NCBI GenBank assembly: GCA_036252695.1 | Contig: GCA_036252695.1_4122.1 | From: a phage | Direction: 5' to 3' (one strand) | DNA length: 64,000 bases | Part shown: one piece after another, positions 1 to 64,000 of the stretch | How the letters are laid out: the number at the start of each line of letters is the position of its first letter | Position numbering within the stretch: position 1 is the stretch's first letter | Made by a program: the position numbers and the translations under genes | Notes under the pieces: generated by a model | What the model was told of the DNA's origin: nothing | Database searches by the model: none | The model's input: the letters and a program-made list of their open reading frames with translations, nothing else

Positions 1-255
1 CAAAATGAGCAATCAGGATTTCGTTCCATCCATGTTGAATACAAAGGTAATACTGTAGTTGCAATTATTGCTAACAAAACTCTAGGAAACTGGACTGCAC
101 AGGTTGTTCCTATGGGATATTCTTACACATCTGATGAGGTACAATTCCTGGCTGAACTATATCGCCAAGTGCCGTTTATCATTAATGTACTAGAAGGTAA
201 TGATACATTATCACATGCAGATGTGATTAATTTTCTTGGAAACTTGCATGTGTGA
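1..255 (+). CDS. 3' end of an upstream gene (partial)
   Basis: Frame-1 reading frame open from the window edge to a TGA near 253-255; no start codon inside the window. Confidence 0.35.
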   Translation, partial: QNEQSGFRSIHVEYKGNTVVAIIANKTLGNWTAQVVPMGYSYTSDEVQFLAELYRQVPFIINVLEGNDTLSHADVINFLGNLHV

Positions 256-535
256 TGAAATAAATCTTACAGGATATTTTTTACAAGAATCAATGATTAA
301 ATTTAGTGAAAAATTTTCAGTACTGGATGGTATCGAAATGTGGCATGTCAAACCACTGTTCCACACTTTCAGTAAAGAGCACAAAATGTTATTGACTGAA
401 GCGAGTAAATCAAATAACATATGTGAAATCAAAATTGGTGTAAATGTCTATAAAGGGATGGTTATCTTTTTTGACAATAACAGCAACTACTTTTATATTG
501 TTAAGGAGCATTACGTTGACAAATACAAATACTAA
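236..535 (+). CDS. hypothetical protein
   Basis: 99-aa ATG-initiated ORF on the coding strand, compact overlap with neighbours. Confidence 0.4.
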   Translation: METCMCDEINLTGYFLQESMIKFSEKFSVLDGIEMWHVKPLFHTFSKEHKMLLTEASKSNNICEIKIGVNVYKGMVIFFDNNSNYFYIVKEHYVDKYKY

Positions 536-1130
536 TACATACTTCCGTTATCTTCGCTTAGGTCTTTCCCTACGTCCGATCCGTGGAAAGTGCGATTCAC
601 TCGCTGACCTTGACTATGCATATGCATTACATCATGAAGGTGTACAGTATGTATTGGGTGATTATGGTGAATTTGAAGAAACAAATGACAGTACTGGAAT
701 TAATGCTGGTGTAGAAAATCTTAACAACATTGCTAACAGTTCTCGCCATGACATTGTGTTACAGATTCAAAACTTTATTGAGCAGCACACAGGTAAACGT
801 GTTTGGTGCTATGTCGGTACTGATGCACAAATGTCAATTTCATTCGGTAACGATGAAGGATATGTTGCACAGCTTATTATGGATTTTGAATCTGAAGAGA
901 AGTTTTTAGAATTCAAAGAAAAGATTATTCAGTCACTTGTTGATATGGGTATCCCCGAAGATAAAATGCCAGAAGTTCAAAACATTGATGAATTTGTTTT
1001 GATTCCATCTGATGAGAAATATGATGCAATGTTTACTGCTCTTAATATTCCAGGAGTTATTGTGGAGTACTTTGATGATGGTGATGATAGTATCTATATC
1101 GATCTAGATGACGATGACGACGATGAATAA
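444..1130 (+). CDS. hypothetical acidic protein (start uncertain)
   Basis: 228-aa ORF ending in a poly-Asp/Glu tail (DLDDDDDDE); the N-terminal ~30 codons overlap the previous ORF and are low complexity, so the true start is probably downstream. Confidence 0.45.
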   Translation: MSIKGWLSFLTITATTFILLRSITLTNTNTNTYFRYLRLGLSLRPIRGKCDSLADLDYAYALHHEGVQYVLGDYGEFEETNDSTGINAGVENLNNIANSSRHDIVLQIQNFIEQHTGKRVWCYVGTDAQMSISFGNDEGYVAQLIMDFESEEKFLEFKEKIIQSLVDMGIPEDKMPEVQNIDEFVLIPSDEKYDAMFTALNIPGVIVEYFDDGDDSIYIDLDDDDDDE

Positions 1131-1137
1131 TGTACAT

Positions 1138-1166
1138 AGCCCGACATAAGTTCGGGCTATTTTTGT
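1138..1166 (+). terminator. rho-independent terminator
   Basis: Hairpin agcccga-loop-tcgggct followed by a T-run, directly after the stop of the acidic protein gene. Confidence 0.5.
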
Positions 1167-1176
1167 AAGGGGATAT

Positions 1177-1452
1177 ATGAATTATAAAGTTCTACAATAT
1201 ACATACAGTGTTTTGTTTGATTTACATCACAATGGAAGATATCTCAATACAATACGAGAAAACACATTCACTCATACTATCTGGATTAATCACTTAATAA
1301 TGATACGTGAATATTTTGTTAATAGTGAGATAATCATTCGTGGTAAAAAACAGAAGATAGAACAAGTTAATAGTTTTGGTGGTAAATTAGTACTATCATT
1401 TATAGATAGTAATACTAATGAAAGATATAGTATAGATTTGGTGGACATATGA
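1177..1452 (+). CDS. hypothetical protein, small paralog family
   Basis: 91-aa ORF; shares overall pattern with neighbouring small ORFs (N-terminal aromatic-rich helix, central Gly-Lys motif). Confidence 0.5.
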   Translation: MNYKVLQYTYSVLFDLHHNGRYLNTIRENTFTHTIWINHLIMIREYFVNSEIIIRGKKQKIEQVNSFGGKLVLSFIDSNTNERYSIDLVDI

Positions 1453-1715
1453 ATTATAAAGATTTCCTACTAACATACAAGATTATTCGAGATTTAGCAC
1501 ACGACAATGATAGCCCTAGTCTAGAAGACACATGCACTGAAATGATTCATACAATTCGTGGTAAGATTAAAAAAAAATTCAGTACTGTTATTATTGGTGA
1601 TGACCATGCAGAATTTTCTGATATAATCATTAGACGTGATGGTAAAGTTGAGGTTCAGTACTACACTGATTTTGGATTTACCAGTATTCCGTTGGAGATA
1701 TTCCCTTGGGATTAA
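1449..1715 (+). CDS. hypothetical protein, small paralog family
   Basis: 88-aa ORF with ATGA stop-start overlap with the previous gene; N-terminus MNYK.. like the preceding ORF. Confidence 0.5.
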   Translation: MNYKDFLLTYKIIRDLAHDNDSPSLEDTCTEMIHTIRGKIKKKFSTVIIGDDHAEFSDIIIRRDGKVEVQYYTDFGFTSIPLEIFPWD

Positions 1716-2017
1716 ATTTAAATGATATACAATTCACTTATAAGATCCTATATGATTTGTATGATGTATACCTTGTTAGTAACAAAATAGGTTCACATAA
1801 CCCATACAAAGAACAACCATTTATTGATTTATATATTGAGTACTTAGATTCAGTAGGTGAATATATAAAAAAGAATTACAGTACTTTTATCGACGGAAAT
1901 GATATATTCGAGTTCTCTGGAGTTAAATCATACAATGGGATTATCCATGTTGAATTTCTTGAAATAACCGATAGGGGATTTATCGAGATTAAAGTTGTGA
2001 AGTTGGTGAATTTATAA
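1706..2017 (+). CDS. hypothetical protein, small paralog family
   Basis: 103-aa ORF; N-terminal LNDIQFTYK motif shared with the next ORF. Confidence 0.5.
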   Translation: MGLNLNDIQFTYKILYDLYDVYLVSNKIGSHNPYKEQPFIDLYIEYLDSVGEYIKKNYSTFIDGNDIFEFSGVKSYNGIIHVEFLEITDRGFIEIKVVKLVNL

Positions 2018-2027
2018 GAGGTTACAT

Positions 2028-2339
2028 ATGTTATTAAATGATATACAATTCACATACAAATTTTTGTATATCCAATACGCTACGGTTGATGCTGGAGAAT
2101 ATCTCTACGGTGAAATCTATCGTTCGGTATGGATAAAGTTTTTGGATGAATTACATGAATATTACCATGATTTGTGTATAGTTCGTGATAATAAAATATA
2201 CAAATTCCGCGATATTGTTAGTCATAGCGGTAAGCTACGATTGGAATTAAGTACTGATAGTGATGTTGATTGGATTGGTGTAAATTTACTGGAGTTGGAG
2301 AATGAAAAACAACTTAAAGGAAATACAAGTATTTTATAA
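2028..2339 (+). CDS. hypothetical protein, small paralog family
   Basis: 103-aa ORF; MLLNDIQFTYKFLY N-terminus is a near-duplicate of the preceding ORF. Confidence 0.5.
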   Translation: MLLNDIQFTYKFLYIQYATVDAGEYLYGEIYRSVWIKFLDELHEYYHDLCIVRDNKIYKFRDIVSHSGKLRLELSTDSDVDWIGVNLLELENEKQLKGNTSIL

Positions 2340-2586
2340 ATTCTTATACTTGTCATATGTAAAAGATGAGTACTATGAAAGTGTGTATTATTTTTTATGG
2401 CAACATTACCGTACTATAGTAAGAGATTTATATATAGGAAAATCTATCATATCCAATGGTGAAAAATGTATATGTACTGATGTTGTTAGTTTTAATGGTT
2501 CTTTAACACTGTGTTTCAGATGCGATAATAATAATGGGTCATTTTCATTAAACGTATATCAGTTAGAAGGAATAAATTTTGAATAA
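2302..2586 (+). CDS. hypothetical protein, small paralog family
   Basis: 94-aa ORF with LYIGKSII motif. Confidence 0.45.
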   Translation: MKNNLKEIQVFYKFLYLSYVKDEYYESVYYFLWQHYRTIVRDLYIGKSIISNGEKCICTDVVSFNGSLTLCFRCDNNNGSFSLNVYQLEGINFE

Positions 2587-2779
2587 ATGTCCATATTGTA
2601 ACAGTACTCAATTAGCTCGTTTCCGTTTAGATTCAGACTGGGCGACTGGTGCTGGTGATTTCTTCCCTATTAATGATGATGCAGAATACACCGAAGAACA
2701 GCACAAAGATTTTGATAAATCATGGCGACCTGACATTGAGTGCATTTATTGCCTTAATTGTGAGCGTGTTCATGACTAA
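2579..2779 (+). CDS. small zinc-ribbon protein
   Basis: 66-aa ORF with CPYC ... CIYCLNC cysteine pairs. Confidence 0.45.
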   Translation: MNKCPYCNSTQLARFRLDSDWATGAGDFFPINDDAEYTEEQHKDFDKSWRPDIECIYCLNCERVHD

Positions 2780-3035
2780 AGCTGAACTAATAGTTCATAC
2801 ATATAAAATGATATCAAGTACTGAGTTATCATATAGTGCAGATAATCCAGTACTGGATTATTTTGTTGAATTATTGAAAGAGCATTATATTGGTAAATCA
2901 CTGATTCTTAATAATATTAATTTCACGGTAAAGGATGTAGCACCTGGAAAAAACGTACTAATAGTATGTGTTACTTCATCTGATAACCCAGTATACCCAA
3001 TATCAATAATTTTTGAGATATTAGGAGATTTATGA
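2772..3035 (+). CDS. hypothetical protein, small paralog family
   Basis: Internal ATG of ORF 2649..3035, overlapping the previous stop (ATGA); contains KEHYIGKSLIL motif. Confidence 0.45.
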   Translation: MTKAELIVHTYKMISSTELSYSADNPVLDYFVELLKEHYIGKSLILNNINFTVKDVAPGKNVLIVCVTSSDNPVYPISIIFEILGDL

Positions 3036-3322
3036 ATATCATTTTAATGCAGAAAACATATGCTATATTGGTGAAAGATTATTCCATTACTTTCGATTCA
3101 CAAGAAAGTGCTCTACATAACCTATACAAAAACGTAACACAAGAATACAGAAATATGTTTTCTGACTTAGTAGTAGGAAGGTATTTCAGTACTAGAAAAT
3201 ACCCAAAACTTCAAATAGTTGATGTTTCTTTTTATTTCAATGGTCATATTACTATTCATAGTTTAGACCAAGATTCAACAACGTACTTAAACTTTTCATT
3301 TGATGAGGTAACATTTTTATGA
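3032..3322 (+). CDS. hypothetical protein
   Basis: 96-aa ORF, ATGA overlap with the upstream gene. Confidence 0.5.
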   Translation: MNIILMQKTYAILVKDYSITFDSQESALHNLYKNVTQEYRNMFSDLVVGRYFSTRKYPKLQIVDVSFYFNGHITIHSLDQDSTTYLNFSFDEVTFL

Positions 3323-3495
3323 GAACAGTATTTTTTATCTGGAGTCTTTTTTCATTGGCAGTACTGACAGTATGTGGGATTTGTTTCCTTTCATCAATTA
3401 ATACTTGGTATATCAATTTACTATTTCCATTTGTCGGTGTTGGATTAGGATTTACTTTACATAGTGTATGTAAGGATTACAATGAGAACAAATGA
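3319..3495 (+). CDS. small hydrophobic membrane protein
   Basis: 58-aa ORF absent from the supplied track (below its size cutoff); two hydrophobic segments; ATGA overlap with the upstream gene. Confidence 0.3.
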   Translation: MRTVFFIWSLFSLAVLTVCGICFLSSINTWYINLLFPFVGVGLGFTLHSVCKDYNENK

Positions 3496-3760
3496 AGTAC
3501 TTGTTGCTGAAACAATGAAGATGATTTACGATATCACGTCAGCACAGAATATGCCATATCCAACTAAGTCTTTATTGAGGACTGTGTATCTGGGGATAGT
3601 ACAGGAGTACTACAAATCCAAGCACAGAAGCATTATTAGTGTTTATCGTGATTATGAAAGGATTCGTATTTTATTCTGGAACAAGAATCGAGTACGTTCT
3701 GAATGTGATCTAGTAGATTTTAAATTAGAGAATCTTTATTGCTATAAACAGGGACAATAG
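3482..3760 (+). CDS. hypothetical protein
   Basis: ATG at 3482 preceded by AAGGA; reading frame of track ORF 3464..3760. Confidence 0.45.
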   Translation: MRTNEVLVAETMKMIYDITSAQNMPYPTKSLLRTVYLGIVQEYYKSKHRSIISVYRDYERIRILFWNKNRVRSECDLVDFKLENLYCYKQGQ

Positions 3761-3779
3761 TCTAATTCATGATATAATA
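3751..3779 (+). promoter_or_regulatory. sigma70-like early promoter (GGGACA -35, TGaTATAAT extended -10)
   Basis: gggaca, 16-nt spacer, TG-a-tataat; same architecture recurs at four other sites. Confidence 0.5.
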
Positions 3780-3818
3780 ATGGGTAAGGAACAATAATTA
3801 ACACAAGGAGTGTGTGAA

Positions 3819-4547
3819 ATGCTTGACCGTATCCGTTTCGCTACAGAGATGGCGAATGAATTAAACATGGCAAATTTCCAAATGTTAACATCAGTAATGG
3901 CTGAACATGCATGTGCTTATTCTGTAAGTGGTGTGCAGTGTGGTCAGGAGAATATGTTAGCAGATGTTTATAGTGAAGTACAAAGTAAGCAATATAGTGT
4001 AAAGACATATAAGGATAAGTTTGTTAGTCTTTATATGAACGAAGATATTGCCGAAGACCGCAAATTCACTGATTTTATTATTGAACGCCGAGTATCAGGT
4101 GTATCTAATCCTAATGCATCAAGCGATGAAGTTTTTGCAGAAGTACTGAAAGATATATACGAAAATGAATTAAAAAGTAAGAATCATTACAATGTACGTG
4201 AAACTAACACAGTGCTCTTGGGATATGATGAAGACGAAGAATACTATTATTTTCGTATGACTGAAGTTCCTTTTGAATACAAATCTCCATATACAACTAC
4301 AGTGAAAGAATTTACTGAAAAAAGTAAAAACTTTATGAAGCATGAAGGAAATCGTTGTAGTATAAATGGTTATGACGAAAATGGCATTCACATTTATGAA
4401 TGGGTTCACCCAAATTGTCAGACATACACTCGTTGCTTGAAAAAACGTTATAATTTAGAAGAGCATGAATCATTCTATTTTAAAGTTAAGAAGCAAGGTT
4501 ATACTCGCCCCGCCGATTCTGAATTGATGGGTATGATATATTTCTAA
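3819..4547 (+). CDS. hypothetical protein
   Basis: ATG at 3819 preceded by AAGGAG with 8-nt spacing; ~243 aa, downstream of the promoter. Confidence 0.6.
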   Translation: MLDRIRFATEMANELNMANFQMLTSVMAEHACAYSVSGVQCGQENMLADVYSEVQSKQYSVKTYKDKFVSLYMNEDIAEDRKFTDFIIERRVSGVSNPNASSDEVFAEVLKDIYENELKSKNHYNVRETNTVLLGYDEDEEYYYFRMTEVPFEYKSPYTTTVKEFTEKSKNFMKHEGNRCSINGYDENGIHIYEWVHPNCQTYTRCLKKRYNLEEHESFYFKVKKQGYTRPADSELMGMIYF

Positions 4548-4557
4548 GGAAACTTCT

Positions 4558-4839
4558 ATGGATTTTTATCTACACACATGGACATACGAACAATATATTA
4601 CATTATATCTTGAAATTATTAACACAGAACCTAGGTGTGGTTGTAGGTTCGCAGATATCATAAAAGAGTATGCTGACGAGTTCGAGTTTGTGTATCTTGG
4701 GTCTGATATATTTGTAAAAAGTGTAGGTAAAACCGGACGAATCACTGATATAGATTACGACACTGTTAGTGTGAATTTCTATGTTGATTTTCCTGATGCT
4801 GGCGTTGATGGTGTATATTGTCTTTATGAAATAATTTAA
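4558..4839 (+). CDS. hypothetical protein
   Basis: 93-aa ORF followed by a terminator. Confidence 0.5.
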   Translation: MDFYLHTWTYEQYITLYLEIINTEPRCGCRFADIIKEYADEFEFVYLGSDIFVKSVGKTGRITDIDYDTVSVNFYVDFPDAGVDGVYCLYEII

Positions 4840-4845
4840 ATTCTT

Positions 4846-4870
4846 AGGCCAGCGTTTGCTGGTCTTTTTT
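4846..4870 (+). terminator. rho-independent terminator
   Basis: ggccagc-gttt-gctggtc hairpin followed by a T-run. Confidence 0.5.
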
Positions 4871-4883
4871 CGCAGGTACAAAG

Positions 4884-5186
4884 ATGTTCAGTATAGATTT
4901 AATTAACAGTACTATCAAAATGTTGGCTGATTTGGTGAGACAATCCAATGGAACTTTATATCCATCAATGTATAAAATGTTTGACCGATACATCAAGGAT
5001 TGTAACATATCATTATATGGACTTGCTGTTGATATAGACGATTACTATGGAATTAATACTTCATATAAAACAGGAATTTTAATTGGTATTAATATAAAGA
5101 TGGGGTATTTACCTTATTACTGTATAGGATTACCAGATAATACTTTTGTAGAATATCCAGCCAGTACTATTAAATTAAGAGGATAA
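4884..5186 (+). CDS. hypothetical protein
   Basis: 100-aa ORF. Confidence 0.5.
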   Translation: MFSIDLINSTIKMLADLVRQSNGTLYPSMYKMFDRYIKDCNISLYGLAVDIDDYYGINTSYKTGILIGINIKMGYLPYYCIGLPDNTFVEYPASTIKLRG

Positions 5187-5193
5187 AACTAAA

Positions 5194-5772
5194 ATGAATG
5201 TATTAGAATTAAGTACTAAGCTGATTAGTATGCGTAATGAGTGGTACGATTGGTTTTATAATGGTACTGATATGGATTTTTCAAAATATCCATTTATGGA
5301 ATCAGGATGTGATGCAAGATACCGCTGGTTGAGCAAAGATTGTTCTGGTTTACATATTCTAGTTGACGATAGTGGTCAGGGAATTATAAAAGATTTACTT
5401 CAAGTTGAACAACTCGTCCATGATAATTGGTGTGATAACGATCCATACCTTGGAAATATGATTTATGTAAGTGAAGATGATTGCATATTCGTTATCCAGC
5501 GTCATGGTAATTCTATGTTTTATGTAGCAGATAGCAGTACTCCAGAAGGTGCAGCAGCCGATGGACTTATGCCTAAGATTGATATATTGGAATTTGGATT
5601 ACCTGAGCACTTCCAGATTAGTACTTTATACGATATTCCACCACTTGAGTTCTTTGAAGAATTTAAATTGTACTACAATGATCTTCAAAAATTGAGTACT
5701 GATCGACGCATTGAAATAACTGTTAAGTACATGGACGGAACGAAATTAACTGATACGGGGATAGAATTTTGA
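5194..5772 (+). CDS. hypothetical protein
   Basis: 192-aa ORF preceded by a GGA-rich RBS. Confidence 0.55.
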   Translation: MNVLELSTKLISMRNEWYDWFYNGTDMDFSKYPFMESGCDARYRWLSKDCSGLHILVDDSGQGIIKDLLQVEQLVHDNWCDNDPYLGNMIYVSEDDCIFVIQRHGNSMFYVADSSTPEGAAADGLMPKIDILEFGLPEHFQISTLYDIPPLEFFEEFKLYYNDLQKLSTDRRIEITVKYMDGTKLTDTGIEF

Positions 5773-6458
5773 TTAAAGATTTAGATAGAATTTTATATGT
5801 ACTAAGGGGTGTAATTACATTACATCCACAAATCAATCGAATTGAAAGTACATTTCAGTTGGAGTCAAGAGAAACTCCATATTCACATATATCAAATGTA
5901 GTTGGTTCACTCAGTACTGAAGACTCGTCTTACGATATTTGTGTATGTGAAGTACAACCAAGTTCGGATCTTGGATTTGCTATTTTTGATAAAGATCAAA
6001 ATCTCATTAGTATGTTTCAGTGCAATAATCCTTTTTGGAAAACATGCCTGTATCCAGAGTGGGCTATGCTTGATCCAACCAAGAGTACCATTAAAGTTTA
6101 TGACTCTAAAAATGATGAAGTCGTTATTGATTTGGATGAGTCAATGTCAGAGGAAGAACACTTTCAGCTAATGATGATGCGTGCTATGCCGGAATACAAT
6201 GCAATGATTAACACTGTGCAATACATTAAGGATACCATGCCAGCGTTGCGTACACATGAGTTTTGTCATCCGGTATTGTATGAACATCTAGATTTAGACT
6301 TCAGTACTATTAAATTTAAAGATAGTGTTAAAAAATATATTCAAGAGAATGTTAAATTTGATTTTATTAGTACTATGAACAATAATCCAAAAACTAATTT
6401 TAGGCATCAGTACAATGAATCTTTGTCTAATGGACGTGATACCAGTTGGTGGAAATAA
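5769..6458 (+). CDS. hypothetical protein
   Basis: 229-aa ORF with stop-start overlap. Confidence 0.55.
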   Translation: MIKDLDRILYVLRGVITLHPQINRIESTFQLESRETPYSHISNVVGSLSTEDSSYDICVCEVQPSSDLGFAIFDKDQNLISMFQCNNPFWKTCLYPEWAMLDPTKSTIKVYDSKNDEVVIDLDESMSEEEHFQLMMMRAMPEYNAMINTVQYIKDTMPALRTHEFCHPVLYEHLDLDFSTIKFKDSVKKYIQENVKFDFISTMNNNPKTNFRHQYNESLSNGRDTSWWK

Positions 6459-6459
6459 T

Positions 6460-6723
6460 ATGAATATTCAAGATAGATTACAATTACTGTACACACTTGA
6501 ACAGGCTGCTTATGATCTTGTTCGAAAAATCTCAGATGAACTACCTAAAGGAACTAAAGTTCGTGTACGTGAGATGAATTATTTTTCTGGAGTAATTGAA
6601 GAACAAGTACTAACAGTGAATAAAGTAACATACTATGAATCTGAGTTGTCTATTCAGTGTGAATCTGATGATGGATTAATATCATATTATGGAACTGATG
6701 TAGATATAGAGGTAATAAAATGA
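6460..6723 (+). CDS. hypothetical protein, small paralog family
   Basis: Internal ATG at 6460 just after the upstream stop; LPKGTKVRVREMNYF motif like other small paralogs. Confidence 0.45.
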   Translation: MNIQDRLQLLYTLEQAAYDLVRKISDELPKGTKVRVREMNYFSGVIEEQVLTVNKVTYYESELSIQCESDDGLISYYGTDVDIEVIK

Positions 6724-7862
6724 CCCTTTTGCAAATATATGAAGATTTAATGCACTTATGTAATACAAACGATGCATTCTTTTATGTGGATCATAAAAGT
6801 CCTGCTGGTGGCACGTATCGTGTATTCAGTTATCGTCTAGCATCATACACTGATTTCATGCAACCAAATGCGTTGGAAACCCGTGGCTCTATGTGGGAAA
6901 TTGATGAAGAAGGTGAAATGATACGTTGTGCAGCACGTACAATGAAAAAGTTCTTCAATGCTTACGAGAATCCTGCTACAATGTTCCCTGCTAACACCAC
7001 ATGCGATGACATTGCGGTAGTGATGCCTAAGTTGGATGGTTCGATTATCAGTACTTACCGTGATAATGATGGTGAGATTCGTTGTAAATCACATACTGCA
7101 TTGTATTCTGACCATGCGATTAACAGTACTCGACTTATTAACGAGAACCAGAATTTGTATCAGTACATCGACGAAGCGGAACGTTTAGGTTACACAGTTA
7201 ATATGGAGTATACAAGCCCAGAGTACCGAATTGTATTACCATATCAGGTAGAACAACTGTTTGTACTGAACGTTCGTCATCGTGTGAGTGGTGAGTTGCT
7301 ATGTGGTAAAGCACTACGTGATAAGTTTCCATGTCTTGCACAGTACAGTACTAATATGACTGGAAAAGATATTCATCACACTTTTCCGGTACGAAATACC
7401 TTCCGTGAAAGCGTGGAGGAAGTTCATAAAATGCTTGATATTGAGGGTTTTGTGTGCATCCTAAATAATGGGACAATGTGTAAAATAAAGACTGACTGGT
7501 ACAGTTCATTACATCTTACAAAAGATAGTATTATTATTGATTCTCATTTATATGAAGCAGTATTAAATGGTTCAAGTGATGATTTAAAACAATTGTTCAG
7601 TACTGATGAATATGCTATGCAAAAGATATTAAGAATGGAACAATTGGTATTTTCGTGCTATAATGCATTACAAGATGAAGTAGAAAGCTTCGTCAAGGAA
7701 CACAAGCACTTGGAGCGAAAGGAATTCGCAATGAAGGTTCAGGAGTGTTTAACTAATGAACTGAATCGTCAGGGCTTGGCCTTTGCAATGTATAACAATA
7801 AGAAAGTTGATTACAAAGAGACTCTTATAAAATACATGAAAATTGTACTAAAGGATTTTTAG
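6720..7862 (+). CDS. rnlA: RNA ligase 1 (T4 gp63-like)
   Basis: 380-aa protein colinear with T4 Rnl1 as recalled: FFYVDHKS..GGTYRVFSY, ETRGSMWEI and the nucleotidyl-lysine motif MPKLDGS. Confidence 0.8.
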   Translation: MTLLQIYEDLMHLCNTNDAFFYVDHKSPAGGTYRVFSYRLASYTDFMQPNALETRGSMWEIDEEGEMIRCAARTMKKFFNAYENPATMFPANTTCDDIAVVMPKLDGSIISTYRDNDGEIRCKSHTALYSDHAINSTRLINENQNLYQYIDEAERLGYTVNMEYTSPEYRIVLPYQVEQLFVLNVRHRVSGELLCGKALRDKFPCLAQYSTNMTGKDIHHTFPVRNTFRESVEEVHKMLDIEGFVCILNNGTMCKIKTDWYSSLHLTKDSIIIDSHLYEAVLNGSSDDLKQLFSTDEYAMQKILRMEQLVFSCYNALQDEVESFVKEHKHLERKEFAMKVQECLTNELNRQGLAFAMYNNKKVDYKETLIKYMKIVLKDF

Positions 7863-7892
7863 TACTATCTAGCCTAAGCACAAGGAGAAGTG

Positions 7893-8147
7893 ATGGCTAA
7901 ACCTAAGTATAAAAATGACGGTTCCCTTTCTCCGACTGAGTTCAGGAAAATACAAGAAGAAATCGATGAATTACAGCACAAACGCTCAATGAAAGGTGTG
8001 AAGATAAGTAAGAAACGAATCGAGAATACCTTCGGATGTAGTAGTACTGAATACAAGAAGAAAAGGAAACCAAAAGGTGTTAAGCCGAGAATACATGATG
8101 TAACTCGCTATACATCGAAACGTGAAAATAAATTTGACCCACTATAA
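7893..8147 (+). CDS. hypothetical basic protein
   Basis: ATG at 7893 after AAGGAG; Lys/Arg-rich 85-aa product. Confidence 0.5.
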   Translation: MAKPKYKNDGSLSPTEFRKIQEEIDELQHKRSMKGVKISKKRIENTFGCSSTEYKKKRKPKGVKPRIHDVTRYTSKRENKFDPL

Positions 8148-8156
8148 GGAGTTCAT

Positions 8157-8393
8157 ATGAAAGTTGAAGTTCAGCATAGTATTGTTCAGGATATGTCAGT
8201 AGTTAAATTTCTTTCCTTGAAAGATTATTTCAGATGTATCAAGTTCCTAGAAGAATCTCAATTACAGTGGACCCCATTAAAGTACAGTTCATCCAATGAT
8301 ACTGCTAGTATTCGTTGTGATGAATCTGTACTTGTGAAAATCTCCAAGCGATTTGGAGTTGGGAAATATAATGATAAACAATGCACAAAGTAA
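8157..8393 (+). CDS. hypothetical protein
   Basis: 78-aa ORF. Confidence 0.45.
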   Translation: MKVEVQHSIVQDMSVVKFLSLKDYFRCIKFLEESQLQWTPLKYSSSNDTASIRCDESVLVKISKRFGVGKYNDKQCTK

Positions 8394-8682
8394 TTTACTA
8401 TATATAAAGTCAGTAGAAGCTGAAATTAAAAATTCAGTACAAACTATCGTCGATGAAATGATTGACAAATACAAGAGCAATCTTATTGGGAAGAAAGTCA
8501 GATGTTGGGATTACACATTTAAACACTGGTACGATTCCGAGATTGTGAAAGTTGATGTGAATACTGATAGTAATGGTCTAATTAATGGTATTGCGTATAT
8601 TGGTGTTTTAATACGAAAGGGAACACCACAGGAATGGCTCACCTATCATAATATAGAGCATGTTAAATTTTTAGAGGATTAA
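8371..8682 (+). CDS. hypothetical protein, small paralog family
   Basis: ATG at 8371; LIGKKVRCWDY motif; overlaps the previous ORF, so one of the two starts is uncertain. Confidence 0.45.
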   Translation: MINNAQSNLLYIKSVEAEIKNSVQTIVDEMIDKYKSNLIGKKVRCWDYTFKHWYDSEIVKVDVNTDSNGLINGIAYIGVLIRKGTPQEWLTYHNIEHVKFLED

Positions 8683-8685
8683 AGG

Positions 8686-9618
8686 ATGCCAACTATCACA
8701 CTAACAGTTGGATTGCCTGGGTGTGGTAAAACTACATGGGCAGTGCAAGAGATTAAAAAAGCCAAATCCAAGACTATCAACATCAACCGTGATGATATTC
8801 GTGAATCTATGGCTGGGTCACATGATGCTTACAAATTCAACGATGCTAATGAGCAGTACGTAGATAATTTACAGTTCAGTGCAGCAAATTCAGCAGCAGA
8901 GAATGGTTGGAACATCATAGTATCCGATACAAACCTTAAACCACATTTCCGTAATCTCTGGAAAGTATGGGCTACAGATAATGGTTATGATTACAAAGAA
9001 AAGAACTTCTATGATGATTTTGTACCTAATGAAGACCGTGGTGCAGATGTTCATGAATTCTTTAAGATTAAAGAGTTCGTAAAACTTTGTAAGAAATATA
9101 ACCTCCAGCGTGAGCGTTCAGTACCAGATGATATCATTGACAAAATGGCAGATACGTACTATTATAGTAAAGCATTACACATTGGTTACTATGGTAATTC
9201 ACGCGAAGCTGCTATCATCGTTGATATCGATGGAACTCTTGCTCATAAATGGGGTCGTAATCCTTACGATGAAAGTACTGTTCTTCAGGATACACCTGAT
9301 GAAGAAGTTATTTTGTCTATTATCGCTGAAGCAGTTTTTCATAAACGCAAGATTATCGTCATGAGTGGGCGTACTGAAGGGTGTCGTGCGGATACCGAAC
9401 AGTGGCTTAAGAATTGGGGTGTTCCTTACGATGCATTGTTTATGCGAGATATCGATGATAAACGTCCTGATGATGTTGTAAAATTCGACCTGTACATGAA
9501 AAATGTGGTTGATCATTACGATGTTAAAAAGGTATATGATGACCGCGATCAAGTTGTATTCATGTGGCGTAAGCTACTTGGGTTGAAAGTTTTCCAAGTG
9601 GCTGAAGGAAATTTCTAA
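8686..9618 (+). CDS. pseT: polynucleotide 5'-kinase / 3'-phosphatase
   Basis: N-terminal Walker A (GLPGCGKTT) kinase module and C-terminal DxDGT (VDIDGTLA) HAD-type phosphatase module; colinear with T4 Pnk; GAGGA RBS. Confidence 0.85.
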   Translation: MPTITLTVGLPGCGKTTWAVQEIKKAKSKTININRDDIRESMAGSHDAYKFNDANEQYVDNLQFSAANSAAENGWNIIVSDTNLKPHFRNLWKVWATDNGYDYKEKNFYDDFVPNEDRGADVHEFFKIKEFVKLCKKYNLQRERSVPDDIIDKMADTYYYSKALHIGYYGNSREAAIIVDIDGTLAHKWGRNPYDESTVLQDTPDEEVILSIIAEAVFHKRKIIVMSGRTEGCRADTEQWLKNWGVPYDALFMRDIDDKRPDDVVKFDLYMKNVVDHYDVKKVYDDRDQVVFMWRKLLGLKVFQVAEGNF

Positions 9619-9624
9619 TACAAA

Positions 9625-9654
9625 AGGGATCATATATTGGTCCCTTTTTCTTTT
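9625..9654 (+). terminator. rho-independent terminator
   Basis: 8-bp stem hairpin (agggatca / tggtccct) followed by a T-run after the pnk stop. Confidence 0.5.
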
Positions 9655-9685
9655 AAGGTACATTATAGTGAATGTAACAACACAG

Positions 9686-9844
9686 ATGTTATTACAAAAA
9701 GACTACTTAGAAAATATAGAACGATACTATAGATTGTCTTTGTATGAAAATAAGCATAAAAATTATAGTTTTGATAAACTACTAAATTCCAGTACTGATG
9801 ATTATCTATTTTCATCAATGTTTTATGTGAGAGGTTTATTATAA
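9686..9844 (+). CDS. possible small ORF (52 aa)
   Basis: ORF below the track cutoff in the 225-bp gap after the terminator; no clear RBS. Confidence 0.2.
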   Translation: MLLQKDYLENIERYYRLSLYENKHKNYSFDKLLNSSTDDYLFSSMFYVRGLL

Positions 9845-10104
9845 TGGATAAATTTCACACAGATATAACACAGATAGGTAATCTTATCAATAGTCTAATT
9901 ACTGATTTAGAAGAAAAGTACTTAGGTCGAAATGTATACGTAGAAATGTATGAAACATATGGTGTTATTGATATGATTTATTACAGTGCATTGAAGTGTG
10001 AAATACGTTTAACAGTATGTTTGTTTGAAAAAAATACATTCAACAGAAGTACTGCAATTCGCCAAGTTGGAGTTGATGATATAGAATTATACGAGGAACA
10101 ATGA
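9844..10104 (+). CDS. hypothetical protein, small paralog family
   Basis: 86-aa ORF with EEKYLGRNVYVEMY motif. Confidence 0.5.
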   Translation: MDKFHTDITQIGNLINSLITDLEEKYLGRNVYVEMYETYGVIDMIYYSALKCEIRLTVCLFEKNTFNRSTAIRQVGVDDIELYEEQ

Positions 10105-10355
10105 TGTTTGAGCAGGACTTAGAGATATTCAAAAGTCATATTGATTACTTGACTATATTAGAAAATGATTTAACTACAAAGTACAAAGGCATTCGTGTTC
10201 TGTGCTGGTATGATGATTGGGATTATAAACGTGAACTCACGATTGATCGAATTTATTTCAGTGACGGTGTACTAAATGTACATGGTGTAAATGATTTTGG
10301 TCATTCATATACATATTCTAATAATGCTAAATTTAAAAGGATCTACAATGAATGA
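10101..10355 (+). CDS. hypothetical protein, small paralog family
   Basis: 84-aa ORF, ATGA overlap; TTKYKGIRVLCWYD motif. Confidence 0.5.
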   Translation: MMFEQDLEIFKSHIDYLTILENDLTTKYKGIRVLCWYDDWDYKRELTIDRIYFSDGVLNVHGVNDFGHSYTYSNNAKFKRIYNE

Positions 10356-10650
10356 ATATTATCATAATTTATTCGATTACATAAAACTAATAGATGATCT
10401 TTCTTTTGAATTTCTCAGTACTGAAAAAGTTCTTGAACCTCTCTATTATGATTGTATTAGTTCACTATGTTTAGATGAAAAAGAGATATTAGCAAACAAC
10501 TTACCATCCACGGTCTGTACAATCAATGGTTCCAAGGCATTAGTGTGCGAGGTTAATTTTCATAAATCACTTAATACAATTGTTTACAAGTTCGATAACA
10601 CTTGGGTAAATCATGTAACCAGTAATATTAAATCTGTGAGATTTTTATGA
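10348..10650 (+). CDS. hypothetical protein
   Basis: ATG at 10348 after AAAAGGA, overlapping the upstream stop. Confidence 0.45.
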   Translation: MNEYYHNLFDYIKLIDDLSFEFLSTEKVLEPLYYDCISSLCLDEKEILANNLPSTVCTINGSKALVCEVNFHKSLNTIVYKFDNTWVNHVTSNIKSVRFL

Positions 10651-10943
10651 ATATAAAAAAATTATTTGAACAAGTAAATTTATTGTACTGGTGTTCAGAC
10701 GGTTCAGATAAGGAATATAGTGAAGTTTATTTAGAACTGTTTAGAACTGAAATTCATCAAATTCGAAGATACCTAATTGATAACAAAACTAAAGTACAAG
10801 TAAGATACCATAACGGTACTTTAAAGAATGGTGTAATTATTGGATTGATAGTTACACGAATGTCTAATAATATTAAAGTTGCAGTTAGATTAATGACTGA
10901 TGATGGTGTCTACACAATAGAAGCTAGTGAGATTATATATTAA
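10647..10943 (+). CDS. hypothetical protein
   Basis: 98-aa ORF with stop-start overlap. Confidence 0.5.
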   Translation: MNIKKLFEQVNLLYWCSDGSDKEYSEVYLELFRTEIHQIRRYLIDNKTKVQVRYHNGTLKNGVIIGLIVTRMSNNIKVAVRLMTDDGVYTIEASEIIY

Positions 10944-11249
10944 ATGGATATACAAACATTCAATAAACTTAAGTACTATGATGATGGTTTTGCATTAATA
11001 ATTAACGAACTTGATGGAATACCATACGAATATCATAATCAAGTAATGAAGATAATAAAATGTATATGTGAAGAATTAAAAAGTATATTTAAAAATGAAT
11101 ATGTTTATGATTTAGGTAATAATAGCAAAAAACTATACATAAAGAAATTCTGGGGAACGCATTGCGGTTTGATGGTCGATTTAGGTTTAAGTTTAGACGA
11201 TAATTCTGAATCATGTTCATTATATATAGATGAAATGCGAATATCATGA
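10944..11249 (+). CDS. hypothetical protein
   Basis: 101-aa ORF. Confidence 0.5.
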   Translation: MDIQTFNKLKYYDDGFALIINELDGIPYEYHNQVMKIIKCICEELKSIFKNEYVYDLGNNSKKLYIKKFWGTHCGLMVDLGLSLDDNSESCSLYIDEMRIS

Positions 11250-11306
11250 GACGTATCAGAATTCGGTGATATAATTTGATTACATCACCAATAGGGAGAA
11301 GTTGAA

Positions 11307-11633
11307 GTGAATGGTTCGTTTTTAACAATATTAGAAAAGACAACCGAGATGCTTTCTAGCTCGTTAATGCAGATTTTCAGTACTAATAATTTATACAATA
11401 CCCAGGTGTTAGATTCAATTAATAATAACTATGTGGTAAGTATATCTGATGAAATATGTCCATTTAACGCGTATTCAATTTATAGTGTAGAAGAGTTTCA
11501 TATATCCGAGATTCGATGTGGTTTTGGTGCTTGGTTAGTTCTAAATGAACGTTCAGGGTTGTCTTTATACATCGAAGAAGTTAGTAAATTTATATACAAA
11601 GGAGTAGAATATGTTAACCCCAATTATTCTTAG
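11307..11633 (+). CDS. hypothetical protein (GTG start)
   Basis: 108-aa ORF; GTG preceded by AGGGAG; weak extended -10 (TGATATAAT) about 35 nt upstream. Confidence 0.45.
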   Translation: MNGSFLTILEKTTEMLSSSLMQIFSTNNLYNTQVLDSINNNYVVSISDEICPFNAYSIYSVEEFHISEIRCGFGAWLVLNERSGLSLYIEEVSKFIYKGVEYVNPNYS

Positions 11634-12240
11634 CAGTGCATATGTAATCGGTATTATTATTTCTGGTATGCTTGCATATAACTATAACCGAAGTGTTCTA
11701 GGTTATGTAGTACTTGGTACAGTACTAAGTCCAGTGATTGCCATTGGTCTTCTTGTTATGCTAGGTGAGAAAAATACAAGCTTCTTTATTACTAAAGAAC
11801 TTGATAAAATCACTCCAGCACCAGAAACAGTTATTCCAGAAGTTAAAGAAGAAGTTAAAGAAGTTGAAGTTCAAATGCAAGTTAAAGTGTATAATACACT
11901 TGAAGAAACTGATCCTAAAGTTGTAGTGAATGTAGTTCCAGTCGTTGAAGATGTGAAACCAAAAGCTCCTAAAGTACAGAAAAATACTAAAACTGCAAAG
12001 AAAGCTCGTTACACTAAAGGTAAGAACAAAGGTAAATCTAAGGATGAACCACAACTAGGTGTTCATGACCATACTGCACAAATTGCAACGGCAGCGACCG
12101 CAGCAGCAATCGTAACATCACCAATCTACAACAATGATGATTACAGTGATTATAGCCGTCACAGCAGTTCTTCCTCTGATTCTTGTTCCTATGATAGCTC
12201 TAGTTCTGATTCAAGTTCATCGTCTGGAAGTTGTGATTAA
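11611..12240 (+). CDS. membrane protein with low-complexity tail
   Basis: Two N-terminal hydrophobic segments, then PEVKEE repeats and a Ser/Asp-rich C-terminus; AAAGGAG RBS. Confidence 0.55.
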   Translation: MLTPIILSSAYVIGIIISGMLAYNYNRSVLGYVVLGTVLSPVIAIGLLVMLGEKNTSFFITKELDKITPAPETVIPEVKEEVKEVEVQMQVKVYNTLEETDPKVVVNVVPVVEDVKPKAPKVQKNTKTAKKARYTKGKNKGKSKDEPQLGVHDHTAQIATAATAAAIVTSPIYNNDDYSDYSRHSSSSSDSCSYDSSSSDSSSSSGSCD

Positions 12241-12569
12241 TGTCAATGAAACCACTAATTCAACATAATATTTTTTATAGGTCATTATTCAAAATTCAAG
12301 ATGATTTTTATCAGACGTTGAGTAATGATCTTATAGGTAAAACTGTACGATATTCGGAACAATACATCAAACGTATGACAAGTGAGTATATTGACCCTGA
12401 ATACGAATACGACATTGAACACATTAATCCCAATACTAGAATGAAAATCATTGAGATATTTAAGAATGGGAGAACTATAGGTGCTGAAATTGAGTACTTG
12501 AATTGTGATTGTTACATAGATACCGAGTTAAGTTTGGATTATCTTGTTTTAGTGGATGATGAGGAATAA
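12240..12569 (+). CDS. hypothetical protein, small paralog family
   Basis: 109-aa ORF with LIGKTVRYSEQY motif. Confidence 0.5.
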   Translation: MSMKPLIQHNIFYRSLFKIQDDFYQTLSNDLIGKTVRYSEQYIKRMTSEYIDPEYEYDIEHINPNTRMKIIEIFKNGRTIGAEIEYLNCDCYIDTELSLDYLVLVDDEE

Positions 12570-12571
12570 TT

Positions 12572-12787
12572 ATGATAACATTTTTTGCAATATATGGTTT
12601 TGTAGCATTTGTTACATTTATAACCAACTTTCTAGTACTTAATTGGGGTTGTTTTAAAGATGAAATCATGATTATCATGAATCTCCAAACAGCAGCACTG
12701 ATGGCTATTATTTGGCCTGTAACATTAGTATATATTTTTATTTCACTTACCCAAGATATTATTAACAAATATAAGAGAAAGAAATAA
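12572..12787 (+). CDS. small membrane protein
   Basis: 71-aa ORF with two hydrophobic helices. Confidence 0.45.
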   Translation: MITFFAIYGFVAFVTFITNFLVLNWGCFKDEIMIIMNLQTAALMAIIWPVTLVYIFISLTQDIINKYKRKK

Positions 12788-13038
12788 TGTTCAACACTGA
12801 CTTATCACATTTGCGATATCTTATGTCTTTGGCTGATGATTTTATAAATGATCTGAAGCCAAAATATATTGGTCAAGAAGTACGATTAATAAACTCCAGA
12901 GGGTATGGAAAGTATATTATTACTGATATGTATATTAGTGGTGGTGAATGGCGTTTTAAAATTAATACTTATCTTAAAGATGGTTCTTTTGCTGGAACAC
13001 AAGTTACTAAACACACTAATATTATATGGTTGGAGTAA
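12787..13038 (+). CDS. hypothetical protein, small paralog family
   Basis: 83-aa ORF with KPKYIGQEVRLIN motif. Confidence 0.5.
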   Translation: MFNTDLSHLRYLMSLADDFINDLKPKYIGQEVRLINSRGYGKYIITDMYISGGEWRFKINTYLKDGSFAGTQVTKHTNIIWLE

Positions 13039-13040
13039 TA

Positions 13041-13784
13041 ATGAAACACTTCTTAGAAGTAACTGTACCTGATGATAAAGATTTATACATTGTAGGTGAT
13101 TTGCATGGTAATGGTAAACTATGGGATGCTACAGTGAAAGAATTTGGTATTACACACAATGATTATGTTTTCAGTGTAGGTGATATTATCGACCGTGGAG
13201 AACAAAATTCAAAGCTCCTTTTTGAATTTTTGTTCGGAGAAAATCGTTACATGATTGCGGGTAATCATGAGATGATGTGCGTTGATTCGGAAACACTTCG
13301 AGATTGGTATCATTGTTGGATAAGTAATGGTGGTGATAAATTCCTTGATGAAGTTGGAGGAACAGGCATTCAATTCTTTCGTCAGTACTTAAAGGATCTC
13401 CCTATGATTATCCAAATCAATCACCGAGGATTGAAGATTGGGTTAGTTCATGCTGGAGTTCCGTTGGAATATACAACATGGGAACGATTTGTTAATGGGA
13501 CAAAATCACTTAGTGCTGATATAATTGATAAGTGCTTGTGGGATAGAAAAACATTCGATTATTGTAGAACTAATAATACATATTATGCACCTAAGTTAGA
13601 TGGAGTGCATTGTGTCTTTAGTGGACATACAGCAGTTACAGACCCACTCATTTACGGTAATCGCATTTGGATTGATAGTCAGTTCTTGACGGGTGACTTA
13701 ACTCTCGCTACTCCACAAAGTGGTGGGATGAGATACTTACGTAAAGAAAAAGATGAGTACTCATTCAATCGTTTCAAAAGGTAA
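13041..13784 (+). CDS. Ser/Thr protein phosphatase (calcineurin-like metallophosphoesterase)
   Basis: GDLHG, GDIIDRG and GNHE metal-binding motifs in canonical order; ATG at 13041 after GGAG. Confidence 0.75.
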   Translation: MKHFLEVTVPDDKDLYIVGDLHGNGKLWDATVKEFGITHNDYVFSVGDIIDRGEQNSKLLFEFLFGENRYMIAGNHEMMCVDSETLRDWYHCWISNGGDKFLDEVGGTGIQFFRQYLKDLPMIIQINHRGLKIGLVHAGVPLEYTTWERFVNGTKSLSADIIDKCLWDRKTFDYCRTNNTYYAPKLDGVHCVFSGHTAVTDPLIYGNRIWIDSQFLTGDLTLATPQSGGMRYLRKEKDEYSFNRFKR

Positions 13785-13789
13785 TAATT

Positions 13790-14059
13790 ATGCATGATGT
13801 AGTTAAAAAATATTTGAATGATAGATATATTATGAAAAAATCTATTAATTCTATCCTAAAAGACCATGCAAATCAAATACGTGAGATTCTATCAAATAAA
13901 CTTATTGGTTGTTCAGTTGAGTTCAACTACAAAAAGAATGTCGTGAAGGTTGGAGTTATTAAACGTGTAGTTGCTGTTTATGACCAAGATGTATATGTTG
14001 AAATAGAATATGATGGTAAATTATCACAATTAAGTACTGAAGATTTAACATTTTTATAA
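13790..14059 (+). CDS. hypothetical protein, small paralog family
   Basis: 89-aa ORF with SNKLIGCSVEF motif. Confidence 0.5.
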   Translation: MHDVVKKYLNDRYIMKKSINSILKDHANQIREILSNKLIGCSVEFNYKKNVVKVGVIKRVVAVYDQDVYVEIEYDGKLSQLSTEDLTFL

Positions 14060-14069
14060 GGAAATAGAA

Positions 14070-14297
14070 ATGAAAGTAATTCAAGTTATGGTAGAAAAAT
14101 ACCAAACTGAAGATGGTCGTATTTTTGATTCAGCTAAACAAGCTGAACACCATGAACGTATTATTTCTGGTGCACGTAAAGTATGTCCTACATGTAATGG
14201 AACACAACAAGTACCGTCAGAAGATTACCGCAGCTTTTATGCTTGTCCACACTGTGATGGGAAAGGCTACGTAGAAAAACAAGAGGTATGGAAATGA
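14070..14297 (+). CDS. small zinc-ribbon protein
   Basis: 75 aa with CPTC ... CPHC cysteine pairs. Confidence 0.45.
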   Translation: MKVIQVMVEKYQTEDGRIFDSAKQAEHHERIISGARKVCPTCNGTQQVPSEDYRSFYACPHCDGKGYVEKQEVWK

Positions 14298-14707
14298 AAT
14301 TGTATTGCTTAACTAATATGTACTGCCAAGGTGTCCAAGCTGGTATTCAAGCATTCCATGCTGGTGTTAAACTAATTAAAGAATATGAAGGTACTGCTTT
14401 CAGTACTATTATTGATGAATGGTACTATGAACACGAAACTATTGTAGTACTAAATGCTGGTGGACATGATAAGTTAAATTCTTATTATAACAACCTTAGC
14501 AAACAGGGAAAAGTTCCGTTTGCCAAATTCAATGAAGCTGGATTGAATGATGCTATTACCTGTGTAGCAGTACTGTGTACGTCTGAAATGATTGAAGACA
14601 TGGCTGTTATGCGTATGAATCTTCCTGCTGGTGATCAACTAATGCAAGTAAAATATGGTGCATTGTTTGACACATTAAAAGCAATCAGTACAATGAGGAC
14701 TATTTGA
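14288..14707 (+). CDS. hypothetical protein
   Basis: 139-aa ORF with stop-start overlap. Confidence 0.5.
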   Translation: MEMKLYCLTNMYCQGVQAGIQAFHAGVKLIKEYEGTAFSTIIDEWYYEHETIVVLNAGGHDKLNSYYNNLSKQGKVPFAKFNEAGLNDAITCVAVLCTSEMIEDMAVMRMNLPAGDQLMQVKYGALFDTLKAISTMRTI

Positions 14708-15906
14708 TGGATTTTCCAGAGAAGTTATTTGTTGCACGTTCCTATGTAAACCACAACCAAGTTGATGGTTTTATTATCGATGCAACAAAATCACATACAA
14801 AAGCGTTTGAAACAAAGAAAGAGAGAGCAGAGTACTGGGCAAAGAAGAACAATCTTCCATCGTTATATATTGACAACGTTCCAACTACGGGATTTTGTGT
14901 AGTTGATAAATTAACAACTCATGCACGAGAAACATATTTCACGATCCGTCACCCAGAAGGATTTGAATTTATGATTAGTGCAAAAAACATGAATGATTTA
15001 ATTATCAATAACGATATAATCAAAGGTGTTTTTGTAGACCCAATGTTTTTCAACAATAACTTAGAATTAATTAATGGTAAAACAAAAACGTTTGCTAAGT
15101 TAGTTGAAAAAGAAAATAAAAAAGAACAACAAAAAGAAACTGTAGCAGGTCTTAAAGTTGGTGATGGTTTCACTTATCTTAAAGAAGATTACTATTACTG
15201 CGGTAAAGTACATGCAATTTGTATAAAGAAAACTAAAGAATTTGCATATCCCGACAAAAGTTCAGTTTATCATTTACTTTTTAACAGTACTCGTGGAACT
15301 TATGCATTGAATCAACGTTTGGATAATTACAATCTTGAACCTCGTGCACTCTTGAATAAGAAGACTACGGCAGATGAAGAAATTAAACTTGCTAATGAAT
15401 TTTGGCAAAGCTATAGAACAAACAGACATAACCCATTAGGTGAATCTAACATTCCAGTACTGGTACACAATAAATCATTTAAAGCAAAAGACCTTAAAAT
15501 TAAATACGAAGAAATAAATGTTGATGATCTTATGAATAATGGACGTTTCAACGAGAACGTACCATTTATGACTAAAGATAATGAACAAACATATCGCGTA
15601 TTTTTTGGTGTAAGTAATAATACAACGCGTAGTTATTATGGACGTAGCGGGGATTATAATATTCATTATAATGATAAATTTGAACGCTTTAGTGCATACC
15701 CAGTTCAAATTGATGATAATGGAATTATGTCAATGGATGTTGATATTAATGAGCACACATCATTTAGTACATGGAACGGTTATCGTTCACCATTCTTCCC
15801 ACCAAATGAACGCAAAACATCAAGTTCTCGTTACTACCAAGATAAGCCGTGCCACGTCCAGCTATCAATTAATAATCCACTTTATATTGGAAAGTATTAT
15901 CTATAA
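14704..15906 (+). CDS. hypothetical protein
   Basis: 400-aa ORF with ATGA overlap; no motif recognised. Confidence 0.55.
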   Translation: MMDFPEKLFVARSYVNHNQVDGFIIDATKSHTKAFETKKERAEYWAKKNNLPSLYIDNVPTTGFCVVDKLTTHARETYFTIRHPEGFEFMISAKNMNDLIINNDIIKGVFVDPMFFNNNLELINGKTKTFAKLVEKENKKEQQKETVAGLKVGDGFTYLKEDYYYCGKVHAICIKKTKEFAYPDKSSVYHLLFNSTRGTYALNQRLDNYNLEPRALLNKKTTADEEIKLANEFWQSYRTNRHNPLGESNIPVLVHNKSFKAKDLKIKYEEINVDDLMNNGRFNENVPFMTKDNEQTYRVFFGVSNNTTRSYYGRSGDYNIHYNDKFERFSAYPVQIDDNGIMSMDVDINEHTSFSTWNGYRSPFFPPNERKTSSSRYYQDKPCHVQLSINNPLYIGKYYL

Positions 15907-15917
15907 AGGAATATACA

Positions 15918-17336
15918 ATGAGCATTTTAGCAATTCTTGAAAGCATTAAAAATACTAGCAGTACTCTAGGCAAAAAAGCTATTCTTGAACAAAATAAAGA
16001 TAATGTAACTTTACAAAAAGTACTGAAATATACACTCGATCCTAGTATTGTAAGTGGGTATAAAAAGCTACCAGACGCTGATAACGTGTATCAACATATG
16101 ACCTTGGATGAAGCTATTGATAAACTAGAATGCATCTATAAGCGTGCATTGACGGGACATACAGGGCGTGATTTCATTGCTTCAGTACTAGGTAGTGTGA
16201 GTCCAGATGATGCTGAAGTTCTTCGTAAGATGCTTACAAAGAACTTAGATTGTGGTATTCAAGAAAAGAACTGCAATGATGTATTTGGTAAAGGATTTAT
16301 TAAAGATGAACCATATATGCGTTGTTCTTTGCTTGATAAAAAGACTGTTAAGAACATCAACTTCAAAGGTCATGGTTATGCTGTCTCCGAGGTCAAGATG
16401 GATGGTCAGTACTTAAACCATGTAGTCATTAATGGTGCTCTTACCTCTTCCTCCCGTAATGGTAAACTATATGACTTCTTAGGTTGTCGTGATGGTGAGA
16501 TGGCAGGTCTTGCACATCAAATTCAAATGAATGATGAACGTTTTAGTAGTGGTGTCGTCTTTATGGGTGAAGGTCTAGTACTTGATAATGACGGTGAAAC
16601 TATTCTTCCACGAACAACTGGTAATGGTATCATTCAGAAGGCTGGTAAAGATAGTATTAGTCAGAATGAAGCAATGCGTACTGTATTTGTACTATGGGAT
16701 GTTGTTCCTTATGATGCATTCTGTGAAGGTACATGGAATGTAAAACGTAAAGAACGCCGAGAACTTCTTGAATCTGCCATCAATGCATTGGGTAGTGATT
16801 TTGTACGTATGGTGAAATACCGTAAGGTTCAAAACATTAAAGAAGCATTTGAGTACAATAACGAACTCATGGATCAGGGTGAAGAAGGTTCAGTACTGAA
16901 ATGTGAAGATGGTATCTGGAAATCACATACATCTCCTAAGCAGTTGAAAGTAAAACTAAAAATGCAATTGGATTTGCGTATTGTTGGTTTCAACGAAGGT
17001 GAAGGTAAGCGTAAAGGTTCACTTGGTTCTTTACAACTTGAAAGTGCATGTGGCACACTGAAGGTAAATGTAGGAACAGGTATCCGTGAAAAAGATGCAG
17101 AGTGGACATTCAAAACCATTTGGGAACGAATGCAAGAACTAATTGGTAAAGTCGTTACCGTTGAGTGCAATGAGATTGTAATCGACAAGCGTACAGGTGA
17201 ACCATCACTATTTTTACCAGTGTTTATTGAATTTAGATTTGACAAAAACACATGTGACGATTATACTCGTATTTTAGAAATTCGTGATAGTGCTGTTGAG
17301 GTATTCTCGAACAGTATCATTGAAGCACTTAGCTAA
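15918..17336 (+). CDS. ATP-dependent DNA ligase (T4 gp30-like)
   Basis: 472 aa; KxDG adenylation motif (EVKMDGQ); N-terminus (ILEQNKDN) colinear with T4 DNA ligase as recalled. Confidence 0.85.
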   Translation: MSILAILESIKNTSSTLGKKAILEQNKDNVTLQKVLKYTLDPSIVSGYKKLPDADNVYQHMTLDEAIDKLECIYKRALTGHTGRDFIASVLGSVSPDDAEVLRKMLTKNLDCGIQEKNCNDVFGKGFIKDEPYMRCSLLDKKTVKNINFKGHGYAVSEVKMDGQYLNHVVINGALTSSSRNGKLYDFLGCRDGEMAGLAHQIQMNDERFSSGVVFMGEGLVLDNDGETILPRTTGNGIIQKAGKDSISQNEAMRTVFVLWDVVPYDAFCEGTWNVKRKERRELLESAINALGSDFVRMVKYRKVQNIKEAFEYNNELMDQGEEGSVLKCEDGIWKSHTSPKQLKVKLKMQLDLRIVGFNEGEGKRKGSLGSLQLESACGTLKVNVGTGIREKDAEWTFKTIWERMQELIGKVVTVECNEIVIDKRTGEPSLFLPVFIEFRFDKNTCDDYTRILEIRDSAVEVFSNSIIEALS

Positions 17337-17355
17337 TCATTTATTGGAGGTAATT

Positions 17356-18147
17356 ATGAAATTTGTTGTAACATCTGACGTACACGGTGGAACTGATTAC
17401 CTCCATAGCGGTGATTACAGTGATGTAGTACTGATCATTGCTGGTGACTTTGATGAAGTGAAACGTAGTCGTTATCGTACTGGGATCGAAGAACTGTGTA
17501 AGCAGTTCTATAAGGTAGTACTGGTTCCAGGAAATCACGAATACTACGGTTCCAATATCCAAAAGACGCATCAAGTACTGTCCGATATGCAAGATGAGAT
17601 TCCTAATTTTATCTTTTTGCAAAACAAATTTGTATGGCTGGATGGAGTACTGCTTGTTGGTAGTACTCTGTGGACAGACTTCGATAAAGGTAATTCTTTG
17701 ACGAAGTTTGATGCTCGTCAGAAGATGAACGATTACAAACATATCCGTCATGGAACAACATCAGAGCCTTGGCGTAAGAAACTGACACCTGATGATACTG
17801 AGTTTATGCATCACAAAGATAAACAATTTATCAAAAATTCTATTGACACAGTTCGCTTTATGCATGATAATGATTTCAAGGTCATCGTGATTACTCATCA
17901 CGCACCAAGTTATCAAAGTGTTTCACCAAAATATAAAAATGATTCACTAAATGGTTGTTACTGTTCCGATATGGATCAGTACATTGAAGATTTGGGTGCT
18001 GATGTTTGGATTCATGGTCATGTTCATAGTAGCTTTGACTACCACATTGGTAAGACACGTATCATTTGTAATCCACGAGGCTATGAATCGTATAGTGGAG
18101 CTTGTGAGAATTTTGATTACAATCCTAAATTTGTATTTGAAATTTAA
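17356..18147 (+). CDS. metallophosphoesterase
   Basis: SDVHGG, AGDFD, GNHEYY and GHVHSS motifs; ATG at 17356 after GGAGG. Confidence 0.7.
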   Translation: MKFVVTSDVHGGTDYLHSGDYSDVVLIIAGDFDEVKRSRYRTGIEELCKQFYKVVLVPGNHEYYGSNIQKTHQVLSDMQDEIPNFIFLQNKFVWLDGVLLVGSTLWTDFDKGNSLTKFDARQKMNDYKHIRHGTTSEPWRKKLTPDDTEFMHHKDKQFIKNSIDTVRFMHDNDFKVIVITHHAPSYQSVSPKYKNDSLNGCYCSDMDQYIEDLGADVWIHGHVHSSFDYHIGKTRIICNPRGYESYSGACENFDYNPKFVFEI

Positions 18148-18159
18148 TGTGAGGATACA

Positions 18160-18543
18160 GTGTCATTAATTTATTTTGAACTGCCAGAATATACCAATTA
18201 TCCAAGCCGAGTTATTTGCTCAGTTTATAGTAATGCATATCATCACTTGTTAGTGAATAGTAATAAAGCTGTGCATTATTATCGAAATAAAGAACCACGT
18301 ACATTAAAGAATCGTTATGGGTTTGACCCAACTAACACTGAAGTTGAACTCTGTGATCTGTTCGGGGAAGTAATGGTGGTATTGAAACGAGATATTCATC
18401 TTTTCCATACATACAAACTTAATCAGTACTTTATGGAAACACTGTCTATACGTTCCCATGCTCCGATGATTAAAGTTGATTTGAATTATGTTGATGATAA
18501 ATTGAAATATGATTTCATTAATTCACTTGTTTATTTGGAGTAA
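18160..18543 (+). CDS. hypothetical protein
   Basis: 127-aa ORF. Confidence 0.5.
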   Translation: MSLIYFELPEYTNYPSRVICSVYSNAYHHLLVNSNKAVHYYRNKEPRTLKNRYGFDPTNTEVELCDLFGEVMVVLKRDIHLFHTYKLNQYFMETLSIRSHAPMIKVDLNYVDDKLKYDFINSLVYLE

Positions 18544-18544
18544 T

Positions 18545-18949
18545 ATGAATATACGTTCAGTACGAATATTTTCATTTGTTGATATGAATAAAAAACACTC
18601 TTATGTGTTTGAAAATGTCAATAAGTTAAATCCTCATACGGCAAAAATGATTGAAACCATGAAGAACTTGAGTTTACATATAGAAGTTTACTATCTTCAT
18701 GACGATTCTGTTTATGTATATGATGATGGATGGTATGACGGTGTGTTTTATGATGACATTAGCACTACTGCTGATTACTACTTTCTAGTGAGTAATCCAC
18801 TATTCAGTACTAAAACTTTGTTTGACATTACCGATACAAGCGTGTATGATACAAGTCATGTTGAGTTACTTAAGTTTGATCCAGTATTATTCAACAAAGA
18901 GACGGCGTATTGGATGACTGATTTCTTTTCAAATATTCCAGTAAAATAG
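18545..18949 (+). CDS. hypothetical protein
   Basis: ATG at 18545 directly after the upstream stop; reading frame of track ORF 18509..18949. Confidence 0.5.
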   Translation: MNIRSVRIFSFVDMNKKHSYVFENVNKLNPHTAKMIETMKNLSLHIEVYYLHDDSVYVYDDGWYDGVFYDDISTTADYYFLVSNPLFSTKTLFDITDTSVYDTSHVELLKFDPVLFNKETAYWMTDFFSNIPVK

Positions 18950-18951
18950 TT

Positions 18952-18979
18952 TGGACATTTTAAATCTTAGTGATATAAT
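18952..18979 (+). promoter_or_regulatory. sigma70-like early promoter
   Basis: tggaca, 16-nt spacer, TG-a-tataat, about 35 nt upstream of clpP. Confidence 0.55.
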
Positions 18980-19013
18980 ACTCACAACAACGAAATAATA
19001 GAGGAAATTAATA

Positions 19014-19709
19014 ATGGTTGAACAATTCATGTTTGGTGGTTATGCTAATGGCGAAGTACGTAACATTTCTATTCCTTACGTAGTTGAGAAAGTTAATGGT
19101 TCAGAACGTACATATGATCTAGCATCTCGTATGATGCAAGACCGTATCATTTTCCTTGATACTGATTTCAATGATCAAATGGCACATATCATCAAACAAC
19201 AATTGGTATGGTTAGACTCACAAGGTGATTCCCCTATTACATTCTACATTAGTTCACCGGGTGGTTCAGTACACGCAGGTTTGGGTATTGCAGATGTTGC
19301 TAAGTCTTGTATTTCGCCAATTCGCACTGTAGTAATGGGCTATGCAGCATCAATGGGTTGCTATACACAATCTGTTATTGGGACTAAAGGTTTCCGTTTA
19401 GGTGGTAAACGCTCATACTTCATGTGTCACCAAGTAAGTTCTGGTACACAAGGTCTAATTACAGACCAGAAGATTTCCCTACAACATTCTGATGCACTGA
19501 ATACATTGTTGACCAAAGAAATTGCAGAAGCTGTAGGTGTATCACATGAACAATTACTAAAAGATGCTGACCGCGATTTGTGGTTAAATGCAGAAGAAGC
19601 ACTTGAATATGGTGAACATGGTTTCATTGATGGTATTATTCTTGGTCCACGTAACGAAGAAGGCAAGTACTTAGTTAAGCGTCGCGGTGGTGTAGAAGAG
19701 TGGGTGTAA
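19014..19709 (+). CDS. clpP: ClpP-family serine protease
   Basis: SSPGG, GYAASMG (Ser), MCHQV (His) and DADRD (Asp) in ClpP order; colinear with bacterial ClpP. Confidence 0.85.
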   Translation: MVEQFMFGGYANGEVRNISIPYVVEKVNGSERTYDLASRMMQDRIIFLDTDFNDQMAHIIKQQLVWLDSQGDSPITFYISSPGGSVHAGLGIADVAKSCISPIRTVVMGYAASMGCYTQSVIGTKGFRLGGKRSYFMCHQVSSGTQGLITDQKISLQHSDALNTLLTKEIAEAVGVSHEQLLKDADRDLWLNAEEALEYGEHGFIDGIILGPRNEEGKYLVKRRGGVEEWV

Positions 19710-19757
19710 GATAGATTTTGATGCCTCAATATGGGGCATCATCTTTGTGGAGATTAT

Positions 19758-20048
19758 ATGAAAGTACTAGTACGTAATAATACGGAAGTAGCAAATGTAT
19801 TAGAAGATTCCGATTTTATTAATGTTGCGTTCGATCAAATTAGTGCAGTAGCACTTGAATTAAAAAATGTAGATGAATCTGAGCGTGTGCTGAATGGTTT
19901 TGCAATTGTACTTGAATTAATGAATGAAGTACTAATTAAAAAGAACATTAATCCAGTTGATGCGGTTCAACATGCAGAAGCTGTGCGTAAAGAACACGGT
20001 ACATTCTCTGACAAAAAATACATTCAAACTGATGAGGTAAAAGAATAA
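19758..20048 (+). CDS. hypothetical protein
   Basis: ATG at 19758 after GGAG; acidic ~96-aa product. Confidence 0.5.
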   Translation: MKVLVRNNTEVANVLEDSDFINVAFDQISAVALELKNVDESERVLNGFAIVLELMNEVLIKKNINPVDAVQHAEAVRKEHGTFSDKKYIQTDEVKE

Positions 20049-20049
20049 T

Positions 20050-20496
20050 ATGTCCAATGCACAATATAAAGATGGTTATGACGCATACAAAGCAAAAGTA
20101 GTTCTAAGTGCTGAACAGCTAAAAATGCAGCATCCATTATATCGTCAGGGCTATCGTGCAGCACAAGCAGAAGCAATGAAGAAAAATAATGTAACTTTCC
20201 CTACTACACTATATGATATTCCAAAACGTCCACACATTTTTAAAGCTGAATGGACTGATATTATGGCAGCGACAAAGCGTCCACGCTTTGCTAAATTACA
20301 CACCGATGAAGGTCGCTGGTTGCTAATGGGGATTATGAAAGCAGTTGAGAATCAATCTCATAAGATTGTTCGTTATAAAGATGTTGTTGCTATGGTTGAT
20401 AAAGCATTTGACCTTGTACTTCAATATGGTTATGATGAAGGTGTTCTAACTGTTTCTGATTGTGAAAAATATCAGTACACCCCATATCAAAAATAA
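20050..20496 (+). CDS. hypothetical protein
   Basis: 148-aa ORF. Confidence 0.5.
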   Translation: MSNAQYKDGYDAYKAKVVLSAEQLKMQHPLYRQGYRAAQAEAMKKNNVTFPTTLYDIPKRPHIFKAEWTDIMAATKRPRFAKLHTDEGRWLLMGIMKAVENQSHKIVRYKDVVAMVDKAFDLVLQYGYDEGVLTVSDCEKYQYTPYQK

Positions 20497-20506
20497 TATT
20501 GTGAAA

Positions 20507-20536
20507 AGGAATCCTATCATGGGATTCCTATTTTTA
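20507..20536 (+). terminator. rho-independent terminator
   Basis: Perfect 8-bp stem (aggaatcc / ggattcct) followed by a T-run. Confidence 0.55.
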
Positions 20537-20622
20537 TTGCTGTATATCAATTTTCCATTGATCATATTTTGATCTATATGAGCTAAATACCCAAGGAATC
20601 ATTGTTACTAGGGTAGGTGAAT

Positions 20623-21171
20623 ATGCAGCAATATAATTTAACTGAAGAACAAAGTGATATTTTTTACCATCATATGTTTTTAATTGATGAATTTGCTTTA
20701 AAAATTAATTCTGAAGCAATTGATATATTGAAGAAATGGTATAGTTGTTATAATAAAAACAAAAAGTGGTATTGGTTTAATAGAAATATAAAATCATTTC
20801 TAAAAACAATCACATACACTGATAGTATTGAGTTAATACATAGTTCTATTGGATATAGTTACTTAACTAAACACAACAGTACTATGATGTTATCAGGGTT
20901 TAAAGTTGAAAGAATTTCCAAGTTAACAGGTTTGTCATTAGAAACAATTCTATATGATATTGAGAAAATTTGGAAAACTATAGAATTAATGCATAAAAAT
21001 ATGTCATTCATATATAGAAATTATGATATATTCACTGATGTACGACAATATCATAATAAACCGTATGTATTGGATGAAAAGTACTATAATCATATGGAAG
21101 TTTGTTCTAAACTCGTTGATGATTGGAATCTAGAGGGACATAATGAAATACACACACCTAAGTATAGATGA
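20623..21171 (+). CDS. hypothetical protein
   Basis: ATG at 20623; ~182 aa. Confidence 0.5.
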   Translation: MQQYNLTEEQSDIFYHHMFLIDEFALKINSEAIDILKKWYSCYNKNKKWYWFNRNIKSFLKTITYTDSIELIHSSIGYSYLTKHNSTMMLSGFKVERISKLTGLSLETILYDIEKIWKTIELMHKNMSFIYRNYDIFTDVRQYHNKPYVLDEKYYNHMEVCSKLVDDWNLEGHNEIHTPKYR

Positions 21172-21667
21172 TACTAATATCTGGTTAGATAACATAATCA
21201 AGACATTAGAATTAATTAAACTTACATTACAAAAAACTACTGATATTGAAATTAATATTAAACAAGAAATATTAAACTATTATCATAGAAACAAATATAG
21301 CACGTTTATCTCTAAATTAATTTATGGATTATATGATATTGAAGATATTTGCATCGGTTACAGTACTGGTATTTGCTTCACAGTTAATGGTTTAAAAAAT
21401 GATTTAAATTTCAGACTTTCCGATGAAGAGCAAGATTTTCGTAGATTTTGTGATAATATTATGGATACAGATAAAATTACATTTGTTATTGAATTAAATC
21501 AAACGTGGTCTACATATGCAGATAAACCATTTGAAATTAATGAAACAGATGTGTTAAACTATATTCGAGTTATGAAAATTCATGATTTGTGTAAAAACGC
21601 ATTGTTAAGTATTGGAGCTTATAATGAAACATACGACTTGGTTGAAGATAGCAGAAGTAGTTGCTGA
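21143..21667 (+). CDS. hypothetical protein
   Basis: 174-aa ORF. Confidence 0.5.
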   Translation: MKYTHLSIDDTNIWLDNIIKTLELIKLTLQKTTDIEINIKQEILNYYHRNKYSTFISKLIYGLYDIEDICIGYSTGICFTVNGLKNDLNFRLSDEEQDFRRFCDNIMDTDKITFVIELNQTWSTYADKPFEINETDVLNYIRVMKIHDLCKNALLSIGAYNETYDLVEDSRSSC

Positions 21668-22103
21668 GGAAAGTAAATGTATTTCACAAAAAGTTGGTTG
21701 TGTTATTGTTAAAAATAACCGAGTATTGAGTACTGGATACAATGGTACTCCATCAAAACAACCAAATTGTTGTGATGTGAATCAACACTTAGTCAATGAT
21801 GGACGTTTTCAAGACTGGGTTAGTGATGAAGCAAAGCATGAACATCATGAGTGGAGTAATATTCATGAAATCCATGCTGAAATGAACGCTTTACTCTATA
21901 GTTCTCCTACTGAACGTCAAGGTGCTACTCTTTACACAACACTACAACCATGTTATACTTGTTCTAAGTTGATCGCAGGTAGTGGGATTTCACGTGTAAT
22001 TTATCTCAAAAATTATCCTCGTACACCACCAGAAGCTATTAAAGTACTGGAAGATGCTGGAATTATTGTTAATTGCATTTATGATAAGGGTCTTGATAAA
22101 TGA
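21624..22103 (+). CDS. cd: dCMP deaminase
   Basis: HAEMNA and PCYTCSK zinc-binding deaminase motifs; N-terminal ESKC; ATG at 21624 after GGAG. Confidence 0.8.
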   Translation: MKHTTWLKIAEVVAEESKCISQKVGCVIVKNNRVLSTGYNGTPSKQPNCCDVNQHLVNDGRFQDWVSDEAKHEHHEWSNIHEIHAEMNALLYSSPTERQGATLYTTLQPCYTCSKLIAGSGISRVIYLKNYPRTPPEAIKVLEDAGIIVNCIYDKGLDK

Positions 22104-22357
22104 CAGTAATAATTATTATTGCTTTTCTAATAACAGTGTTTTTTATTTTTATGTTATATATAGTTGCTATGGATGAACCTAATACTTCTTTTCGAAATTA
22201 TGAAGTTCGTTTTTCTGCACAAAATAATAAGTACTATATTGTAAACTGTATACACCGTAGTGAGAAAAGGGTAACAAGTAGATTTGGATTTACCATTTAT
22301 TATAAAGACCGAGTAGAAGCTGATATGATTTGTCAGAAGCTTAATACTGTAGAATAA
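22100..22357 (+). CDS. small membrane protein
   Basis: 85 aa with an N-terminal hydrophobic helix; ATGA overlap with cd. Confidence 0.5.
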   Translation: MTVIIIIAFLITVFFIFMLYIVAMDEPNTSFRNYEVRFSAQNNKYYIVNCIHRSEKRVTSRFGFTIYYKDRVEADMICQKLNTVE

Positions 22358-22384
22358 AAAAAGGAGCCGTATGGCTCCTTTTTT
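22356..22384. terminator. bidirectional rho-independent terminator
   Basis: Perfect palindrome aaaaaaggagcc-gtat-ggctcctttttt between convergent genes. Confidence 0.65.
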
Positions 22385-22385
22385 G

Positions 22386-22763
22386 TTAACCAGGGAGGTT
22401 ACAATAATACAAATCCCAAGGGTGATATTTCATCGCACCAGTACTCAATTTAATTTTATGAAACTGGAATGATTCGGCAAATGCACTATCGTCAATCTTA
22501 ATACAAAAAGTGTTTTTGGCTAGAGTTGGTGCAATTTCCAATGCTGTTTTAGATGCATCTAATCTAATTTTATCTTTATCATAACTAGTGATAGTTACAA
22601 AACGATAAACATTAAAATCAGTATCAATGAGATCGTAAACACAACTAGAACGTTGATTAAAGATGTTCAAGTTATATTTCAATTCACCGTTTATATTAGC
22701 TGCGGTTACACAAAACCCGCCGATATTGAATGGTAGTTTACCTTGTGCTGCGATAGCTTTCAT
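22386..22763 (-). CDS. hypothetical protein (only minus-strand gene in the window)
   Basis: 125-aa ORF on the opposite strand with AAGGAAA RBS (minus strand); bidirectional terminator on one side, AT-rich promoter region on the other. Confidence 0.55.
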   Translation of the reverse strand: MKAIAAQGKLPFNIGGFCVTAANINGELKYNLNIFNQRSSCVYDLIDTDFNVYRFVTITSYDKDKIRLDASKTALEIAPTLAKNTFCIKIDDSAFAESFQFHKIKLSTGAMKYHPWDLYYCNLPG

Positions 22764-22833
22764 ATTTTATTTCCTTTTTTAAATATAAGTATGAAATATA
22801 TTTGTTTTTTACATCAGATGCACCATGAACTAG

Positions 22834-22862
22834 TTGACAAAACATCAGTGGTATGATATGAT
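22834..22862 (+). promoter_or_regulatory. sigma70-like promoter (TTGACA-17-TATGAT)
   Basis: Consensus -35 with 17-nt spacer in the divergent intergenic region. Confidence 0.45.
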
Positions 22863-22924
22863 CTGTTATAAACTGTACACCTTAAGTTTTATTTTTAAAA
22901 ATTTGAGTTAAGTACAGAAAAAGT

Positions 22925-22953
22925 TTGACTTAAGTGTTTAAGTACTATATTAT
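22925..22953 (+). promoter_or_regulatory. second sigma70-like promoter (TTGACT-17-TATTAT)
   Basis: Tandem to the previous promoter, about 35 nt upstream of the protease gene. Confidence 0.4.
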
Positions 22954-22988
22954 TTATATCTTCCTAAACAAAATTGAGGACTTGTTAT

Positions 22989-23597
22989 ATGAAAAGACTA
23001 TGGCTTGAAGTGATACAAGCAGCGATGTTTCTATTGTTAATAAATTTTCCAGCCAGTGCTGGTATTGAAAGTAAAAATGTGATAAAGTATAATCCTGAAA
23101 CCCGAAATGTATATTTCATATCAGATATTACAGATGGGTCACTCAAGAGAATGATAGAGTTGTATGATAAAGAACACTATGATACCATCACAATTACATC
23201 TCCTGGTGGTGATTTTGATGCAGGTATTCGAATGGCAAACTTTGTTAGAGACAATGGGATAAATTTAATTGTTTCTAGGTATTGCAATTCAGCATGTACT
23301 GTGGTATTCTTTAGTGTATCTCCCGAAAAGCGATATATGACAAATCGCTCAGTACTGGGTCTTCATAACATTTCGATTAAAAGTAATGTTACTGATGGTG
23401 ATAATTCATTTGTGTCTGTAAGACAGCTATCAACTTTTACCGAAGAAATGGCAACAAAGGTAGGTTTCCTTTTTTCACTATATGCAGCAAATGGAATCCC
23501 ACCAGAAGTTCTATTTAGAGTTAGTCGTTCTCGTGGTGAAGATGTTGTAATATTAACAAAACCAGAACTGGTTTTTTACGGTTCAGTCAAACAATAA
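22989..23597 (+). CDS. ClpP-like (SPGG-motif) serine protease with a signal peptide
   Basis: ATG at 22989 after TGAGGA; hydrophobic N-terminus ending ASAG; ITSPGGDFDAG core and CNSAC / LGLHN at the positions of the ClpP Ser and His. Confidence 0.55.
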   Translation: MKRLWLEVIQAAMFLLLINFPASAGIESKNVIKYNPETRNVYFISDITDGSLKRMIELYDKEHYDTITITSPGGDFDAGIRMANFVRDNGINLIVSRYCNSACTVVFFSVSPEKRYMTNRSVLGLHNISIKSNVTDGDNSFVSVRQLSTFTEEMATKVGFLFSLYAANGIPPEVLFRVSRSRGEDVVILTKPELVFYGSVKQ

Positions 23598-23667
23598 AAA
23601 TAATTAAAATAACAGGATGATTATGATGTACTTCCTTTGTTATTAATTATATTGAGATTATATAACT

Positions 23668-23928
23668 ATGACAAACATCCAAAACTTGACATCTATTATT
23701 TTTTATGCTACTGTAGTAATGTATGCTACAGTTATTTTTCTAACAGTTTTCATTTACAAAGATTATCGTAATGGCTTTATTGATCCAACTACAATGAAGT
23801 TCAATTCAAAATTCGAAGCAATAATTTATTATGTACTATCAACTTCATACTTGGTGTGCCTAATGTTGTTAGGAGCACTAATTTATATCTTATACACAAC
23901 ATTATTTGCAATTGGAGCTATTTTATGA
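23668..23928 (+). CDS. small membrane protein
   Basis: 86 aa with several hydrophobic helices. Confidence 0.5.
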   Translation: MTNIQNLTSIIFYATVVMYATVIFLTVFIYKDYRNGFIDPTTMKFNSKFEAIIYYVLSTSYLVCLMLLGALIYILYTTLFAIGAIL

Positions 23929-24518
23929 CCTGTATTATTGCACACACTGACGGAGTAAGTTCTTTTATTGCTGGGGATAAGTTAGGAAGCAATGGATTTA
24001 CAAAAACTGTTCAAACTGAGCCAAAGGTATTCGAGAAAGAATTTATCAAGTTACATGATGATGGACTAACTAGAACTAAAGAAGTAATGGCATTGGGTTA
24101 TACTACATCATTTCGTATGGGTCAGTTGTTAAATTATAACCTTAATTTACCTGAACAAGATGCTAGTCAAACATTTTCACAATATTTGGTTCTTAAAGTT
24201 ATTCCAATCATTCGTCAAATGTTTAAAGAAGAATGGGGTGCACGAGATGCATCACAAGATGTAGGTGGTGGACAATTTATCATTCTCCACAATCATACAA
24301 TCTATGAAGTTCAAGAAGACTTTTCAGTACTACAACCTAAAACAAGAATTACCGCAGTAGGTAGTGGGACATATCATGCAATTGCAGCAATGCAAGCATA
24401 TATTGAAGTTGAGAACGAATCTAAAAAACCACTACACGAACGTATCAAATCAATTTTTAAAATTGTTAGTGATAATGTAACAAGCGTAAGCGAAGAGTTT
24501 GATGTTTTAAAATATTAA
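23925..24518 (+). CDS. HslV-like Ntn-hydrolase (proteasome beta-subunit fold) peptidase
   Basis: Internal ATG with ATGA overlap gives M-T-CIIAHTDGVSSFIAGD (Thr2 nucleophile, like HslV TTIVSV..VIAGDG); later ITAVGSGTYHAIAA resembles HslV IAIGSGGPYAQAA. Confidence 0.55.
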   Translation: MTCIIAHTDGVSSFIAGDKLGSNGFTKTVQTEPKVFEKEFIKLHDDGLTRTKEVMALGYTTSFRMGQLLNYNLNLPEQDASQTFSQYLVLKVIPIIRQMFKEEWGARDASQDVGGGQFIILHNHTIYEVQEDFSVLQPKTRITAVGSGTYHAIAAMQAYIEVENESKKPLHERIKSIFKIVSDNVTSVSEEFDVLKY

Positions 24519-24545
24519 AAGTACTAATATTATAAGAGAGAATAG

Positions 24546-24746
24546 ATGATGGCATACACAATTTATGAATGGGTTTTGAGTTTTTTTATAGTTTTTTCTA
24601 TTGTTGTAATTTATAACAATGCTAAATGCTTATATAGGGACTTGAAATCCAATGGTTATCACAAAGATAATAATTTTATGTATGCCTATCATATTGGAAT
24701 CATTCTGTTATTATCAATATATTTAATTGTTTTTTATAAGGATTGA
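24546..24746 (+). CDS. small membrane protein
   Basis: 66 aa with two hydrophobic helices. Confidence 0.45.
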   Translation: MMAYTIYEWVLSFFIVFSIVVIYNNAKCLYRDLKSNGYHKDNNFMYAYHIGIILLLSIYLIVFYKD

Positions 24747-24748
24747 AT

Positions 24749-25501
24749 ATGATATCAGAAAAATTTATAAGCAATGAAGGTAAAAAGCGATTACTGATTA
24801 TATCAGGTGCAGGACTTTCTGTTGAAAGTGGTATGGAACCTTTTCGATTTGATGATGGTTTGTGGGATACATTTAAAATTAATGATGTATGTAACATTGC
24901 TAGTTTAACTACAAAATATCATGTTGTTCATTCTTTCTATAATACATTACGTGTAAAATTGGGACAATGCGAACCAAATGCAATGCATTATTTTATAAAA
25001 TCGTTAGAAGATCAATATGGTGATTGCTTCCTTCATATGACTTCTAACATGGACGATCTTTATACTCGTATTGGTGGTCATGAGCTTAAACTTCATGGAA
25101 ACTTGTGTGAAGTTATTGAAAATTATAGTATCAATTCTGATGATTATAATGTTATTAACTGCGGATACGAACCATACATACCAAAACATGATGTTTTTGC
25201 TAAACCAAATGTAGTAATGATTGGAGAATATCATCGTTATGTTGATGGTATACGCTTACCAATTTACGAAGAACGAAATAATGTGTTGAAATCTCTTAAT
25301 GAAAATGATACAGTTATTGTAATTGGTAGTAGCGATACAGTACTGGTATGGTCGAGATTAGCAGCAGCATTACCATGTTATAGTGTTAATGTTAACATTC
25401 GTAAAAATGATAATGATTTTTTGTTTAATGAAAAAGTTATCAAGCCAGCAACCAAAGCAATACCACATCTAGAGACTATAATTAAGGAACGTATGAAATG
25501 A
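24749..25501 (+). CDS. Sir2-family NAD-dependent deacylase (CobB-type sirtuin)
   Basis: ISGAGLSVESGMEPFRFDDGLW NAD-binding motif; PNAMH..HMTSNMDDL (TQNID-like) and catalytic LHG colinear with E. coli CobB as recalled; ATG at 24749 after AAGGA. Confidence 0.75.
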   Translation: MISEKFISNEGKKRLLIISGAGLSVESGMEPFRFDDGLWDTFKINDVCNIASLTTKYHVVHSFYNTLRVKLGQCEPNAMHYFIKSLEDQYGDCFLHMTSNMDDLYTRIGGHELKLHGNLCEVIENYSINSDDYNVINCGYEPYIPKHDVFAKPNVVMIGEYHRYVDGIRLPIYEERNNVLKSLNENDTVIVIGSSDTVLVWSRLAAALPCYSVNVNIRKNDNDFLFNEKVIKPATKAIPHLETIIKERMK

Positions 25502-26049
25502 GTGTTAAAGAAGTTCCCTTTGGTGAATATGGCTCACGTGCAAATTTTGTATTTTGTTATTTCTTTGCAAGAAAATGTAACCCTTACAAAAACTATGAGT
25601 TGAATGATATACCAGAAGTAAATTTAGTTTTACTACAATTACGATGGGATGGTCTTCTTGGTGGATGTGGTGGAACCGTAGAAAGTACTGATATCTCACT
25701 AGAAGATGCGTTGCGTCGTGAAGTTCAAGAAGAAATGGATTACAATATTTTTGTTTCCCATCTTCGACCACTCAAAACTTTTGAAATTTACCCAGGTGCA
25801 AACAGTCACAGTTTTAGCTATGAAGTAACCTATGACGAGTTGAAACACATTAGAGATGGATACACTAATGCTAAACATGCAAGTGCAGAAGTTGCTGGTG
25901 TAAATTTATGTCATATTTCTCGTTATTCTAAGGGACAAAATCGAGAAGCGGGATATAATAATCTTATGACACAGAACTTCATCGGTACAGCAAGACAAGA
26001 ATTGGAGTATCTGGTTCAAAAAGAAAACTTACTAATTAGTTATCTATAG
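25498..26049 (+). CDS. Nudix-like hydrolase
   Basis: Nudix-box-like GGTVEST..LRREVQEEMDY segment (spacing slightly non-canonical); ATGA overlap with the sirtuin gene. Confidence 0.5.
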   Translation: MSVKEVPFGEYGSRANFVFCYFFARKCNPYKNYELNDIPEVNLVLLQLRWDGLLGGCGGTVESTDISLEDALRREVQEEMDYNIFVSHLRPLKTFEIYPGANSHSFSYEVTYDELKHIRDGYTNAKHASAEVAGVNLCHISRYSKGQNREAGYNNLMTQNFIGTARQELEYLVQKENLLISYL

Positions 26050-26058
26050 GAGTTTAAC

Positions 26059-26379
26059 ATGTCTTACGCAATGTTTTTGGATGATATTCGTGATGCAAAT
26101 CTATATTATCCAAACCAAGATATGGTGGTATGTCGTGACTTTAAAAGTGCATGTGAATATGTTATTGAAAATGGAATTCCAGCATTTGTATCATTCGACC
26201 ATGACTTGGGTGATGTGAGCGAAGACGAAAAGACTGGATATTCTTTTGCTAAGTTTCTTATTGATTATATGTTTGATAATAATATTAAAGAACCGTTTGA
26301 GTACTTTGTTCACAGTAGTAATCCTGTTGGTAAAATTAATATTGAAACATACTTAAACAATGGATTTAACGCATTATGA
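26059..26379 (+). CDS. hypothetical protein, possibly receiver-like fold
   Basis: 106 aa with LDDIRD, VSFDHDLG and VHSSNPVG in the order of receiver-domain acidic pocket / Asp / Ser-Thr positions; weak inference. Confidence 0.45.
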   Translation: MSYAMFLDDIRDANLYYPNQDMVVCRDFKSACEYVIENGIPAFVSFDHDLGDVSEDEKTGYSFAKFLIDYMFDNNIKEPFEYFVHSSNPVGKINIETYLNNGFNAL

Positions 26380-26678
26380 TTCAAACACACATCAAAAGTC
26401 TTATTTGTACTGTTCTGTTAGGTGCAGGAGTTCTTTGGTTCGGACAGTATCACGAGAACACTAAGCGTACCAACATTCACTACAATACCGCAGAAGTTGT
26501 TAGTTTAGGACAATGTAGCGAGTCCAAATGTTCATTCATGTATAAAACCCAAAGTGGTGAAGTACGTAATGGACTATCAAGAGAACCAGTTTCAATTGGT
26601 CAACTTGTTTACCAGGAGTGCTGGGAAGAAAAGGTTCGAGGTTCACGTTGCTATGTTGAATACGAACCAAATATGTAA
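26376..26678 (+). CDS. membrane-anchored hypothetical protein
   Basis: 100 aa with an N-terminal hydrophobic helix; stop-start overlap. Confidence 0.5.
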   Translation: MIQTHIKSLICTVLLGAGVLWFGQYHENTKRTNIHYNTAEVVSLGQCSESKCSFMYKTQSGEVRNGLSREPVSIGQLVYQECWEEKVRGSRCYVEYEPNM

Positions 26679-26738
26679 TAATCCGAGTCAATAACATTAG
26701 TCGAGTACAAGGATGTACTCATAACTCAAGGATGTTTT

Positions 26739-28178
26739 ATGAAAAAATATACAATTGACACAAATGTACTACTATCTGACCCTAATGCATCTATTGCTTT
26801 TGATGGTGCTGCAATCATTCTACCATTTACAGTACTGGAAGAATTGGATTCAATTAAGAGTCGTAATGTAGATGTTTCACGCGATGCTCGTGTTGCTATT
26901 CGTAACATTGAAGCAATTATTGCAGATGCATCACATGATGAGATTAGTAGTACTGGTGTTAATATTGCTGATGTTCATACCAATATGAATCCTGATAGCA
27001 AATTGTTTGTTATTACAAACGAAGAAGCTGAAGCACTAATTCGTACTAAAGGTTCAGAAGAGAAAGTTCAAACCCTTCTCAAAAGCACAGTACCTGATGA
27101 TAAAATCATTCTGGTAGCTTTAGCAACAGAATCAGTACTGGTAACTCGTGATATCAACATGCGTATCAAAGCACTAAGTTATGGTGTCGAGGTACAAGAT
27201 TATCGCCATGATATTGTTATTGGTGATAGTGATTTGATTCACATTGGTCAACACCATTTGGAAATTAATTTTTGGGAAGTATATAGCAACTTAACCAATA
27301 CTAATATTCAATCCGAACAAGTTGGTCGTCGTTTGTATCATTACATTTCTAAAAGCTTGATTGAACATTTGCTTCCACAAAATCTATGCATCGGTGATTA
27401 TCTATATGATGATGCTGACGTATTATTTGTGTACGAAGGACAATCAGCAATTGAGGAAGATGATGGAACACTAACACCAGAAGATATTTTGGTATTCCAA
27501 GACATTGGACAATCAGTGGCTTTACGTGCTAAAGTATGGGATATTAAAGCAAAGAATATCCAACAAGCACTCGCCATCAACAGTATTCTCGATCCTGATG
27601 TACATCTAACAGTACTGCTAGGTTCTGCTGGTACTGGTAAAACACTAATTACAATTGCTACTGCATTAGAATTAGTACTGGAAAAACGTAAATACGACCG
27701 AATCATCTTCTCTAAAACTCAAGACTCACAGTTTGAAGATATTGGTTTCTTGCCAGGTTCAGAAGCAGAAAAAGTGATTCCATTCTGTGGAGCCGCGATT
27801 GATGCGTTAGAGTTTCTTCATAAAGATGATGCCAACCCACAAGGTAGTATTGAAGAGATTATGAAACGTAATGTTATTCAATTTAAAGCACTAAACTTTG
27901 TACGTGGACGTTCATTCACCAACACTATTCTAGTAGTTGATGAATTCCAAAACATTACACCTGCACAAGCAAAAACCATCTTGACACGAGCAGGGTTAAA
28001 CTGTAAAGTAGTAATTATGGGTAACTTGAGTCAGATTGACAGTAAGTTTATTAGTCCTGTTAACAGTGGTTTGACATATGTAACTGAGAAGTTTAAAGAC
28101 TGGGCAGGTTGTCGTGTCATCGAACTAGAAGGTGTTGTTCGTTCACCACTGGCTGAATTTGCTGAAGAAAATATGTAA
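26739..28178 (+). CDS. phoH: PIN-PhoH (PhoH2-like) ATPase
   Basis: N-terminal PIN-like region (YTIDTNVLL) fused to a PhoH-type NTPase with Walker A GSAGTGKT and DEFQN Walker B. Confidence 0.75.
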   Translation: MKKYTIDTNVLLSDPNASIAFDGAAIILPFTVLEELDSIKSRNVDVSRDARVAIRNIEAIIADASHDEISSTGVNIADVHTNMNPDSKLFVITNEEAEALIRTKGSEEKVQTLLKSTVPDDKIILVALATESVLVTRDINMRIKALSYGVEVQDYRHDIVIGDSDLIHIGQHHLEINFWEVYSNLTNTNIQSEQVGRRLYHYISKSLIEHLLPQNLCIGDYLYDDADVLFVYEGQSAIEEDDGTLTPEDILVFQDIGQSVALRAKVWDIKAKNIQQALAINSILDPDVHLTVLLGSAGTGKTLITIATALELVLEKRKYDRIIFSKTQDSQFEDIGFLPGSEAEKVIPFCGAAIDALEFLHKDDANPQGSIEEIMKRNVIQFKALNFVRGRSFTNTILVVDEFQNITPAQAKTILTRAGLNCKVVIMGNLSQIDSKFISPVNSGLTYVTEKFKDWAGCRVIELEGVVRSPLAEFAEENM

Positions 28179-28186
28179 TATTGTAT

Positions 28187-28215
28187 GGGACATTACGTCC
28201 CATACATGATATAAT
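28187..28215 (+). promoter_or_regulatory. sigma70-like early promoter with overlapping hairpin
   Basis: gggaca, 17-nt spacer, TG-a-tataat; the -35 lies in a tgggac-attac-gtccca hairpin right after the phoH stop. Confidence 0.55.
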
Positions 28216-28246
28216 GTTGTTATCATAATACAGAAGGAGATATAAA

Positions 28247-28435
28247 ATGGCTAAACAACCTAAGAAACAAGAACCAGTAGCAAAAGTTAAGAAAGAGAAA
28301 GTTATTCAATCCAAAGAACAACGTATGTACGAACAACGTAAGAGTGAAACCCTATCCGGTCTACAAGCTCTACGTAAGCAAGGTGTACTAACTCGTGCAC
28401 AGTACCGTGAACTAGTAGCTCAGAAAGGTTTTTGA
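28247..28435 (+). CDS. small basic protein
   Basis: 62 aa, Lys/Glu-rich, behind a strong promoter and GAAGGAG RBS; C-terminal LTRAQYRELV resembles a SHOCT-like motif. Confidence 0.55.
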   Translation: MAKQPKKQEPVAKVKKEKVIQSKEQRMYEQRKSETLSGLQALRKQGVLTRAQYRELVAQKGF

Positions 28436-28539
28436 TTCATTTGAAGCAATATTGTGGAGTTCTTAATAAATACTTTTATAAGAATAATAATACTTTTTAT
28501 TAAATTAAAAAGAACTCCATGTGTTATTTCAGTTTTTCG

Positions 28540-28566
28540 TCCCTGTCTTTTGGCAGGGATTTTTTA
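28540..28566 (+). terminator. rho-independent terminator
   Basis: tccctg-loop-caggga hairpin followed by a T-run; a separate 10-bp inverted repeat (tggagttctt / aagaactcca) lies upstream. Confidence 0.5.
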
Positions 28567-28661
28567 TATCTATATCTTGACAAAAGGAACAAATCATGAG
28601 AACATGTATTAAAGGAAGAATGACTTTCCATTAGGTTATTTTAACTTAAAGGAGATTTCAT

Positions 28662-29219
28662 ATGTTTTTTGACCAAACATTTACGTTGTATCACGATTCT
28701 GGTAAAGTTGAGATTGTAGACGATCTACTTCAATACATTGCTGACCATCAAGGGATAGATCGTTTCCACAGTAAGATGAAATTTGATTTAGCAGAATTCA
28801 ACAAAAAGAATCGTGAAACTTTTTGGAAGAACCGTTTCTATTACGAATTGTTCCCAGAAGAGTTTGTGGGTTATTATCTTTGTACTGAAAAAGGATTACT
28901 TGTATCTCCTGATTTACTTATGGGTGAATACATGATACTCTATAATGAGTACTGGGAACATAAACGTAAAGCTCGTGATACGGAATGGCGACATAAGCGT
29001 TCGTATATGTACAAACATAACCACTCCCGATACAAGCGTCCTAAGACTCAACAAGAGCGTCGTATGGCTTGTGCAGTACTGAAGGATGAGGGGGAACCTG
29101 ATATACGTGGAAGACGTAAGATGCGTTCATTACCATCGTATTGGGACGATATCAGAACAAGACATAGTACTGGCTGGAAATACAGTACTAAACGTAAACA
29201 TCAATACAAAGGGAGCTAA
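28662..29219 (+). CDS. hypothetical basic protein
   Basis: 185 aa, Arg/Lys-rich C-terminal half; AAGGAG RBS. Confidence 0.55.
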   Translation: MFFDQTFTLYHDSGKVEIVDDLLQYIADHQGIDRFHSKMKFDLAEFNKKNRETFWKNRFYYELFPEEFVGYYLCTEKGLLVSPDLLMGEYMILYNEYWEHKRKARDTEWRHKRSYMYKHNHSRYKRPKTQQERRMACAVLKDEGEPDIRGRRKMRSLPSYWDDIRTRHSTGWKYSTKRKHQYKGS

Positions 29220-29246
29220 TGCTCCCTAATTTTATAGGTGAACTTT

Positions 29247-29576
29247 ATGAACAAAATTGACGTTACTGTAGTGATTGGTTATATTGAAATTGAACCGTGT
29301 GGCATTGATACCTTTATTGACACTCTTAATAAGTATCGTGCTGAATATAACGGTCACATTAGTCTTTCACCAGACAGTGGTTACGGCGGTTTTCATGGAT
29401 ACAATGTAATTTGGACCAGAGAAGAAACTGACGAAGAATATAATACACGAATTGAAGCTGAATCTAAAAGATGTGAAGAAATTGAACGTCAAGAAATGAA
29501 ACACTTAATGAACAAGAAATCATTAAGTACCGAAGAGAAATCTAAACTGCTAAAATACATCAAGGATTACATGTAA
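29247..29576 (+). CDS. hypothetical protein
   Basis: ATG at 29247 (track ORF opens at GTG 29238). Confidence 0.5.
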   Translation: MNKIDVTVVIGYIEIEPCGIDTFIDTLNKYRAEYNGHISLSPDSGYGGFHGYNVIWTREETDEEYNTRIEAESKRCEEIERQEMKHLMNKKSLSTEEKSKLLKYIKDYM

Positions 29577-30226
29577 TGAAAAATGTAACTCAAGAAAAGA
29601 TTCTGTACCTTGCAAAGTACAATGGTGGTTTCAATATCATTAGCCGTGAGTACAGTGGTAATTTGGCTAAGTTGATTGACAGTTTGTTAGAATTTGATTT
29701 CATTAAATGGGAAACTAATGAACTTTGGTACGAATATGCTGGTCAGAAATGGGAAAGTGATTATGATAATGCAATACATTCATACACTATCACCAAAGCA
29801 GGTGAAGTTCGATTAGCCATTATGCGTTGTGCATATACTTACAAAAATCATAAAGGTGAAGAAAAACATATTCGCAGAAATGAAGAGCTATTACTTCTCA
29901 TGGAAGCAGCAAAAGTTACAATGCATGATTTGTTCCACCACCCACGTTGGTATGAAAATCTAACAAAAGCAGAGTACAAAGCTTTACGTTACATTGATGA
30001 ACAAAACAATACCCCAGTTGTAGTTGATGATGTTTGTGATGGTGAACTAACCATCAAAAACGTATTTGAAAGCACCAGTACTGAAAGTATTACAGACATT
30101 TCTGTACAGATGGCACTAAAAGCAATGGAACTTTTCAAGACACAATATGAAGGACACAGTGCTGAAGAAGTAGAGCGTGAGTTCATCACACGCGTACAGA
30201 TTGCATTGTTCCAATCGAAAAAGTAG
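29576..30226 (+). CDS. hypothetical protein
   Basis: 216-aa ORF with ATGA overlap. Confidence 0.55.
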   Translation: MKNVTQEKILYLAKYNGGFNIISREYSGNLAKLIDSLLEFDFIKWETNELWYEYAGQKWESDYDNAIHSYTITKAGEVRLAIMRCAYTYKNHKGEEKHIRRNEELLLLMEAAKVTMHDLFHHPRWYENLTKAEYKALRYIDEQNNTPVVVDDVCDGELTIKNVFESTSTESITDISVQMALKAMELFKTQYEGHSAEEVEREFITRVQIALFQSKK

Positions 30227-30443
30227 GATGATATGAAATATGAACATCCGTGATGGGTTATCATATAAAGAAGCAGGTAAAGATGGTGTCAAAGGTGAAG
30301 CTGTAGATCTTTGCATTTGTGCACTTGACATGTTCGCTTTGTAATGCGATAATATGAGTTCAGAAGAGATGGAACGTGAGTTCCTTACTTACATGAATGT
30401 TAAACTAGCCAAATGGCGTAAATCAATTCAATAGGTATTTTAA

Positions 30444-31415
30444 ATGAAAACTAAAATTATTTCTGAACAAAAAATTGGCAATACTACAGTACTGAATCTT
30501 GAAGTTCAAGGTCTTAGTAATGTTCGTTCTCTTACGGTTTGTACTCAGAGAGATGATTTGACTGATTTCTATAGCTCAGAATACATGTCAGAAGAACCTT
30601 GGGATATGGGATGGTTGGACGGTAGTAGTTATATCAGTTCACGTTATAGTTTTGGTTCTCATGAAAATATTGAACAATTAAAAAATGAGTATATTAAACT
30701 CAGTGATACTATTGAAATGAAAGAAGAAGATTGTGTAGAACTTTTCATTTTTGAATTCGATGCCGGAAATGGTAATTCATTACTAGTAAGTAATATTGAA
30801 GAACATTTAATGTATCATGAAATTGAAGATGTAGATTTTGAAAGTATTAAAAATGTTGTTCATATGGTTGGTGGTAGTATTACTGATGATTCAGATATCG
30901 GTCATAATATTTCACTGTGCTTAATTTCTCATCCAAAAACTCGTGGTTTTAAAGTTCCACAAGATGAAACTTACGTGTCTGAAACTGCTGATGAAGGAAT
31001 TTATCCTTGGAATGATTATGTAGAATACTATGGTCATTTCTGTTCTGATACAAAAGAACTGAAAAAAGGCGAACAATATTTTGATATGTTCCGTGCTGCA
31101 CAGCGTTTAGTACTGAATAATACTGAACTATTTCCTGATCGCGGCGAAGAAAATATGATTGATATTATCTTCAAGAACTATGATTATGTACAGAACATTC
31201 CTGATAATGTACATTTGGAATATGTTCACGGTTCTTCAAACAAATTCTATAATATTGAATTGAATGCTCCAGTGTGTGAAGTAATTATTGAGTACGGTGC
31301 TATTGGTAAAACCAGTACTACAGATGGTGAAGAATTCGAAACTATTGAAGAAGCACGTAAGTTCTTCGAGAAGAAAGTAATTTCTAAAATTAAAAGTGGT
31401 TATAGCCCAAAATGA
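30444..31415 (+). CDS. WGR-domain protein
   Basis: C-terminal ~80 aa (SSNKFYNIEL..YGAIGKT...EEARKFFEKK...GY) matches the WGR pattern; N-terminal 240 aa unassigned. Confidence 0.55.
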   Translation: MKTKIISEQKIGNTTVLNLEVQGLSNVRSLTVCTQRDDLTDFYSSEYMSEEPWDMGWLDGSSYISSRYSFGSHENIEQLKNEYIKLSDTIEMKEEDCVELFIFEFDAGNGNSLLVSNIEEHLMYHEIEDVDFESIKNVVHMVGGSITDDSDIGHNISLCLISHPKTRGFKVPQDETYVSETADEGIYPWNDYVEYYGHFCSDTKELKKGEQYFDMFRAAQRLVLNNTELFPDRGEENMIDIIFKNYDYVQNIPDNVHLEYVHGSSNKFYNIELNAPVCEVIIEYGAIGKTSTTDGEEFETIEEARKFFEKKVISKIKSGYSPK

Positions 31416-31792
31416 AAATCACACGCTTTGGTAAAACCTTTGAACTAAACATTGTTTCTGTTTATAAAAAAGGAAAATCAGGAAAGTTAAGCACTGATAA
31501 TATTAGATTTGTTATTAGTGATTATTATGATATGTTTAATCAGGCATTTGAAGAAAATAAATTTGGTTTGATTTTATGTAAACCACAAAAACCGGAATTA
31601 GGTATTTTGGATTTAAGAACTGATAAGTCTGATTTTATTGGTAATCTTGATATTATTGAATTTAAAGTTGATATATCAAAAGAACATTTTAGAGTTAAAA
31701 ACTATAATTATTACAAAGTTGATATTAATTCTATCGAAGTACAAAAAGTACTTGATGAACTTATCAGTAATAATTCGTGTTTTACTAAATGA
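31412..31792 (+). CDS. hypothetical protein
   Basis: 126-aa ORF with ATGA overlap. Confidence 0.5.
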   Translation: MKITRFGKTFELNIVSVYKKGKSGKLSTDNIRFVISDYYDMFNQAFEENKFGLILCKPQKPELGILDLRTDKSDFIGNLDIIEFKVDISKEHFRVKNYNYYKVDINSIEVQKVLDELISNNSCFTK

Positions 31793-32037
31793 GAAAAAAT
31801 ATCATGAAAAATATATTCATTACATTAACAATATTTGTATCCATTATTCTCTGTGGTTGTGCTCCTAAAGTTGATGAGATGGATGCTGAAATCATCCGTC
31901 AAGGTTTAACAAAACTAAATCATCAAGGAACACTATACGCATGTCATACTATGCGTCATGGGCAAGATCTTAACCTCATGTGCAGGAAGATTGTGAATCG
32001 CAAACGTCTTAATACTGTTCCGAAGGATGCACAATGA
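31789..32037 (+). CDS. putative lipoprotein
   Basis: Hydrophobic signal sequence ending in lipobox-like ILCGCA. Confidence 0.5.
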   Translation: MRKNIMKNIFITLTIFVSIILCGCAPKVDEMDAEIIRQGLTKLNHQGTLYACHTMRHGQDLNLMCRKIVNRKRLNTVPKDAQ

Positions 32038-32200
32038 AAGAAGTAATTGGCTACAAATGTAAAAATTGTGGCAAAGATAAGGGTAAGCATTCAATACAAG
32101 GGATGGCTTGTCCAAATCCAGGACGTGGAAATTTCAGAGGGTTCAGTACTGAAAAGTCTTACGAACCGGATCATACCAAACCTGTAATGGGTTATAAATT

Positions 32201-32560
32201 ATGAGTGATTATGTAGCATTTCTTCATCGCTTTGGAGAAGCTAAAGAAAAACATATTATCCGTATGCCATTATATGGTGAAAAAGACTGGTACAAAAGTA
32301 CTGTCAGTGTAGGTGCATTTCGTGACCGTGAAGCTGGATTCTTTCTGGGTAAGCAACATGAACGAGAGGTACTTTGCTCACTTTGGCGTTTAGATGAATG
32401 GGATAGTGATAACGTAAGAACTGCTGAATCAATGATGGCTATTGTTGGTATTGCGAACTATCAGCACCCATATGATCTATTACCTACATTTGAACATGCT
32501 TCTTTGTTTGACTTTTACAAAGCAGTAGGGTATGATTATAAAAAGAAACGTTACGTTTAA
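32201..32560 (+). CDS. hypothetical protein
   Basis: 119-aa ORF. Confidence 0.5.
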   Translation: MSDYVAFLHRFGEAKEKHIIRMPLYGEKDWYKSTVSVGAFRDREAGFFLGKQHEREVLCSLWRLDEWDSDNVRTAESMMAIVGIANYQHPYDLLPTFEHASLFDFYKAVGYDYKKKRYV

Positions 32561-32606
32561 CATCAGTACTGCCATCGTGTGCAGTACTTTTTAATTGGAG
32601 ATTACT

Positions 32607-33221
32607 ATGACTACATCGGAAAAGTACTGGTGGATTTTGGGTCATCCTAAATTCATAAACAAAGATATGGTTCCAGCTAGGATTGATATTGAACCTCATG
32701 ATGTGTGTCCAATGACAAATCGAATTGAAGATTTCAAAGCATTGAATACAAAGACTCAATTTTGGGTAGAATTTCTTTCACCAATGTATATTGAGCAAGA
32801 CGACGAATGGGTACAAGCACATGATTATCAATTGGATTGTGGTGGTGATACGTATGAAGAGGCCATTGATGAATTATACAAAAATGTTCTGAACACATAT
32901 GGGGATTATACCCAACAGGAAGCAGATGATAAATTTCATAAAATACATTCATTCAATGCATCACAATCAATATATAATCCCGCTAAAACAGTTTGGGAGG
33001 AACGACACAGTTGGAGTTCATGTGTAATCGATGAAGAAACCAAAGAAAAAATCATCGATGACATAAAAAATTTAAAAAATACAATCCAAGCCTTGCGTGC
33101 ATTCATAAAGTCTTGTACAATAGGAGAACAGCAAGAGGCAAAGATACATTTGGAGAGTGAAGAATGTAAACTTTGGGTTCTAGAAAAATCACTTGAAAAG
33201 GGTATAGACTTAGACTTATGA
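32607..33221 (+). CDS. hypothetical protein
   Basis: ATG at 32607 after GGAG (track ORF opens at TTG 32595). Confidence 0.5.
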   Translation: MTTSEKYWWILGHPKFINKDMVPARIDIEPHDVCPMTNRIEDFKALNTKTQFWVEFLSPMYIEQDDEWVQAHDYQLDCGGDTYEEAIDELYKNVLNTYGDYTQQEADDKFHKIHSFNASQSIYNPAKTVWEERHSWSSCVIDEETKEKIIDDIKNLKNTIQALRAFIKSCTIGEQQEAKIHLESEECKLWVLEKSLEKGIDLDL

Positions 33222-33586
33222 ATAGTAAATTGGAGAAACTTGTTGAAGAATTACGCCGGATGCCACCTATTGAGCAAGTAGGGAACTACAAGCGGTATCG
33301 TGTGATTGCTCGTGCACTGGATAAAAAAGGTCGAGTACTGGCAACTCGCACAAATTCTTATACACAGACTCACCCAGTACAGAAGGGTTTCGCCATTCGT
33401 GCTGGGCGACCGCAAGGTGAGTTTCTTCATGCTGAAATTTCATGTTTACTGGCTGCTCGTGCTGATGTTCATACTTTACTGATTGCACGGATAAGTAAAG
33501 ATGGAATTCCTGTACCTGCCAAACCATGTGAAATTTGCACATTAGCAATTATGGAATACGGGGTTAAGGAAATTATCCACACATGA
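33218..33586 (+). CDS. small CDA-fold deaminase-like protein
   Basis: HAEISCLLAA and PCEICTLA zinc-binding motifs (H-A-E ... P-C-x-x-C) in a 122-aa protein, distinct from cd. Confidence 0.5.
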   Translation: MNSKLEKLVEELRRMPPIEQVGNYKRYRVIARALDKKGRVLATRTNSYTQTHPVQKGFAIRAGRPQGEFLHAEISCLLAARADVHTLLIARISKDGIPVPAKPCEICTLAIMEYGVKEIIHT

Positions 33587-33807
33587 AGAAAATCGAGCGT
33601 TATACAAACCATACTGTTGTAGTTGAAAATGATATATTTTATTATTATATTTTCAGACCTATACATTGTTGCCAAATAACAACATTCAATAGTGGAAGGT
33701 TTTATGACAAGAACTTTCACATTACTGAGTTAGCAAAATATTCCAGTACTGAACACTTTAGTAATCTAGTATATGTGTACTGTATACCAAACCCAAATAA
33801 TAAGTAG
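33583..33807 (+). CDS. hypothetical protein
   Basis: 74-aa ORF. Confidence 0.4.
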   Translation: MKKIERYTNHTVVVENDIFYYYIFRPIHCCQITTFNSGRFYDKNFHITELAKYSSTEHFSNLVYVYCIPNPNNK

Positions 33808-33816
33808 GAGATTAAA

Positions 33817-34176
33817 ATGGCTAAAACTATTTCTTTAAAAAATGAAAATGTAGGACAACGCAAAGATGGTTTCTTTGGATTCTCATGGACAACACTATTC
33901 TTTGGACCATTCCCTGCATTGTTTCGTGGTGACTTTATTACGTTCATCGGTGCATTTGTAATTTACTTCATCCTCAACGCAGTGTCATTTTGGATTGTGG
34001 GTACAATTGCAATGGTCGTGTGGGCATTTCTTTACAATAAGTACTACACAGTGAATCTCATTAAGAATGGGTATAAATTCAATGGCACACATGAAGAAAA
34101 TGCTGAAGCTGCAATGGCTTTACAAATTGATTTGAATAAAAACAACACAGTTGATAAAAACAAAGATCCAGAATAA
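33817..34176 (+). CDS. membrane protein
   Basis: 119 aa with two or three hydrophobic helices; AGGAG RBS. Confidence 0.55.
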   Translation: MAKTISLKNENVGQRKDGFFGFSWTTLFFGPFPALFRGDFITFIGAFVIYFILNAVSFWIVGTIAMVVWAFLYNKYYTVNLIKNGYKFNGTHEENAEAAMALQIDLNKNNTVDKNKDPE

Positions 34177-34395
34177 ATGGAAAAATATGACATAATTTAC
34201 GATTATTATGGTAAGGCTTATATGAAGTGTGGGCGTTATGTTGAACTCTCTAATAGAGAATCAATAGATCCCCACACTCTTATAACAATTCATAATTCGT
34301 ACTATAAAAAAGTTACAATAGCTAATTTCGCTACATACGTGAATAATCCATTATTTCCTTACATTATTCAGTACTACTGTCGAGTTATAAAATAA
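34177..34395 (+). CDS. hypothetical protein
   Basis: 72-aa ORF. Confidence 0.45.
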   Translation: MEKYDIIYDYYGKAYMKCGRYVELSNRESIDPHTLITIHNSYYKKVTIANFATYVNNPLFPYIIQYYCRVIK

Positions 34396-34405
34396 GGTAA
34401 AAAAA

Positions 34406-34816
34406 ATGTTAGCCGATGATTTTATGTCTCTAAGTACCAAGATATTTGATATATTAGGAGATGAAATAGATTTCCACCTAAATGATACAACTATACCGTT
34501 CGAAGATGGTGGTTATTTTTTTGCATTTGGTTATAAGTACAATGTTGATTTCTCAATTCCGATTCCTGATGGAAGTGATTATACATCATCAACATATTTT
34601 GAATTTCAGTTCAACGGACACAAAGAGCGTTTACTAACATATAGACGTAAAGGTAATTTCAGTAGACCAGAGATTATATTAATGGATATTGAAAAACGAA
34701 TAGAAATTGCAAAGAATAATCCATTCTTCAGTTCTTATGCGTTAAACCAACTTATTGAACTATTTGATGGCTATCCAGACAGAATACGAGGGTCGTTACG
34801 TATCAATGCAGAATGA
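34406..34816 (+). CDS. hypothetical protein
   Basis: 136-aa ORF. Confidence 0.5.
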   Translation: MLADDFMSLSTKIFDILGDEIDFHLNDTTIPFEDGGYFFAFGYKYNVDFSIPIPDGSDYTSSTYFEFQFNGHKERLLTYRRKGNFSRPEIILMDIEKRIEIAKNNPFFSSYALNQLIELFDGYPDRIRGSLRINAE

Positions 34817-34991
34817 AATCTTTAAAAAAGAATACGATGGTGAAAGTCTCTATGATATTCAGAGAGATGTGCATGAAGCCTTCGATTCAAGATTTAACCC
34901 ATTAGCTGAACAAATCCCACAAGATGAGTTTGGTTTTCAAGAAGGGACGTTCACAGTAACTATTACATGGAGTCCAGATGAGACTAGCTAA
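34806..34991 (+). CDS. hypothetical protein
   Basis: Internal ATG of track ORF 34755..34991; start uncertain. Confidence 0.35.
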   Translation: MQNEIFKKEYDGESLYDIQRDVHEAFDSRFNPLAEQIPQDEFGFQEGTFTVTITWSPDETS

Positions 34992-35093
34992 ACTTGTCAT
35001 AGGTTGCAGTGCACTTGCTGCATATATGCTTTTTTCCGCACCAACCAATGTATTACTGCTAATTTGGGCAGTTGTTATATTAGCAGTACTTTA

Positions 35094-35117
35094 AAAGCAC
35101 CCTTGTGGTGCTTTTTC
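35094..35117 (+). terminator. rho-independent terminator
   Basis: agcacc-cttgt-ggtgct hairpin followed by a T-run; near-identical to the one after nrdG. Confidence 0.5.
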
Positions 35118-35254
35118 TATTTGTGCAAATAAAAAGCAATGTGACTTTTCCTTGATATAGGTCAAGAGAAATAACCTGTTCTGACGCTATAATGTTGTCT
35201 GGTGATATTAAATATCTTCACCCCCAGATGATTTCAAAATACAAGGAATGTACA

Positions 35255-37060
35255 ATGCAATTAGATAAATTATATACCGATGTAACAAATTTCCTAAATC
35301 AGAGTAATACTGATCTTACTAATGAAAACGCTAATAAAGATGCAAAATGCGTCAATACACATAGAGATTTACTAGCAGGTATTCTATCTAAGCATTATTC
35401 ACAAGATGTTATTCCCACCGAGTTAATGCAATGGCATAATGATGGATATGGTCATATTCATGATTTAGATTACTATATTAGCCCATTGACCAATTGTTGC
35501 TTGGTTAACTATCCTGATATGCTTAAAAACGGCTTCACTATTGGTTGTGCTAAAATTGAAGAACCAAAAAGTTTCAGTGTAGCTTGCACAGTACTGACAC
35601 AAATTGTCCAAGCTGTTGCCAGTTCCCAGTACGGTGGACAATCGTTGGCTCATATTGACGTTGGTCTTGAACCTTACGTCCAAAAGTCATGGGATAAGCT
35701 GTTAGAAAAACAAAAGAAATATAATCTAAGTGATGAGTTCATTGAAGAAGAATTACGAAAAGAAGTATACGATGGATGTCAAACATTACTTTACCAGACT
35801 AATTCAATGATTAGCACTAATGGACAAGCTGCATTCATTTCTCTTAGTTTAGGGCTTAATACTTCTAAATTTGGTAAATTAATCACTGAACAGTACTTAA
35901 AAGTTCATGAGAATGGTTTAGGTAAAGATAAGATTACTCCAGTGTTTCCTAAAGTAATTTTCTTTTTACAAGATGGTATAAACATGAATACCAATGATAG
36001 TAATTATGACCTTAAACAGTTAGCTATGCGTTGTGCATCAAAACGAATCTACCCAGACTTTGTTTCAGTTCCATTAAATCACAAAGTGACTGGAAGTAGT
36101 AGTACTGCTGTAACACCGATGGGCTGTCGTTCATTCTTAGGAAAATGGGAAGATTCAAATGGAAATGAACAATACAACGGTCGTTTCAATTTAGGCGTAG
36201 TTTCTATCAATTTACCTCTAATTGCTCTTGAGAGTGCTTCTGATGGAGAGTTTTTTGATAAGATAGACGAGCACATGAATATTGCATATCGTGCTCAGAT
36301 GAACCGTGTGGAGCGTTTAAAAGGCACTAAAGCGAAGCAGAATCCAATTTTGTTCATGGAAGGTGCATTAGCACGTTTAGGTGCAGAAGAAACCATTGAC
36401 AAGCTATTTTACAATGGTTATGCTAGTATTAGTATTGGTTATGTTGGTCTTGTTGAATGTTCAGAAATCCTCACTGGTTCTATCAGTAAGGAGTTTTGTA
36501 TGTCAGTACTGAATTATATGAAAGTAAAATGTGATGAGTTCAAAAAAGAAAGTAATATTGCTTTTAGTCTATATGGAACTCCAGCAGAGTCGCTTTGTTA
36601 TAAATTTGCACGTTGCATTGAAGCAAAATATCCTTCAGTACTAAAACGTGATTACATCACAAATTCCTTCCATCAACCAGTATGGGTAGAAAGTTCTCCA
36701 TTTGATAAATGGAGTTATGAAGAAGGGTTTGCTTACCTAAGTAACGGTGGAAACATCAGTTATGTTGAATCTCCAAACTTAGCAAACAACATTCAAGCAC
36801 TTGAAACATTAGTTAACTATGCGTACACTAAGATACCATATTTTGGTATTAACCAACCAGTTGACCATTGTTATGAATGTGGCTTCCAGGGTGAGTTCAG
36901 TGTAGATAAACATGGTTTCCACTGTCCGGTATGTGATAATCGTAATGAGAAGACAATCTCAGTGATTCGTCGTGTTTCTGGTTACTTGGGTAATCCTTCT
37001 TCGCGTGGATTCAATAAAGGCAAACAACAAGAGTGTTGTGAGCGTATTCAGCACAAATAA
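35255..37060 (+). CDS. nrdD: anaerobic ribonucleoside-triphosphate reductase
   Basis: Glycyl-radical motif RRVSGYLGNP near the C-terminus, zinc ribbon CYECG...CPVCD, N-terminal NENANKD as in T4 NrdD; start taken at in-frame ATG 35255 after AAGGA (track ORF opens at 35192). Confidence 0.85.
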   Translation: MQLDKLYTDVTNFLNQSNTDLTNENANKDAKCVNTHRDLLAGILSKHYSQDVIPTELMQWHNDGYGHIHDLDYYISPLTNCCLVNYPDMLKNGFTIGCAKIEEPKSFSVACTVLTQIVQAVASSQYGGQSLAHIDVGLEPYVQKSWDKLLEKQKKYNLSDEFIEEELRKEVYDGCQTLLYQTNSMISTNGQAAFISLSLGLNTSKFGKLITEQYLKVHENGLGKDKITPVFPKVIFFLQDGINMNTNDSNYDLKQLAMRCASKRIYPDFVSVPLNHKVTGSSSTAVTPMGCRSFLGKWEDSNGNEQYNGRFNLGVVSINLPLIALESASDGEFFDKIDEHMNIAYRAQMNRVERLKGTKAKQNPILFMEGALARLGAEETIDKLFYNGYASISIGYVGLVECSEILTGSISKEFCMSVLNYMKVKCDEFKKESNIAFSLYGTPAESLCYKFARCIEAKYPSVLKRDYITNSFHQPVWVESSPFDKWSYEEGFAYLSNGGNISYVESPNLANNIQALETLVNYAYTKIPYFGINQPVDHCYECGFQGEFSVDKHGFHCPVCDNRNEKTISVIRRVSGYLGNPSSRGFNKGKQQECCERIQHK

Positions 37061-37068
37061 GGTAAATT

Positions 37069-37401
37069 ATGGATTTAAAGCCAATTGTGGTTAACAAATA
37101 CAAAGAACCGTATGATGTGTATATTGGACGTGGGTCTAAATGGGGAAACCCATTTACCCATATTAAAGATAAACAAACTAAAGCCGAATTCATTGTTAGT
37201 ACAAGAGAAGAATCAATTGAAAAATTCAGAGAATACATTATTGAACGTATTTCTTGTGGAGAAGTTAAGATTGATGAATTACTTGAACTCGCAGGGAAAC
37301 GCCTTGGTTGTTTCTGTAAACCAAAATCATGTCACGGCGATGTTCTTGTCGAAATAGTGAGTGCAATATTAGATGAATTACCAGACGATAATGAAGGATG
37401 A
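37069..37401 (+). CDS. hypothetical protein (DUF4326-like)
   Basis: 110 aa with YIGRGSKWGNPF motif, between nrdD and nrdG; family assignment from memory only. Confidence 0.5.
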   Translation: MDLKPIVVNKYKEPYDVYIGRGSKWGNPFTHIKDKQTKAEFIVSTREESIEKFREYIIERISCGEVKIDELLELAGKRLGCFCKPKSCHGDVLVEIVSAILDELPDDNEG

Positions 37402-37843
37402 TTTAGTAAATGGAGAGGGCGTTCGCTGCTCTTTATTTGTTAGTGGGTGTTCGCACGGATGTGATGGTTGCTTCAATGAAGAAGCATGGGACTACCGAAG
37501 TGGACAAGAGTTCAGTACTGAAACAGTTGAGATTATACTACAGGAACTAAAAAAACCATATGTTAGTGGTTTGTCACTTCTAGGCGGCGATCCATTAATG
37601 AAAAAGAATATAGATGAAGTTTTAAATCTATGCAAAGTAGTTAAAGAAACTTATCCTAGTAAAACTATTTGGTGCTGGAGTGGGTATACTTTAGATGAGA
37701 TTATGAAAAATCATGCTAAAGATATACTTCAGTACTTAGATGTATTAGTTGATGGTAAGTTTATCGAGTCCGAAAAGAATTTAAAATTACCTTTCCGTGG
37801 TTCAAATAATCAAAGAATACTATATAAAAATAAAGATTTTTAA
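37373..37843 (+). CDS. nrdG: anaerobic RNR activating protein (radical SAM)
   Basis: CxxxCxxC cluster (GCSHGCDGC), N-terminus colinear with T4 NrdG; start may be ATG 37391 instead. Confidence 0.8.
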   Translation: MNYQTIMKDDLVNGEGVRCSLFVSGCSHGCDGCFNEEAWDYRSGQEFSTETVEIILQELKKPYVSGLSLLGGDPLMKKNIDEVLNLCKVVKETYPSKTIWCWSGYTLDEIMKNHAKDILQYLDVLVDGKFIESEKNLKLPFRGSNNQRILYKNKDF

Positions 37844-37846
37844 CAT

Positions 37847-37869
37847 AAGCACCCATTGGGTGCTTTTTT
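37847..37869 (+). terminator. rho-independent terminator
   Basis: Perfect aagcaccc-att-gggtgctt hairpin followed by a T-run. Confidence 0.55.
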
Positions 37870-37877
37870 GTTATGTA

Positions 37878-37885
37878 TATAAATA
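37878..37885 (+). promoter_or_regulatory. T4-type late promoter box TATAAATA
   Basis: Exact TATAAATA 34 nt upstream of the first fibre-like gene; the only clear copy found by eye in intergenic DNA. Confidence 0.5.
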
Positions 37886-37919
37886 CATTAACTAATATCT
37901 AATTTATAAGGGATATATA

Positions 37920-40616
37920 ATGTCAAAGAAAATATATGGTGGCTTGGATGTCACACATAATGTGACAGTTAATGGTAAAAGAACAATACAAGGTATCAAT
38001 GATCAAGTATTTGATGCTAATGGCAATATGGAGCTAGATACTTATTCAAGAGATGAAGTACTAGATATCGTCAGTATGATGCCAATTTCCCATTATGGGT
38101 CACAAAACTATCTTCCTGCTGGTGTATCTGGTGATTTCAATGGTGCATCTGAAAACCAGTCCCAACGTAGAAATAAAATTTTATTAGAAAACGATGGTAC
38201 ACTCGTATTATTACGTAGTGGTACAAACGGTAGTGTTGAGGGATTATATTATTCATATTTGGCTAACGCATTATCAGTTGATGACATGAGCCGTACAATT
38301 AACACCAGTCGTCAATACAAGCCTGGTTTTTTCGGTTCAAATCGCGTCGCAATTGGCTTATACAATACTGATCCAAATATTTTACTCGGTAGATATGTAG
38401 ACACTTCTAACAGTACTAATGGATTGTTTATTTCTATTACTAATGGTACATTAGATGATAAATTACATACTGGTTTTTTTGTAAATCAAGCAGATATTTG
38501 CCCTGAAGGTGGTATAGAATTTGCAATGATGGCTGAAGATGGTTCAATCTATGTCTTTAGTGTTCTTAATGAAAATAACCAACTACAGTTAGTTGTTGTC
38601 CGAGTTGTATATAATATTAGCAATGGAACATATACGGCAACTCGTATTACAGGATGGACTACAAAAACATTCTATAATACAACTTATTCTGCACAGAATA
38701 ACATGGTTATTACTAATCAAGTAACTTCAACTAATATAGCAGATAAGCCTTATGTGTATGTACCACAAAACCTACGTGGTATTGGGATTTATATGACATC
38801 CATTGATTTGTATGTTGCACAGCAACCAGGAACACAGAACTTTCGTTTTAGAATGAATGGTGATGCATGGTTTACAATGGCGACATATAATGCCCGACCA
38901 CAACATAGCTACAGCTTTGCATTTAATATGAGTACTAAACAATGCACCCTAGACGCTGGGAATGACATAGGTTCATATCAAGCACCATTGGTTATAACCA
39001 ATACTGGTTCTGCATTAGTGCCTACAGGTAACGTTTTAAATAATGATCCATTATATAATCATGCTAATGCAAGAAACATTTATAGTTCTTATTTTTACTT
39101 AAGTTCAGGTGAAGCTTTTTGTACTGTGTGTCCAAACTTAGCAGAACCATTACTTATGCAAAAAGCAAAGTTTCCTATACAAATTGTTTATAGTATGATT
39201 AACGTTCGTGCAGTACAATCAACTGATTTTAAAGGTGGAGTTGTTAGACCATCCTTTGGTTCAGCAGTTGGTTCATTTATTAATGGTGTGGAGTTGTTAC
39301 CAGATAATAGTACTAAACAATATTCACGTGCGTCTGGTAGTGGTGGGTTTAGACCATCATATGCAGTTCATAAAAGTACTCCTAATTTTACATTTAAATC
39401 ATTATCTTTAGGAACCATACAAGGTTATGAACCTACAACTGAACGTGGTTATGTAGATGATAATGCCAATAATAGAATTTTCATTAGTAGTATTTCAGGT
39501 TCAACTGTAACAACTAATGGCGGTATTTTTATGGTTGGTCAACGTTATTCACAATCATTTTCATATGATAAAAACTTAAATGGTACTGGTGTTATTAGTG
39601 TTACACAATCAGTTCTAGATAACTTTAGAAATACAGAATATGCTAAAGTTCTAAGTGACTGGAACTTATCTTCACAAGCTTATCGTGATATGACATTATT
39701 TGTTCCACAACAAACTGACATTCCGGCTTTTGTTATGTTGAGTACTATAACAAATGACTATAAAAACTATATTAGAATTGCTGAAGTTAACGTTAATACT
39801 AGAGTTGGAAATATAACATCTATTACCTTTAAGCGTTTAGTACTAGAAAATACATATGGTGAAAACTTTACACCTAATGGTAATGGTTCGATTGCATCTT
39901 CTTCTGTTGGGTTAACAATTTATGATGGTGGTTCATTCTACTTCATTGGTGGTTCTGACCCATTAACACATCCAACAATAGGAAATACAGCAACTCATCA
40001 ATTTAGAGCATATGTAACTAAATCAACTGCACAATTTACAAGTTTTGTTATTACTGGTTCTCATGCCAGTTATGAACAAGGAAGACAACCCACTGCGTTG
40101 CCTGGTATTGGATTTGGTATTTTTGATCCACTGGATTATACAAATAAAATGTCATTTCAAAAATATGGAACAACGATAGCCGACTATAATAACTGGACTC
40201 CACAAGGTAGCCCAATTAACGTAGTATCACAAGACGTTGCTCAAGGGTTTATTGTTTATTTTACAGAGGAAACACCAGTTATACTATCAGGTAAGTCTTT
40301 TACACTACCAGTTTCAAATATTGATTTGAGAACTATAAAATCTAATCCAGCAAATACAACATTTTATGTATATGTTAAATTAGAACAAGGGTTGGCAAAC
40401 TACTACATAACTACTGATGTTATTTCCGAAACAGGAACAACTGCATATAATATTTTTTGGATAGGTACTATTCAAACTAACGCAATTCAAATCGAAACTA
40501 TTAATATACAAAAACGTTCACGTTTAGATATATTTGGTGCTTCACTTGAATCAGCAGGTTCATCGTTCCCAGTTAGCTACGGTCTACCATCACAAACAGG
40601 AACCATAAACTGGTAA
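37920..40616 (+). CDS. putative tail fibre / receptor-binding protein (paralog A)
   Basis: 898 aa, Ser/Thr/Asn/Gly-rich; N-terminal, internal and C-terminal (GSSFPVSYGLPSQTGTINW) modules shared with the 939-aa ORF. Confidence 0.5.
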   Translation: MSKKIYGGLDVTHNVTVNGKRTIQGINDQVFDANGNMELDTYSRDEVLDIVSMMPISHYGSQNYLPAGVSGDFNGASENQSQRRNKILLENDGTLVLLRSGTNGSVEGLYYSYLANALSVDDMSRTINTSRQYKPGFFGSNRVAIGLYNTDPNILLGRYVDTSNSTNGLFISITNGTLDDKLHTGFFVNQADICPEGGIEFAMMAEDGSIYVFSVLNENNQLQLVVVRVVYNISNGTYTATRITGWTTKTFYNTTYSAQNNMVITNQVTSTNIADKPYVYVPQNLRGIGIYMTSIDLYVAQQPGTQNFRFRMNGDAWFTMATYNARPQHSYSFAFNMSTKQCTLDAGNDIGSYQAPLVITNTGSALVPTGNVLNNDPLYNHANARNIYSSYFYLSSGEAFCTVCPNLAEPLLMQKAKFPIQIVYSMINVRAVQSTDFKGGVVRPSFGSAVGSFINGVELLPDNSTKQYSRASGSGGFRPSYAVHKSTPNFTFKSLSLGTIQGYEPTTERGYVDDNANNRIFISSISGSTVTTNGGIFMVGQRYSQSFSYDKNLNGTGVISVTQSVLDNFRNTEYAKVLSDWNLSSQAYRDMTLFVPQQTDIPAFVMLSTITNDYKNYIRIAEVNVNTRVGNITSITFKRLVLENTYGENFTPNGNGSIASSSVGLTIYDGGSFYFIGGSDPLTHPTIGNTATHQFRAYVTKSTAQFTSFVITGSHASYEQGRQPTALPGIGFGIFDPLDYTNKMSFQKYGTTIADYNNWTPQGSPINVVSQDVAQGFIVYFTEETPVILSGKSFTLPVSNIDLRTIKSNPANTTFYVYVKLEQGLANYYITTDVISETGTTAYNIFWIGTIQTNAIQIETINIQKRSRLDIFGASLESAGSSFPVSYGLPSQTGTINW

Positions 40617-40627
40617 AGGATTACATA

Positions 40628-41215
40628 ATGGCATTTAAAATAAGAGCAGACCTTAAGGCAATGCAACAAGTTACAGTACAGGGTAAAAGTACTGGACTTG
40701 GTGTATTAGGTAATAATATGACTTATTACCCAACAAATTCAAATGGGGAATGTACATTCCCCTCTATTACCAAAGATGAAGTTAACTTTATTGTCAATGG
40801 ATTACCACTTACACAATACGGAGAATTGTATGATGACGCTAGTCTAAATATTACTTCATCAGGCTATAGTCTTACATTTAATAGACAGATACCATCATTT
40901 ATTGGTGGTTATCTTTATAAATTTCCAGCAGTTTCTATTTTTGCTTCAACTGTTTCATCTGGAACACAAACACAATATGTATATGCAACGTTAGTTCTCG
41001 GTGAACCAATTTATAAAATATCACCAACACAAATACAAGAATCTGAAATTATAATGTTTATTGGAACACTGACCGTTGGTACAAGTGGTATTACAAATAT
41101 AAACATTAATAAAGTATCCAGATTTAGTACATATAGACCTAGTGTTACACAAAAAGGTTCTTCATTCCCAGTCAGTACTGGAAAACCATCAGAAACTGGT
41201 ACAATTGGTTGGTAA
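40628..41215 (+). CDS. short fibre-related protein sharing the C-terminal module
   Basis: 195 aa ending KVSRFSTYRPSVTQKGSSFPVSTGKPSETGTIGW, matching the C-termini of both large neighbours. Confidence 0.5.
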   Translation: MAFKIRADLKAMQQVTVQGKSTGLGVLGNNMTYYPTNSNGECTFPSITKDEVNFIVNGLPLTQYGELYDDASLNITSSGYSLTFNRQIPSFIGGYLYKFPAVSIFASTVSSGTQTQYVYATLVLGEPIYKISPTQIQESEIIMFIGTLTVGTSGITNININKVSRFSTYRPSVTQKGSSFPVSTGKPSETGTIGW

Positions 41216-41231
41216 ATTAAGGAAAAGAAAG

Positions 41232-43961
41232 ATGTCATCAAAACGAATTATAGGAAGTGCCGAGATCCTTGGGAACTTGGCAATTGGACAAAGGTACGCT
41301 ATGCGTACTTTTAATGGAACCTCACCGAATGCCAATACTGGAATTGTTCAATATCCAATATATAAGCGTTCAGAAGTTCAAAGTATTTTAGATATGTTGC
41401 CTATATCACGTGTAGGAGAAATGGATTACTTGCCATTAAACGTAAGTGGGTCGTATGAAGGTGCTACACCTATGTCAAGTGACCAAGTAGTTCAGCCAAC
41501 AATTATTGAAGATGATGGAACCGCCGTTGTTCTGCGTAGCGGAACCAATGGTAGTACTAAAGGTTTTTATTATTCATTTATACGAGAAATCAGAAATATA
41601 ACCATGATTTCACAAGAAAGTGTTATTTCAACCAATTCAATGTATAAACCTTCAATTATGAGTAGTACAGAGAATATTAAGTATTTTATTGGCTCTAATG
41701 GTTATGAAATGCTTGGATGTTTAAGTACAGAAGATAATTATATTTTTACTATAACTAATGGTACATTCAACGAAGTATCACATATTCATGCTAAAGTACC
41801 AAGTACTTCTTTTGGTAATGATATGCCTATATATACTCATATTGTTGGAACAAAAGTATATATTTGGTGTAAAGATAAAAGTGTTTCTAATTTAGGATTA
41901 GCACTTTCAATTTATACAGTAGAGCTAAGTGATGTGAAAGCAAGCTCAATGGCATCATTAACAAAAGTTACTGGATTATCAGGGCAAACTGTTCGAAATA
42001 CAAGTTATTCTGCATCTAATAACATAAGAGTGTTTGATAGATTATATAGTGTTGGTACTAGCTCGGATTCATTATTCGAAGTTACATCACCAGTCTCACG
42101 TGTAGAATTTTCGGATTATACAGACTTTAATATACAAGCAAACGTTAGTACTGATTTATCCAAAATACGTGTAACTTTATACCCAACCCATAGAATGGTT
42201 ACACCTTTATATATTTCAACAGTGTATGGTACTGGTATCAGTTTTGTTTATAATATAAACTCAAAATCTATGTCACTAGATGGTTCTGCTCGTGCTCCTG
42301 CTACAGTTTCATATGATAATGGATTTCAAGTTTCTAACCCATTTGAAATCAATATGGTCAACTTTACTGGGACAACTGCTGCTGGTGTATTAGGAAACGC
42401 AGGTGGTTTATGTCAAACCAAAGATGGTTTAGTATTTGCATCTAAATTTAGATGGAGTTCAACTGAATTTTATGGTCTACAACGATATAAGGTTAGTGGT
42501 ACACCGTTTGATTCATGGGTTGCTAGTACTAGATCCGCAAGTAACGTTATAAATGCAAACGTTTTACCAGTTTTTGGTAGTGCTGTTGGTGCAAACCTAT
42601 TAGGTGTACGTTTCATCGATAATAGAAAAATATTATTAGCATGTTCTGGTACGTATGATGATGTAACATATAATTATAATAATACTGTTTTTTCTGAAAT
42701 AGGCTCACAACCAACATATCAATATAACTCAGTTCAAAATAATACTACATTAAATGGTTTTGCACCACAATCTAATCGTAAACAAATAGGTGATGATTTT
42801 ACATACACTGCTATGATTTCTCTTGTTGATACCGATGGTAGTGTTAGATGTTATGGAACATCATTCATTGAAGGTGTATATAAAACAAGTGGTGGATTAT
42901 TAAACCCAGATACTTTAGAATTTGATGAAACATATACAATAGAACCAACGGTATTAGAATCATTAAAACAAGATATTTTTGCTAATCTAGGAAACTCTGG
43001 CATTGTTGGTACACTATCTGGACAAATTGTATTATATTATGTACCTGATAATACTTTTTCTAAATCCATTGCAGTAGTTTCAGCATATAATCTTAACAAT
43101 AACCAAGGTTATGCAATCTATGCCGAAGTTGATGTTGTATTATCTGGATCTAACATAACTTCAGCTACATTGGTAAGTACTAGATATGAGACACTTAGTT
43201 CTGTTACAGGAATTATTACTGAAGCATATATGAAACGTTGTACTGGTCTAACAGTTGCTAAATATTCAGGATTTGGTTATATTGGTGTTGATGCAGTTCA
43301 TCAATTTTCACAACCAGGTAATGCACAATTTAAGATGATGATAGCTAAAACAGTAAATGGTGTCATAACATCAAATCGTTTTTTATCATCTAGTTACATC
43401 CAACTCGGTGCAGCATATCAACATGGTGTTATTCCTGGTGTTGGTTTTGGATATTACAATTTTCAAGATTCTGACTATCAAACCAAATCTGTATTCAGCG
43501 TTTTTGGTACAACATCTGCTGAAATGGATGGTTTAATTAGCGGAAATGGTAGCGTTAAAGAAAAGATTGTGGTAGTATCACAAGACGTTGCACAAGGATT
43601 CTCAGTGTACTTTACACGTGAAGTTCCGGTATTTTTAGGTGGAATTTTCGACAGACTACCTATACAAAGTGTAGATTTAAGTACTGTAAAAAATAATCCA
43701 GCTAATACTACGTTCTATTTGTATATACAAATGAACAGGAATACTAAGAAAGCTTCATATGTTATTAGTACTGAAACTATTGATGAATCTTTAACTAGCA
43801 CTTACATTGGTAAGATAGTTACTGGAACTTCAGGAATTACTTCGATTGATACTGAAAAAGTGACTCGTTTTTTGACATATCGCCCAAGTACAACGAAACG
43901 TGGTTCAGCGATACCTGCCAGTACTGGTGTACCGTCTGGGTCAGGCACACGTTGGAAATAA
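41232..43961 (+). CDS. putative tail fibre / receptor-binding protein (paralog B)
   Basis: ATG at 41232 after AAGGA; shares LRSGTNGS, VVSQDVAQGF..VYFT and C-terminal motifs with paralog A. Confidence 0.5.
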   Translation: MSSKRIIGSAEILGNLAIGQRYAMRTFNGTSPNANTGIVQYPIYKRSEVQSILDMLPISRVGEMDYLPLNVSGSYEGATPMSSDQVVQPTIIEDDGTAVVLRSGTNGSTKGFYYSFIREIRNITMISQESVISTNSMYKPSIMSSTENIKYFIGSNGYEMLGCLSTEDNYIFTITNGTFNEVSHIHAKVPSTSFGNDMPIYTHIVGTKVYIWCKDKSVSNLGLALSIYTVELSDVKASSMASLTKVTGLSGQTVRNTSYSASNNIRVFDRLYSVGTSSDSLFEVTSPVSRVEFSDYTDFNIQANVSTDLSKIRVTLYPTHRMVTPLYISTVYGTGISFVYNINSKSMSLDGSARAPATVSYDNGFQVSNPFEINMVNFTGTTAAGVLGNAGGLCQTKDGLVFASKFRWSSTEFYGLQRYKVSGTPFDSWVASTRSASNVINANVLPVFGSAVGANLLGVRFIDNRKILLACSGTYDDVTYNYNNTVFSEIGSQPTYQYNSVQNNTTLNGFAPQSNRKQIGDDFTYTAMISLVDTDGSVRCYGTSFIEGVYKTSGGLLNPDTLEFDETYTIEPTVLESLKQDIFANLGNSGIVGTLSGQIVLYYVPDNTFSKSIAVVSAYNLNNNQGYAIYAEVDVVLSGSNITSATLVSTRYETLSSVTGIITEAYMKRCTGLTVAKYSGFGYIGVDAVHQFSQPGNAQFKMMIAKTVNGVITSNRFLSSSYIQLGAAYQHGVIPGVGFGYYNFQDSDYQTKSVFSVFGTTSAEMDGLISGNGSVKEKIVVVSQDVAQGFSVYFTREVPVFLGGIFDRLPIQSVDLSTVKNNPANTTFYLYIQMNRNTKKASYVISTETIDESLTSTYIGKIVTGTSGITSIDTEKVTRFLTYRPSTTKRGSAIPASTGVPSGSGTRWK

Positions 43962-43967
43962 TTTTAA

Positions 43968-43996
43968 AGCTCGTCTATTGACGGGCTTTTCTTTTA
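43968..43996 (+). terminator. rho-independent terminator
   Basis: aagctcgtc-tatt-gacgggctt hairpin (one G-U pair) followed by a T-run; a TTGACG-17-TATAAT promoter-like element overlaps its 3' side. Confidence 0.45.
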
Positions 43997-44028
43997 TGTG
44001 TATAATTGAATAAAAATAGGAGGAAATT

Positions 44029-44595
44029 ATGGTTAAATCTTTGCTACCACCACCAAAACGTCATAAAATCAAAGAAATGAAAGAACAACGTACATTAAAG
44101 ATGTACAACAATTTAGTTCAGTTACTGTGTAAAAGTCCATCGCTCAAAGCAGAGTTTAAAACTGATGATGACCGCAAAGCACTAATTGAGATGAAGTATA
44201 TGCTCAGTAAAATGTCCTTTTACAAATTTGTAAAAGAATACACAACTGACCCATTTAGTCCTCGTTGGAGATCCAAACCAAGAGAGTATTTTTACGGTGG
44301 TTCATATACGGATCGCATTCAAGACACAGTGATGGGAGTTGAATTTGAAATCGATTATGAGCCGAATGGTGTGGAAAGCTGGCCGATTGAGAAACGTTTA
44401 CCAAGTGAAGAAGAAATTTATGTTTATGCAAGAAAACTTTCAAATTTCAGTTCAAGAATTACTCTAGGCAATTTAGATTCATTTATTATTTTCTATACAC
44501 GTGTTGGTGTAGATAAAATGGTAACTAAACTCAATGAACTTTCATTACAACAAAAACAGATTAATGCATACAAAGACATTACTGATTTATACTAA
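44029..44595 (+). CDS. hypothetical protein (triplicated family, copy 1)
   Basis: 188 aa; motif D.R..L...KY.LSK shared with the next two ORFs; GGAGG RBS. Confidence 0.55.
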   Translation: MVKSLLPPPKRHKIKEMKEQRTLKMYNNLVQLLCKSPSLKAEFKTDDDRKALIEMKYMLSKMSFYKFVKEYTTDPFSPRWRSKPREYFYGGSYTDRIQDTVMGVEFEIDYEPNGVESWPIEKRLPSEEEIYVYARKLSNFSSRITLGNLDSFIIFYTRVGVDKMVTKLNELSLQQKQINAYKDITDLY

Positions 44596-44601
44596 TGAGG
44601 A

Positions 44602-45123
44602 ATGGATATGTTTTTTGGATCAGTTGGAAAACAAAACAGTACTTTAATTTGGCATGAAATTATCTTTAAAATTATATCTAAAAGCTACTCACTAAAGGAT
44701 ATTATTACCACAGATAATGATAGACGTATCCTGTTAGATGCAAAATATAAATTGAGCAAACACCCTTTACTTTCTTTAATCATTGATTACGTTTGTGATT
44801 ATGAATCTAGTCGTTGGAAGTGGGAAGACGGCGGTTTATTTCGTGGAAAAACATTCTACGGTGCGGAACGATATGTTTTCAGTGATACATCAAATGGCGT
44901 TAAGTTTGTTATTAGAAACTTTAACTCCAAAGAAAATGATTATCTTGAAAGTGGAGTGAAAGTATATATCGATAATAATAGCAATGTACTAACATATGAC
45001 GAATCACTAATTATGTTACAAATAATGCGTGGTGTTGAAGGTGTAAGAAACAACCTTACTAAATTGAAAATCCAGCAAAATGATATACATAATAGACAGA
45101 AAATTAAGGGTTTATATAAATGA
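44602..45123 (+). CDS. hypothetical protein (triplicated family, copy 2)
   Basis: 173 aa paralog (TDNDRRILLDAKYKLSK). Confidence 0.55.
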   Translation: MDMFFGSVGKQNSTLIWHEIIFKIISKSYSLKDIITTDNDRRILLDAKYKLSKHPLLSLIIDYVCDYESSRWKWEDGGLFRGKTFYGAERYVFSDTSNGVKFVIRNFNSKENDYLESGVKVYIDNNSNVLTYDESLIMLQIMRGVEGVRNNLTKLKIQQNDIHNRQKIKGLYK

Positions 45124-45629
45124 TTTCATTTTTCAAAAAGAAACAAAAAGTTGATGAAACCGGATTAGAATCGTTTCTATGGACTCTTATCATCAAAAAA
45201 AGTCCATTGATAAAAGAATATGCTATCAATGATGCTAATAGAAAAACTATCATTGAATACAAATATGAATTATCTAAATGTGATCCAATTGTTTATCACT
45301 TTGCGAAGTACTGTTCAAAAAATTTATCGGATATCACAATCTACCACGAGTCAGTCCCAATGAGTTTTCCTTATGGTGATTGGGTAGATACTTTTGATAT
45401 TTTTGATGGGTCAAATGGTTTCAGTTTCTTTTACTCGTCAAATAAAGCAAGTGTTCGTATTAAAACAGACATAGGTTGGACAAAGCATAGCTCAAATAAA
45501 GAAGATTATAATTTATTAGCTGACGTATACCGAAGTGTGAAGAATTCAAAGGATATTGATGAAAGAATTAAAAAGCAAAATCGTATATCTTTATCACTTG
45601 AAACATACAAGTCAAAGTATGGTGGTTAA
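45120..45629 (+). CDS. hypothetical protein (triplicated family, copy 3)
   Basis: 169 aa paralog (NDANRKTIIEYKYELSK); ATGA overlap. Confidence 0.55.
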   Translation: MISFFKKKQKVDETGLESFLWTLIIKKSPLIKEYAINDANRKTIIEYKYELSKCDPIVYHFAKYCSKNLSDITIYHESVPMSFPYGDWVDTFDIFDGSNGFSFFYSSNKASVRIKTDIGWTKHSSNKEDYNLLADVYRSVKNSKDIDERIKKQNRISLSLETYKSKYGG

Positions 45630-45631
45630 CT

Positions 45632-46033
45632 ATGACTACAGTTGATGATATCTATAGCACTATACGCAATATGAGTACAGATAGAAAAGTATTTGGCGAT
45701 AAAGAAAAATCTAAGTGTTATGGTATTGATTCTTTTGATATAATTTCTTATGAGTACAATACAAGTGGAAATAGTTCACTGAATATCGTCTGTCCTCGTG
45801 ATCCAGAAAATAATTTTATGTATGTTGAAATTAATAATGATGGAATGTTTTTTACAAAAGTTTTCAAAGGTGGAATTAATTACGAACCTATTGAATGTAT
45901 GAATGAAGAAACTTTCTTTCAAGAAGATACAATTATCAATTTAGGTTTTAGTTTTGATGATTATAAAACATTAGAACATGACTTTAATCGTTATTATAAT
46001 GGTTTCTTAAAGGAGTTAACAATTTATCTATGA
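45632..46033 (+). CDS. hypothetical protein
   Basis: 133-aa ORF. Confidence 0.5.
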   Translation: MTTVDDIYSTIRNMSTDRKVFGDKEKSKCYGIDSFDIISYEYNTSGNSSLNIVCPRDPENNFMYVEINNDGMFFTKVFKGGINYEPIECMNEETFFQEDTIINLGFSFDDYKTLEHDFNRYYNGFLKELTIYL

Positions 46034-48306
46034 ATAACCAATATATTGAACAAACAATAGTGAAACACTTGGCTGGGTCACAAGCCTACGGAACCAGTAC
46101 ACCTGAAAGTGATACTGATTATCGTGGTATTTTTCTTGCTAATAAAGAATTTATTCTTACACCCTTCTATAAGGTCAAAGAGGTAGCTGATAAAAGCGAA
46201 GAAGATACTAAATTCTATGAGTTGAATCAGTATTTAAAATTATACACTGAAGCTAACCCTAATATTCTTGAATCACTTTGGGTTGAACCTGAACACATTG
46301 TTGAAAGTACTGAAATTTATGACTATCTTCGTTCATTTAACCAAAAACTTCTTAGTTCCAAGATTGCATTTTCATATACTGGTTATGCATATAATCAGAT
46401 TAAGCGTATGACAAATCATCACGGTTGGATGGATAAAGAGCATATTGCTGAACGTAAACTAAATGAAATTTTAGAAGAACATCCAGTCGATGAGGTTCTT
46501 GCGTGGATGTATGATTCATTTCCACAATATCTTGTTGAACGTTTAGATACATCGAACTTACATCCATTTAATGCTAAAAAGATTGATTTTGAAAAATATA
46601 TGCGTGATACGTCATTGCAGTTAGTTTCGAAAAATCCATTAAAGCAATATCATTTTGTAAGATTAGTGCATAACTACACTACTGATAAAATTCTAGATCG
46701 TGATTTCAATTTATTGAATTTTAATAATGGCTATGAACTAATTCATTACGGAGAAAACATTTTTGCGATTATTAAAAATCCGAATGAAAGTACTATCAAT
46801 GCTGATGGTTCACTACGTTACTTCAATAAAGAACGTACTTCGGAAGAATTAAAAGTTCGTCCTGAACTCATTGTAAAATTCAATGAAAAGGAATACAAAG
46901 AAAATAGTGAGAACCGTAAGAGTTATCACAAATGGAAGCAGAACCGTAATGCCAAACGTGCTATTCTTGAATCACACCACGGTTATGACTGTTATAGTTT
47001 TGATACTGAATTCTTAACTAAAGATGGTTGGAAGTTATTTGATGATATTACTGAAAACGATCTATTAGCTACTTTTGACAAAAATCACAAAGTTGAATAT
47101 CAGAAATACACTGAACGTTTTGATAATTTATATAATGGCAATCTATACCATTTCACTGGTCATCACCAAGATACTTTAGTGACTGCTAACCACCGAATGT
47201 ATGTTAAGGATTATGCACGAAATCAACAAAAAGATATGTCTGATTGGAAATTTGTAGAAGCAGCACAATTAAAAGAAACATATAAAATTTTGAATACAAT
47301 ATCCCCAATAACTAAAGAACACAAAGATAAAAAAAGTCCAATTGACTACATGGATATCAAAGTTTATCTTCAACTCATGGGATGGTTTATTTCAGATGGG
47401 TGCATAAATTTCAGGGATGGTAAAGTAAAATCTTTATATATTTCCCAGTCAAAAACTAGTCAAGGTATGCGTTGTGCTTTATCAAAATACAAAAAATCTG
47501 GTCAATTAATGTTTAATGAATACATTATAGAAAAGAAAGATTATCAAGCTAATGACGAATCAAGATATACATTCCCAAGTGAAGTAGCTGAAGCATTATA
47601 TAATGATTGTGGACATGGTTCATATAATAAACGAATTCCAAATTGGGTATTTGATTTAACAAAACGTAAAATGGATTTCCTTCTGAAAGGTTTGTTACAA
47701 GGGGATGGAACAAAACGAAATTTAGTTAATGACAATGATACATTTGTATATTATACTGCCAATTCATTATTAGCTGATGATGTTCAAAAACTAGCATTAC
47801 TATGTGGTTATGAAACATCAAAATGGGGACCATACACAAACGAAACCAATTTTGGTAGTGTTGATATATATCAAATTCATATCAATATGAAACCCAAAAC
47901 CGAAAAAATGAACATGAAACAAAATCTTGAAAAAATTCCAGTTACTAATTACAGAACTGTGTGTTTTTCTGTTCCCAACGGAACACTCATTACTCGTAGA
48001 AATGGAAAAACCGCATTACATGGAAATTGCAAACATGCTATGCATACAATCAGGCTGCTGAATACAGCCGAGGAAGCACTTGAAACTGGTATCATCCAAG
48101 TTCACCGACCGGATGCTGCTATGTTGATGGACATTCGTAACGGGAAGTGGTTGTATCAAGAAGTTATGGATTATTTCAACGAAAAGGTTGACTACATCCG
48201 AAATGTGGCGTATCATAAAACTCATCTACCGAAGCGACCGAACATAAAGTTGGCGACAAAGGTACTATTAGATATCCGTGAAATGCAATGGTACAGTAAA
48301 AAATAA
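46030..48306 (+). CDS. Pol-beta-superfamily nucleotidyltransferase interrupted by an intein-like insertion
   Basis: N-terminal LAGSQAYGTSTPESDTDYRG (GS...SDxD) nucleotidyltransferase motif; a central ~346 aa carries intein/homing-endonuclease hallmarks. Confidence 0.55.
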   Translation: MNNQYIEQTIVKHLAGSQAYGTSTPESDTDYRGIFLANKEFILTPFYKVKEVADKSEEDTKFYELNQYLKLYTEANPNILESLWVEPEHIVESTEIYDYLRSFNQKLLSSKIAFSYTGYAYNQIKRMTNHHGWMDKEHIAERKLNEILEEHPVDEVLAWMYDSFPQYLVERLDTSNLHPFNAKKIDFEKYMRDTSLQLVSKNPLKQYHFVRLVHNYTTDKILDRDFNLLNFNNGYELIHYGENIFAIIKNPNESTINADGSLRYFNKERTSEELKVRPELIVKFNEKEYKENSENRKSYHKWKQNRNAKRAILESHHGYDCYSFDTEFLTKDGWKLFDDITENDLLATFDKNHKVEYQKYTERFDNLYNGNLYHFTGHHQDTLVTANHRMYVKDYARNQQKDMSDWKFVEAAQLKETYKILNTISPITKEHKDKKSPIDYMDIKVYLQLMGWFISDGCINFRDGKVKSLYISQSKTSQGMRCALSKYKKSGQLMFNEYIIEKKDYQANDESRYTFPSEVAEALYNDCGHGSYNKRIPNWVFDLTKRKMDFLLKGLLQGDGTKRNLVNDNDTFVYYTANSLLADDVQKLALLCGYETSKWGPYTNETNFGSVDIYQIHINMKPKTEKMNMKQNLEKIPVTNYRTVCFSVPNGTLITRRNGKTALHGNCKHAMHTIRLLNTAEEALETGIIQVHRPDAAMLMDIRNGKWLYQEVMDYFNEKVDYIRNVAYHKTHLPKRPNIKLATKVLLDIREMQWYSKK
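46990..48027 (+). mobile_element. intein-like element with LAGLIDADG homing endonuclease
   Basis: Begins CYSFDTEFLTKDGW (block A-like), then TANH (block B-like), two LAGLIDADG-like motifs (LMGWFISDGC and LKGLLQGDGT), ends ..ALHGN followed by Cys. Confidence 0.45.
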
Positions 48307-48316
48307 GAGGATTGTT

Positions 48317-48736
48317 ATGCTAAACGAACAAATCAAAGACGCACTACGTGTACTGAATCTCGAAGTTAACCGCATCCAGAAAAGTACTGACCGTTATAAA
48401 GTAATGCATGAAATCAAACAAGAATTGGAATCTATTAATAAGGGAGAGTGGTGGTATCTTCAGCCCGAATATCAAACTCGTGAATTAAACGATGTTGAAA
48501 AAGAAATTGTCAAATTCATCACTACTCGTTATTGTGATACATCAGAGAATGATGTATCAGCGAACTTCAATCTTACTAAATTGGAAGTCGAAGAAAAATT
48601 CCATTTTGATTGGCTTGATTGGATTGAAATGGTAATGGAACTAGAAGAAAAATTCAATGTTGAAGTTGATGAAAAGTTCGAGAATAATGAAACTAAGCTG
48701 TATGAACTAGTAGAACATATTCAAAAAATGTTGTAA
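48317..48736 (+). CDS. hypothetical protein
   Basis: Internal ATG of track ORF 48278..48736 after AGAGGA; acidic product. Confidence 0.5.
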   Translation: MLNEQIKDALRVLNLEVNRIQKSTDRYKVMHEIKQELESINKGEWWYLQPEYQTRELNDVEKEIVKFITTRYCDTSENDVSANFNLTKLEVEEKFHFDWLDWIEMVMELEEKFNVEVDEKFENNETKLYELVEHIQKML

Positions 48737-48789
48737 AACTATACAATTGTATACTCTAAATAATATCATCAACTATAGGAGATATTATT

Positions 48790-49164
48790 ATGAGTATGTT
48801 AGAAATAATTGTTTCAAAAATTCTTATTCCATTTTGGAAACCAATTTCTTTTGTATTATTAATTGGCGGTTCAGCTTATGCTGGTTGGGAAGCTAATACT
48901 TATTACAGTGGATATCAACAAAGCATAGAGCAACAAATAGCTAAAAAAGTTGATACCGCCTTGGATAAAATGCAACAAGAAAATGCAAAAAATTACCTTG
49001 AAACTAAAAAAATCATGGAAGATAATGCTAAAGTTATTGAAACAAAGGTTCCTTTTATTGTAGAACGTGAAGTTTATAAGAATGTATGTTTAGATGAAGA
49101 TGGTGTAAAAGTACTAAATGAACTAAAACAAAATTCTCAAGCAGCGAGGAATAAATTCAAATGA
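48790..49164 (+). CDS. candidate i-spanin (inner-membrane spanin)
   Basis: 124 aa: N-terminal transmembrane helix then charged, probably coiled-coil domain; followed by an overlapping lipoprotein gene. Confidence 0.45.
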   Translation: MSMLEIIVSKILIPFWKPISFVLLIGGSAYAGWEANTYYSGYQQSIEQQIAKKVDTALDKMQQENAKNYLETKKIMEDNAKVIETKVPFIVEREVYKNVCLDEDGVKVLNELKQNSQAARNKFK

Positions 49165-49469
49165 AAAAATTATTAGTTCCAATGATTTCTTTTTTAATTA
49201 TAAGTGGGTGTGCCGAGCAAGTAAAACTACAATCCCCCGCACCAATTAAACAAGAAATTCTGTTAGAAAGATGTGATGATGATACACCTCTACCACAAAA
49301 AATTATGATTGACAAAAATGGTTTTAAAGGTTATGATGGTGCAGAAATTCTTAAAGTACTTACTCGTTGGGATGCAGTATACAATGAATGTGCTTTAAAA
49401 CATGACGCATTGATTAAAACTATTCGTGATTTACAAGGTAAAGATATTAAAATCAATATCAAGGAATAA
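49161..49469 (+). CDS. candidate o-spanin (outer-membrane lipoprotein)
   Basis: Signal sequence with lipobox IISGC; ATGA overlap with the upstream membrane protein. Confidence 0.45.
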   Translation: MKKLLVPMISFLIISGCAEQVKLQSPAPIKQEILLERCDDDTPLPQKIMIDKNGFKGYDGAEILKVLTRWDAVYNECALKHDALIKTIRDLQGKDIKINIKE

Positions 49470-49470
49470 A

Positions 49471-50082
49471 ATGAACAAATATCATGTTTACTATACGACT
49501 AAATTATCACTTCTTGAAGAATTAAATCAACGAAGTACTAAGATGAAACGCTACACTTTAAATGGAATTACTTTTAGGTATTTCCCACAAAAAGTTCTTA
49601 CATTTATTAAGAATCCAAAATGCGTGGCATGTGGGATTGAAGCCACTGAAGTACGCATTGAACGTTCATTTTGTTCTGATCCAGTATATGGTAAACCACA
49701 TTTAAATATATATGCTGTATGTGGTCTTTATGAAGTGTTGATGACAGTTGATCATAATCATCTGGCATCTAAGGGTGGACCTGATTTAGAGTCAAACTTT
49801 AATACTATGTGCTCCAGATGTAATCAACTACGTTCGAATAAAACTGAAACAGTTGATGAGTTTCTTGAGAAAGTTAAAGGTCGTAATCTTCTCCAAGAAC
49901 ATATGAATAATTTCTTTAATGTACAAAAAAAGAAAAATAACATTGACAAGTCGAAACTACTAGAAGAACGTAGGTTACGTCAAGAATTATGGGAAACTGA
50001 TCATCTATGGCATGTTCGAGAGTTTGGTCGTCATATGAAAGCTTTGAAAAAAGAACAAAAGAAATTGAATAAACATGATTGA
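49471..50082 (+). CDS. HNH endonuclease
   Basis: CVACG ... VDHNHLASKGG ... N ... CSRCN motif typical of HNH; ATG at 49471 after AAGGA. Confidence 0.6.
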   Translation: MNKYHVYYTTKLSLLEELNQRSTKMKRYTLNGITFRYFPQKVLTFIKNPKCVACGIEATEVRIERSFCSDPVYGKPHLNIYAVCGLYEVLMTVDHNHLASKGGPDLESNFNTMCSRCNQLRSNKTETVDEFLEKVKGRNLLQEHMNNFFNVQKKKNNIDKSKLLEERRLRQELWETDHLWHVREFGRHMKALKKEQKKLNKHD

Positions 50083-50095
50083 TATGATATTATAG

Positions 50096-50123
50096 GGACT
50101 TGAGTATTCAAGTCCTTTTTTTT
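50096..50123 (+). terminator. rho-independent terminator
   Basis: Perfect ggacttga-gtat-tcaagtcc hairpin followed by eight T. Confidence 0.6.
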
Positions 50124-50134
50124 GGAGAAAATAT

Positions 50135-50407
50135 ATGAAAACTAAATTATTTCCACAACAAATAATGATTGAACTGTGCGAACATCAGTCTGGTGAAGTT
50201 GTTACAATCAGTGGTGATACGTATTCCATCATTTTAAATGAACAACAATTTGATCATACAAATCATACGAATGAACTGTATAATCTTATGTTTATGGACG
50301 ATAAGAGTGAAAAATACTATCATTGTACATATGAACGATGTATAGATACAACACCATTTTGTAATGAAATGGTTGGTGTTAAATGTTATGAATGTGAAGT
50401 GTTATGA
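50135..50407 (+). CDS. Cys-rich hypothetical protein (tandem duplicate 1)
   Basis: 90 aa; MELCEH..VVTISG...YYHCTYER...PFC.EM.GVKCYE shared with the next ORF. Confidence 0.55.
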   Translation: MKTKLFPQQIMIELCEHQSGEVVTISGDTYSIILNEQQFDHTNHTNELYNLMFMDDKSEKYYHCTYERCIDTTPFCNEMVGVKCYECEVL

Positions 50408-50427
50408 AGTTTTTTAGGTAAAAATAT

Positions 50428-50784
50428 ATGAAAACAAAAATCTTTCTACCACAAACCATGATGGAACTGTGTGAACATGATGCAGGAGATGTTGTCACTA
50501 TTAGTGGTTCCTGGAATGAGAGTACTGAAGACTTTATGCCAGATGAGGTATATTCTGTTGTTTTAAATGAACAGTACAATACAAGCCGTTGGAATGAACA
50601 GTACAATCTAGTTTTTCTTGACAATAACAATGAAAAGTACTATCATTGTACGTATGAACGAGGTCTGACAGAACGTAACTACACAACTCCTTTCTGTGAT
50701 GAAATGGATGGTGTAAAGTGCTATGAAGTTTCTGTTCGTCAGGTTCCAGTTGTTACTTACAAAACCGAGTGGGATTATCTGTAA
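50428..50784 (+). CDS. Cys-rich hypothetical protein (tandem duplicate 2)
   Basis: 118 aa paralog of the previous ORF. Confidence 0.55.
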   Translation: MKTKIFLPQTMMELCEHDAGDVVTISGSWNESTEDFMPDEVYSVVLNEQYNTSRWNEQYNLVFLDNNNEKYYHCTYERGLTERNYTTPFCDEMDGVKCYEVSVRQVPVVTYKTEWDYL

Positions 50785-51182
50785 TGCTTAAAGATTTAGA
50801 TTTTTCAAATTTAGAGATCATCAGTGCAGTGAAGAATATTACTGATATGGATGATGAAAAAGGTGTAATGGTAACTATCACTTTCGTAAAGGAAGAGGAT
50901 AGCTATAAGCATCTTACTGGAATTGAAGAACTAATTCATAAAACCAATCTTGAGAATGATGGTAAACTCATCAAGCTTCAGGCTTCATATACGCAAAAAA
51001 CGTCAAATTTTATAGACCTAAATAATGTAGTCAAGGTGGTATACAATCATCCTGATCACACATATAGGAACACGACAAGAAATGAAAATGTTGCTAACGA
51101 TTCGAATATTATCGAAGATGTTGAATTCATAAACACAATTTTTGATCGTTGTTCTAAGGATTTAAAAAAAGTATACATGTAA
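50769..51182 (+). CDS. hypothetical protein
   Basis: 137-aa ORF. Confidence 0.5.
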   Translation: MGLSVMLKDLDFSNLEIISAVKNITDMDDEKGVMVTITFVKEEDSYKHLTGIEELIHKTNLENDGKLIKLQASYTQKTSNFIDLNNVVKVVYNHPDHTYRNTTRNENVANDSNIIEDVEFINTIFDRCSKDLKKVYM

Positions 51183-51183
51183 T

Positions 51184-51211
51184 GGGACATTATATGTTCC
51201 AATGATATAAT
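51184..51211 (+). promoter_or_regulatory. sigma70-like early promoter
   Basis: gggaca, 16-nt spacer, TG-a-tataat, pointing into an ORF-free region. Confidence 0.55.
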
Positions 51212-51484
51212 GTATATAGAAAATGACAACGGACATTGAAAAATGGACACTGAGAACCTACTTCTCTTGAAAATGTAAAGGATAGATGAGCTTTACCGTT
51301 GTAGCGAACAGCAGAAGAAACCTGTTAGAGTACTGGCATTTAAACAAACACGATGTAAGACCACGAATCACGGCGACACGGCTGTATAAAGAACTCCGAT
51401 AAGCATACAGAGAGTTCCTAGATAGATGTATAAGGTTCGCACCTTACCAGATTTGCTAAGGGAGTTTAAGAATAGCGGACGCAA

Positions 51485-51517
51485 TTTTACAAGAAAGTTG
51501 CGTCCAAAATTTGAGAA
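51485..51517 (+). repeat. direct repeat copy 1
   Basis: ttttacaagaaagttgcgtccaaaatttgagaa; core cgtccaaaatttgagaa identical to copy 2. Confidence 0.6.
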
Positions 51518-51634
51518 CAGGTACTTACTTTGATCGAATAGAGTTAGTACTGAGTGCTGTTGATGAAAAGACCAGCGACCGTTGCATATGACTGCGATAG
51601 AGAGAAACCGAGCAACCCGCTTTCGCTCTCTAAA

Positions 51635-51670
51635 TTTTGGTACAAGAAAGATCCGTCCAAAATTTGAGAA
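51635..51670 (+). repeat. direct repeat copy 2
   Basis: ttttggtacaagaaagatccgtccaaaatttgagaa. Confidence 0.6.
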
Positions 51671-51707
51671 ATTCGCAATTCGATAATATCCGATGCCATC
51701 ATCGTCA

Positions 51708-51735
51708 AGAGAGACTTAATTGTCTCTTTTTTATT
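51708..51735 (+). terminator. rho-independent terminator
   Basis: agagac-ttaatt-gtctct hairpin followed by six T. Confidence 0.55.
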
Positions 51736-51872
51736 ACCTTCATTCCCCTGCGGGGGGATGTAATAGTCCTCAACAAATCCCGTCAAGTTTTTAAAGTACA
51801 TTATCATTTTCAGAAGGAACTAGTTTACGAAGTAAACGCAGTGACTTCTTGAGTTACGAGAGAACGAAGTGA

Positions 51873-52301
51873 ATGAGTAACACAACGAAAATATCCGATA
51901 AATCTGAATTAACACAAATGTTATTCAAAGAATATTTTGAGTTCCAGATAAAAGACGAACATCAATTACCACAGCAATATTTGAAAAGAATTAAAGATCC
52001 GTCAGTAATTACTAAAGAAACTAATTTTTATAATAGTATTTTAGATTTCGTTAAATCAGTTCATACAACAAGACCTATTGTAGTTTTGTTTTTTGATAAA
52101 TCTATTCCTTTAGTAGTTCCTGAAAATGTATTTTTTATCTCAGAAACTGATTTAAATAATCAAAGTACTGTAAGTAGATTAAGAAATTGCTTACTTGTAG
52201 TATGTGATTCTTCTTTGTATAATAATAGAATACTATGGGATAGAAGTAAACGCAATGCAGTTTCGGAAATGAATCCTGAAATTACCTTTATTATTAACTA
52301 A
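51873..52301 (+). CDS. hypothetical protein
   Basis: 142-aa ORF. Confidence 0.5.
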   Translation: MSNTTKISDKSELTQMLFKEYFEFQIKDEHQLPQQYLKRIKDPSVITKETNFYNSILDFVKSVHTTRPIVVLFFDKSIPLVVPENVFFISETDLNNQSTVSRLRNCLLVVCDSSLYNNRILWDRSKRNAVSEMNPEITFIIN

Positions 52302-52333
52302 ATAATAATAGAATAACTCTAAGGAGAGATATT

Positions 52334-52774
52334 ATGGAAGATATTAATGATTTACGACACGTAATGGACTTTATCGGAAGTACTGAAGAAGATAATTCAT
52401 ATGATGAAGTACTATTAACTTTTATTGAAAATAGTTTGTTTTTAAGTTCTGCTGCACATAACTGGCACTTACAATGTCATTTTTATACAAAGCATTTACA
52501 ATTAGATGAACTATATAAAGAATTACCAGAATATGTAGACGCATTTGTTGAAGGTATCATGAATAATCGTGGTGCTTTGCAAGTTGGGACTGGTAATAGT
52601 TATCGTTTTACACCAATTGAAGATTGTGTACCAATTCTTGAAGAATATGTTGAGCAATGCAGAGCAATTCATGATATGCTTGAAGAATCGGGTGATTACG
52701 GCAGTGTAAACACATTAGAAGATATTATGAGTTTTGTTGAAGGAACACTTTACAAACTTAAAGTTTTACAATAA
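52334..52774 (+). CDS. hypothetical acidic protein
   Basis: 146-aa ORF after AAGGAGAG RBS, followed by a terminator. Confidence 0.55.
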   Translation: MEDINDLRHVMDFIGSTEEDNSYDEVLLTFIENSLFLSSAAHNWHLQCHFYTKHLQLDELYKELPEYVDAFVEGIMNNRGALQVGTGNSYRFTPIEDCVPILEEYVEQCRAIHDMLEESGDYGSVNTLEDIMSFVEGTLYKLKVLQ

Positions 52775-52782
52775 ACTATATG

Positions 52783-52811
52783 GAGAGTCGCTATGACTCT
52801 CCTTTTATTTT
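52783..52811 (+). terminator. rho-independent terminator
   Basis: Perfect ggagagtc-gctat-gactctcc hairpin followed by a T-run; overlaps the first codons of track ORF 52793. Confidence 0.55.
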
Positions 52812-52822
52812 GGAGAAATAAT

Positions 52823-53455
52823 ATGAAATCGCATGAATTAGCAAAATTACTACTGTCTCAACCGAATCTAGACATTTATCATTATGATGCAGAGAGTGAC
52901 TTGCATTATCAGAATTTTGATAATAGATTAATGGTTACACCATCTGGTATTTTCACCACAGTAAAAACCACATTAGATTATGAAAATGTACTTACTCCAT
53001 ACCATACACCACTCTTGGGTCACGTCCAAATTTTCTTTAAGGATGGTACTATTACTCCAAAATTGGAGGGTTCACATATCCAAACTGTTCTTAACTTAGA
53101 ATATGGGTTGGTATTTAACATTCCTTATGAAAAGCCAATTATTTTATTAGGTAAAAATCAATCAACACAATTCACTAATCAACATGCTGTTTGTTATACA
53201 TCCGATGATATTGATTTCATTTCAGTACTGACAGAATATGATCCTAATACTTGGCACGAAACATGGGAAACTATGTCATATGATGAAGCAATTGAATGTG
53301 GTAAAAATTTAGCCAAAATGTTATTTCCACCGAAAAAAGAACTTTCACAAGAACAAAATGAATCATTTTCTAAAGATTTTCCTGATTCTGAATTCAATGT
53401 TAAAGTATCAACTACCAAAATTGGTGAATTTCTAAATGAAAATCAAAAAGATTAA
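52823..53455 (+). CDS. hypothetical protein (duplicate pair, copy 1)
   Basis: ATG at 52823 after GGAGAAA, downstream of the terminator; N-terminus MKSHELAKLLLSQPNLDIYHY parallels ORF 53825. Confidence 0.55.
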   Translation: MKSHELAKLLLSQPNLDIYHYDAESDLHYQNFDNRLMVTPSGIFTTVKTTLDYENVLTPYHTPLLGHVQIFFKDGTITPKLEGSHIQTVLNLEYGLVFNIPYEKPIILLGKNQSTQFTNQHAVCYTSDDIDFISVLTEYDPNTWHETWETMSYDEAIECGKNLAKMLFPPKKELSQEQNESFSKDFPDSEFNVKVSTTKIGEFLNENQKD

Positions 53456-53828
53456 ATTCCACCAGCATTGTTCTATACATGTCTGTGATGATTGTGGTAT
53501 ACAAATGAGTGATATTTATACAGTTTCCTGTAAAGGTTTCAAATTCACTCACGGTGAACCTGCATATTGTTATGGCACAGAAGAAGGTGATATCGAAGTA
53601 GTACTGAAAGAATTGTTCCAGTACTTGCAAAGTGTAGGTCATGATGTTACAATACCCACATATTATGAAGATGATTATGATGCACATGTAGAAGAAAATA
53701 CATATTATAATCAATTCGTTTATGGTAATGGTTTTATCACATACCTACATGAGAATGGTATTGGGGTAAAAACTAAGTACACCAGTGATGATTATGATGA
53801 TGATAATTCTATGGAGATTGTAGATTGA
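53436..53828 (+). CDS. hypothetical protein
   Basis: 130-aa ORF. Confidence 0.5.
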   Translation: MKIKKIKFHQHCSIHVCDDCGIQMSDIYTVSCKGFKFTHGEPAYCYGTEEGDIEVVLKELFQYLQSVGHDVTIPTYYEDDYDAHVEENTYYNQFVYGNGFITYLHENGIGVKTKYTSDDYDDDNSMEIVD

Positions 53829-54409
53829 AAGCAAAAGACTTAGCAGCACTGTTGTTGCAGAATCCTGAAATGGAAGTGTATCATGAGCACATGCACATTG
53901 ATGACATGTGTGACGCTTACTATTCACCAGAAAATGTGTCTGGTATTGAAATTACCCCTAGTGGAGTATTCATCAGTACTGAACGTATTGATTACAATTC
54001 CCAGCAAGAAATCAAAACTCCACATAATAAACCTCGCATTGGTGCAATTGACCTAGTATTTCATCAGGACCGTTTGGTGGAATATGATGAAGACGATGGT
54101 ACTACCCGAACAGATGTTGAGAATGTTGTTTTTCGTTTTTATAATGCATACGAAGACCCAACTACTGGAGAAGATTTCTTCCGTGAGCTATTAGAGGATG
54201 GAGAAGTTTATGGTCAGGATGGTACGGTTTTTGTACTGGACCCTAACTATGAGCCAGATCACAATACATGGCAATTCTATACACCAGAAGATGTAATGGA
54301 AGTTAAAGTACTTATCGATATTGACGATAAATGGAATCCTATGTATACTTCAATGACATATGAAGAAGCCAAAGAATACTTCGTTTCTAAACTAAACATT
54401 ACAAAATAA
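53825..54409 (+). CDS. hypothetical protein (duplicate pair, copy 2)
   Basis: 194 aa; MKAKDLAALLLQNPEMEVYHEH N-terminus and ITPSG.F.. core shared with 52823..53455. Confidence 0.55.
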   Translation: MKAKDLAALLLQNPEMEVYHEHMHIDDMCDAYYSPENVSGIEITPSGVFISTERIDYNSQQEIKTPHNKPRIGAIDLVFHQDRLVEYDEDDGTTRTDVENVVFRFYNAYEDPTTGEDFFRELLEDGEVYGQDGTVFVLDPNYEPDHNTWQFYTPEDVMEVKVLIDIDDKWNPMYTSMTYEEAKEYFVSKLNITK

Positions 54410-54426
54410 TAAGGATTCACAAATTT

Positions 54427-54708
54427 ATGAAAATTGTTGCAAGTGCATGGATGAAACTACCAGATGGTACAACTGCTTTTGAAGAATATGGCTTTGTTGA
54501 AAGTGTCGATGAATTAAAGCGTTTCAAGTGTGAAAATGATGATGATGTTTTTGATATTGTATTTGTATATCATCATATTCCTAATGATACTGATTATGAA
54601 CATTATTATTATCATCCTGATTTGTTGGAAACACTTGTATGCGACAACTATCATGAAATTGATGAAAATACAGCTTTACTAATGTTGAGTACCGTATCTC
54701 CGGTATAA
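54427..54708 (+). CDS. hypothetical protein
   Basis: 93-aa ORF. Confidence 0.5.
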   Translation: MKIVASAWMKLPDGTTAFEEYGFVESVDELKRFKCENDDDVFDIVFVYHHIPNDTDYEHYYYHPDLLETLVCDNYHEIDENTALLMLSTVSPV

Positions 54709-54716
54709 GGAGTAAT

Positions 54717-64000: not shown

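Follow-up and report, generated by a model that had tools for sequence, protein, structure and literature searches.

On balance, the small ORFs between positions 1177 and 14059 of the 64-kb stretch of DNA analysed here (the window) are probably best explained as a lineage-specific superfamily of soluble, mostly acidic, non-virion proteins that arose by repeated tandem duplication. The window belongs to a jumbo coliphage of the genus Asteriusvirus, and its positions 1100-8000 are 100% identical to phAPEC6. The family is real, lineage-specific and previously unrecognised. It comprises two robust subfamilies, A (1177, 1449, 1706, 2028, 2302, 2772 and 3032, together with 10348) and B (6460, 8371, 9844, 10104, 12240 and 12787), where ORFs are named after their first nucleotide and all lie on the + strand. 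An earlier note on this DNA had listed 14 ORFs of 80-110 aa as one family of about 15 members. All 14 are present at their positions, encode 83-109 aa and are hypothetical proteins in the G17 annotation. Each of them is related to others of the set, yet they form two subfamilies whose union is probable rather than proven. The list missed 10348 and probably 3482; the locus holds no fewer than 14 copies, with 16 probable and about 20 possible.

The similarity claimed for these ORFs does go beyond composition, as judged by BLASTP, by hhalign scores above matched controls (the nulls were reversed profiles and 39 depth-matched real controls) and by transitive HMM links through orthologs from EC.P1, TH47, A4, Turkey5 and RaK2. 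Pairs within core A (1177, 1449, 1706, 2028 and 2302) gave BLASTP E-values of 4e-5 to 7e-7 and hhalign probabilities of 83-100% in nine of ten cases, with 49% for 1177-1449. ORFs 2772, 3032, 6460, 8371, 9844, 10104 (listed earlier as 10101), 12240 and 12787 each join A or B via ortholog HMM matches at E<1e-4. ORF 1177 (1177..1452, 91 aa, phAPEC6 gp389c) matches 2302 by BLASTP (E 4e-6) as well as 2028 and 2302 by hhalign (99.9-100%), and it falls into phrog_32291 with a cross-match to phrog_21004. ORF 1449 (1449..1715, 88 aa) matches 1706 (BLASTP E 4e-5; hhalign 99.9%), and a 54-nt DNA repeat is common to it and the 5' end of 1177. ORF 1706 (1706..2017, 103 aa, TTG start, phrog_21004) matches 2028 (2028..2339, 103 aa) with a BLASTP E-value of 7e-7, and the N-terminal near-duplication noted for this pair can be seen in the DNA itself (1718-1743 and 2034-2059; 26 nt, 92% identity, spacing 316 nt). 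ORF 2302 (2302..2586, 94 aa, YIGKSI motif), unannotated in the phAPEC6 record, reaches an hhalign probability of 100% to 2028.

Two further members of A are divergent. ORF 2772 (2772..3035, 87 aa, YIGKSL motif) scores 27-30 by hhalign against three core A members at a noise ceiling of 23.9, and its profile recruits the Turkey5 core-A protein L003_9081 (E<1e-4). For 3032 (3032..3322, 96 aa), core-A profiles recruit the orthologs of EC.P1, A4 and TH47 (E<1e-4), and a 96-aa slurp01 protein matched by the structural model of A (TM 0.70/0.75, E 1.5e-4) is probably its ortholog too. ORF 10348 (10348..10650, 100 aa) is of the A type and lies within a B-rich array; its EC.P1 ortholog is recruited by the 1177 profile (E<1e-4), and it scores 24.4 against 1177 and beats all controls against profile A. 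ORF 3482 (3482..3760, 92 aa) is a likely A-like extra member with an hhalign score of 29.6 against merged A (probability 64% over about 85 columns, where controls reach 17.3 at most).

Within subfamily B, 6460 (6460..6723, 87 aa) immediately precedes rnlA. Its family has a match in RaK2 ORF463 (HMM E 1.8e-5; hhalign 26.7), a protein also recruited by the 8371 profile (E<1e-4). ORF 8371 (8371..8682, 103 aa, LIGKKV motif) is followed directly by pseT; it scores 29.3 to 12787 and 25.8 to 10104 and is recruited by the 12787 profile. ORF 9844 (9844..10104, 86 aa, YLGRNV motif), again unannotated in the phAPEC6 record, scores 35.8 (89%) to 12787, has a BLASTP E-value of 0.007, and its profile recruits RaK2 ORF473. 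The scores of 10104 (10104..10355, 83 aa, YKGIRV motif) are 27.7 to 12787 and 27.2 to 9844, while 12240 (12240..12569, 109 aa, acidic insert, LIGKTV motif) scores 25.0 to 12787 and has an A4 ortholog recruited by the 12787 and 8371 profiles (E<1e-4). ORF 12787 itself spans 12787..13038 (83 aa, YIGQEV motif). A probable bridge between A and B is 13790 (13790..14059, 89 aa, LIGCSV motif), with hhalign scores of 27.4 (46%) to A and 27.2 (47%) to B at control maxima of 17.3 and 14.7. Four more ORFs are possible distant members with weak scores. Those of 4558-4839 (93 aa, YLGSDI at the junction position; 19.5 to A, 17.1 to B) and 4884-5186 (100 aa, LIGINI; 19.4 to A, 14.8 to B) are barely above all 39 controls, with probabilities of at most 6%. 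The others are 10647-10943 (98 aa; 20.7 to A) and 10944-11249 (101 aa; 18.6 to A, 19.3 to B), the profile of the latter recruiting Turkey5 L003_17398, which matched the B profile at E 1e-3.

The family had originally been recognised by an aromatic-rich N-terminus and a central motif. The former does not set the family apart (13%, with 11.5% in small control ORFs). The motif is real and enriched, although its strict form is absent from 1177, 1449, 1706, 2028 and 3032: the pattern [YLIV][ILKV]G[KRQICS].[VIL] occurs ten times in the small ORFs of the region where shuffling predicts 0.97 (at most 5 in any of 500 shuffles), at 12 times the density of the rest of the window. It lies at residues 26-46 in nine of the ten occurrences and at residue 66 in the tenth (4884). 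In structural terms the motif is generic, with a glycine as helix C-cap and then the start of a beta-strand; it is a helix-to-strand junction and no functional site. It recurs convergently in unrelated proteins and is insufficient to establish homology on its own.

Structure prediction points to an N-terminal helix or hairpin followed by a five-stranded SH3/Sm-like small barrel. The AF2 model of 2028 (pLDDT 85, pTM 0.74) comprises helices at residues 3-19 and 22-45, strands at 50-53, 56-66, 69-75 and 82-86, a helical turn and a strand at 94-96. For 12787, the best AF2 model reached a pLDDT of 82, the other four being of low confidence (51-67); it comprises a helix at 2-27, strands at 31-34, 42-51, 54-62 and 68-75, a turn and a strand at 79-81. 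After the last helix, the order of secondary-structure elements is alike in both models. The N-terminal helices, one in B and two in A, would pack against the barrel. The junction between them would be a glycine that caps the helix and then a beta-strand, which is the I/L-G-K/R-x-V of the earlier note.

We regard it as likely that A and B form one superfamily, because of their profile-profile score, the same predicted fold and the enriched Gly...Val helix-cap motif. Aligned against each other, the two profiles score 25.7 (control maxima 17.3 and 14.7), though with an HH probability of only 33%, and the best single pair, 2302-12787, reaches 25.8 where 1,092 control pairs have a ceiling of 23.9. 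Alternatively, two or more unrelated families of small proteins might each have been duplicated and share just a common fold class and a convergent helix-cap/strand motif. This would fit with PHROGs, a remote-homology clustering, which separates every ORF except within core A, with an HMM iteration within the window that stalls at 5+2 members, and with the modest HH probabilities for A-B and 13790 (about 46%). Likewise, FtsY and a de novo designed peptide carry the motif as well, the fold of model B has matches in hundreds of small phage proteins unrelated to each other, and the BFVD match lists of models A and B barely overlap. However, the A-B and 13790 scores lie 8-12 units above every one of the 39 matched controls, both conserved glycines are common to A and B in the joint alignment, and the 12-fold enriched motif is absent from all other small ORFs in the window. 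Furthermore, the phyletic distribution of A and B is identical and both are intermixed in the same arrays, as illustrated by 10348. We thus consider separate origins rather unlikely, while they keep some weight. That the ORFs are spurious or non-functional frames in an AT-rich spacer, similar through composition or as decaying duplicates, is in contrast effectively refuted. Several of them are indeed unannotated in the phAPEC6 GenBank record and the sequence is AT-rich (30-35% GC), but dN/dS is well below 1 in every informative comparison, orthologs are kept in five Asteriusvirus lineages and RaK2, the arrays contain Shine-Dalgarno sites and overlapping, coupled start and stop codons, AF2 folds are confident, and the scores of shuffled and of reversed controls are much lower.

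The superfamily fits no named family, as the earlier note had stated. The proteins match nothing in Pfam, NCBIfam or PDB, and PHROGs holds them as singleton families without known function. Each ORF falls into one PHROGs family (E 1e-44 to 1e-75) except 2302, which has only weak cross-matches to phrog_32291 and phrog_21004 (E ~1e-4). The families involved are phrog_21004, 32291, 35943, 33961, 28826, 28139, 31355, 29519, 33398, 28558, 29135, 37322 and 38615; all are listed as function-unknown and kept separate there, with neither the superfamily link nor the fold recorded. Membership of the KOW family (PF00467) was rejected: 1 of 40 sequences, 4558, matched (E 0.1, 12.9 bits vs a cut-off of 22.3).

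The genes are organised in three terminator-delimited, translationally coupled arrays, with rnlA, pseT and the gene of a Ser/Thr phosphatase lying between copies. Intrinsic terminators on the + strand lie just upstream of the first array (1136..1160; 9-bp stem with 5 GC pairs and a T-run), at the end of the first transcription unit (4846..4865; 8-bp stem with 5 GC pairs and T6) and between pseT and the third array (9622..9648; 11-bp stem and a T-run), the first and last of these being annotated in G17. G17, A4 and Turkey5 carry an extra ORF at the locus. Signs that would favour a putative early region are two sigma-70-type extended -10 promoters and no late-type TATAAATA motif in the region, the absence of the family proteins from the virion proteome, and rnlA, pseT and DNA ligase genes as neighbours.

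The family originated by repeated tandem duplication, and the proposed multi-copy tandem arrays are confirmed by paralogy, by the head-to-tail order of overlapping or adjacent genes and by DNA repeats spaced 272-316 nt apart. Our census yielded 11-14 copies per Asteriusvirus locus and at least 6 in RaK2, while none was found in GAP32, CBB, BF and 7t3 and no further ones elsewhere in the window. Core A has five copies in PBECO4-like phages, EC.P1, TH47 and A4, and three in Turkey5. The distribution is narrow, with subfamily A found in 21 clusters among 5.8 billion proteins and B in 12 representatives among 1.84 billion. The earlier description as diversifying is correct in the sense of a rapidly diverging multi-copy family. 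In the sense of positive selection it has no support from gene-wide dN/dS, which ranges from 0.03 to 0.7 (0.1-0.6 for the most part) and in no case exceeds 1, compared to 0.03-0.10 for the enzymes. The genes evolve quickly under relaxed purifying selection. In comparison with EC.P1, dS is near 0 for 2028 and 2302 and near 1 for neighbouring genes, and copy-number turnover and mosaic exchange have occurred between Asteriusvirus lineages.

Among 16 members, 12 have a pI of 4.4-5.9 and net charges of -1 to -10, the other four a pI of 8.0-9.3; GRAVY is at most 0.36, and no TM segments are predicted. Since only fold residues (two glycines and the hydrophobic core) are conserved and surfaces diverge quickly, the proteins are most likely non-enzymatic binding modules. 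They would probably be expressed before the late genes. The target of each paralog is probably another host or phage macromolecule, or a variant of one, which would amount to host takeover, counter-defence or regulation. By analogy, the host-takeover or anti-defence role proposed earlier is plausible. One might speculate that helix plus mini-barrel is a binder scaffold, deployed in Asteriusvirus and Alcyoneusvirus as an arsenal of 15-20 members in which each paralog neutralises a different host factor or defence, a reading we consider doubtful at this stage. If true, the family would be new and united by its structure, with a role in anti-defence or host takeover, and copy turnover and mosaic exchange would follow the sets of defences present in the hosts, E. 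coli, Klebsiella and Salmonella.

Less probable still, the proteins might be nucleic-acid-binding small barrels, either Sm/Hfq-like rings or KOW/MotB-like binders of DNA or RNA, that work with RnlA and PseT, perhaps as chaperones of RNA or in nucleoid modification. Sm proteins consist of an N-terminal helix, a short beta1, long bent beta2-beta4 and beta5, and the modelled helix and five-stranded barrel would correspond to this layout, with the same predicted element order and a Gly-x-x-Val-type junction after the helix. However, the 40 family members searched have no LSM or Hfq Pfam match up to E 10, and there is neither an Sm1/Sm2 signature nor a PDB sequence match in the family, and no recurring LSM, KOW, Tudor or S1 Pfam signal in the 40 sequences. 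In addition, acidity is uncommon among nucleic-acid binders but found in 12 of the 16 members, and this charge speaks against RNA binding. Two members directly upstream of rnlA and pseT would suit such a role, but unrelated accessory ORFs typically adjoin both genes in T4-like genomes as well. The Foldseek matches of model B include entries for T4-type MotB and for a 'transcriptional regulator', though at weak E-values (~0.012-0.022), and MotB, which binds DNA, consists of an N-terminal KOW/SH3-like domain and a C-terminal OB fold (PMC7827196). The family would resemble MotB and MotB.1, which belong to plastic early regions in T4-like phages and are small, non-essential early-type proteins with a KOW/SH3-like small barrel, amid nucleotide-metabolism and RNA-repair genes. 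In contrast to MotB, the family's barrel is C-terminal behind one or two helices, it lacks an OB domain, is mostly acidic and shows no sequence similarity. Membership of the MotB family was rejected for these helix-plus-single-barrel proteins of 83-109 aa, whose sole link to it is the barrel-only Foldseek match.

The RNAP-interacting (Tudor-like) domain of CarD/TRCF may also count among the closest known systems. With the multigene families or 'genomic accordions' of large DNA viruses, known from poxviruses, the superfamily shares tandem diverging paralogs and a copy number that varies between close relatives, while its copies diverged long ago (20-30% identity) and were not recently amplified. 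Genome growth by tandem duplication has been described in phAPEC6 for other genes (PMC7247149), and 22 paralogous ORFs were listed for CBB (PMC5259590).

The window derives from an Asteriusvirus jumbo myovirus of E. coli based on megablast and blastn comparison, being 100% identical to phAPEC6 over 1100-8000, and 98-99% identical to G17, 121Q, and PBECO4. All genes in 1-16 kb are located on the + strand. The anchor order (cytidylyltransferase, a 245-aa protein, rnlA, pseT, Ser/Thr phosphatase, DNA ligase) is kept across Rak2-like jumbo phages (RaK2, GAP32, CBB, BF, 7t3); the small ORFs between these conserved anchors vary from genus to genus. The 14 ORFs which an earlier note had assembled into a family of about 15 small paralogous proteins in tandem arrays (1177-14059) are all present at the start positions by which we name them and encode 83-109 aa. 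Each of the small ORFs considered here is labelled 'hypothetical protein' in G17 and phAPEC6. Five ORFs (2302-2586, 2579-2779, 3319-3495, 9844-10104, and 11307-11633) are annotated as CDS in G17 but not in the phAPEC6 GenBank record; they are conserved, and several are under purifying selection.

Within the window, all-against-all BLASTP of the 117 + strand ORFs delivered a solid cluster of 1177, 1449, 1706, 2028, and 2302 (core A; E 4e-5 to 7e-7) and only a weak link between 9844 and 12787 (E 0.007). HMMs built from the window alone marginally joined 3032 and 2772 and nothing further, and the iteration stalled at 5+2 members. In PHROGs every ORF has its own tiny function-unknown family, 2302 gave weak hits only, and cross-hits were confined to the core cluster. 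Pfam, NCBIfam, and PDB sequence searches returned nothing significant. Thus, the proposed 15-member family is not demonstrable from one sequence per paralog.

Syntenic loci were taken from the diverged relatives EC.P1, TH47, A4, Turkey5, RaK2, CBB, 7t3, GAP32, and BF, and 28 small ORFs, each represented by an alignment of its orthologs, were compared by hhalign. The reversed-profile null (maximum 18.5) was set aside as too lenient, because reversal destroys the helix-then-strand order, while real unrelated small ORFs reach 23.9. Therefore, depth-matched real controls were used, namely 39 families of unrelated small ORFs from window 14-64 kb; their scores against the test ORFs had a ceiling at this latter value, and only 4 of 1,092 pairs reached 20 or more. 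Compared all against all in this way, the paralogs show links above the controls and form two subfamilies; the earlier member list turned out to be remarkably accurate. Core A pairs scored 33-239, except for 1177 with 1449 (27.0), and 2772 scored 27-30 against three core A members. The B-type scores were 35.8 for 9844 with 12787, 29.3 for 8371 with 12787, 27.7 for 10104 (also listed as 10101) with 12787, 27.2 for 9844 with 10104, 25.8 for 8371 with 10104, and 25.0 for 12240 with 12787. 1177 and 10348 scored 24.4, and one direct bridge between A and B was found (2302 with 12787, 25.8).

Transitive links came from HMM searches run stringently in two rounds (E<1e-4). The EC.P1 ortholog of 10348 was recruited by the 1177 profile, a Turkey5 core-A gene by the 2772 profile, the 3032 orthologs by core-A profiles, and the A4 ortholog of 12240 by the 12787 and 8371 profiles. 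RaK2 ORF463 was picked up by the 6460 family (E 1.8e-5) as well as by the 8371 family, and it is located directly upstream of rnlA, like 6460 in the window. Subfamily A comprises 1177, 1449, 1706, 2028, 2302, 2772, 3032, and 10348, and subfamily B 6460, 8371, 9844, 10104, 12240, and 12787.

Several further candidates were not retained. A looser HMM iteration (E<0.005, pooled loci) was discarded after drifting into the cytidylyltransferase (E about 0.002-0.02) and a metallophosphoesterase; this drift sets a practical noise floor, so that hits at E about 0.01 in the small pooled-locus database were treated as noise, even above shuffled decoys. A BLAST tie of 10104 to a ~130-aa protein of all Rak2-like phages was rejected (HMM E 0.01, reversed decoy E 0.001). 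The tie of 13790 to KVP40 made by the phAPEC6 annotator was not reproduced, tblastn matches being found in Asteriusvirus only, and an expanded 13790 profile was discarded because it pulled in a low-complexity region of the 11611 membrane protein. The latter (11611-12240, 209 aa) carries two hydrophobic segments near its N-terminus, followed by a low-complexity middle part rich in K/E/V and a tail rich in Ser/Asp.

If the subfamilies are merged, A (37 sequences) aligns with B (29 sequences) at a score of 25.7 (probability 33%), with control maxima of 17.3 and 14.7, and the alignment runs from the last helix through the glycine motif and barrel. When 40 sequences were aligned jointly with MAFFT, the two conserved glycines came into register, as did the helix cap and the beta-hairpin turn. 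We consider it likely that A and B are homologous. 13790 scored about 27 against each of them (46-47%) and 3482 scored 29.6 against A (64%), while 10647, 4558, 4884, and 10944 scored 17-21, above all controls but individually weak. The non-member small ORFs of the region, which served as internal negative control, behaved control-like (Zn-ribbon proteins 2579 and 14070, membrane proteins 3319 and 12572, as well as 7893, 8157, and 9668), except that 12572 had a short, spurious match to B (14.0-16.1). The two Zn-ribbon proteins (2579-2779 and 14070-14297, CxxC...CxxC) resemble each other (hhalign 26.4); an ortholog of 2579 is missing from EC.P1, and 14070 has two DnaJ-type CxxCxGxG motifs, its A4 ortholog being annotated 'putative molecular chaperone DnaJ'.

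AlphaFold2 modeled 2028 from a 23-sequence alignment with pLDDT 85 and pTM 0.74, and 12787 from 16 sequences with pLDDT 82 for the best model and only 51-67 for the other four. The 2028 model (model A) comprises helices 3-19 and 22-45, strands 50-53, 56-66, 69-75, and 82-86, a helical turn, and strand 94-96; the 12787 model (model B) comprises helix 2-27, strands 31-34, 42-51, 54-62, and 68-75, a turn, and strand 79-81. After the last helix, order and lengths of the elements are equal, and A has one more N-terminal helix than B. The predicted topology of both is that of an SH3/Sm-type small barrel. Significant BFVD matches of model A were only small proteins of these same phages, such as a 96-aa slurp01 protein (TM 0.70/0.75, 16% identity) that is probably orthologous to 3032. 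Model B matched many barrel-only phage proteins and three RaK2 proteins; it also matched 'MotB' and 'transcriptional regulator' entries of T4 type (E about 0.012-0.022), and the MotB N-terminal domain is KOW/SH3-like (PMC7827196). Across 40 members no recurring KOW, LSM, Tudor, or SH3 Pfam signal was found.

The motif from which the family had been proposed shows a real enrichment. [YLIV][ILKV]G[KRQICS].[VIL] occurs 10 times in the small ORFs of the region (2302, 2772, 4558, 4884, 8371, 9844, 10104, 12240, 12787, and 13790), while 500 shuffles gave a mean of 0.97 and a maximum of 5. Its density is 12 times that of the remaining window, it is found in none of the window's other small ORFs, and it lies at residues 26-46 in 9 of the 10 hits (residue 66 in 4884). 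Thus, the motif is real. However, it is a structural junction, located in both models at the transition from the last helix to beta1, and reasoning from the motif alone would have been insufficient. The best PDB hits of the B profile, though non-significant, carry it at the same kind of junction: 'LVGKKVRIG' in FtsY and 'KKRYAGCEVRC' in a de novo designed helix-strand-strand peptide. This illustrates that a short motif, however striking, may mark a structural junction and not a functional site. The 'aromatic-rich N-terminus' was not distinctive either (13% aromatic residues compared to 11.5% in controls). An extra 84-aa ORF of G17, A4, and Turkey5 (L001 8871-9125), absent from the window and falling between window 8393 and 8371-8682, has the junction motif ('...KEYTGKCIL...') but was undetected by profiles at E<1e-3; judged by this motif, it may be a further family member.

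DNA direct repeats at the 5' ends of neighbouring paralogs (1718/2034/2314 and 1171/1443) are spaced by 272-316 nt, which equals one gene unit. An HMM census counted 14 copies each in the window, G17, EC.P1, and A4, 11 each in TH47 and Turkey5, and 6 in RaK2 (ORF478 and ORF479 among them); the syntenic regions of CBB, GAP32, BF, and 7t3 have no copy, nor does the rest of the 64-kb window. RaK2 ORF473, ORF478, and ORF479 are independent hits to A or B profiles, so that the family predates the split of Asteriusvirus and Alcyoneusvirus; ORF461 looks similar by eye (these four genes lie at 12726-13010, 17556-17846, 18790-19092, and 19107-19367 of the RaK2 locus). Database-wide, a word-indexed search of 5.8 billion proteins yielded only 21 clusters for A, and an exhaustive search of 1.84 billion yielded only 12 representatives for B.

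Compared to EC.P1 and Turkey5, dN/dS of the small ORFs is mostly 0.1-0.6 and that of RnlA, PseT, and the phosphatase 0.03-0.10, while amino-acid identity to Turkey5 is 30-55% and 74-87%, respectively. No dN/dS value exceeded 1 in these comparisons. The array is mosaic: in window 2028-2586 (EC.P1 locus 9922-10480), 2028 and 2302 share about 99% identity with EC.P1 (dS near 0), the adjoining 1177-2017 has dS near 1, and 2772 is only 28% identical to the gene in the corresponding position. Such a pattern suggests that the array has recombined recently.

The arrays are bounded by three strong intrinsic terminators (1136-1160, 4846-4865, 9622-9648); their genes overlap or directly adjoin one another, and Shine-Dalgarno sites are present. 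The extended -10 element TGATATAAT occurs in identical copies at 3770-3778 and 11267-11275, upstream of 3819 and 11307, where the region has its two largest intergenic gaps. The T4-late-type TATAAATA is absent from 1-14500 (14.5 kb), and gp361c-gp389c are absent from the phAPEC6 virion proteome. Of 16 firm and probable members, 12 are acidic (pI 4.4-5.9), and hydropathy gave no sign of TM segments (GRAVY at most 0.36). A literature search found no Asteriusvirus transcriptome.

Taken together, these small helix-plus-barrel proteins are shown to form a superfamily that is lineage-specific and tandemly duplicated, with at least 14, probably 16, and possibly about 20 members in the window. Conservation is limited to fold-determining residues, the surfaces diverge fast under relaxed purifying selection, and the proteins are cytoplasmic, acidic, and non-structural. 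This suggests that the paralogs are non-enzymatic binding modules acting on host or phage macromolecules, probably expressed before the late genes. Neither 'diversifying' nor 'early', as the earlier note put it, is demonstrated by these data. Their role could be host takeover, counter-defence, or regulation. While the genes were already catalogued and accessory-gene paralog arrays are a known phenomenon in large phages, the family relationship is newly recognised. About 83% of phAPEC6 gene products lack a known function (PMC7247149). In this 13-kb region, one small fold accounts for roughly half of the genes (about 16 of 34), which turns unrelated 'hypotheticals' into a single testable family and a rational candidate set when therapeutic-candidate jumbo coliphages are screened for host-takeover or counter-defence functions. 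Furthermore, PHROGs-type remote-homology catalogues under-merge such fast-evolving small proteins.

Next to the region, 14288-14707 encodes a 139-aa protein annotated in relatives (G17 note, Turkey5) as PTH2-like peptidyl-tRNA hydrolase; the RNA ligase and polynucleotide kinase nearby and a CCA-adding enzyme farther on suggest an RNA/tRNA-repair neighbourhood. Other paralog sets of the window (37920-40616/41142-43961, 50135-50407/50428-50784, 44029-45629, 59852-60677, 52793-54409, and 19014-19709/22974-23597) comprise, among others, two proteins of ~900 aa with 27% identity (E 8e-60), a small pair at 54% identity, three related proteins of ~170-190 aa, and a ClpP-like pair.

Follow-up and report, generated by a model that had tools for sequence, protein, structure and literature searches.

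Gene organisation of the rnl1–pnkp region

The window analysed here, a 64 000-nucleotide (64-kb) stretch of DNA, originates from an Asteriusvirus jumbo phage, a member of a group of giant E. coli phages. Its features of interest are collected in Table 1. Homologues of RNA ligase 1 (Rnl1) and of polynucleotide kinase/phosphatase (Pnkp) had been placed less than 2 kb apart by the initial annotation; both open reading frames (ORFs) were recovered at exactly the same positions, co-oriented on the plus strand with rnl1 upstream and with 823 bases between them.

Table 1. Features of the RNA-repair genes and of associated loci; positions refer to the 64-kb window.
Feature	Position	Strand	Size	Basis and remarks
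Predicted RNA ligase 1 (Rnl1), T4 RnlA family	6720..7862	+	380 aa	family and structure matches, residue mapping
Small, very basic ORF	7890..8147	+	85 aa	phrog_15306 (E 1e-41); no assigned function
Small ORF	8157..8393	+	78 aa	phrog_14730 (E 7e-47)
Small ORF	8371..8682	+	103 aa	phrog_31355 (E 2.5e-56); ATG start as annotated in phAPEC6
Predicted polynucleotide 5′-kinase/3′-phosphatase (Pnkp), T4 PseT type	8686..9618	+	310 aa	family and structure matches, residue mapping
Terminator-like hairpin	9622..9648	+	11-bp stem, then T-run	pattern match only
Lambda-phosphatase-type metallophosphoesterase	13026..13784	+	252 aa	Pfam Metallophos
Second metallophosphoesterase, calcineurin type	17284..18147	+	287 aa	Pfam Metallophos (E 4e-13)
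RlaP, RNA-ligase-associated Pol-beta nucleotidyltransferase	46030..48306	+	758 aa	PF10127
Class II tRNA nucleotidyltransferase, CCA-adding type	60813..61925	+	370 aa	Pfam PolyA_pol and PolyA_pol_RNAbd

The ORFs from rnl1 to pnkp are tightly packed, and the gap between the two genes contains three small ORFs. The 85-aa ORF is annotated as hypothetical in phAPEC6. The counterpart of the 78-aa ORF in Salmonella phage SD-15_S21 is joined to Pnkp in a single in-frame fusion. For the 103-aa ORF an alternative TTG start at 8353 would give a product of 109 aa; this slot is variable among relatives, being occupied by two small ORFs in G17 (whose ORFs are annotated as identical to those of 121Q) and lost in SD-15_S21. 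The hairpin begins 4 bases past the pnkp stop codon, a terminator is annotated at the equivalent position in the G17 record, and the structure probably closes the transcription unit that includes pnkp. A scan for sigma-70-like promoters returned 22 candidates against 24.7 expected from shuffled sequence, so no promoter is claimed.

A recurring "KY-G--V" pattern suggested that the ORFs of about 85–110 aa near the pair might form one paralogous family. This was rejected: all-against-all BLASTP and phmmer comparison of these ORFs gave a sole link, between 9844–10104 and 12787–13038 (E 5e-4), and HMM iteration from that link recruited no further ORFs. A BLASTP link between Rnl1 and the ORF at 41142–43961 (E 0.001, 20 % identity) was likewise attributed to chance.

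Relationship to published phages

Positions 6400–9700 share 99.6 % nucleotide identity with phAPEC6 and SHEFM2K, in which the two genes carry the GenBank names RNA ligase 1 and polynucleotide 5′-kinase/3′-phosphatase; at the protein level, Rnl1 and its SHEFM2K counterpart are 100 % identical. Published Asteriusvirus orthologues are those of phAPEC6 (gp376c/gp372c), SHEFM2K, PBECO4, 121Q and G17. The whole region, with both ORFs at full length, is present in 34 of the 36 matched Asteriusvirus records, and related jumbo phages such as GAP32 and the Erwinia Eneladusvirus phages also encode both Rnl1 and Pnkp. The window shows no material difference from phAPEC6, SHEFM2K or other published Asteriusvirus phages at this region and departs from them outside it, for example in the RlaP intein described below. 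The gene pair is thus already known from the annotation of dozens of public Asteriusvirus genomes, and counteraction of Prr by phAPEC6 has been proposed by the authors of that genome (PMC7247149); being both annotated and discussed in print, the pair is ordinary as a discovery.

Conserved motifs of Rnl1

Family scores of both proteins lie far above chance level. Rnl1 matched Pfam RNA_lig_T4_1 (E 1e-15), PHROG 562 (E 3.5e-109) and T4 Rnl1 in the PDB (2c5u; E 1.1e-56), and scored 293.2 bits on the NCBIfam equivalog TIGR02308 "T4 RnlA family RNA ligase" (cut-off 242.25). Residues 268–379 matched the C-terminal helical domain PF20819 T4_Rnl1_C (E 6.6e-17); an all-helical domain at this end is the tRNA-specificity module that distinguishes Rnl1 from Rnl2–6 (PMC6379707). 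By these matches, Rnl1 is assigned to the T4-type RNA ligase 1 family.

The catalytic lysine is kept in the pairwise as well as the family alignment: motif I reads K104-L-D106-G107 (KLDG), K104 aligns with the adenylylated lysine K99 of T4, and K104, D106 and G107 are invariant among 79 family sequences. Motifs III, IV and V are represented by the invariant columns E163, E242-G243, K255 and K257 (T4 E159, E227-G228 and K240/K242). In the ATP-contacting N-terminal sub-domain, invariance is complete for R55 and K77 and nearly so (at least 90 %) for F79; these correspond to T4 R54, K75 and F77, and the roles of the first two in T4 Rnl1 have been described (PMC6379707). Pairwise alignment thus recovered equivalents of T4 R54, K75, F77, K99, D101 and G102 as well as of E159, E227, G228, K240, K242 and D272, and all twelve mapped positions are invariant in the 79-sequence alignment with the sole exception of F79.

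The motif Ia lysine (T4 K119) is replaced by His125. This position is occupied by K in 40, H in 25, Q in 7 and N in 7 of the 79 sequences, with variation throughout the jumbo-phage clade; a lysine in so variable a column does not define the family. Of its neighbours, K123 (T4 K117) occurs in all 79 sequences and S124 (T4 S118) in 77. According to mutagenesis in the Shuman laboratory, K119 is reportedly essential in T4 Rnl1.

Conserved motifs of Pnkp

Pnkp matched Pfam AAA_33 (E 2.9e-13), the C-terminal HAD phosphatase family PF25109 HAD_PNKP (E 7.9e-44), PHROG 505 (E 2.8e-96) and T4 Pnk in the PDB (1ltq; E 9.2e-41). The N-terminal P-loop kinase carries the Walker A motif GLPGCGKT (G9-LPGCG-K15-T16) together with D36, R39, D81 and R142. 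K15, D36 and R142 are invariant among 72 sequences, R142 corresponding to T4 R126 in 72/72. The DxDGT nucleophile motif of the HAD domain takes the form DIDGT (D180-I-D182-G-T184) and is invariant in the same alignment, as are R191, R229, D262, K266 and D285-D286; pairwise alignment with T4 likewise retained both signature motifs. Equivalents of T4 K15, D35, R38, D85, R126, D165 and D167, and also of T169, R176, R213, D254, K258, D277 and D278, are all kept. From these matches and residues, Pnkp is predicted to be a bifunctional T4-type polynucleotide 5′-kinase/3′-phosphatase.

The kinase domain contains a clade-specific insert of about 17–21 aa (residues ∼109–128), which could alter its interface, and carries Tyr138 where T4 has R122. 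This insert and His/Gln/Asn at Rnl1 motif Ia are marks of the jumbo-phage (Rak2-like) clade. Compared with phage Turkey3, dN/dS was 0.06 for Rnl1 and 0.13 for Pnkp; both genes evolve under purifying selection.

Comparison with T4 and with bacterial repair systems

T4 RnlA (gp63, Rnl1) and PseT (Pnkp) belong to the same two families and have equal domain architectures. Identity over aligned residues is 38.5 % for Rnl1 and 41.1 % for Pnkp, and the catalytic residues are alike save for the motif Ia replacement. Relative to T4, Pnkp has the additional kinase-domain insert and 7 aa fewer in the phosphatase domain. The order and orientation rnlA, small ORFs, pseT are shared, and a DNA ligase gene lies about 6–7 kb downstream in both phages (6.3 kb here). 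The intervening small ORFs, which correspond in position to T4 alc and pseT.1–3, fall into separate PHROG families without assigned function, and the pair resides here in an Asteriusvirus genome of about 350 kb, as opposed to that of a member of the Straboviridae. Mending of tRNA is the established task of the pair in T4, and in the T4 record rnlA is annotated as repairing tRNA, together with PseT, in restrictive prr hosts. The earlier reading of the pair as a tRNA break-repair module is supported by the matching architecture, order and orientation, with function assigned by homology.

The same heal-and-seal logic is found in the bacterial Pnkp1-Rnl-Hen1 and Clostridium thermocellum Pnkp/Hen1 systems, and Pnkp matched Pnkp1 over its full length (PDB 4xrp; E 1.7e-31). 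In contrast to these systems, the ligase here is a separate Rnl1-type protein and no Rnl4-type domain; no Hen1 methyltransferase was detected among the ORFs scanned.

Further candidate RNA-repair genes in the window

The initial annotation had also held that a CCA-adding enzyme and a metallophosphoesterase enlarge the repair set beyond the classical T4 pair. A CCA-adding-type enzyme is indeed encoded, 51 kb away and for that reason not as part of one module with the pair. It matched phrog_2244 "tRNA nucleotidyltransferase" (E 7e-116) and CCA/A-adding enzymes in the PDB. The best NCBIfam match was PRK10885 (E. coli Cca; E 2e-81); being limited to profile positions 1–207 of 409, it falls below the equivalog cut-off. 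Head and neck thus resemble E. coli Cca, and the C-terminal half of Cca is uncovered by any match; these scores speak for the family, and specificity for CCA, as against A-only or poly(A) addition, is putative.

The metallophosphoesterase part of that proposal fared less well: two such proteins, both of calcineurin type, are present, and no link of either to RNA repair was found in this analysis. The first is a homologue of lambda protein phosphatase (PDB 1g5b, E 2.8e-16; phrog_246, NinI-like Ser/Thr phosphatase), for which a part in RNA-end healing is possible. The second (phrog_1649) adjoins the DNA ligase gene on its downstream side and gave no match in a PDB sequence search; a 400-aa ORF beside the DNA ligase gene (14704–15906) was without Pfam, NCBIfam or PDB match.

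The most relevant additional component, RlaP, had been overlooked. Residues 13–131 matched PF10127 with 55.5 bits (gathering cut-off 23), and two stretches matched phrog_388 (E 4.9e-75) on either side of an intein. Alignment with intein-free alleles delimited the latter to 346 aa (C321–N666, nt 46990–48027; +1 residue Cys667). The intein includes a LAGLIDADG-type endonuclease domain and is rare, the insert being common only to phage TH47. RlaP is likely to be a third member of the RNA-repair set. An RNA repair set of jumbo phages extended beyond that of T4 has been described by Iyer, Anantharaman, Krishnan, Burroughs and Aravind (2021; PMC7824862); the distribution of RlaP mirrors that of RNA ligases, and lost nucleotides are predicted to be restored before ligation. 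The allele in the window differs from those complements in bearing an intein. Bacterial RlaP adds 1–2 NMPs to RNA 3′-OH ends and is required in vitro for over-damaged tRNA to regain function (PMC12776372).

RtcB, Rnl2, 2H phosphoesterase, Thg1 and tRNA genes were absent from the 64-kb window; a tRNA/tmRNA scan and a search for Rfam families at gathering score were negative throughout it.

Proposed function and alternative explanations

The pair very probably constitutes a T4-type heal-and-seal RNA repair system in an Asteriusvirus jumbo coliphage. Homology, catalytic residues intact, purifying selection and T4-like gene order are the basis for this reading in the window; from T4 we infer the enzymatic steps, the tRNA substrate and the role against host defence. 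Cleavage of the tRNA anticodon loop by PrrC or a comparable anticodon nuclease of the host would leave a 2′,3′-cyclic phosphate and a 5′-OH. The cyclic or 3′ phosphate would be removed by the C-terminal HAD domain of Pnkp with Asp180 as nucleophile, and the 5′-OH would be phosphorylated by the N-terminal P-loop kinase. Rnl1, adenylylated on Lys104, would then transfer AMP to the 5′-phosphate and seal the break, its C-terminal domain presumably directing it to tRNA anticodon loops. Points against this reading are the His125 replacement in motif Ia, the kinase-domain insert and Tyr138; the ligase may also have a second role, since gp63 of T4 promotes tail-fibre attachment as well. RlaP and the CCA-adding-type enzyme probably extend repair to ends from which nucleotides have been lost.

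This last point leads to an extension that is compatible with heal-and-seal repair and that we consider plausible, if still tentative: the pair may be one arm of a broader pathway that reaches beyond PrrC-type clean cuts. RlaP would act after healing by Pnkp and before sealing by Rnl1, re-adding one or two nucleotides cut out by wobble-excising nucleases such as RloC, and the CCA-adding-type enzyme would rebuild damaged 3′ ends. The presence of RlaP and of a class II tRNA nucleotidyltransferase in one window, the parallel distribution of RlaP and RNA ligases in jumbo phages, and the activity of bacterial RlaP on over-damaged tRNA all favour it. However, the intein must splice for RlaP to work, and with RlaP 36 kb and the CCA-adding-type gene 51 kb from pnkp there is no operon link in the genome. 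A more specific version, in which Rnl1 and Pnkp of the Rak2-like clade and phage RlaP form a three-enzyme system for "repair-defying" lesions such as RloC-type wobble-nucleotide excision, is speculative and rather unlikely on present evidence.

It is improbable that the genes serve mainly non-tRNA roles, with Rnl1 acting in gp63-like fibre attachment and Pnkp as a DNA 3′-phosphatase or end-processing enzyme. T4 Pnkp works on DNA ends too, and the downstream DNA ligase gene, placed as in T4, fits such a role; the annotation of gp63 in T4 reads "RNA ligase and tail fiber protein attachment catalyst", and "tail" is the category given to PHROG 562. Yet the catalytic residues of ligase and kinase/phosphatase are strictly conserved, a constraint that non-enzymatic fibre attachment would not impose, the tRNA-specificity domain is retained in Rnl1, and the tail fibres of Asteriusvirus differ from those of T4. 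That the genes are decaying relics of lost activity, as the motif Ia replacement, the kinase-domain insert with R122 changed to Tyr and the ORF fusion in SD-15_S21 might suggest, is scarcely credible in view of the low dN/dS values, the full-length ORFs in nearly all matched records, the mapped catalytic residues intact apart from the motif Ia lysine, and the occurrence of the His/Gln/Asn variants and the insert throughout an otherwise conserved clade.

Heal-and-seal repair of tRNA is thus retained as the preferred reading. If the three-enzyme pathway were true, the counter-defence range of these phages would be wider than that of T4, and the mobile RlaP intein would mark a gene selected strongly enough to sustain a homing element. 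The finding is of little discovery value and is confirmatory in kind: an rnl1–pnkp pair of T4 type, intact and under selection, is maintained in a giant coliphage that also encodes RlaP and a CCA-adding-type enzyme, and this combination makes these phages a convenient system in which to ask whether repair aided by RlaP can overcome anticodon nucleases that excise the wobble nucleotide.

Ligase and kinase–phosphatase: Homologues of RNA ligase 1 (Rnl1) and polynucleotide kinase/phosphatase (Pnkp), which the initial annotation had proposed to form a tRNA break-repair module, were found exactly where it had placed them, with family and structure matches to both. The Rnl1 ORF carries the Pfam domains RNA_lig_T4_1 and T4_Rnl1_C, the latter representing the C-terminal tRNA-specificity domain (for its role see PMC6379707). 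It was assigned to PHROG 562 ('RNA ligase and tail fiber protein attachment catalyst', E 3.5e-109), matches the solved T4 Rnl1 structures 2c5u, 5tt6 and 9do4 at approximately E 1e-56, and scores 293 bits against the NCBIfam equivalog TIGR02308 ('T4 RnlA family RNA ligase'; curated cut-off 242). The Pnkp ORF contains AAA_33 and HAD_PNKP, belongs to PHROG 505 ('polynucleotide kinase', E 2.8e-96) and matches T4 Pnk (1ltq, E 9e-41) and bacterial Pnkp1 (4xrp, E 2e-31). By these matches the two proteins are assigned as an Rnl1 and a Pnkp.

Features of the proposed RNA-repair set in the window
Feature	Position (nt)	Strand	Length (aa)	Remarks
Rnl1	6720-7862	+	380	Pfam, PHROG, PDB and NCBIfam matches
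Pnkp	8686-9618	+	310	Pfam, PHROG and PDB matches
Strong terminator-like hairpin	9622-9648			After pnkp; pattern match
Calcineurin-type metallophosphoesterase 1	13026-13784	+		Lambda protein-phosphatase homologue (1g5b, E 3e-16)
Calcineurin-type metallophosphoesterase 2	17284-18147	+
RlaP nucleotidyltransferase (PF10127)	46030-48306	+
Intein in RlaP	46990-48027	+	346	Cys321-Asn666; +1 residue Cys667
Class II tRNA nucleotidyltransferase	60813-61925	+		Head and neck similar to E. coli Cca

Residue mapping: Both proteins were aligned to the enzymes from the T4 genome record and placed in wide family alignments of database homologues. T4 Rnl1 residues R54, K75, F77, K99, D101, G102, E159, E227, G228, K240, K242 and D272 correspond to R55, K77, F79, K104 (the catalytic lysine), D106, G107, E163, E242, G243, K255, K257 and D287; all are invariant among 79 sequences save F79, which is nearly so. 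The sole mapped deviation is in motif Ia, where T4 K119 is replaced by His125. This column holds K in 40 sequences, H in 25, Q in seven and N in seven, and the change is therefore common to the whole Rak2-like jumbo-phage clade; K123 (T4 K117), next to it, is invariant.

Counterparts of the T4 kinase and phosphatase residues in Pnkp are K15 and T16 (Walker A), D36, R39, D81, R142, D180, D182 and T184 (DxDGT), R191, S227, R229, D262, K266, D285 and D286. Pairwise alignment had matched T4 R126 with Q141; the family alignment places it at R142, which is invariant (72/72 sequences). T4 R122 is Tyr138 in the window protein. Approximately 17–21 extra residues in the kinase domain (around residues 109–128) are specific to the jumbo-phage clade, being common to Asteriusvirus, GAP32, fHe-Yen9-04 and Erwinia jumbo phages and absent from T4. 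With the ligase lysine, Walker A and DxDGT motifs all kept, the alignments to the T4 enzymes and families support the tRNA-repair reading, and none of the motif losses that would speak against it was seen.

Gene order and selection: The pair has the same order and direction as in T4 (rnlA, alc/pseT.3/.2/.1, pseT), and a DNA ligase gene lies 6–7 kb further downstream in both phages. The three small ORFs between rnl1 and pnkp belong to PHROGs 15306, 14730 and 31355, which have no assigned function. The third slot differs among relatives: phage G17, whose ORFs are annotated as identical to those of 121Q, has two small ORFs there, and in Salmonella phage SD-15_S21 (OR699188; 2258-3409) the 103/109-aa ORF has been deleted, which leaves the 78-aa ORF before it joined in frame to Pnkp; the resulting product of 383 aa is annotated as hypothetical. 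The G17 record also annotates a terminator at the hairpin site after pnkp; a promoter scan was uninformative.

Comparison with phage Turkey3 (93 % identical) gave dN/dS values of 0.06 for Rnl1 and 0.13 for Pnkp, which indicate purifying selection; both genes are T4-type homologues under constraint. In the same comparison (6720-9618), dS was 0.58 for rnl1 and 0.05–0.12 for two small ORFs and pnkp downstream; such strong unevenness points to mosaicism through recombination, with a boundary close to where rnl1 ends.

Wider RNA-repair set: The initial annotation had extended the repair set to a CCA-adding enzyme and a metallophosphoesterase. This extension is partly borne out: genes of both types exist, but no evidence tying either metallophosphoesterase to RNA ends was found in this analysis. 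The tRNA nucleotidyltransferase, 51 kb away from pnkp, matches E. coli Cca with E 2e-81 across profile positions 1–207; no match covers the C-terminal half of Cca. The most pertinent extra gene, overlooked previously, is RlaP, an RNA-ligase-associated nucleotidyltransferase. Its occurrence in jumbo phages reportedly follows that of RNA ligases, and it is predicted to restore lost nucleotides ahead of ligation (PMC7824862); nucleotide addition by bacterial RlaP is reported in PMC12776372.

RlaP is 758 aa long because of its intein, which has a LAGLIDADG-type endonuclease domain (match to LAGLIDADG_3) and resembles, in its N-terminal Hint-like part, the AceL NrdHF intein; it ends in G-N666/C667, with Gly rather than His as the penultimate residue. 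The alleles of phAPEC6 and vB_Ec-M-J (410–412 aa) are free of the intein, and aligning them with the window protein demonstrated a clean insertion. TH47 (MT446416) is the only one of the 34 Asteriusvirus records with a match that has the insert.

Other genes in the window: The DNA ligase gene (15918-17336) is flanked on both sides by the metallophosphoesterases (13026-18147). Ahead of it lies a conserved ORF of 400 aa (14704-15906, phrog_14061) with no match in Pfam, NCBIfam or PDB. A conflict-type gene group (24743-28178 and 30444-31415) begins with a Sir2 gene (24743-25501), which overlaps the gene for a Nudt16-like NUDIX hydrolase (25498-26049). It also includes a PIN-PhoH fusion (26739-28178) and a protein of 323 aa (30444-31415) with a C-terminal WGR domain and no assigned domain in its N-terminal 255 aa. 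Two large paralogous proteins of 898 and 939 aa (37920-40616 and 41142-43961; 27 % identical full-length, no Pfam domain) enclose a 195-aa ORF (40628-41215) that matches the N- and C-termini of both and resembles a third copy with an internal deletion. Five small paralogous ORFs (ca. 90–100 aa each) form a tandem array at 1177-2586. A loose 'KY-G--V' pattern recurs in several ORFs of ca. 85–110 aa near 9844-10104 and 12787-13038; these two are weakly alike (phmmer E 5e-4), and a single family was not established.

Relatives and proposed function: Across region 6400-9700, the window shares 99.6 % identity with the Escherichia phages SHEFM2K (Rnl1 protein 100 % identical) and vB_EcoM_phAPEC6, and 93–99 % with about 30 further Asteriusvirus jumbo phages (320–385 kb), whose hosts are E. 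coli and Salmonella. The pair itself is not new: Asteriusvirus records already name RNA ligase 1 and polynucleotide 5'-kinase/3'-phosphatase, the pair has been interpreted in the literature, and the extended jumbo-phage complement (Rnl1/Rnl2/RtcB, PNK-HAD, RlaP, CCA-adding enzyme) appears in PMC7824862. Only the clade-wide Lys-to-His change in motif Ia, the kinase-domain insert and the rare RlaP intein are mildly new.

The pair is best explained by the T4 heal-and-seal pathway. Cleavage by an anticodon nuclease would leave a 2',3'-cyclic or 3' phosphate and a 5'-OH; Pnkp would remove the former and phosphorylate the latter, and Rnl1, directed by its C-terminal domain, would then close the break by way of a lysyl-AMP intermediate. 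From this likeness to T4 we infer that the substrate is cleaved tRNA and that the pair may serve in anti-defence.

Follow-up and report, generated by a model that had tools for sequence, protein, structure and literature searches.

The clpP locus and its genomic setting

The stretch of phage DNA analysed here, hereafter the window, is 64,000 nucleotides long and carries on its + strand, at positions 19014..19709 (stop codon included), an ATG-initiated gene, clpP, for a 231-aa ClpP-family serine peptidase. A ribosome-binding site read from the sequence, AGAGGA, lies at 19000..19005 (+), 8 nt 5' of the ATG. The product is composed of a variable, disordered N-terminal leader (residues 1-19), a ClpP core (residues 20-209) and, as delimited by alignment and structural modelling, a clade-specific C-terminal tail of sequence LGPRNEEGKYLVKRRGGVEEWV (residues 210-231; 19641..19706, +). 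When positions 18000-21000 were compared with public records by megablast, all 22 near-full-length matches came from Asteriusvirus jumbo coliphages, among them G17, BF17, Sharanji, PBECO4, 121Q and phAPEC6, with identities of up to 99.8%, and the encoded protein shares 100% identity with the proteins annotated as ClpP in 121Q, slurp01 and G17. For a 24-kb stretch of the window, the best public match reached 98.6% over 93% (G17, Sharanji), and the phage collection contains no record identical over the longer stretch. Additionally, the window is collinear, apart from a few indels, with positions 93026-156491 of the related genome EC22.5-2. On nucleotide identity, the window phage is placed among the Asteriusvirus jumbo coliphages of the 121Q/PBECO4/G17 group as one more isolate of the genus.

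The neighbours of clpP encode RNA ligase, polynucleotide kinase, DNA ligase, two metallophosphoesterases and dCMP deaminase and, further, Sir2, Nudix, PIN-PhoH and WGR proteins and NrdD/NrdG; the neighbourhood is early or metabolic in character rather than structural. An earlier, sequence-only reading of the window had credited it with two further peptidase-like genes, which did not materialise: no peptidase family was detected by Pfam in 65 further ORFs of the window (E <= 0.001) or in 10 large ones (E <= 0.01), and the G17 annotation of the region names no further peptidase. The window does carry a PTH2 peptidyl-tRNA hydrolase at 14288-14707 and a lysozyme/LysM protein at 57904-58863, and these two genes are the likely source of the impression.

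Upstream of clpP, at 18952..18979 (+), lies a sigma-70-type promoter-like site, TGGACA-16-TATAAT, with a TG extended -10 element (gTGaTATAAT) and 11 of 12 matches; from the end of the -10 element to the start codon the distance is 35 nt. The site upstream of clpA, the partner gene described below, reads TAGACA-16-(TG)-TATAAT, and the two sites have in common a 16-nt spacer and GTGATATAAT. When the 352-kb related genome was searched for the stringent pattern T[TGA]GAC[AT]-N13-15-TGnTATAAT, only nine occurrences were obtained, always on the + strand, and two of these nine precede clpP and clpA. TGnTATAAT alone was found 77 times on the + strand of the 352-kb genome vs 18 times on the other, with ~26 expected per strand, and promoter-like sites across the clpP region were no commoner than in shuffled sequences. 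A comparable site, TTGACA-16-TG-TACAAT, stands upstream of clpP in the Klebsiella phage K64-1; the site is not conserved in GAP32 and Munch, in which clpP abuts the upstream gene. Of the strong early promoter described in the sequence-only reading, the strong, consensus-like site has held up, while its early timing is something we infer: clpP and clpA may be expressed early and in a co-ordinated fashion by host RNA polymerase. Mentions of clpP in the PhageExpressionAtlas concern host genes. Finally, the 48-nt gap after the clpP stop codon contains a hairpin with a 10-bp stem followed by a weak T-run (19719..19741, +), which may serve RNA stability or terminate transcription leakily. The G17 annotation does not list this hairpin as a terminator and places the next terminator at the equivalent of window positions 20507-20529.

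A full-length and apparently active ClpP

The clpP product matches the Pfam family CLP_protease (PF00574) with an E-value of 4.2e-41 and 141.3 bits (cut-off 20.2) over profile positions 2-179 of 182, and more than 100 sequences of ClpPs with solved structures are matched as well, with E-values down to 1.4e-36. Coverage of nearly the whole profile and the matches to solved ClpPs bear out the full-length ClpP proposed for 19014-19709 in the sequence-only reading. The ClpP family is classed as S14 in MEROPS. Identity amounts to ~35% with E. coli ClpP and ~45% with the nearest cellular homologues, and among NCBIfam models those for ClpP are the nearest, with curated cut-offs that are missed nonetheless: the product scores 151.6 bits on the ClpP equivalog TIGR00493 (cut-off 308.6) and 155.2 bits on the subfamily model PRK00277 (cut-off 249). 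Judged by these scores, the phage protein is a member of a divergent ClpP clade, not an ortholog of the bacterial housekeeping enzyme.

Alignments of the phage ClpP with, first, 15 and then 51 homologues, plus E. coli ClpP, located every residue of the catalytic triad. Ser113 (codon tca, 19350..19352, +), within an AASMG motif, His139 (codon cac, 19428..19430, +) and Asp188 (codon gat, 19575..19577, +), within a DRD motif, align to E. coli Ser97, His122 and Asp171, respectively, and each is invariant in 52 homologues, in agreement with the intact Ser/His/Asp context described earlier. The oxyanion residues G84 and M114 (E. coli G68 and M98) are likewise invariant in the 52 homologues, and Arg187 is the equivalent of E. 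coli Arg170, the Arg170/Asp171 pair being conserved. At the N-terminal gate, residues P21, V23, E25, E31, R32 and D35 correspond to E. coli P4, V6, E8, E14, R15 and D18 and are invariant or nearly so; gate contacts of E8 and of E14-R15 have been described for E. coli ClpAP (bioRxiv 10.1101/820209).

An AlphaFold2 model of the phage ClpP monomer, built on 52 sequences, has a mean pLDDT of 92 and a pTM of 0.85, with disorder limited to residues 1-11. In the model, a long helix spanning residues 149-174 forms the handle (helix E), and the handle region aligns without gaps. A Foldseek search of the PDB with this predicted model returned ClpP tetradecamer chains as all of its top matches, with TM scores of 0.91-0.96 (target-normalised) and rmsd values of 1.0-1.9 Å to solved ClpPs. 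By domain, residues and predicted fold, the gene product is a ClpP and apparently an active one.

Unfoldase and putative adaptor genes in related genomes

All six-frame ORFs of the 64-kb window with a length of 40 aa or more were searched by phmmer, the queries being the phage ClpA and the E. coli proteins ClpX, ClpA, Lon and ClpS; at E <= 10, only ClpP was returned. In a Pfam analysis of ten ORFs, chosen as the largest or as unassigned, a PhoH-type protein was the sole P-loop ATPase, and an RlaP nucleotidyltransferase was also recognised. One ORF, at 46030-48306, equals E. coli ClpA in length (758 aa), yet its product does not belong to the AAA+ proteins. The sequence-only statement that no ClpX/ClpA-like unfoldase is visible nearby is accurate for the window; a search for AAA+ partners beyond these 64 kb, the check proposed in the same reading, gave a positive result in near-identical genomes, which encode a ClpA homologue.

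The related genome EC22.5-2 was assembled complete at 351,992 bp, and all of its ORFs were searched with E. coli ClpP, ClpX, ClpA, Lon and ClpS. The ClpA homologue, at 194475-196787 of that genome (phmmer vs E. coli ClpA, E 6.6e-139), lies ~82 kb downstream of clpP and ~37 kb past the window end. With 761 aa vs 758 in E. coli, the protein aligns end to end with E. coli ClpA at 42% identity, and its Pfam domains are Clp_N, AAA, AAA_lid_9, AAA_2 and ClpB_D2-small; it has an N-domain, two AAA+ modules and an IGL-type loop, and is devoid of the ClpB middle domain. D1 and D2 each retain intact Walker A and Walker B motifs. At the docking loop, I617-G618-L619 in E. coli (SIGL), the phage protein reads SIGM, and orthologues read SIGV (Muenster), SLGM (CBB) and SIGF (PAC2); the SMNM of Munch, which is devoid of the Gly, is the exception in the clade. 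Annotations of slurp01, SP27, G17 and phAPEC6 (gp246c) name the gene product ClpA; the gene is embedded in a tail/structural module, where it stands by itself on the opposite strand. Besides this homologue, phmmer at E <= 10 found no ClpX-like or Lon-like genes in EC22.5-2.

A third gene, ~167 kb downstream of clpP, encodes a 180-aa protein with a ClpS domain, a weak match at 24.6 bits vs a Pfam cut-off of 23, preceded by an extra N-terminal region of 75 residues. Residues D35, D36, T38, M40 and H66 of E. coli ClpS have roles in the N-degron pocket, and this pocket is partly conserved in the phage protein, with equivalents of D35 and T38 kept and D36, M40 and H66 replaced. Several depositors have annotated the gene as a Clp adaptor. 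By homology and loop sequence, a full-length candidate AAA+ partner for ClpP is available in all close relatives examined, ~82 kb downstream of clpP. For the window phage itself we infer ClpA from these relatives, because the window spans only 64 kb of a ~350-kb genome, and the same restricted view accounts for the impression of an orphan ClpP.

Distribution among jumbo phages

Counted by tblastn in phage records (identity of at least 60% for ClpP), 70 records have a homologue of ClpP, 71 have one of ClpA and 72 have the ClpS-like gene, all Rak2-like. The hosts of these phages belong to Escherichia, Klebsiella, Salmonella, Erwinia, Yersinia, Serratia, Cronobacter, Pectobacterium and Xanthomonas. 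A collection of 5.8 billion proteins contains ~67 ClpP clusters of at least 57% identity, which form a tight clade and lie in many cases on ~350-kb contigs; next below the clade come nine intermediate clusters at 48-53% identity, and remoter homologues, at ~45% identity, have the usual ClpP length of 193-200 aa. Both ClpP and ClpA are also encoded by more distant jumbo phages, namely the PA5oct-like phages and Agrobacterium phage Atu_ph07. On these counts, clpP, clpA and the clpS-like gene constitute a dispersed core set of the Rak2-like jumbo phages.

Parts of this picture have been reported before. Attai et al. (2018) reported several Clp proteins from Atu_ph07, with ClpP, ClpA and ClpS among them, and observed that most Rak2-like phages conserve ClpA (PMC6102473), and Iyer et al. 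(2021) described ClpP as the most prominent of the patchy, probably host-directed jumbo-phage peptidases, mentioning phage ClpS, ClpA and ClpX as well (PMC7824862). In both papers the Clp sets were noted without experiments. In the library that we searched, no experimental study of a phage-encoded ClpP or ClpA was found, and the genome papers on Sharanji and fEgEco12 do not discuss Clp. The clpP gene itself is ordinary and already annotated, and sets of ClpP, ClpA and ClpS are already known.

The docking surface and its possible partners

Several features set the clade apart. The N-terminal leader of the Rak2-like ClpPs, at ~19 residues, is variable, the E. coli propeptide being 14 residues long, and the phage ClpP has a 3-residue insert ahead of the last core strand. 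The C-terminal tail, 20-22 aa in length, follows the pattern G.RN..G....RR.G..W[VI] across the Rak2-like clade and is absent from cellular ClpPs; it is modelled at pLDDT 92-96 with two short strands. In E. coli ClpP the C-terminal strand belongs to the IGL pocket (bioRxiv 10.1101/820209), and the phage tail starts exactly where this strand lines the E. coli docking pocket; it may have a role in partner selection.

The pocket itself can be compared residue by residue, as the cryo-EM study of E. coli ClpAP provides both the role of the IGL loop in ClpP docking and a list of pocket residues (bioRxiv 10.1101/820209). Eight of the 12 are kept or conservatively replaced in the phage ClpP. The changes are F82->S, L114->G, Y60->T and A52->S, the first three of them clade-wide: of 29 clade members, 22 have N or S at the F82 position, 26 have G at the L114 position and 22 have T at the Y60 position. 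On the side of the unfoldase, the residues that follow the loop Gly also differ, E. coli ClpA having L-I-H vs M-S-G in the phage protein. Taken as a lead and not as proof, the changes in pocket and loop fit the co-adaptation of a private ClpA-ClpP pair.

The same surface bears on whether the phage ClpP mainly serves host ClpX or ClpA, or mixes with host ClpP, in this way re-tuning proteolysis in the host, with the phage ClpA acting as an independent chaperone or remodeller. Such an arrangement would agree with the invariance of the N-terminal gating motif, through which ClpP and unfoldases communicate, with the eight pocket residues retained in identity or character, and with the lack of linkage between clpP and clpA, and Iyer et al. 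have suggested that phage ClpP and ClpS hit host proteins, ClpS doing so via host ClpAP (PMC7824862). However, the phage possesses its own ClpA with a docking loop, retained wherever ClpP is; two residues that contact the IGL loop, F82 and L114, are replaced clade-wide by N/S and G; and an identity of 35% to E. coli ClpP makes mixed rings doubtful. We regard service to host unfoldases as the chief mode of action as rather unlikely, and it would in any case be compatible with a phage-encoded ClpAP.

A decoy or regulator, sequestering host or phage unfoldases or capping host ClpP and in this way shielding phage proteins, would suit the altered pocket chemistry, the clade-specific tail beginning at the docking pocket and the scores below the ClpP equivalog cut-offs. 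This role is very improbable: over a clade of 57-100% identity, no variation is seen in the triad, in the oxyanion hole or in the Arg170/Asp171 pair, as would be expected if catalysis were under selection.

Capsid maturation is assigned to a different protease

The remaining alternative, a head-maturation (prohead) or virion-associated protease, draws on database labels and one proteomic observation. The best PHROG for the ClpP, at an E-value of 4.6e-44, is phrog_94, 'head maturation protease', a family lacking a curated threshold, in which ClpP-like proteins are mixed together, and the same name is used in the RefSeq records of 121Q and PBECO4. In mass spectrometry of CBB virions, a single peptide, amounting to 4.5% coverage, was assigned to the ClpP homologue (PMC5259590).

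Against these stand the scores, the location of the gene and the composition of other virions. On NF045542, the NCBIfam model for ClpP-related head maturation proteases, the product scores 51.3 bits against a cut-off of 120, and it scores much higher on the ClpP models. The gene lies in the nucleotide-metabolism or early region, away from the portal-protease-scaffold-capsid module. In phAPEC6, which is 98.6% identical to the window at the clpP locus, gp227c is a Peptidase_S77 protein of the T4 gp21 type (E 1e-20) and has for neighbours gp226c, which encodes the scaffold, and gp225c, which encodes a Gp23-type capsid protein (E 1e-89); in phAPEC6 coordinates this S77 protease gene is ~120 kb from clpP, outside the window. 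Among the 62 proteins of the phAPEC6 virion proteome, gp225c, gp226c and gp227c are present, and ClpP (gp353c) and ClpA (gp246c) are absent (PMC7247149). For RaK2, the main text gives a gp21-type protease and SSB as the only unexpected virion proteins and makes no mention of Clp (PMC3622015). The phage ClpP also retains the axial gating loop of unfoldase-dependent ClpPs. With an S77 protease beside the capsid gene, a metabolic locus for clpP and a missed NF045542 cut-off, we reject the prohead-protease reading, which we hold to be the least credible of all, and the label 'head maturation protease' in the 121Q and PBECO4 records is probably wrong. The sequence-only reading had left ClpP to use host unfoldases or to act as a prohead protease; this choice finds little support in the relatives, which encode a ClpA and a ClpS-like protein of their own and a separate S77 protease.

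A probable phage-encoded ClpAP machine

We consider it probable, at roughly 0.72, that clpP encodes the proteolytic core of a phage ClpAP machine with a ClpS-like adaptor, the motor being the phage's own ClpA. Under this model, host RNA polymerase would transcribe clpP and clpA from the extended -10 sites, and the phage ClpP would form a double heptameric ring. ClpA hexamers would dock by their I-G-M loops in the apical pockets of ClpP, the N-terminal gate would open, and unfolded substrates would be passed into the ClpP chamber, the ClpS-like protein picking or redirecting substrates. The machine would work in the infected cytoplasm and not in capsid maturation, and its likely tasks would include the degradation of host proteins, the turnover of phage proteins or proteostasis under a very large biosynthetic load.

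Several observations count against a phage ClpAP machine. The clpA and clpS-like genes lie 82 and 167 kb from clpP, with no operon; pocket residues differ from those of E. coli, the Munch loop has no Gly, and the ClpS match is weak. In addition, a ClpP peptide was found in CBB virions, and the ClpP equivalog cut-offs are missed.

A more far-reaching version of the ClpAP model, which we offer tentatively and consider possible but doubtful, is that ClpP and ClpA form an insulated, orthogonal protease free of cross-talk with host ClpX, ClpA and ClpP and steered to host proteins by the ClpS-like adaptor. It is put forward because of the pocket changes at F82, L114 and Y60, the pocket-adjacent tail and the IGM-S-G of the phage ClpA in place of IGL-I-H. 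If true, the pair would give the phage a private degradation channel, and the adaptor might target, for example, defence or housekeeping factors.

The analysis corrects two impressions, that of an orphan ClpP and that conveyed by the 'head maturation protease' label of the 121Q and PBECO4 records, and it shows a whole jumbo-phage clade keeping a complete ClpP-ClpA-ClpS set. More speculatively, if the set degrades host or defence proteins or is insulated from the host, it would represent a new layer of phage takeover, and, equally speculatively, the phage Clp set could supply orthogonal degradation parts for synthetic biology.

Comparison with known systems

The phage ClpP shares with the bacterial enzymes of E. 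coli and S. aureus its domain, fold, core length, catalytic triad, oxyanion Gly/Met, gate and Arg170/Asp171 pair, and its model superimposes on solved bacterial ClpP tetradecamers with TM scores of 0.93-0.96. It differs from them in the tail of 20-22 aa, the 3-aa insert and the F82/L114/Y60 pocket changes. Gene organisation differs as well: bacterial clpP and clpX are adjacent, whereas the partner genes of the phage clpP are scattered over the genome. In comparison with the annotated sets of 121Q, PBECO4, slurp01, G17, RaK2/K64-1, GAP32 and CBB, nothing essential differs, and the protein is 66-75% identical to the ClpP of K64-1 and KP13-7 (Klebsiella), GAP32, Munch and Yersinia phage fHe-Yen9-04.

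With the ClpP-like head-maturation proteases (NF045542, PHROG 94) the phage ClpP has in common the superfamily and the catalytic Ser/His core, and it is because of this shared superfamily and core that some records carry the 'head maturation protease' label. Those enzymes, however, are encoded between the genes for portal and capsid, frequently as fusions to a scaffold, and operate without unfoldase-dependent gating, whereas the phage clpP lies in an early/metabolic region and coexists with a protease of the T4 gp21 type. The T4 gp21 prohead core protease (Peptidase_S77) is unrelated to the phage ClpP in both fold and sequence, and it is an enzyme of this type, phAPEC6 gp227c, that is the capsid-maturation protease of this phage group.

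ClpP annotation, ClpA docking and shared promoters

The ClpP orthologue of the window's 231-aa ClpP-family peptidase (clpP, 19014-19709, plus strand) is labelled "head maturation protease" in the RefSeq records of 121Q (NC_025447.1) and PBECO4 (NC_027364.1), and several PHROG-based annotations use the same name. This label is probably an annotation-transfer error from PHROG 94, since a separate Peptidase_S77 prohead protease gene adjoins the capsid gene in the same genome. At the ClpP-docking loop of ClpA, a hydrophobic-Gly-hydrophobic tripeptide is present in all examined orthologues except that of Salmonella phage Munch (MK268344.1), where the tripeptide is M-N-M; possible causes are a quirk of sequencing, relaxation of the motif or loss of docking. 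The genes clpP and clpA lie 82 kb apart, and both are preceded by extended -10 sites of the pattern xGACA-N16-GTGATATAAT, at 18952-18979 (plus strand) in the window for clpP and at 194434-194461 (plus strand) of the related genome EC22.5-2 (OR845138.1) for clpA. Across the 352 kb of that genome there are only nine stringent extended -10 sites, all of them on the plus strand.

RNA-repair, translation and NAD-related genes

The window carries a dense group of genes for RNA repair and translation-related functions, with coordinates deduced from ORF length and G17 gene order: RNA ligase A (6720-7862), a polynucleotide kinase/phosphatase (8686-9618), a PTH2 peptidyl-tRNA hydrolase (14288-14707), an S30AE ribosome-hibernation factor (58881-59213) and a CCA-adding/poly(A) polymerase-type enzyme (60813-61925). 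The cyclic-phosphate-processing domains cREC_REC and 2H-SAK also belong to this set, whose composition suggests a tRNA-repair counter-defence module. Genes for a Sir2-like NAD-dependent deacylase, a NUDIX hydrolase and a WGR-domain protein likewise lie near one another on the plus strand (24743-26049 and 30444-31415), and they may have a connection with counter-defence or with the metabolism of NAD or ADP-ribose.

Virion proteins and a variable insertion site

Two genes in this region have known or probable counterparts among phAPEC6 virion proteins. The counterpart of a PIN-domain and PhoH ATPase fusion (26739-28178, plus strand), gp341c, was found in virions with 31% coverage (PMC7247149), which is unexpected for a PhoH-like protein. 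The sole convincing minus-strand gene in its part of the window (22386-22763) comes after a terminator annotated in G17 and is probably the counterpart of gp347, a 14.1 kDa virion protein detected with 75% coverage (PMC7247149); if so, it would be a structural gene inside an early or metabolic region.

Further along, a plus-strand gene (46030-48306) encodes a 758-aa nucleotidyltransferase of the RlaP family, associated with RNA-repair pathways, whose G17 orthologue has only 410 aa. Residues 551-601 of the window protein form a LAGLIDADG_3 domain, and window positions 46992-48317 have no counterpart in EC22.5-2; the LAGLIDADG_3 part looks like an intein or fused homing endonuclease specific to this isolate. 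Comparison with G17 (MK327931.1) places two tail-fibre-like genes, G17_00414 and G17_00415, at 258075-261402 of that genome and none at the matching position near 48300 in the window; this site, adjoining the nucleotidyltransferase gene, is a variable insertion hotspot.

Follow-up and report, generated by a model that had tools for sequence, protein, structure and literature searches.

A lone opposite-strand gene of a PBECO4-type Asteriusvirus encodes an anchor-only member of a modular Ig-display protein family

The decoration proteins Hoc of phage T4 and pb10 of phage T5 are dispensable and expressed late. Both follow a common logic in which a small capsid-binding module carries one or more outward-facing Ig-like domains. 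In cryo-EM maps of the jumbo phages phAPEC6 (10 Å; PMC7247149) and 121Q, an elongated decoration protein matches the major capsid protein in copy number, and a protein or fibre anchor is located at each hexamer centre (PMC7247149 for phAPEC6). With maps of approximately 10 Å, both studies left these capsid densities without a gene assignment. The phAPEC6 tail has decoration proteins at two levels and fibre bases at three rings, and the genes for these are likewise unassigned (PMC7247149). With respect to transcription, the sequence ATAAATA, which resembles the T4 late promoter TATAAATA, has been proposed as the late promoter of phages CBB and GAP32. A gp55-like sigma factor was reported for CBB, which was described as having no homologues of gp33 and gp45 (PMC5259590).

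The gene considered here lies on the minus strand of a 64-kb stretch of phage DNA, referred to as the window, and encodes a protein of 125 aa starting from an ATG codon, as determined from the ORF list and a reading of the sequence. The coordinates of the gene and its surrounding features are presented in Table 1. The remaining minus-strand ORFs of at least 90 aa in the window are all nested within longer plus-strand ORFs, and in the equivalent 64 kb of the PBECO4 RefSeq record, gp098 is the sole gene on its strand among approximately 115 genes. The preliminary description of this locus as the only gene on the opposite strand is thus borne out. The ribosome-binding context, GGAAATAAAAT-ATG, is also found in 121Q, and homologues of the convergent 85-aa ORF hold the equivalent place in 121Q, GAP32, Munch, L012 and WPEC3. 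No tRNA genes or Rfam elements were found in the window.

Table 1. Features of the opposite-strand gene and its surroundings, in window coordinates.
Feature	Position	Strand	Description	Basis
Convergent neighbour	22100..22357	+	85-aa ORF with a hydrophobic N-terminus, phrog_19937, last of the dCMP-deaminase run	
Bidirectional intrinsic terminator	22356/7-22384	both	A7-GGAGCC-GTAT-GGCTCC-T6	Sequence read and folding
CDS	22386..22763	-	Consists only of the N-terminal 'anchor' domain of the phrog_33171/phrog_10468 family of virion proteins; 125 aa, pI 8.3	
Putative 5' leader	22764..22950	-	About 180 nt, antisense to the plus-strand 22834-22862 promoter	Motif position
Shine-Dalgarno-like sequence	22770..22776	-	AAGGAAA, 6-8 nt 5' of the ATG	Sequence read
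Second sigma-70-like promoter	22834..22862	+	TTGACA-17-TG-TATGAT, near-consensus, 11/12 matches	Promoter scan
Sigma-70-like promoter for the divergent ClpP-like protease operon	22925..22953	+	TTGACT-17-TATTAT	Promoter scan
T4-like late-promoter motif	22951..22958	-	TATAAATA in the context GATATAAATAATATAGTAC, 188 nt 5' of the start codon	
Divergent neighbour	22989..23597	+	ClpP/NfeD-like protease (PBECO4 gp097)	Pfam, PHROGs and PBECO4 annotation
ATAAATA	28466	+	190 nt before ORF 28662-29219	
ATAAATA	37878	+	35 nt before an 898-aa ORF	

The DNA of the window is 99.8% identical to PBECO4-type Asteriusvirus genomes and 88.6% identical to 121Q. The window is therefore from an Asteriusvirus, a RaK2-like jumbo myovirus with a genome of approximately 350 kb, and more specifically a PBECO4/121Q-type coliphage. 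The window protein corresponds to PBECO4 gp098, 121Q gp471 and phAPEC6 gp347, which are the same gene at the same locus; its computed mass of 14.11 kDa compares with 14.10 kDa published for phAPEC6 gp347. The protein sequence is 100% identical in at least 14 genomes including phAPEC6, 96.8% identical in 121Q, and the gene is present in all 22 records of the Asteriusvirus PBECO4/121Q type. Both PBECO4 gp098 and 121Q gp471 are annotated as 'virion structural protein'. The 121Q record carries an additional note, 'Ig domain', which is a misfit to the 125-aa sequence since Pfam finds no Ig match in it. Compared to 121Q, the gene has accumulated 20 synonymous and 4 non-synonymous differences (dN/dS = 0.04), versus a dN/dS of 0.10 for the neighbouring protease. 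Since the dN/dS is low and the GC content of the gene is like that of its surroundings, the gene is native and constrained, rather than one that was imported recently or is decaying.

It had been noted from the sequence that the product contains no recognizable motif. This is correct for Pfam, where nothing was found at E ≤ 0.1 and no Ig-like domain was identified, but not for PHROGs, where the protein matched phrog_33171, a 'virion structural protein' family, with E = 4.6e-88. A second family, phrog_10468 (384 positions), was matched at positions 3–125 with E = 2.5e-13. A word-index search with the single protein as a query returned only two proteins, whereas a query with an alignment reached further homologues. 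When 1.84 billion representatives were searched exhaustively with a profile, only 96 clusters with the domain were identified. The domain spans residues 1 to approximately 122 in essentially all clusters, in proteins with a total length of 102 to 1859 aa. The N-terminal domain is usually followed by one to seven or more Ig-like domains; Big_2 was found in 43 of the 80 members scanned, with others having Big_1, Invasin_D3/D4 or further Ig-like domains. The window protein bears the signature residues of the family (P11, G16, I34, Q37-R38-S39, D44-L45 and F86).

Members of the family differ in what follows the shared domain. The homologues RaK2 gp496 (212 aa, one Big_2), GAP32_111 (303 aa), CBB_112 and Munch_133 have an N-terminal domain that is 36–39% identical to the window protein, are 212–303 aa in length, and possess one or two C-terminal Big_2 domains that are absent from the window protein. 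These homologues have been annotated as 'major tail protein', 'Ig domain protein' or 'invasin/intimin-like'. Larger members include A4_464, with seven Ig-like domains in 722 aa, and P0026, with seven Big_2 domains. The nearest relatives, at 66–68% identity, are 162, 312 and 538 aa in length and extend past a CN[IL]P linker into Ig-like domains. At its C-terminus, LYYCNLPG, the window protein extends one to two residues beyond the conserved LYYCN[IL]P linker, and the terminator follows directly. Since the window protein stops at the linker where its longer relatives carry Ig-like domains, it is the stand-alone N-terminal module of an Ig-tethering family. Domain-only forms of 113–141 aa recur in other lineages. 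That this gene is an anchor-only member of a modular Ig-display protein family is new to this study. As it has no Ig-like domain, an adhesin role of the relatives cannot apply to the window protein. The comparison to Hoc and pb10 is one of architecture, as no sequence or structural similarity was found between their anchor domain and the window protein. Furthermore, Hoc and pb10 carry Ig-like domains and bind the capsid, whereas the window protein has no Ig-like domain and its binding to the capsid is only proposed.

An AF2 model calculated with 22 homologues (pLDDT = 81, pTM = 0.75) is mostly composed of β-strands with one α-helix. Residues 1–11 are disordered in this monomer model, yet their conservation within the family is among the highest. 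A Foldseek search of the model against the PDB identified no match at E ≤ 1e-3, while a search against BFVD identified family members and weak matches to uncharacterised proteins of Atu_ph07. Searches of PDB sequences with phmmer and with hmmsearch using the family profile yielded chance matches or none, and the model had no structural match to a tube or sheath fold. From these PDB sequence, profile and Foldseek searches, none of the solved structures represents the domain, which is a further addition of this study. Profile and structure-based homology searches had been proposed as a check of the locus; by PHROGs and profile search they placed the protein in a virion family, but they provided no relative in the PDB.

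The identical protein has been observed in virions. In Table 1 of the phAPEC6 structural proteome, gp347 (14.10 kDa) is listed with 8 unique peptides and 75.2% sequence coverage (PMC7247149). This coverage is the highest of the 62 proteins listed, with the major capsid protein at 74.9% and the sheath at 68.0% (PMC7247149); sequence coverage is not copy number. Mass spectrometry of virions likewise identified the CBB homologue, CBB_112 (PMC5259590); in the main text of the RaK2 paper, gp496 is absent among the proteins detected by mass spectrometry. Since phAPEC6 gp347 was recovered from purified virions, the 125-aa product is a particle protein, and it is probably an abundant one in the window phage. 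Both the gene and its virion association are already in the literature, in records that give no function or location.

The gene occupies a slot that is conserved in position and variable in content. In RaK2, GAP32, Munch, A4 and L012, the same slot is found on the opposite strand beside the dCMP deaminase and the small hydrophobic ORF, and the slot and strand are kept in at least four genera. Across relatives, the slot contains zero, one, three or four genes. Asteriusvirus A4 has four genes, three of which are family members, and L012, a metagenomic relative, has three genes of 637, 162 and 162 aa. Just upstream of the gene, 121Q has a remnant, 43 codons long, of a second family member. In the WPEC3-type phages the gene has been lost by a deletion that spared the divergent promoter module, with a minus-strand ACATAAATAAT, as well as the GGAGCC terminator. 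In the comparison of related phages for the presence or absence of the cassette, as suggested in the preliminary description, the slot is kept in most relatives and the gene is lost in one type. The loss in WPEC3-type phages indicates that the gene is dispensable, at least where a paralogue remains. This variable-slot behaviour of the locus is an addition of this study.

The paralogue in phAPEC6 is gp077, a protein of 384 aa encoded at a different genomic locus, again as a lone opposite-strand gene. It was detected in virions by mass spectrometry (42.88 kDa, 10 peptides; PMC7247149). In the gp077 cassette, ATAAATA is located at –38, and an A-run, hairpin and T-run form a bidirectional terminator. 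Together with WPEC3_CDS194 and Serratia BF gp432, gp077 belongs to phrog_10468 (approximately 384 aa), with N-terminal domains that are 31–34% identical to the window protein. These paralogues are similarly lone opposite-strand genes, closed by a bidirectional terminator and preceded by ATAAATA at –32 to –38; they differ in having an extra C-terminal part of approximately 260 aa without a Pfam match and in being present in more relatives (61 records). Another candidate, phAPEC6 gp253, was considered as the second tblastn place in Asteriusvirus and rejected since nothing was found in the 165–215 kb region; the place is gp077. At least one family member is kept in every RaK2-like genome examined. 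The phage phiKp24 is not among the phages bearing a homologue, and the phiKp24 capsid paper reports no decoration protein.

On its downstream side, the gene is bounded by a terminator that fills the 28 nt between the convergent stop codons, overlapping the plus-strand TAA (22355–22357) and ending 1 nt before the minus-strand stop codon (22386–22388). As had been described from the sequence, the stem is a perfect 12 bp and the terminator is common to the plus-strand neighbour. It is composed of six G/C-rich pairs and six A:U pairs such that a G+C-rich hairpin, with an A-run on its 5' side and a T-run on its 3' side, presents a U-tract on both strands. Folding calculations gave –20.4 kcal/mol for the plus strand (z = –3.6) and –20.1 kcal/mol for the minus strand (z = –5.1), and none of 200 shuffled sequences was as stable. 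The terminator was missed by a consensus scanner because the stem absorbs the T-run. The convergent junction likewise has an A-run, GC-hairpin and T-run in 121Q, RaK2, GAP32, Munch, A4, the metagenomic relative and WPEC3. In all of the relatives examined, the stems of the junction hairpins are conserved and the loops are variable.

On the upstream side, the gap to the divergent protease gene (22764–22988) spans 225 bp and was correctly recognized at the outset as an AT-rich divergent promoter region. Its GC content of 26–30% is only slightly lower than that of the neighbouring genes (approximately 31–36%), and it contains two sigma-70-like promoters on the plus strand. In the promoter nearer to the protease gene, the TTGAC and –10 elements are conserved in 121Q, A4, L012 and WPEC3. 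The second, which sits inside the leader region, is not conserved in 121Q. No minus-strand sigma-70-like site was found by the promoter scan in 22764–22950. The minus strand presents the T4-like late-promoter motif TATAAATA, arranged back-to-back with the conserved TTGAC-17-TAnnAT protease promoter with an overlap of 3 nt. The late motif is conserved upstream of the homologues in 121Q, A4, L012, GAP32, WPEC3 and BF, and its distance of –170 in A4, –187 in L012 and –281 in 121Q would give leaders similar in length to that of the window gene. Since TATAAATA overlaps the plus-strand –10 region, its conservation could partly stem from the plus-strand promoter.

The motif is strongly purged from the window, an observation that is new here. 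TATAAATA occurs three times compared to 13.3 ± 4.2 expected, and the shorter ATAAATA occurs four times compared to 44.7 ± 6.2 expected, an approximately tenfold depletion. Three of the four ATAAATA sites are intergenic, in a window where intergenic sequence amounts to 6%, and all three are oriented toward a downstream gene. One of these genes is the 898-aa ORF, which matches the virion protein gp323c (98.7 kDa computed versus 98.62 kDa published). A depletion is also seen in the phAPEC6 structural region, where 50 kb contain 10 copies of ATAAATA compared to 25.9 ± 4.2 expected; among these are sites 36–51 nt 5' of gp245, gp253, the sheath gene and the first tube gene. The exact TATAAATA does not occur in this 50 kb, making the shorter ATAAATA the working motif. 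The context of the motif at the phAPEC6 tube gene, GATAGATAAATAATATAAAG, closely resembles GAAGATATAAATAATATAGTAC of the window gene. As in T4-type late units, the window gene has the exact TATAAATA in the correct orientation, in a sequence where the motif is otherwise strongly avoided. The spacing is different, as the motif in T4-type units is a few tens of nucleotides from the start codon rather than 188 nt. When compared to the 35–51 nt observed for the sheath, tube and gp077 genes, this distance implies that the leader is long or that transcription starts from another promoter, not recognised here. From these signals, the gene is apparently transcribed late from its own promoter, and the layout of the cassette would serve the late expression of a structural gene inside a block of earlier genes.

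The explanation we favour, and consider reasonably probable, is that a virion surface protein, acting as a decoration or an anchor, is expressed late from this gene, which forms a self-contained transcription unit. Late in infection, a phage-modified RNA polymerase would start at TATAAATA (22958–22951, minus strand) and produce a transcript with a leader of approximately 180 nt followed by the ORF, stopping at the bidirectional hairpin. The opposite strand and the hairpin would separate this late unit from the surrounding sigma-70-driven metabolic and protease genes. The N-terminal domain is proposed to attach members of the family to the virion lattice, with the conserved N-terminal arm (MGKPIA..PFG), disordered in the monomer model, engaging a partner subunit. 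The docking site would most probably be the capsid, which is favoured given the very high coverage by mass spectrometry, an anchor-plus-Ig design as in Hoc and pb10, and the presence of a member in every RaK2-like genome examined. In relatives, the Ig arrays may extend from the particle surface and act as weak adhesins, much like Hoc or pb10. In the window phage, the slot may have been pared to the anchor alone, persisting as a probably abundant decoration or cement subunit, while the 384-aa paralogue phAPEC6 gp077 would present the same anchor with a different C-terminal part.

The locus was initially considered as a moron-like cassette with an exclusion, defence or anti-defence function, for which presence in the virion would be incidental. 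The layout described at the outset is real and kept in relatives, and it has some of the expected features, namely a promoter-like motif and a terminator of its own flanking a single gene in the opposite orientation, as far as sequence signals indicate, and a variable slot, absent from WPEC3-type phages, whose product has no Pfam domain. Foreign composition, sporadic presence and a non-virion function were not found; instead, the GC content is native, the purifying selection is strong (dN/dS of 0.04), and in other genera the same slot is held by homologous structural proteins with Ig-like domains. The late-type motif is also found at the sheath and tube genes. A gene kept at one position in all relatives and having a known core function had been named as evidence against such a cassette, and this is largely what is seen, as most relatives, but not all, hold the gene in place and its role is structural. 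Moreover, the window phage is virulent, so the classical moron logic of a fitness factor for the lysogen does not apply. Given also that the identical protein has the highest coverage in a virion proteome (PMC7247149), a defence-related function is very improbable. Equally little weight is given to the gene being a functionless pseudogene that decayed after the loss of an Ig-bearing C-terminus. While the window protein is shorter than its closest relatives, 121Q has 43 codons left of another family member just upstream and the WPEC3-type phages have lost the gene altogether, the ratio of 20 synonymous to 4 non-synonymous differences from 121Q is not that of a decaying sequence. The protein is also 100% identical across many isolates and incorporated into virions, domain-only forms of 113–141 aa have arisen independently in other lineages, and the truncation falls exactly at the domain linker with a terminator directly after.

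Other locations on the particle need to be weighed against the capsid surface. An internal head protein, forming part of an inner body or ejected from inside the capsid, would suit a small, basic protein (pI 8.3) that is probably abundant in virions; the inner body of phAPEC6 and 121Q has no assigned composition, and proteases are among the neighbouring genes. This location is improbable, as family members carry long Ig-like, invasin-like arrays, and phage Ig-like domains are surface-exposed (Fraser et al. 2006, as cited in PMC5259590). In addition, the 75% coverage extends over the full-length sequence with no sign of the removal of a propeptide (PMC7247149). A tail site is a serious alternative to the capsid, even if we regard it as rather unlikely. 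In this case, the N-terminal domain would dock on the contractile tail at the sheath rings, the collar or as a distal decoration, and would anchor or space the 'hairy' whiskers. Such whiskers are present on the tails of phAPEC6 and CBB, and their gene origin in CBB is not known (PMC5259590). The phAPEC6 tail offers decorations at two levels and fibre bases at three rings (PMC7247149), tail proteins also bear Ig-like domains, and the RaK2, GAP32 and CBB homologues are named 'major tail protein' in RefSeq. However, this name derives from Big_2, which resembles the C-terminus of lambda gpV and is missing from the window protein. The true tube proteins are encoded beside the sheath gene (phAPEC6 gp273c–275c; phrog_4542 and phrog_13438), so the label on the homologues reflects only Big_2. 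The window protein does not qualify as a tail tube protein of the lambda gpV or T4 gp19 type, and its model resembles no tube or sheath fold. A tail component would also be expected in far fewer copies, a poorer fit to the top coverage by mass spectrometry, although this is a weak argument.

With the virion surface protein as the favoured explanation, the gene may be taken off the list of defence and anti-defence candidates, and annotations that are misleading when applied to it or its homologues ('major tail protein', 'Ig domain' and 'Sir2-like') can be corrected. It also provides a named candidate and an AF2 model for the decoration proteins left open by the cryo-EM studies of 121Q and phAPEC6. 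As a modular anchor domain, it could serve for the display of payloads on jumbo-phage particles. The locus would further be an example of how a late structural gene can be accommodated amid earlier genes through a strand flip, a T4-like motif that is otherwise purged from the genome and a bidirectional terminator. More tentatively, and with some doubt, we suggest that the N-terminal domain of approximately 120 aa is an unrecognised capsid-docking fold behind one of the T=28 decoration densities of 121Q and phAPEC6, and that the slot is a swappable 'display cassette'. If so, the candidate densities are the lattice present at the copy number of the major capsid protein or the fibre anchor at the hexamer centre. 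RaK2-like phages would then exchange, multiply (A4, L012), strip (PBECO4) or delete (WPEC3) their Ig payload while keeping the socket.

The opposite-strand slot beside the dCMP deaminase gene is enlarged to three to four genes in phage A4 (L010 3001-6208) and in a metagenomic relative (L012 4077-6974). These enlarged slots include a 722-aa family member with seven Ig-like domains and another member of 637 aa. The tblastn match to A4_466 extends beyond its annotated 65-aa CDS and, as a result, this gene seems to be truncated or frameshifted. The 125-aa minus-strand gene itself has been deleted in the WPEC3-type lineage (L007 2978-3523); the WPEC3 locus retains the bidirectional terminator (GGAGCC) as well as the divergent promoter module, whose minus strand carries ACATAAATAAT. 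Upstream of gp471, the 121Q counterpart of the 125-aa gene, gene 472 (L002 4160-4291) is annotated as a 43-aa hypothetical protein that starts MGEPIAGQDQFPFTLGGYLVDG. Gene 472 is a deletion leftover consisting of the first ~25 residues of another family member.

A paralogue of the phAPEC6 gp077 type also appears to be disrupted. In Salmonella phage SD-6_S16, the 242-aa protein P0003 has an intact N-domain, after which the sequence is out of frame and of low complexity; tblastn splits the paralogue into two pieces. The apparent frameshift is either a sequencing error or a natural inactivation. Elsewhere in phAPEC6, the consecutive genes gp273c, gp274c and gp275c (L005 43644-46307) all match tail-tube PHROGs (3/3), and all three products have been detected in virions. 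The three genes represent a tandem triplication of a tube gene.

The CRJP21 record names the 125-aa gene a "putative Sir2-like protein", the note for 121Q reads "Ig domain" when the sequence of the 125-aa gene does not contain one, and longer homologues carry the label "major tail protein". Each of these labels seems to have been mis-transferred. Several WPEC3 genes (L007) are also oddly labeled, among them a 40-aa "Sir2-like protein" and a 114-aa "portal protein", which suggests a fragmented or over-called annotation.

The features of the window are listed in the table. The protease-like cluster is composed of a ClpP-like head maturation protease, a second ClpP/NfeD-like protease and an HslV-like peptidase. 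Next come Sir2, a Nudt16-like NUDIX hydrolase and PhoH. The reported virion proteome of phAPEC6 also includes the PhoH-like protein (53.21 kDa).

Features of the window
Feature	Position	Strand	Remarks
Protease-like gene cluster, then Sir2, NUDIX, PhoH	19014-19709, 22989-23597, 23856-24518, 24743-26049, 26739-28178		
Near-consensus sigma-70 promoter, extended -10	22834-22862	+	TTGACA-17-TG-TATGAT; within inferred minus-strand leader
ATAAATA sites	22951, 28466, 37879, 53513	-, +, +, -	
ATAAATA motif	28466-28472	+	intergenic gap, 190 nt upstream of ORF 28662-29219
ORF	28662-29219		185 aa; PBECO4 gp089, hypothetical
TATAAATA, exact	37878-37885	+	35 nt upstream of ORF 37920-40616
ORF	37920-40616	+	898 aa, 98.7 kDa; phrog_3573, function unknown
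TATAAATA	53513-53520	-	antisense, inside plus-strand ORF 53436-53828

The sigma-70 promoter has no conserved counterpart in 121Q. The plus- and minus-strand transcripts would overlap in antisense by ~75-110 nt at this position, making transcriptional interference possible.

Across the whole window, ATAAATA is depleted approximately tenfold (4 observed vs. 44.7 ± 6.2 expected), and TATAAATA occurs 3 times vs. an expected 13.3 ± 4.2. With this depletion, the late-promoter signal looks like one that has been purged genome-wide. Three of the four ATAAATA sites are intergenic and directed toward a downstream gene. The sole intragenic copy of TATAAATA in the window, at 53513, may have survived by chance or may act as an antisense late promoter. 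The predicted leaders of the gp089 ORF and the 125-aa gene are of the same length, and both are unusually long.

The 898-aa ORF matches gp323c of phAPEC6, a virion protein detected by MS. It is a second structural gene of predicted late expression within a mostly non-structural region, here on the majority strand.

Follow-up and report, generated by a model that had tools for sequence, protein, structure and literature searches.

The stretch of phage DNA analyzed here (64,000 nucleotides; hereafter, the window) is a 100% match to Asteriusvirus genomes, including that of vB_EcoM_CRJP21 (PBECO4/121Q group), and the phage is a jumbo coliphage. The locus lies on the plus strand and begins with ORF1 (positions 22989 to 23597; 202 amino acids), a putative exported Ser-His hydrolase with a ClpP fold. 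It is followed by ORF2 (23668 to 23928; 86 amino acids), a small membrane protein with two hydrophobic segments that belongs to no known family; by ORF3 (23925 to 24518; 197 amino acids), a predicted N-terminal-threonine hydrolase of the proteasome/HslV type; and by ORF4 (24546 to 24746; 66 amino acids), a second small protein with two transmembrane (TM) segments. Genes for a Sir2-family protein, a Nudt16-like Nudix hydrolase, and a cREC receiver-like protein (24752 to 26379, plus strand; Pfam assignments), i.e., NAD+/nucleotide conflict genes, come next, and the same plus-strand array continues with a 100-amino-acid protein (a membrane protein in the E9.1 annotation) and PIN-PhoH. Upstream, an Ig-like virion structural protein is encoded divergently from ORF1 (22386 to 22763, minus strand). 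This is the sole minus-strand gene in approximately 50 kb, and its phAPEC6 homologue, gp347, has been found in virions.

Transcription signals and extent of the unit

A predicted bidirectional intrinsic terminator, AAAAAAAGGAGCC-GTAT-GGCTCCTTTTTT (22357 to 22385, assigned to neither strand; fold z score, -3.7), separates convergent genes at the upstream end of the locus, and the same hairpin is present 5' of the promoters in fEgEco12. Because the terminator would halt plus-strand transcription arriving from upstream, the cluster would need promoters of its own; two sigma70-type promoters would restart transcription by the host RNA polymerase. Both lie within the 225 bp that separate the minus-strand gene from ORF1. 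P1 (TTGACA-17-TATGAT; 22834 to 22862, plus strand) matches the consensus at 11 of 12 positions and has a TG-extended -10 element, whereas P2 (TTGACT-17-TATTAT; 22925 to 22953, plus strand) matches at 10 of 12. Transcription would start near 22869 and 22960, respectively.

Given the density of sites with at least 10 of 12 matches in the window (0.63 per kb-strand), the probability of finding two in 225 nt is approximately 0.009, and at least two sites were reached in 312 of 20,000 composition-matched shuffles. The DNA is AT-rich here and sigma70-like matches are frequent; over the whole region, such generic matches were not enriched (51 observed; 46.9 expected). We regard positional conservation as stronger evidence for the candidate promoters than these site statistics. 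The spacing was compared with that in 121Q, fEgEco12, and L002, a metagenomic relative (51% identical). The distance from the end of P2 to the ATG of ORF1 is 33 to 38 nt in all four lineages (i.e., the window phage and these three), and a sigma70-like site at the spacing of P1, ending 126 to 135 nt 5' of the ATG, is kept in 121Q, fEgEco12, and L002. The P2 12-mer TTTGACTTAAGT and likewise ATATTATTTAT of P2 are unchanged in the four lineages, with divergent flanks. The tandem promoters of the original prediction were thus both located, and their spacing to the ATG is conserved.

No further regulatory element emerged from several searches. As a genome-wide motif, the conserved P2 12-mer TTGACTTAAGT was not repeated (3 matches; 2.7 expected). 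The sequence TTAAGTAC was in excess (18 copies; 3.8 expected) and was not taken as an operator because the copies are mainly within coding sequence. An Rfam scan of positions 22300 to 24900 returned nothing but a weak hairpin match that corresponds to the terminator, and the structure of the P1 leader RNA was not unusual (z score, -0.8).

ORF2, the small membrane protein predicted between the two putative peptidases, is kept at the same position in 121Q, fEgEco12, and L002. Its stop codon overlaps the start codon of ORF3 (ATGA), which suggests translational coupling of the two genes. ORF4 has a counterpart in fEgEco12 (g217); 121Q has no annotated gene at this position. The first terminator-like hairpins 3' of the array are at 28539 to 28560 and 29210 to 29227. 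Judged from these signals, the transcription unit is approximately 6 kb long and runs through the Sir2, Nudix, cREC, and PhoH genes, and the "one short operon" proposed originally has to be given up. P1 and P2 would accordingly be candidates for driving an approximately 6-kb array of nonstructural accessory genes.

The ClpP-like protein and its signal-like N terminus

The ATG of ORF1 (22989) is preceded by GAGGA 8 nt upstream; a TTG at 22974 was rejected as the start because homologues begin at the ATG. Single-sequence phmmer searches against the PDB returned only noise for ORF1 and ORF3, and family profiles were therefore needed. The proposed family assignments of both proteins rest on these profiles and on predicted structures. 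For ORF1, an exhaustive profile search yielded 1,889 relatives, a family of approximately 1,900 representative clusters from bacteria and RaK2-like jumbo phages.

ORF1 has the ClpP/crotonase alpha-beta fold, including the handle helix. It carries SPGG at residues 71 to 74 and the motif C99-N-S101-A-C103 (23283 to 23297, plus strand), and Ser101 and His126 (codon 23364 to 23366, plus strand) are in register with the nucleophile and base of ClpP, both in the profile alignment and in a BLAST alignment with the phage's own ClpP; the ClpP-type assignment of the original prediction is supported on both counts. That bona fide ClpP (19014 to 19709, plus strand; 231 amino acids; Pfam CLP_protease, E value of 4e-41) has no hydrophobic N terminus and no signal sequence, and it shares 29% identity with ORF1 over the SPGG-Ser-His core. 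It is the protein referred to as cytoplasmic ClpP in the original prediction. Since the two share one fold, the "three distinct peptidase folds" counted there are reduced to two.

Seven residues (S71, G73, G74, C99, S101, C103, and H126) are invariant in a 29-sequence alignment of the ORF1 family, and SxGG and CxSxC are present in 150 and 149, respectively, of 150 family representatives. The equivalent of ClpP Asp171 (the R-G-E-D region) is variable, with several relatives lacking an acidic residue there, so the catalytic chemistry of ORF1 may differ from that of ClpP. ORF1 apparently has a Ser-His dyad, since conservation does not extend to a third, acidic residue; catalysis would depend on Ser101 and His126 together with an SxGG oxyanion loop. 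Invariant Cys residues stand on either side of the nucleophile (CxSxC), where ClpP has AASMG. These are the only two Cys residues of the protein, and Cys99 and Cys103 would probably form a disulfide beside the nucleophile in an oxidizing periplasm.

Curated models scored ORF1 below their cutoffs: 17.5 bits for Pfam CLP_protease (cutoff, 20.2), 15.6 to 24.9 bits for the NCBIfam ClpP models (cutoffs, 228 to 251), and 13.5 bits for NfeD1b_N (cutoff, 40). When 29 distant relatives were scanned with NCBIfam and Pfam, the only families named were ClpP, "ClpP-related head maturation protease," and NfeD; ten distant relatives were called "hypothetical protein" or were unnamed in their sources; and the genomic context of a chromosomal family member in Ferrimonas had no informative neighbors. 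In structural comparisons, SppA and NfeD rank next after ClpP. The membrane proteases SppA (signal peptide peptidase A, S49) and NfeD/1510-N use a Ser-Lys dyad. ORF1, in contrast, has the invariant His126, is much smaller, and consists of a single domain without TM or OB-fold extensions; the 29-sequence alignment contains no invariant Lys and hence no dyad of the SppA/NfeD type.

A further difference from ClpP (MEROPS S14, clan SK) is that ORF1 has a predicted N-terminal signal peptide where ClpP has axial-pore loops. The predicted signal peptide (residues 1 to 24; 22989 to 23060, plus strand; cleavage at ASA|G) consists of the n-region MKR, a hydrophobic core of approximately 11 residues (mean Kyte-Doolittle [KD] value, 2.67), and P-A-S-A|G. 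This rule-based call uses the arrangement of n-, h-, and c-regions, the -3/-1 rule, and conservation across the family, and it bears out the signal sequence originally predicted: F20-P-A-x-A24 (F20, P21, A22, and A24) is invariant among close relatives in the Asteriusvirus-like clade, a strongly hydrophobic N terminus is present in 121 of the 150 family representatives, and a lipobox-like motif is present in 24. We infer that ORF1 crosses the inner membrane by a Sec-type signal peptide, is probably cut after Ala24, and is released into the periplasm. A signal peptide speaks against pairing with a Clp AAA+ ATPase in the cytoplasm, and, from its predicted position outside the cytoplasm, with no ATPase partner across the inner membrane, ORF1 would presumably be an ATP-independent peptidase, unlike ClpP. 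It would probably act on peptides or proteins in the envelope or periplasm of the infected cell.

The N terminus may alternatively serve a specific role as an uncleaved signal anchor, as suggested by the invariance of Glu7 and Gln10 within the hydrophobic segment and by the RaK2 homologue, which has FPSHD and no clean AxA site. In that case, the ClpP-like domain would stay attached to the inner membrane on its outer face, an arrangement known from SppA and NfeD, and contacts with the neighboring small TM proteins would be conceivable. The AlphaFold2 (AF2) model, in which residues 2 to 24 form a high-confidence helix joined to the domain by a low-confidence linker, is compatible with such an anchor, as are the structural similarity to SppA and NfeD and the two small TM proteins encoded directly 3' of the ORF1 region. 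We nevertheless consider an anchor unlikely, because the Asteriusvirus-like clade never departs from A22-x-A24 with Pro at -4, because classic cleavable signal peptides or lipoboxes are found in more distant members of the family, and because no small TM proteins are encoded beside the ClpP-like gene in L009, L012, or RaK2.

The HslV-like protein and its active site

ORF3 starts with M-T-C, and its candidate active-site residues are Thr2 (codon 23928 to 23930), Asp18 (23976 to 23978), and Lys34 (24024 to 24026), all on the plus strand, together with G146-S-G148; without the initiator Met, the first three are Thr1, Asp17, and Lys33. It matched phrog_1040 ("peptidase HslV family") with an E value of 4e-24. 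When the ORF3 family profile was compared with HslV (E value of 7e-7), MTT/MTC, D17, and K33 were in register and ungapped. The AF2 model (pLDDT, 92.1) has the Ntn-hydrolase alpha-beta-beta-alpha fold: Foldseek gave a probability of 1.00 against HslV, BPH, Anbu, and the 20S beta subunit, with E values of 3e-10 to 6e-7 for the first three and the best for HslV (3e-10). An MTC start was found in 127 of 129 relatives, and M1, T2, D18, K34, G146, and G148 are invariant across 29 family sequences. The HslV-like character of ORF3, with Thr as its second residue, is in agreement with the original prediction, and both predicted nucleophiles, Ser101 of ORF1 and the Thr after the Met of ORF3, were present in the alignments.

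Like HslV (ClpQ, MEROPS T1B), ORF3 lacks a propeptide, has Thr directly after Met, and is of similar size; Asp17, Lys33, and GSG align without gaps, and HslV is the top structural match. However, sequence identity to HslV is only 13 to 19%, TM-scores are 0.5 to 0.7, position 2 is an invariant Cys where HslV has Thr, and the Asteriusvirus clade has an insertion of approximately 17 residues after Lys33 that other family members lack. ORF3 would act as a cytoplasmic N-terminal-threonine hydrolase of a phage-borne HslV-like proteasome family, in which host methionine aminopeptidase would expose Thr1 and Asp17, Lys33, and GSG would complete a canonical proteasome-type active site.

Phage-associated proteasome-like homologues have been described as PPH, AAH, and CPH by Fuchs, Alva & Lupas (2021), of which PPH has approximately 140 residues and lacks helix H2 (PMC8665760); placement in AAH or CPH would be judged by clustering with the reference sequence WP_035979212 or WP_008185288. 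ORF3 resembles these homologues in being a phage-borne, compact proteasome type of group I (HslV/BPH-like). With 197 residues and all four helices in the model (63 to 72, 84 to 105, 149 to 161, and 170 to 184), it was ruled out as a PPH.

ORF3 might instead form a proteolytic core that docks on HslU or a different AAA+ unfoldase of the host, so that ATP-dependent degradation in the infected cell is redirected. HslV is its closest solved relative in both sequence and structure, no AAA+ unfoldase or cognate HslU is annotated in the approximately 50 kb examined, and the host species, E. coli, encodes HslU. HslV-like genes without HslU have also been noted in another jumbo-phage paper (PMC7823757). 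Against this, BPH and Anbu, which are not known to have an ATPase partner, match ORF3 about equally well, and the identity and TM-scores to HslV are those given above. In addition, the insertion after Lys33 is confined to the Asteriusvirus clade within the family, whose members are also carried by phages that infect widely different hosts; on balance, docking seems improbable.

Curated models were sub-threshold for ORF3 as well (19.9 bits for the NCBIfam HslV equivalog NF003964, cutoff of 137; 18.9 bits for TIGR03692, cutoff of 157.75), and a Pfam scan gave no Proteasome match. The placement of the two proteins in peptidase families therefore failed with curated models and held with family profiles and predicted structures. 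These scores, together with the missing ClpP Asp in the ORF1 family and the precedent of Connectase, in which the proteasome fold can act as a ligase (PMC8665760), would fit a view of one or both proteins as a catalytically dead scaffold or a non-peptidase enzyme that retains the fold. This view is very unlikely in our judgment: the nucleophile, base, and oxyanion motif are invariant in very divergent relatives of both families, as expected if hydrolytic or transpeptidase chemistry has been retained. We infer peptidase rather than other hydrolase activity, and substrates, oligomeric state, and expression timing are likewise treated here as provisional.

Distribution and possible roles

Taken as a whole, we propose (with a probability of roughly 0.7) that the locus is the start of a unit transcribed by host RNA polymerase and encodes an exported ClpP-fold hydrolase and a cytoplasmic HslV-like Thr hydrolase. 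ORF1 and ORF3 would be neighbors by synteny and no obligate pair. Of 50,697 phage records, 198 contain the HslV-like gene, T5-like phages included, and 50 contain the ClpP-like gene. In phage 7t3, the HslV-like gene occurs alone. The ClpP-like gene is followed directly by NMNAT/Nudix in L009 and L012 and, further downstream in L009, by NAMPT and the HslV-like gene. An obligate pair was rejected on the basis of these differing distributions and intervening genes, and the original description of the two peptidases as a pair does not extend to distant jumbo phages, which have NAD-salvage genes between them or lack one of them.

ORF1, ORF3, and the TM protein could also constitute a single counter-defense or superinfection-exclusion module within an NAD+/nucleotide conflict island, in which the peptidases would degrade immune proteins or envelope receptors of the host. 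The ORF1 to ORF3 genes are directly 5' of the Sir2, Nudt16-like Nudix, and cREC genes, and the L009 neighborhood also has NAMPT, NMNAT/Nudix, and Acb1. Iyer et al. proposed host proteins as the targets of patchily distributed jumbo-phage peptidases, e.g., ClpP, and membership of cREC, Nudix, and Sir2 in NAD+-centered conflict systems (PMC7824862); both proposals would suit such a module. This argument, however, is one of guilt by association; the gene order belongs to a broadly syntenic early/metabolic region that also includes dCMP deaminase, DNA ligase, and PhoH, and the phyletic distributions of the two peptidases differ. We therefore find a dedicated module quite unlikely and retain the reading of two syntenic hydrolases.

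The phAPEC6 counterparts of ORF1 and ORF3 (gp345c and gp346c) are missing from the 62-protein list of the phAPEC6 virion proteome, while their neighbors gp347 and gp341c are on it (PMC7247149). ORF1 and ORF3 were rejected as virion components on this basis.

Nonstructural phage peptidases may serve in host takeover or counter-defense, and substrates are known for very few. Export of ORF1 would make it a self-contained periplasmic protease of viral origin and an entry to a large, uncharacterized bacterial family in which, unusually, Cys residues flank the nucleophile. A bolder interpretation, possible but doubtful at present, is that ORF1 stands for a widespread family that has not been described before, whose members are ClpP-fold Ser-His peptidases that are exported, work without an ATPase, and have a disulfide-clamped (CxSxC) nucleophile; jumbo phages would secrete them early in infection. 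Early secretion would then remodel the host envelope or periplasm, e.g., for receptor destruction, exclusion of superinfecting phages, or preparation for lysis.

The homologies of ORF1 and ORF3 are real and previously annotated. The GenBank record of 121Q already labels the genes "ClpP-like" and "ClpYQ-like," and GenBank and PHROGs list both types as proteases; our literature search found only annotation and no functional study of either gene. Our results mostly confirm and refine this annotation. The combination was originally called unusual for a phage, a description at odds with these existing annotations, with the 198 records that contain the HslV-like gene, and with the size of its family (4,543 protein clusters, mostly phage or metagenomic). 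With thousands of clusters, nearly all with an MTC start, the HslV-like proteins are among the commonest phage proteasome homologues. They also correct labels such as "head maturation protease," which is used for the ClpP-like gene in some records and for the true ClpP in one, and thereby bring such entries into line with the assignments given above.

Promoters, gene starts, and extent of the transcription unit

The 2.1 kb around the locus showed 100% identity to Escherichia phage vB_EcoM_CRJP21; within the PBECO4/121Q/phAPEC6 group (genomes of ~350 kb), 19 Asteriusvirus jumbo phages matched it at 99% identity or higher. The identity of the two protease-like genes is already public at the annotation level: well-annotated records name ORF1 "protease" and ORF3 "HslV family peptidase," and the GenBank notes of 121Q read "protease (ClpP-like)" and "protease (ClpYQ-like)," respectively. 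We add family-wide evidence that places ORF1 in a large, putatively exported family with a Cys-flanked Ser-His center, the precise alignment register of the ORF3 active site with that of HslV together with its MTC hallmark, an architecture of a terminator followed by tandem promoters, and the finding that neither protein appears in the virion proteome of a related phage.

The predicted arrangement of two promoters and three open reading frames was found in the sequence, with a corrected start for ORF1. On the plus strand, promoters P1 (22834-22862; TTGACA-17-TATGAT with a TG-extended -10) and P2 (22925-22953; TTGACT-17-TATTAT) precede ORF1 (ClpP-like; 202 aa; 22989-23597), which starts at ATG 22989 behind GAGGA. 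The alternative start TTG 22974 was rejected; homologues begin at the position equivalent to ATG 22989. ORF2 (23668-23928) encodes an 86-aa membrane protein, and its stop codon is overlapped by the ATG of ORF3 (HslV-like; 197 aa; plus strand; 23925-24518), whose product begins with MTC.

The promoter sequences were exactly as originally described. Sigma70-like matches were not enriched overall (51 versus 46.9 expected in 8 kb of AT-rich DNA). At the window density of sites scoring at least 10/12 (0.63 per kb-strand), two such sites within the 225-nt gap had a P of ~0.009, and as many as two sites arose in only 312 of 20,000 composition-matched shuffles. Two sites at matching distances from the ATG (33 to 38 nt and 126 to 135 nt) were present in each of four diverged lineages, namely the window, 121Q, fEgEco12, and L002, a metagenomic relative with a 51% identical ClpP-like protein, and the P2 element TTTGACTTAAGT...ATATTATTTAT was invariant across them, while its flanks had diverged.

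Across the whole window, sites scoring at least 10/12 were strongly biased to the plus (coding) strand (59, versus 22 on the opposite strand), which would fit a gene array served by many functional host-type promoters. The 8-mer TTAAGTAC occurred 18 times in the window (3.8 expected; none of 100 shuffles had as many); the P1-P2 region holds a pair of copies separated by 30 bp (22908 and 22938), and the others are mostly within coding sequence. A 37-aa ORF annotated in phage E9.1 (22743-22856, plus strand) overlaps P1 and the end of a minus-strand gene and is probably a spurious gene call.

Just upstream, a strong bidirectional intrinsic terminator (22357-22385; A-run, GGAGCC-GTAT-GGCTCC, T-run; fold z, -3.7), which received no call in a consensus terminator scan, separates a plus-strand gene from the convergent gene for an Ig-like virion protein (22386-22763, minus strand), the sole minus-strand gene in ~50 kb. 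The hairpin also stands ahead of the promoters in fEgEco12, a phage without the minus-strand gene; the promoters therefore appear to restart transcription past the terminator. The next plus-strand terminator-like hairpins are at 28539-28560 and 29210-29227, and thus the unit spans ~6 kb, running on through genes for a 66-aa transmembrane protein, Sir2, a Nudt16-like Nudix protein, cREC, a 100-aa protein (a membrane protein according to the E9.1 annotation), and PIN-PhoH. The notion of one short operon of two proteases consequently did not hold. A minus-strand Big_2/structural gene also lies directly upstream of the ClpP-like gene in L002, in the more distant contig L012, and in RaK2 (L013), which suggests a conserved divergent junction.

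A putatively exported ClpP-fold hydrolase

General profiles matched ORF1 weakly (Pfam CLP_protease, E of 0.004, under the cutoff; NfeD1b_N, E of 0.05; NCBIfam ClpP models, E of 1e-5 to 1e-2, far under the cutoffs), and its PHROGs match was phrog_26024 ("protease"). In the profile searches proposed as a check, Pfam and NCBIfam matches for both proteins stayed under the cutoffs; the family profiles reached ClpP and HslV structures. For ORF1, a profile of eight close relatives matched ClpP in the PDB (E of 0.004), with SPGG aligned to the ClpP oxyanion loop, Ser101 to the nucleophile, and His126 to the base; BLAST paired these residues in the same way with the true ClpP that the phage itself encodes (19014-19709; Pfam E of 4e-41). 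The AlphaFold model (pLDDT, 93.5) comprises a helix at residues 2 to 24, a low-confidence linker, and the domain. Foldseek returned only ClpPs among the 50 matches listed (E from 6e-8). The assignment as a ClpP/SPGG-type protein was thereby borne out, but ORF1 and the phage's own ClpP are both ClpP type, contrary to the proposed three distinct peptidase folds.

When 1.84 billion representatives were searched exhaustively with a profile, 1,889 relatives were recovered at an E of ≤1e-3. Among the 150 examined, SxGG was present in all, C-x-S-x-C in 149, a strongly hydrophobic N-terminal window in 121, and a lipobox-like motif in 24. The sole invariant residues in a 29-sequence alignment (16 to 66% identity) were S71, G73, G74, C99, S101, C103, and H126. 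The equivalent of ClpP Asp171 was not conserved in this alignment or among close relatives. No Lys was invariant among the 29 sequences, which counts against a Ser-Lys dyad of the SppA/NfeD type. The only two Cys residues of ORF1 are the pair flanking Ser101, and a disulfide at the nucleophile elbow (C99/C103) is probable.

The N terminus resembles a signal sequence (MKR, a hydrophobic core, and P-A-S-A/G, the slash marking the putative cleavage site), and F20, P21, A22, and A24 are invariant within the clade. Because of the Cys pair, this N terminus, and the family conservation, we read ORF1 as a putatively exported, ATPase-independent ClpP-fold Ser-His hydrolase. As a caveat, two positions of the signal-like segment (22989-23060; residues 1 to 24), Glu7 and Gln10, do not vary among Asteriusvirus-like phages, which is out of the ordinary for a generic signal peptide, and the RaK2 homologue (L013, 2387-2983) also has K-E in this segment but lacks a clean AxA site. 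The N terminus may instead stay uncleaved and serve as an anchor that has some specific role. None of the papers retrieved in our literature search, whose coverage was incomplete, described an exported family of CxSxC ClpP-like proteins.

HslV-type active site of ORF3

A Pfam scan of ORF3 gave nothing significant, and NCBIfam HslV matched far under its cutoff (E of 5e-4); PHROGs placed it in phrog_1040 ("peptidase HslV family"; E of 4e-24). The family profile matched HslV structures (E of 7e-7) in two stretches, an ungapped N-terminal one that sets MTC..GD..K on MTT..GD..K of HslV and a separate C-terminal one containing GSG; thus, Thr1, Asp17, Lys33 (counted without Met), and the GSG loop are all paired with HslV counterparts. 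Invariant residues among 29 relatives (identity down to 27%) were M1, T2, C3, D18, K34, S62, F63, G116, G146, G148, and V188. Foldseek with the ORF3 model (pLDDT, 92.1) gave a probability of 1.00 to HslV (E of 3e-10), BPH, Anbu, and 20S beta subunits. The molecular assignments of ORF1 and ORF3 are right.

The family comprises 4,543 clusters in a profile search. The N terminus was exactly MTC in 127 of 129 relatives, and the two exceptions were apparently truncated or misstarted. In HslV, Thr1 is exposed by methionine aminopeptidase. The ORF3 family has no propeptide, so Met removal by the host enzyme would likewise expose Thr1. The residue after the nucleophile (codon 23931-23933) is an invariant Cys in this family, in contrast to Thr in HslV and proteasome beta subunits. 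Asteriusvirus-type proteins have a ~17-residue insertion after Lys33 (residues ~38 to 55; an extra beta-hairpin in the model), which is missing from the shorter relatives (~180 aa) of other phages.

Phage-borne proteasome homologues have been catalogued by Fuchs, Alva, and Lupas as PPH, AAH, and CPH (PMC8665760). Assignment of ORF3 (197 aa) to PPH was rejected, as PPH has ~140 aa and lacks H2 (PMC8665760). HslV-like genes without HslU were remarked on earlier in a jumbo-phage paper (PMC7823757).

Distribution, virion proteome, and neighborhood

Contrary to the supposed rarity in phages, HslV-like genes were present in 198 of 50,697 phage records, including T5-like Epseptimavirus phages, phages of Aeromonas and Vibrio, and further jumbo phages; "proteasome subunit-like" is among the annotations. 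ClpP-like genes were present in 50 records, mainly of enterobacterial jumbo phages (Asteriusvirus, the RaK2/K64-1 group, and an Erwinia phage); the weakest partial matches include a 121-kb Bradyrhizobium phage. The order ClpP-like/86-aa transmembrane/HslV-like recurs in 121Q, fEgEco12, and L002. More distant jumbo-phage contigs have NMNAT/Nudix directly after the ClpP-like gene; in one of them (L009), NAMPT comes next, with the HslV-like gene farther downstream, adjoining Acb1, Sir2, and Nudix-cREC. Of the two genes, Salmonella phage 7t3 carries only the HslV-like one. Given these intervening genes and phage 7t3, the two genes are neighbors by synteny and not an obligate pair.

In the phAPEC6 virion proteome, gp345c (HslV-like) and gp346c (ClpP-like) were not detected, while the neighboring Ig-like gp347 (the minus-strand protein; 75% MS coverage) and PhoH-like gp341c were (PMC7247149); both proteases are therefore taken to be nonstructural.

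The downstream genes at 24752-28179 (Sir2, Nudt16-like Nudix, cREC, the 100-aa protein, and PIN-PhoH) have a matching neighborhood in L009 (1509-10695), which adds NMNAT/Nudix, NAMPT, and Acb1. This neighborhood looks like an NAD+/cyclic-nucleotide counterdefense island and belongs to the NAD+/nucleotide conflict systems described by Iyer et al., who suggested that jumbo-phage peptidases of patchy distribution, ClpP among them, target host proteins (PMC7824862).

The true ClpP gene (19014-19709) is named "head maturation protease" in one record, probably a misannotation because a different gene product, gp227c, is listed as the prohead core scaffold/protease of phAPEC6 and is encoded at another genomic location. 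Directly upstream of this gene, two sigma70-like sites lie within 18822-18979 (TTGACA-17-TATGAT at 18822 and TGGACA-16-TATAAT at 18952).
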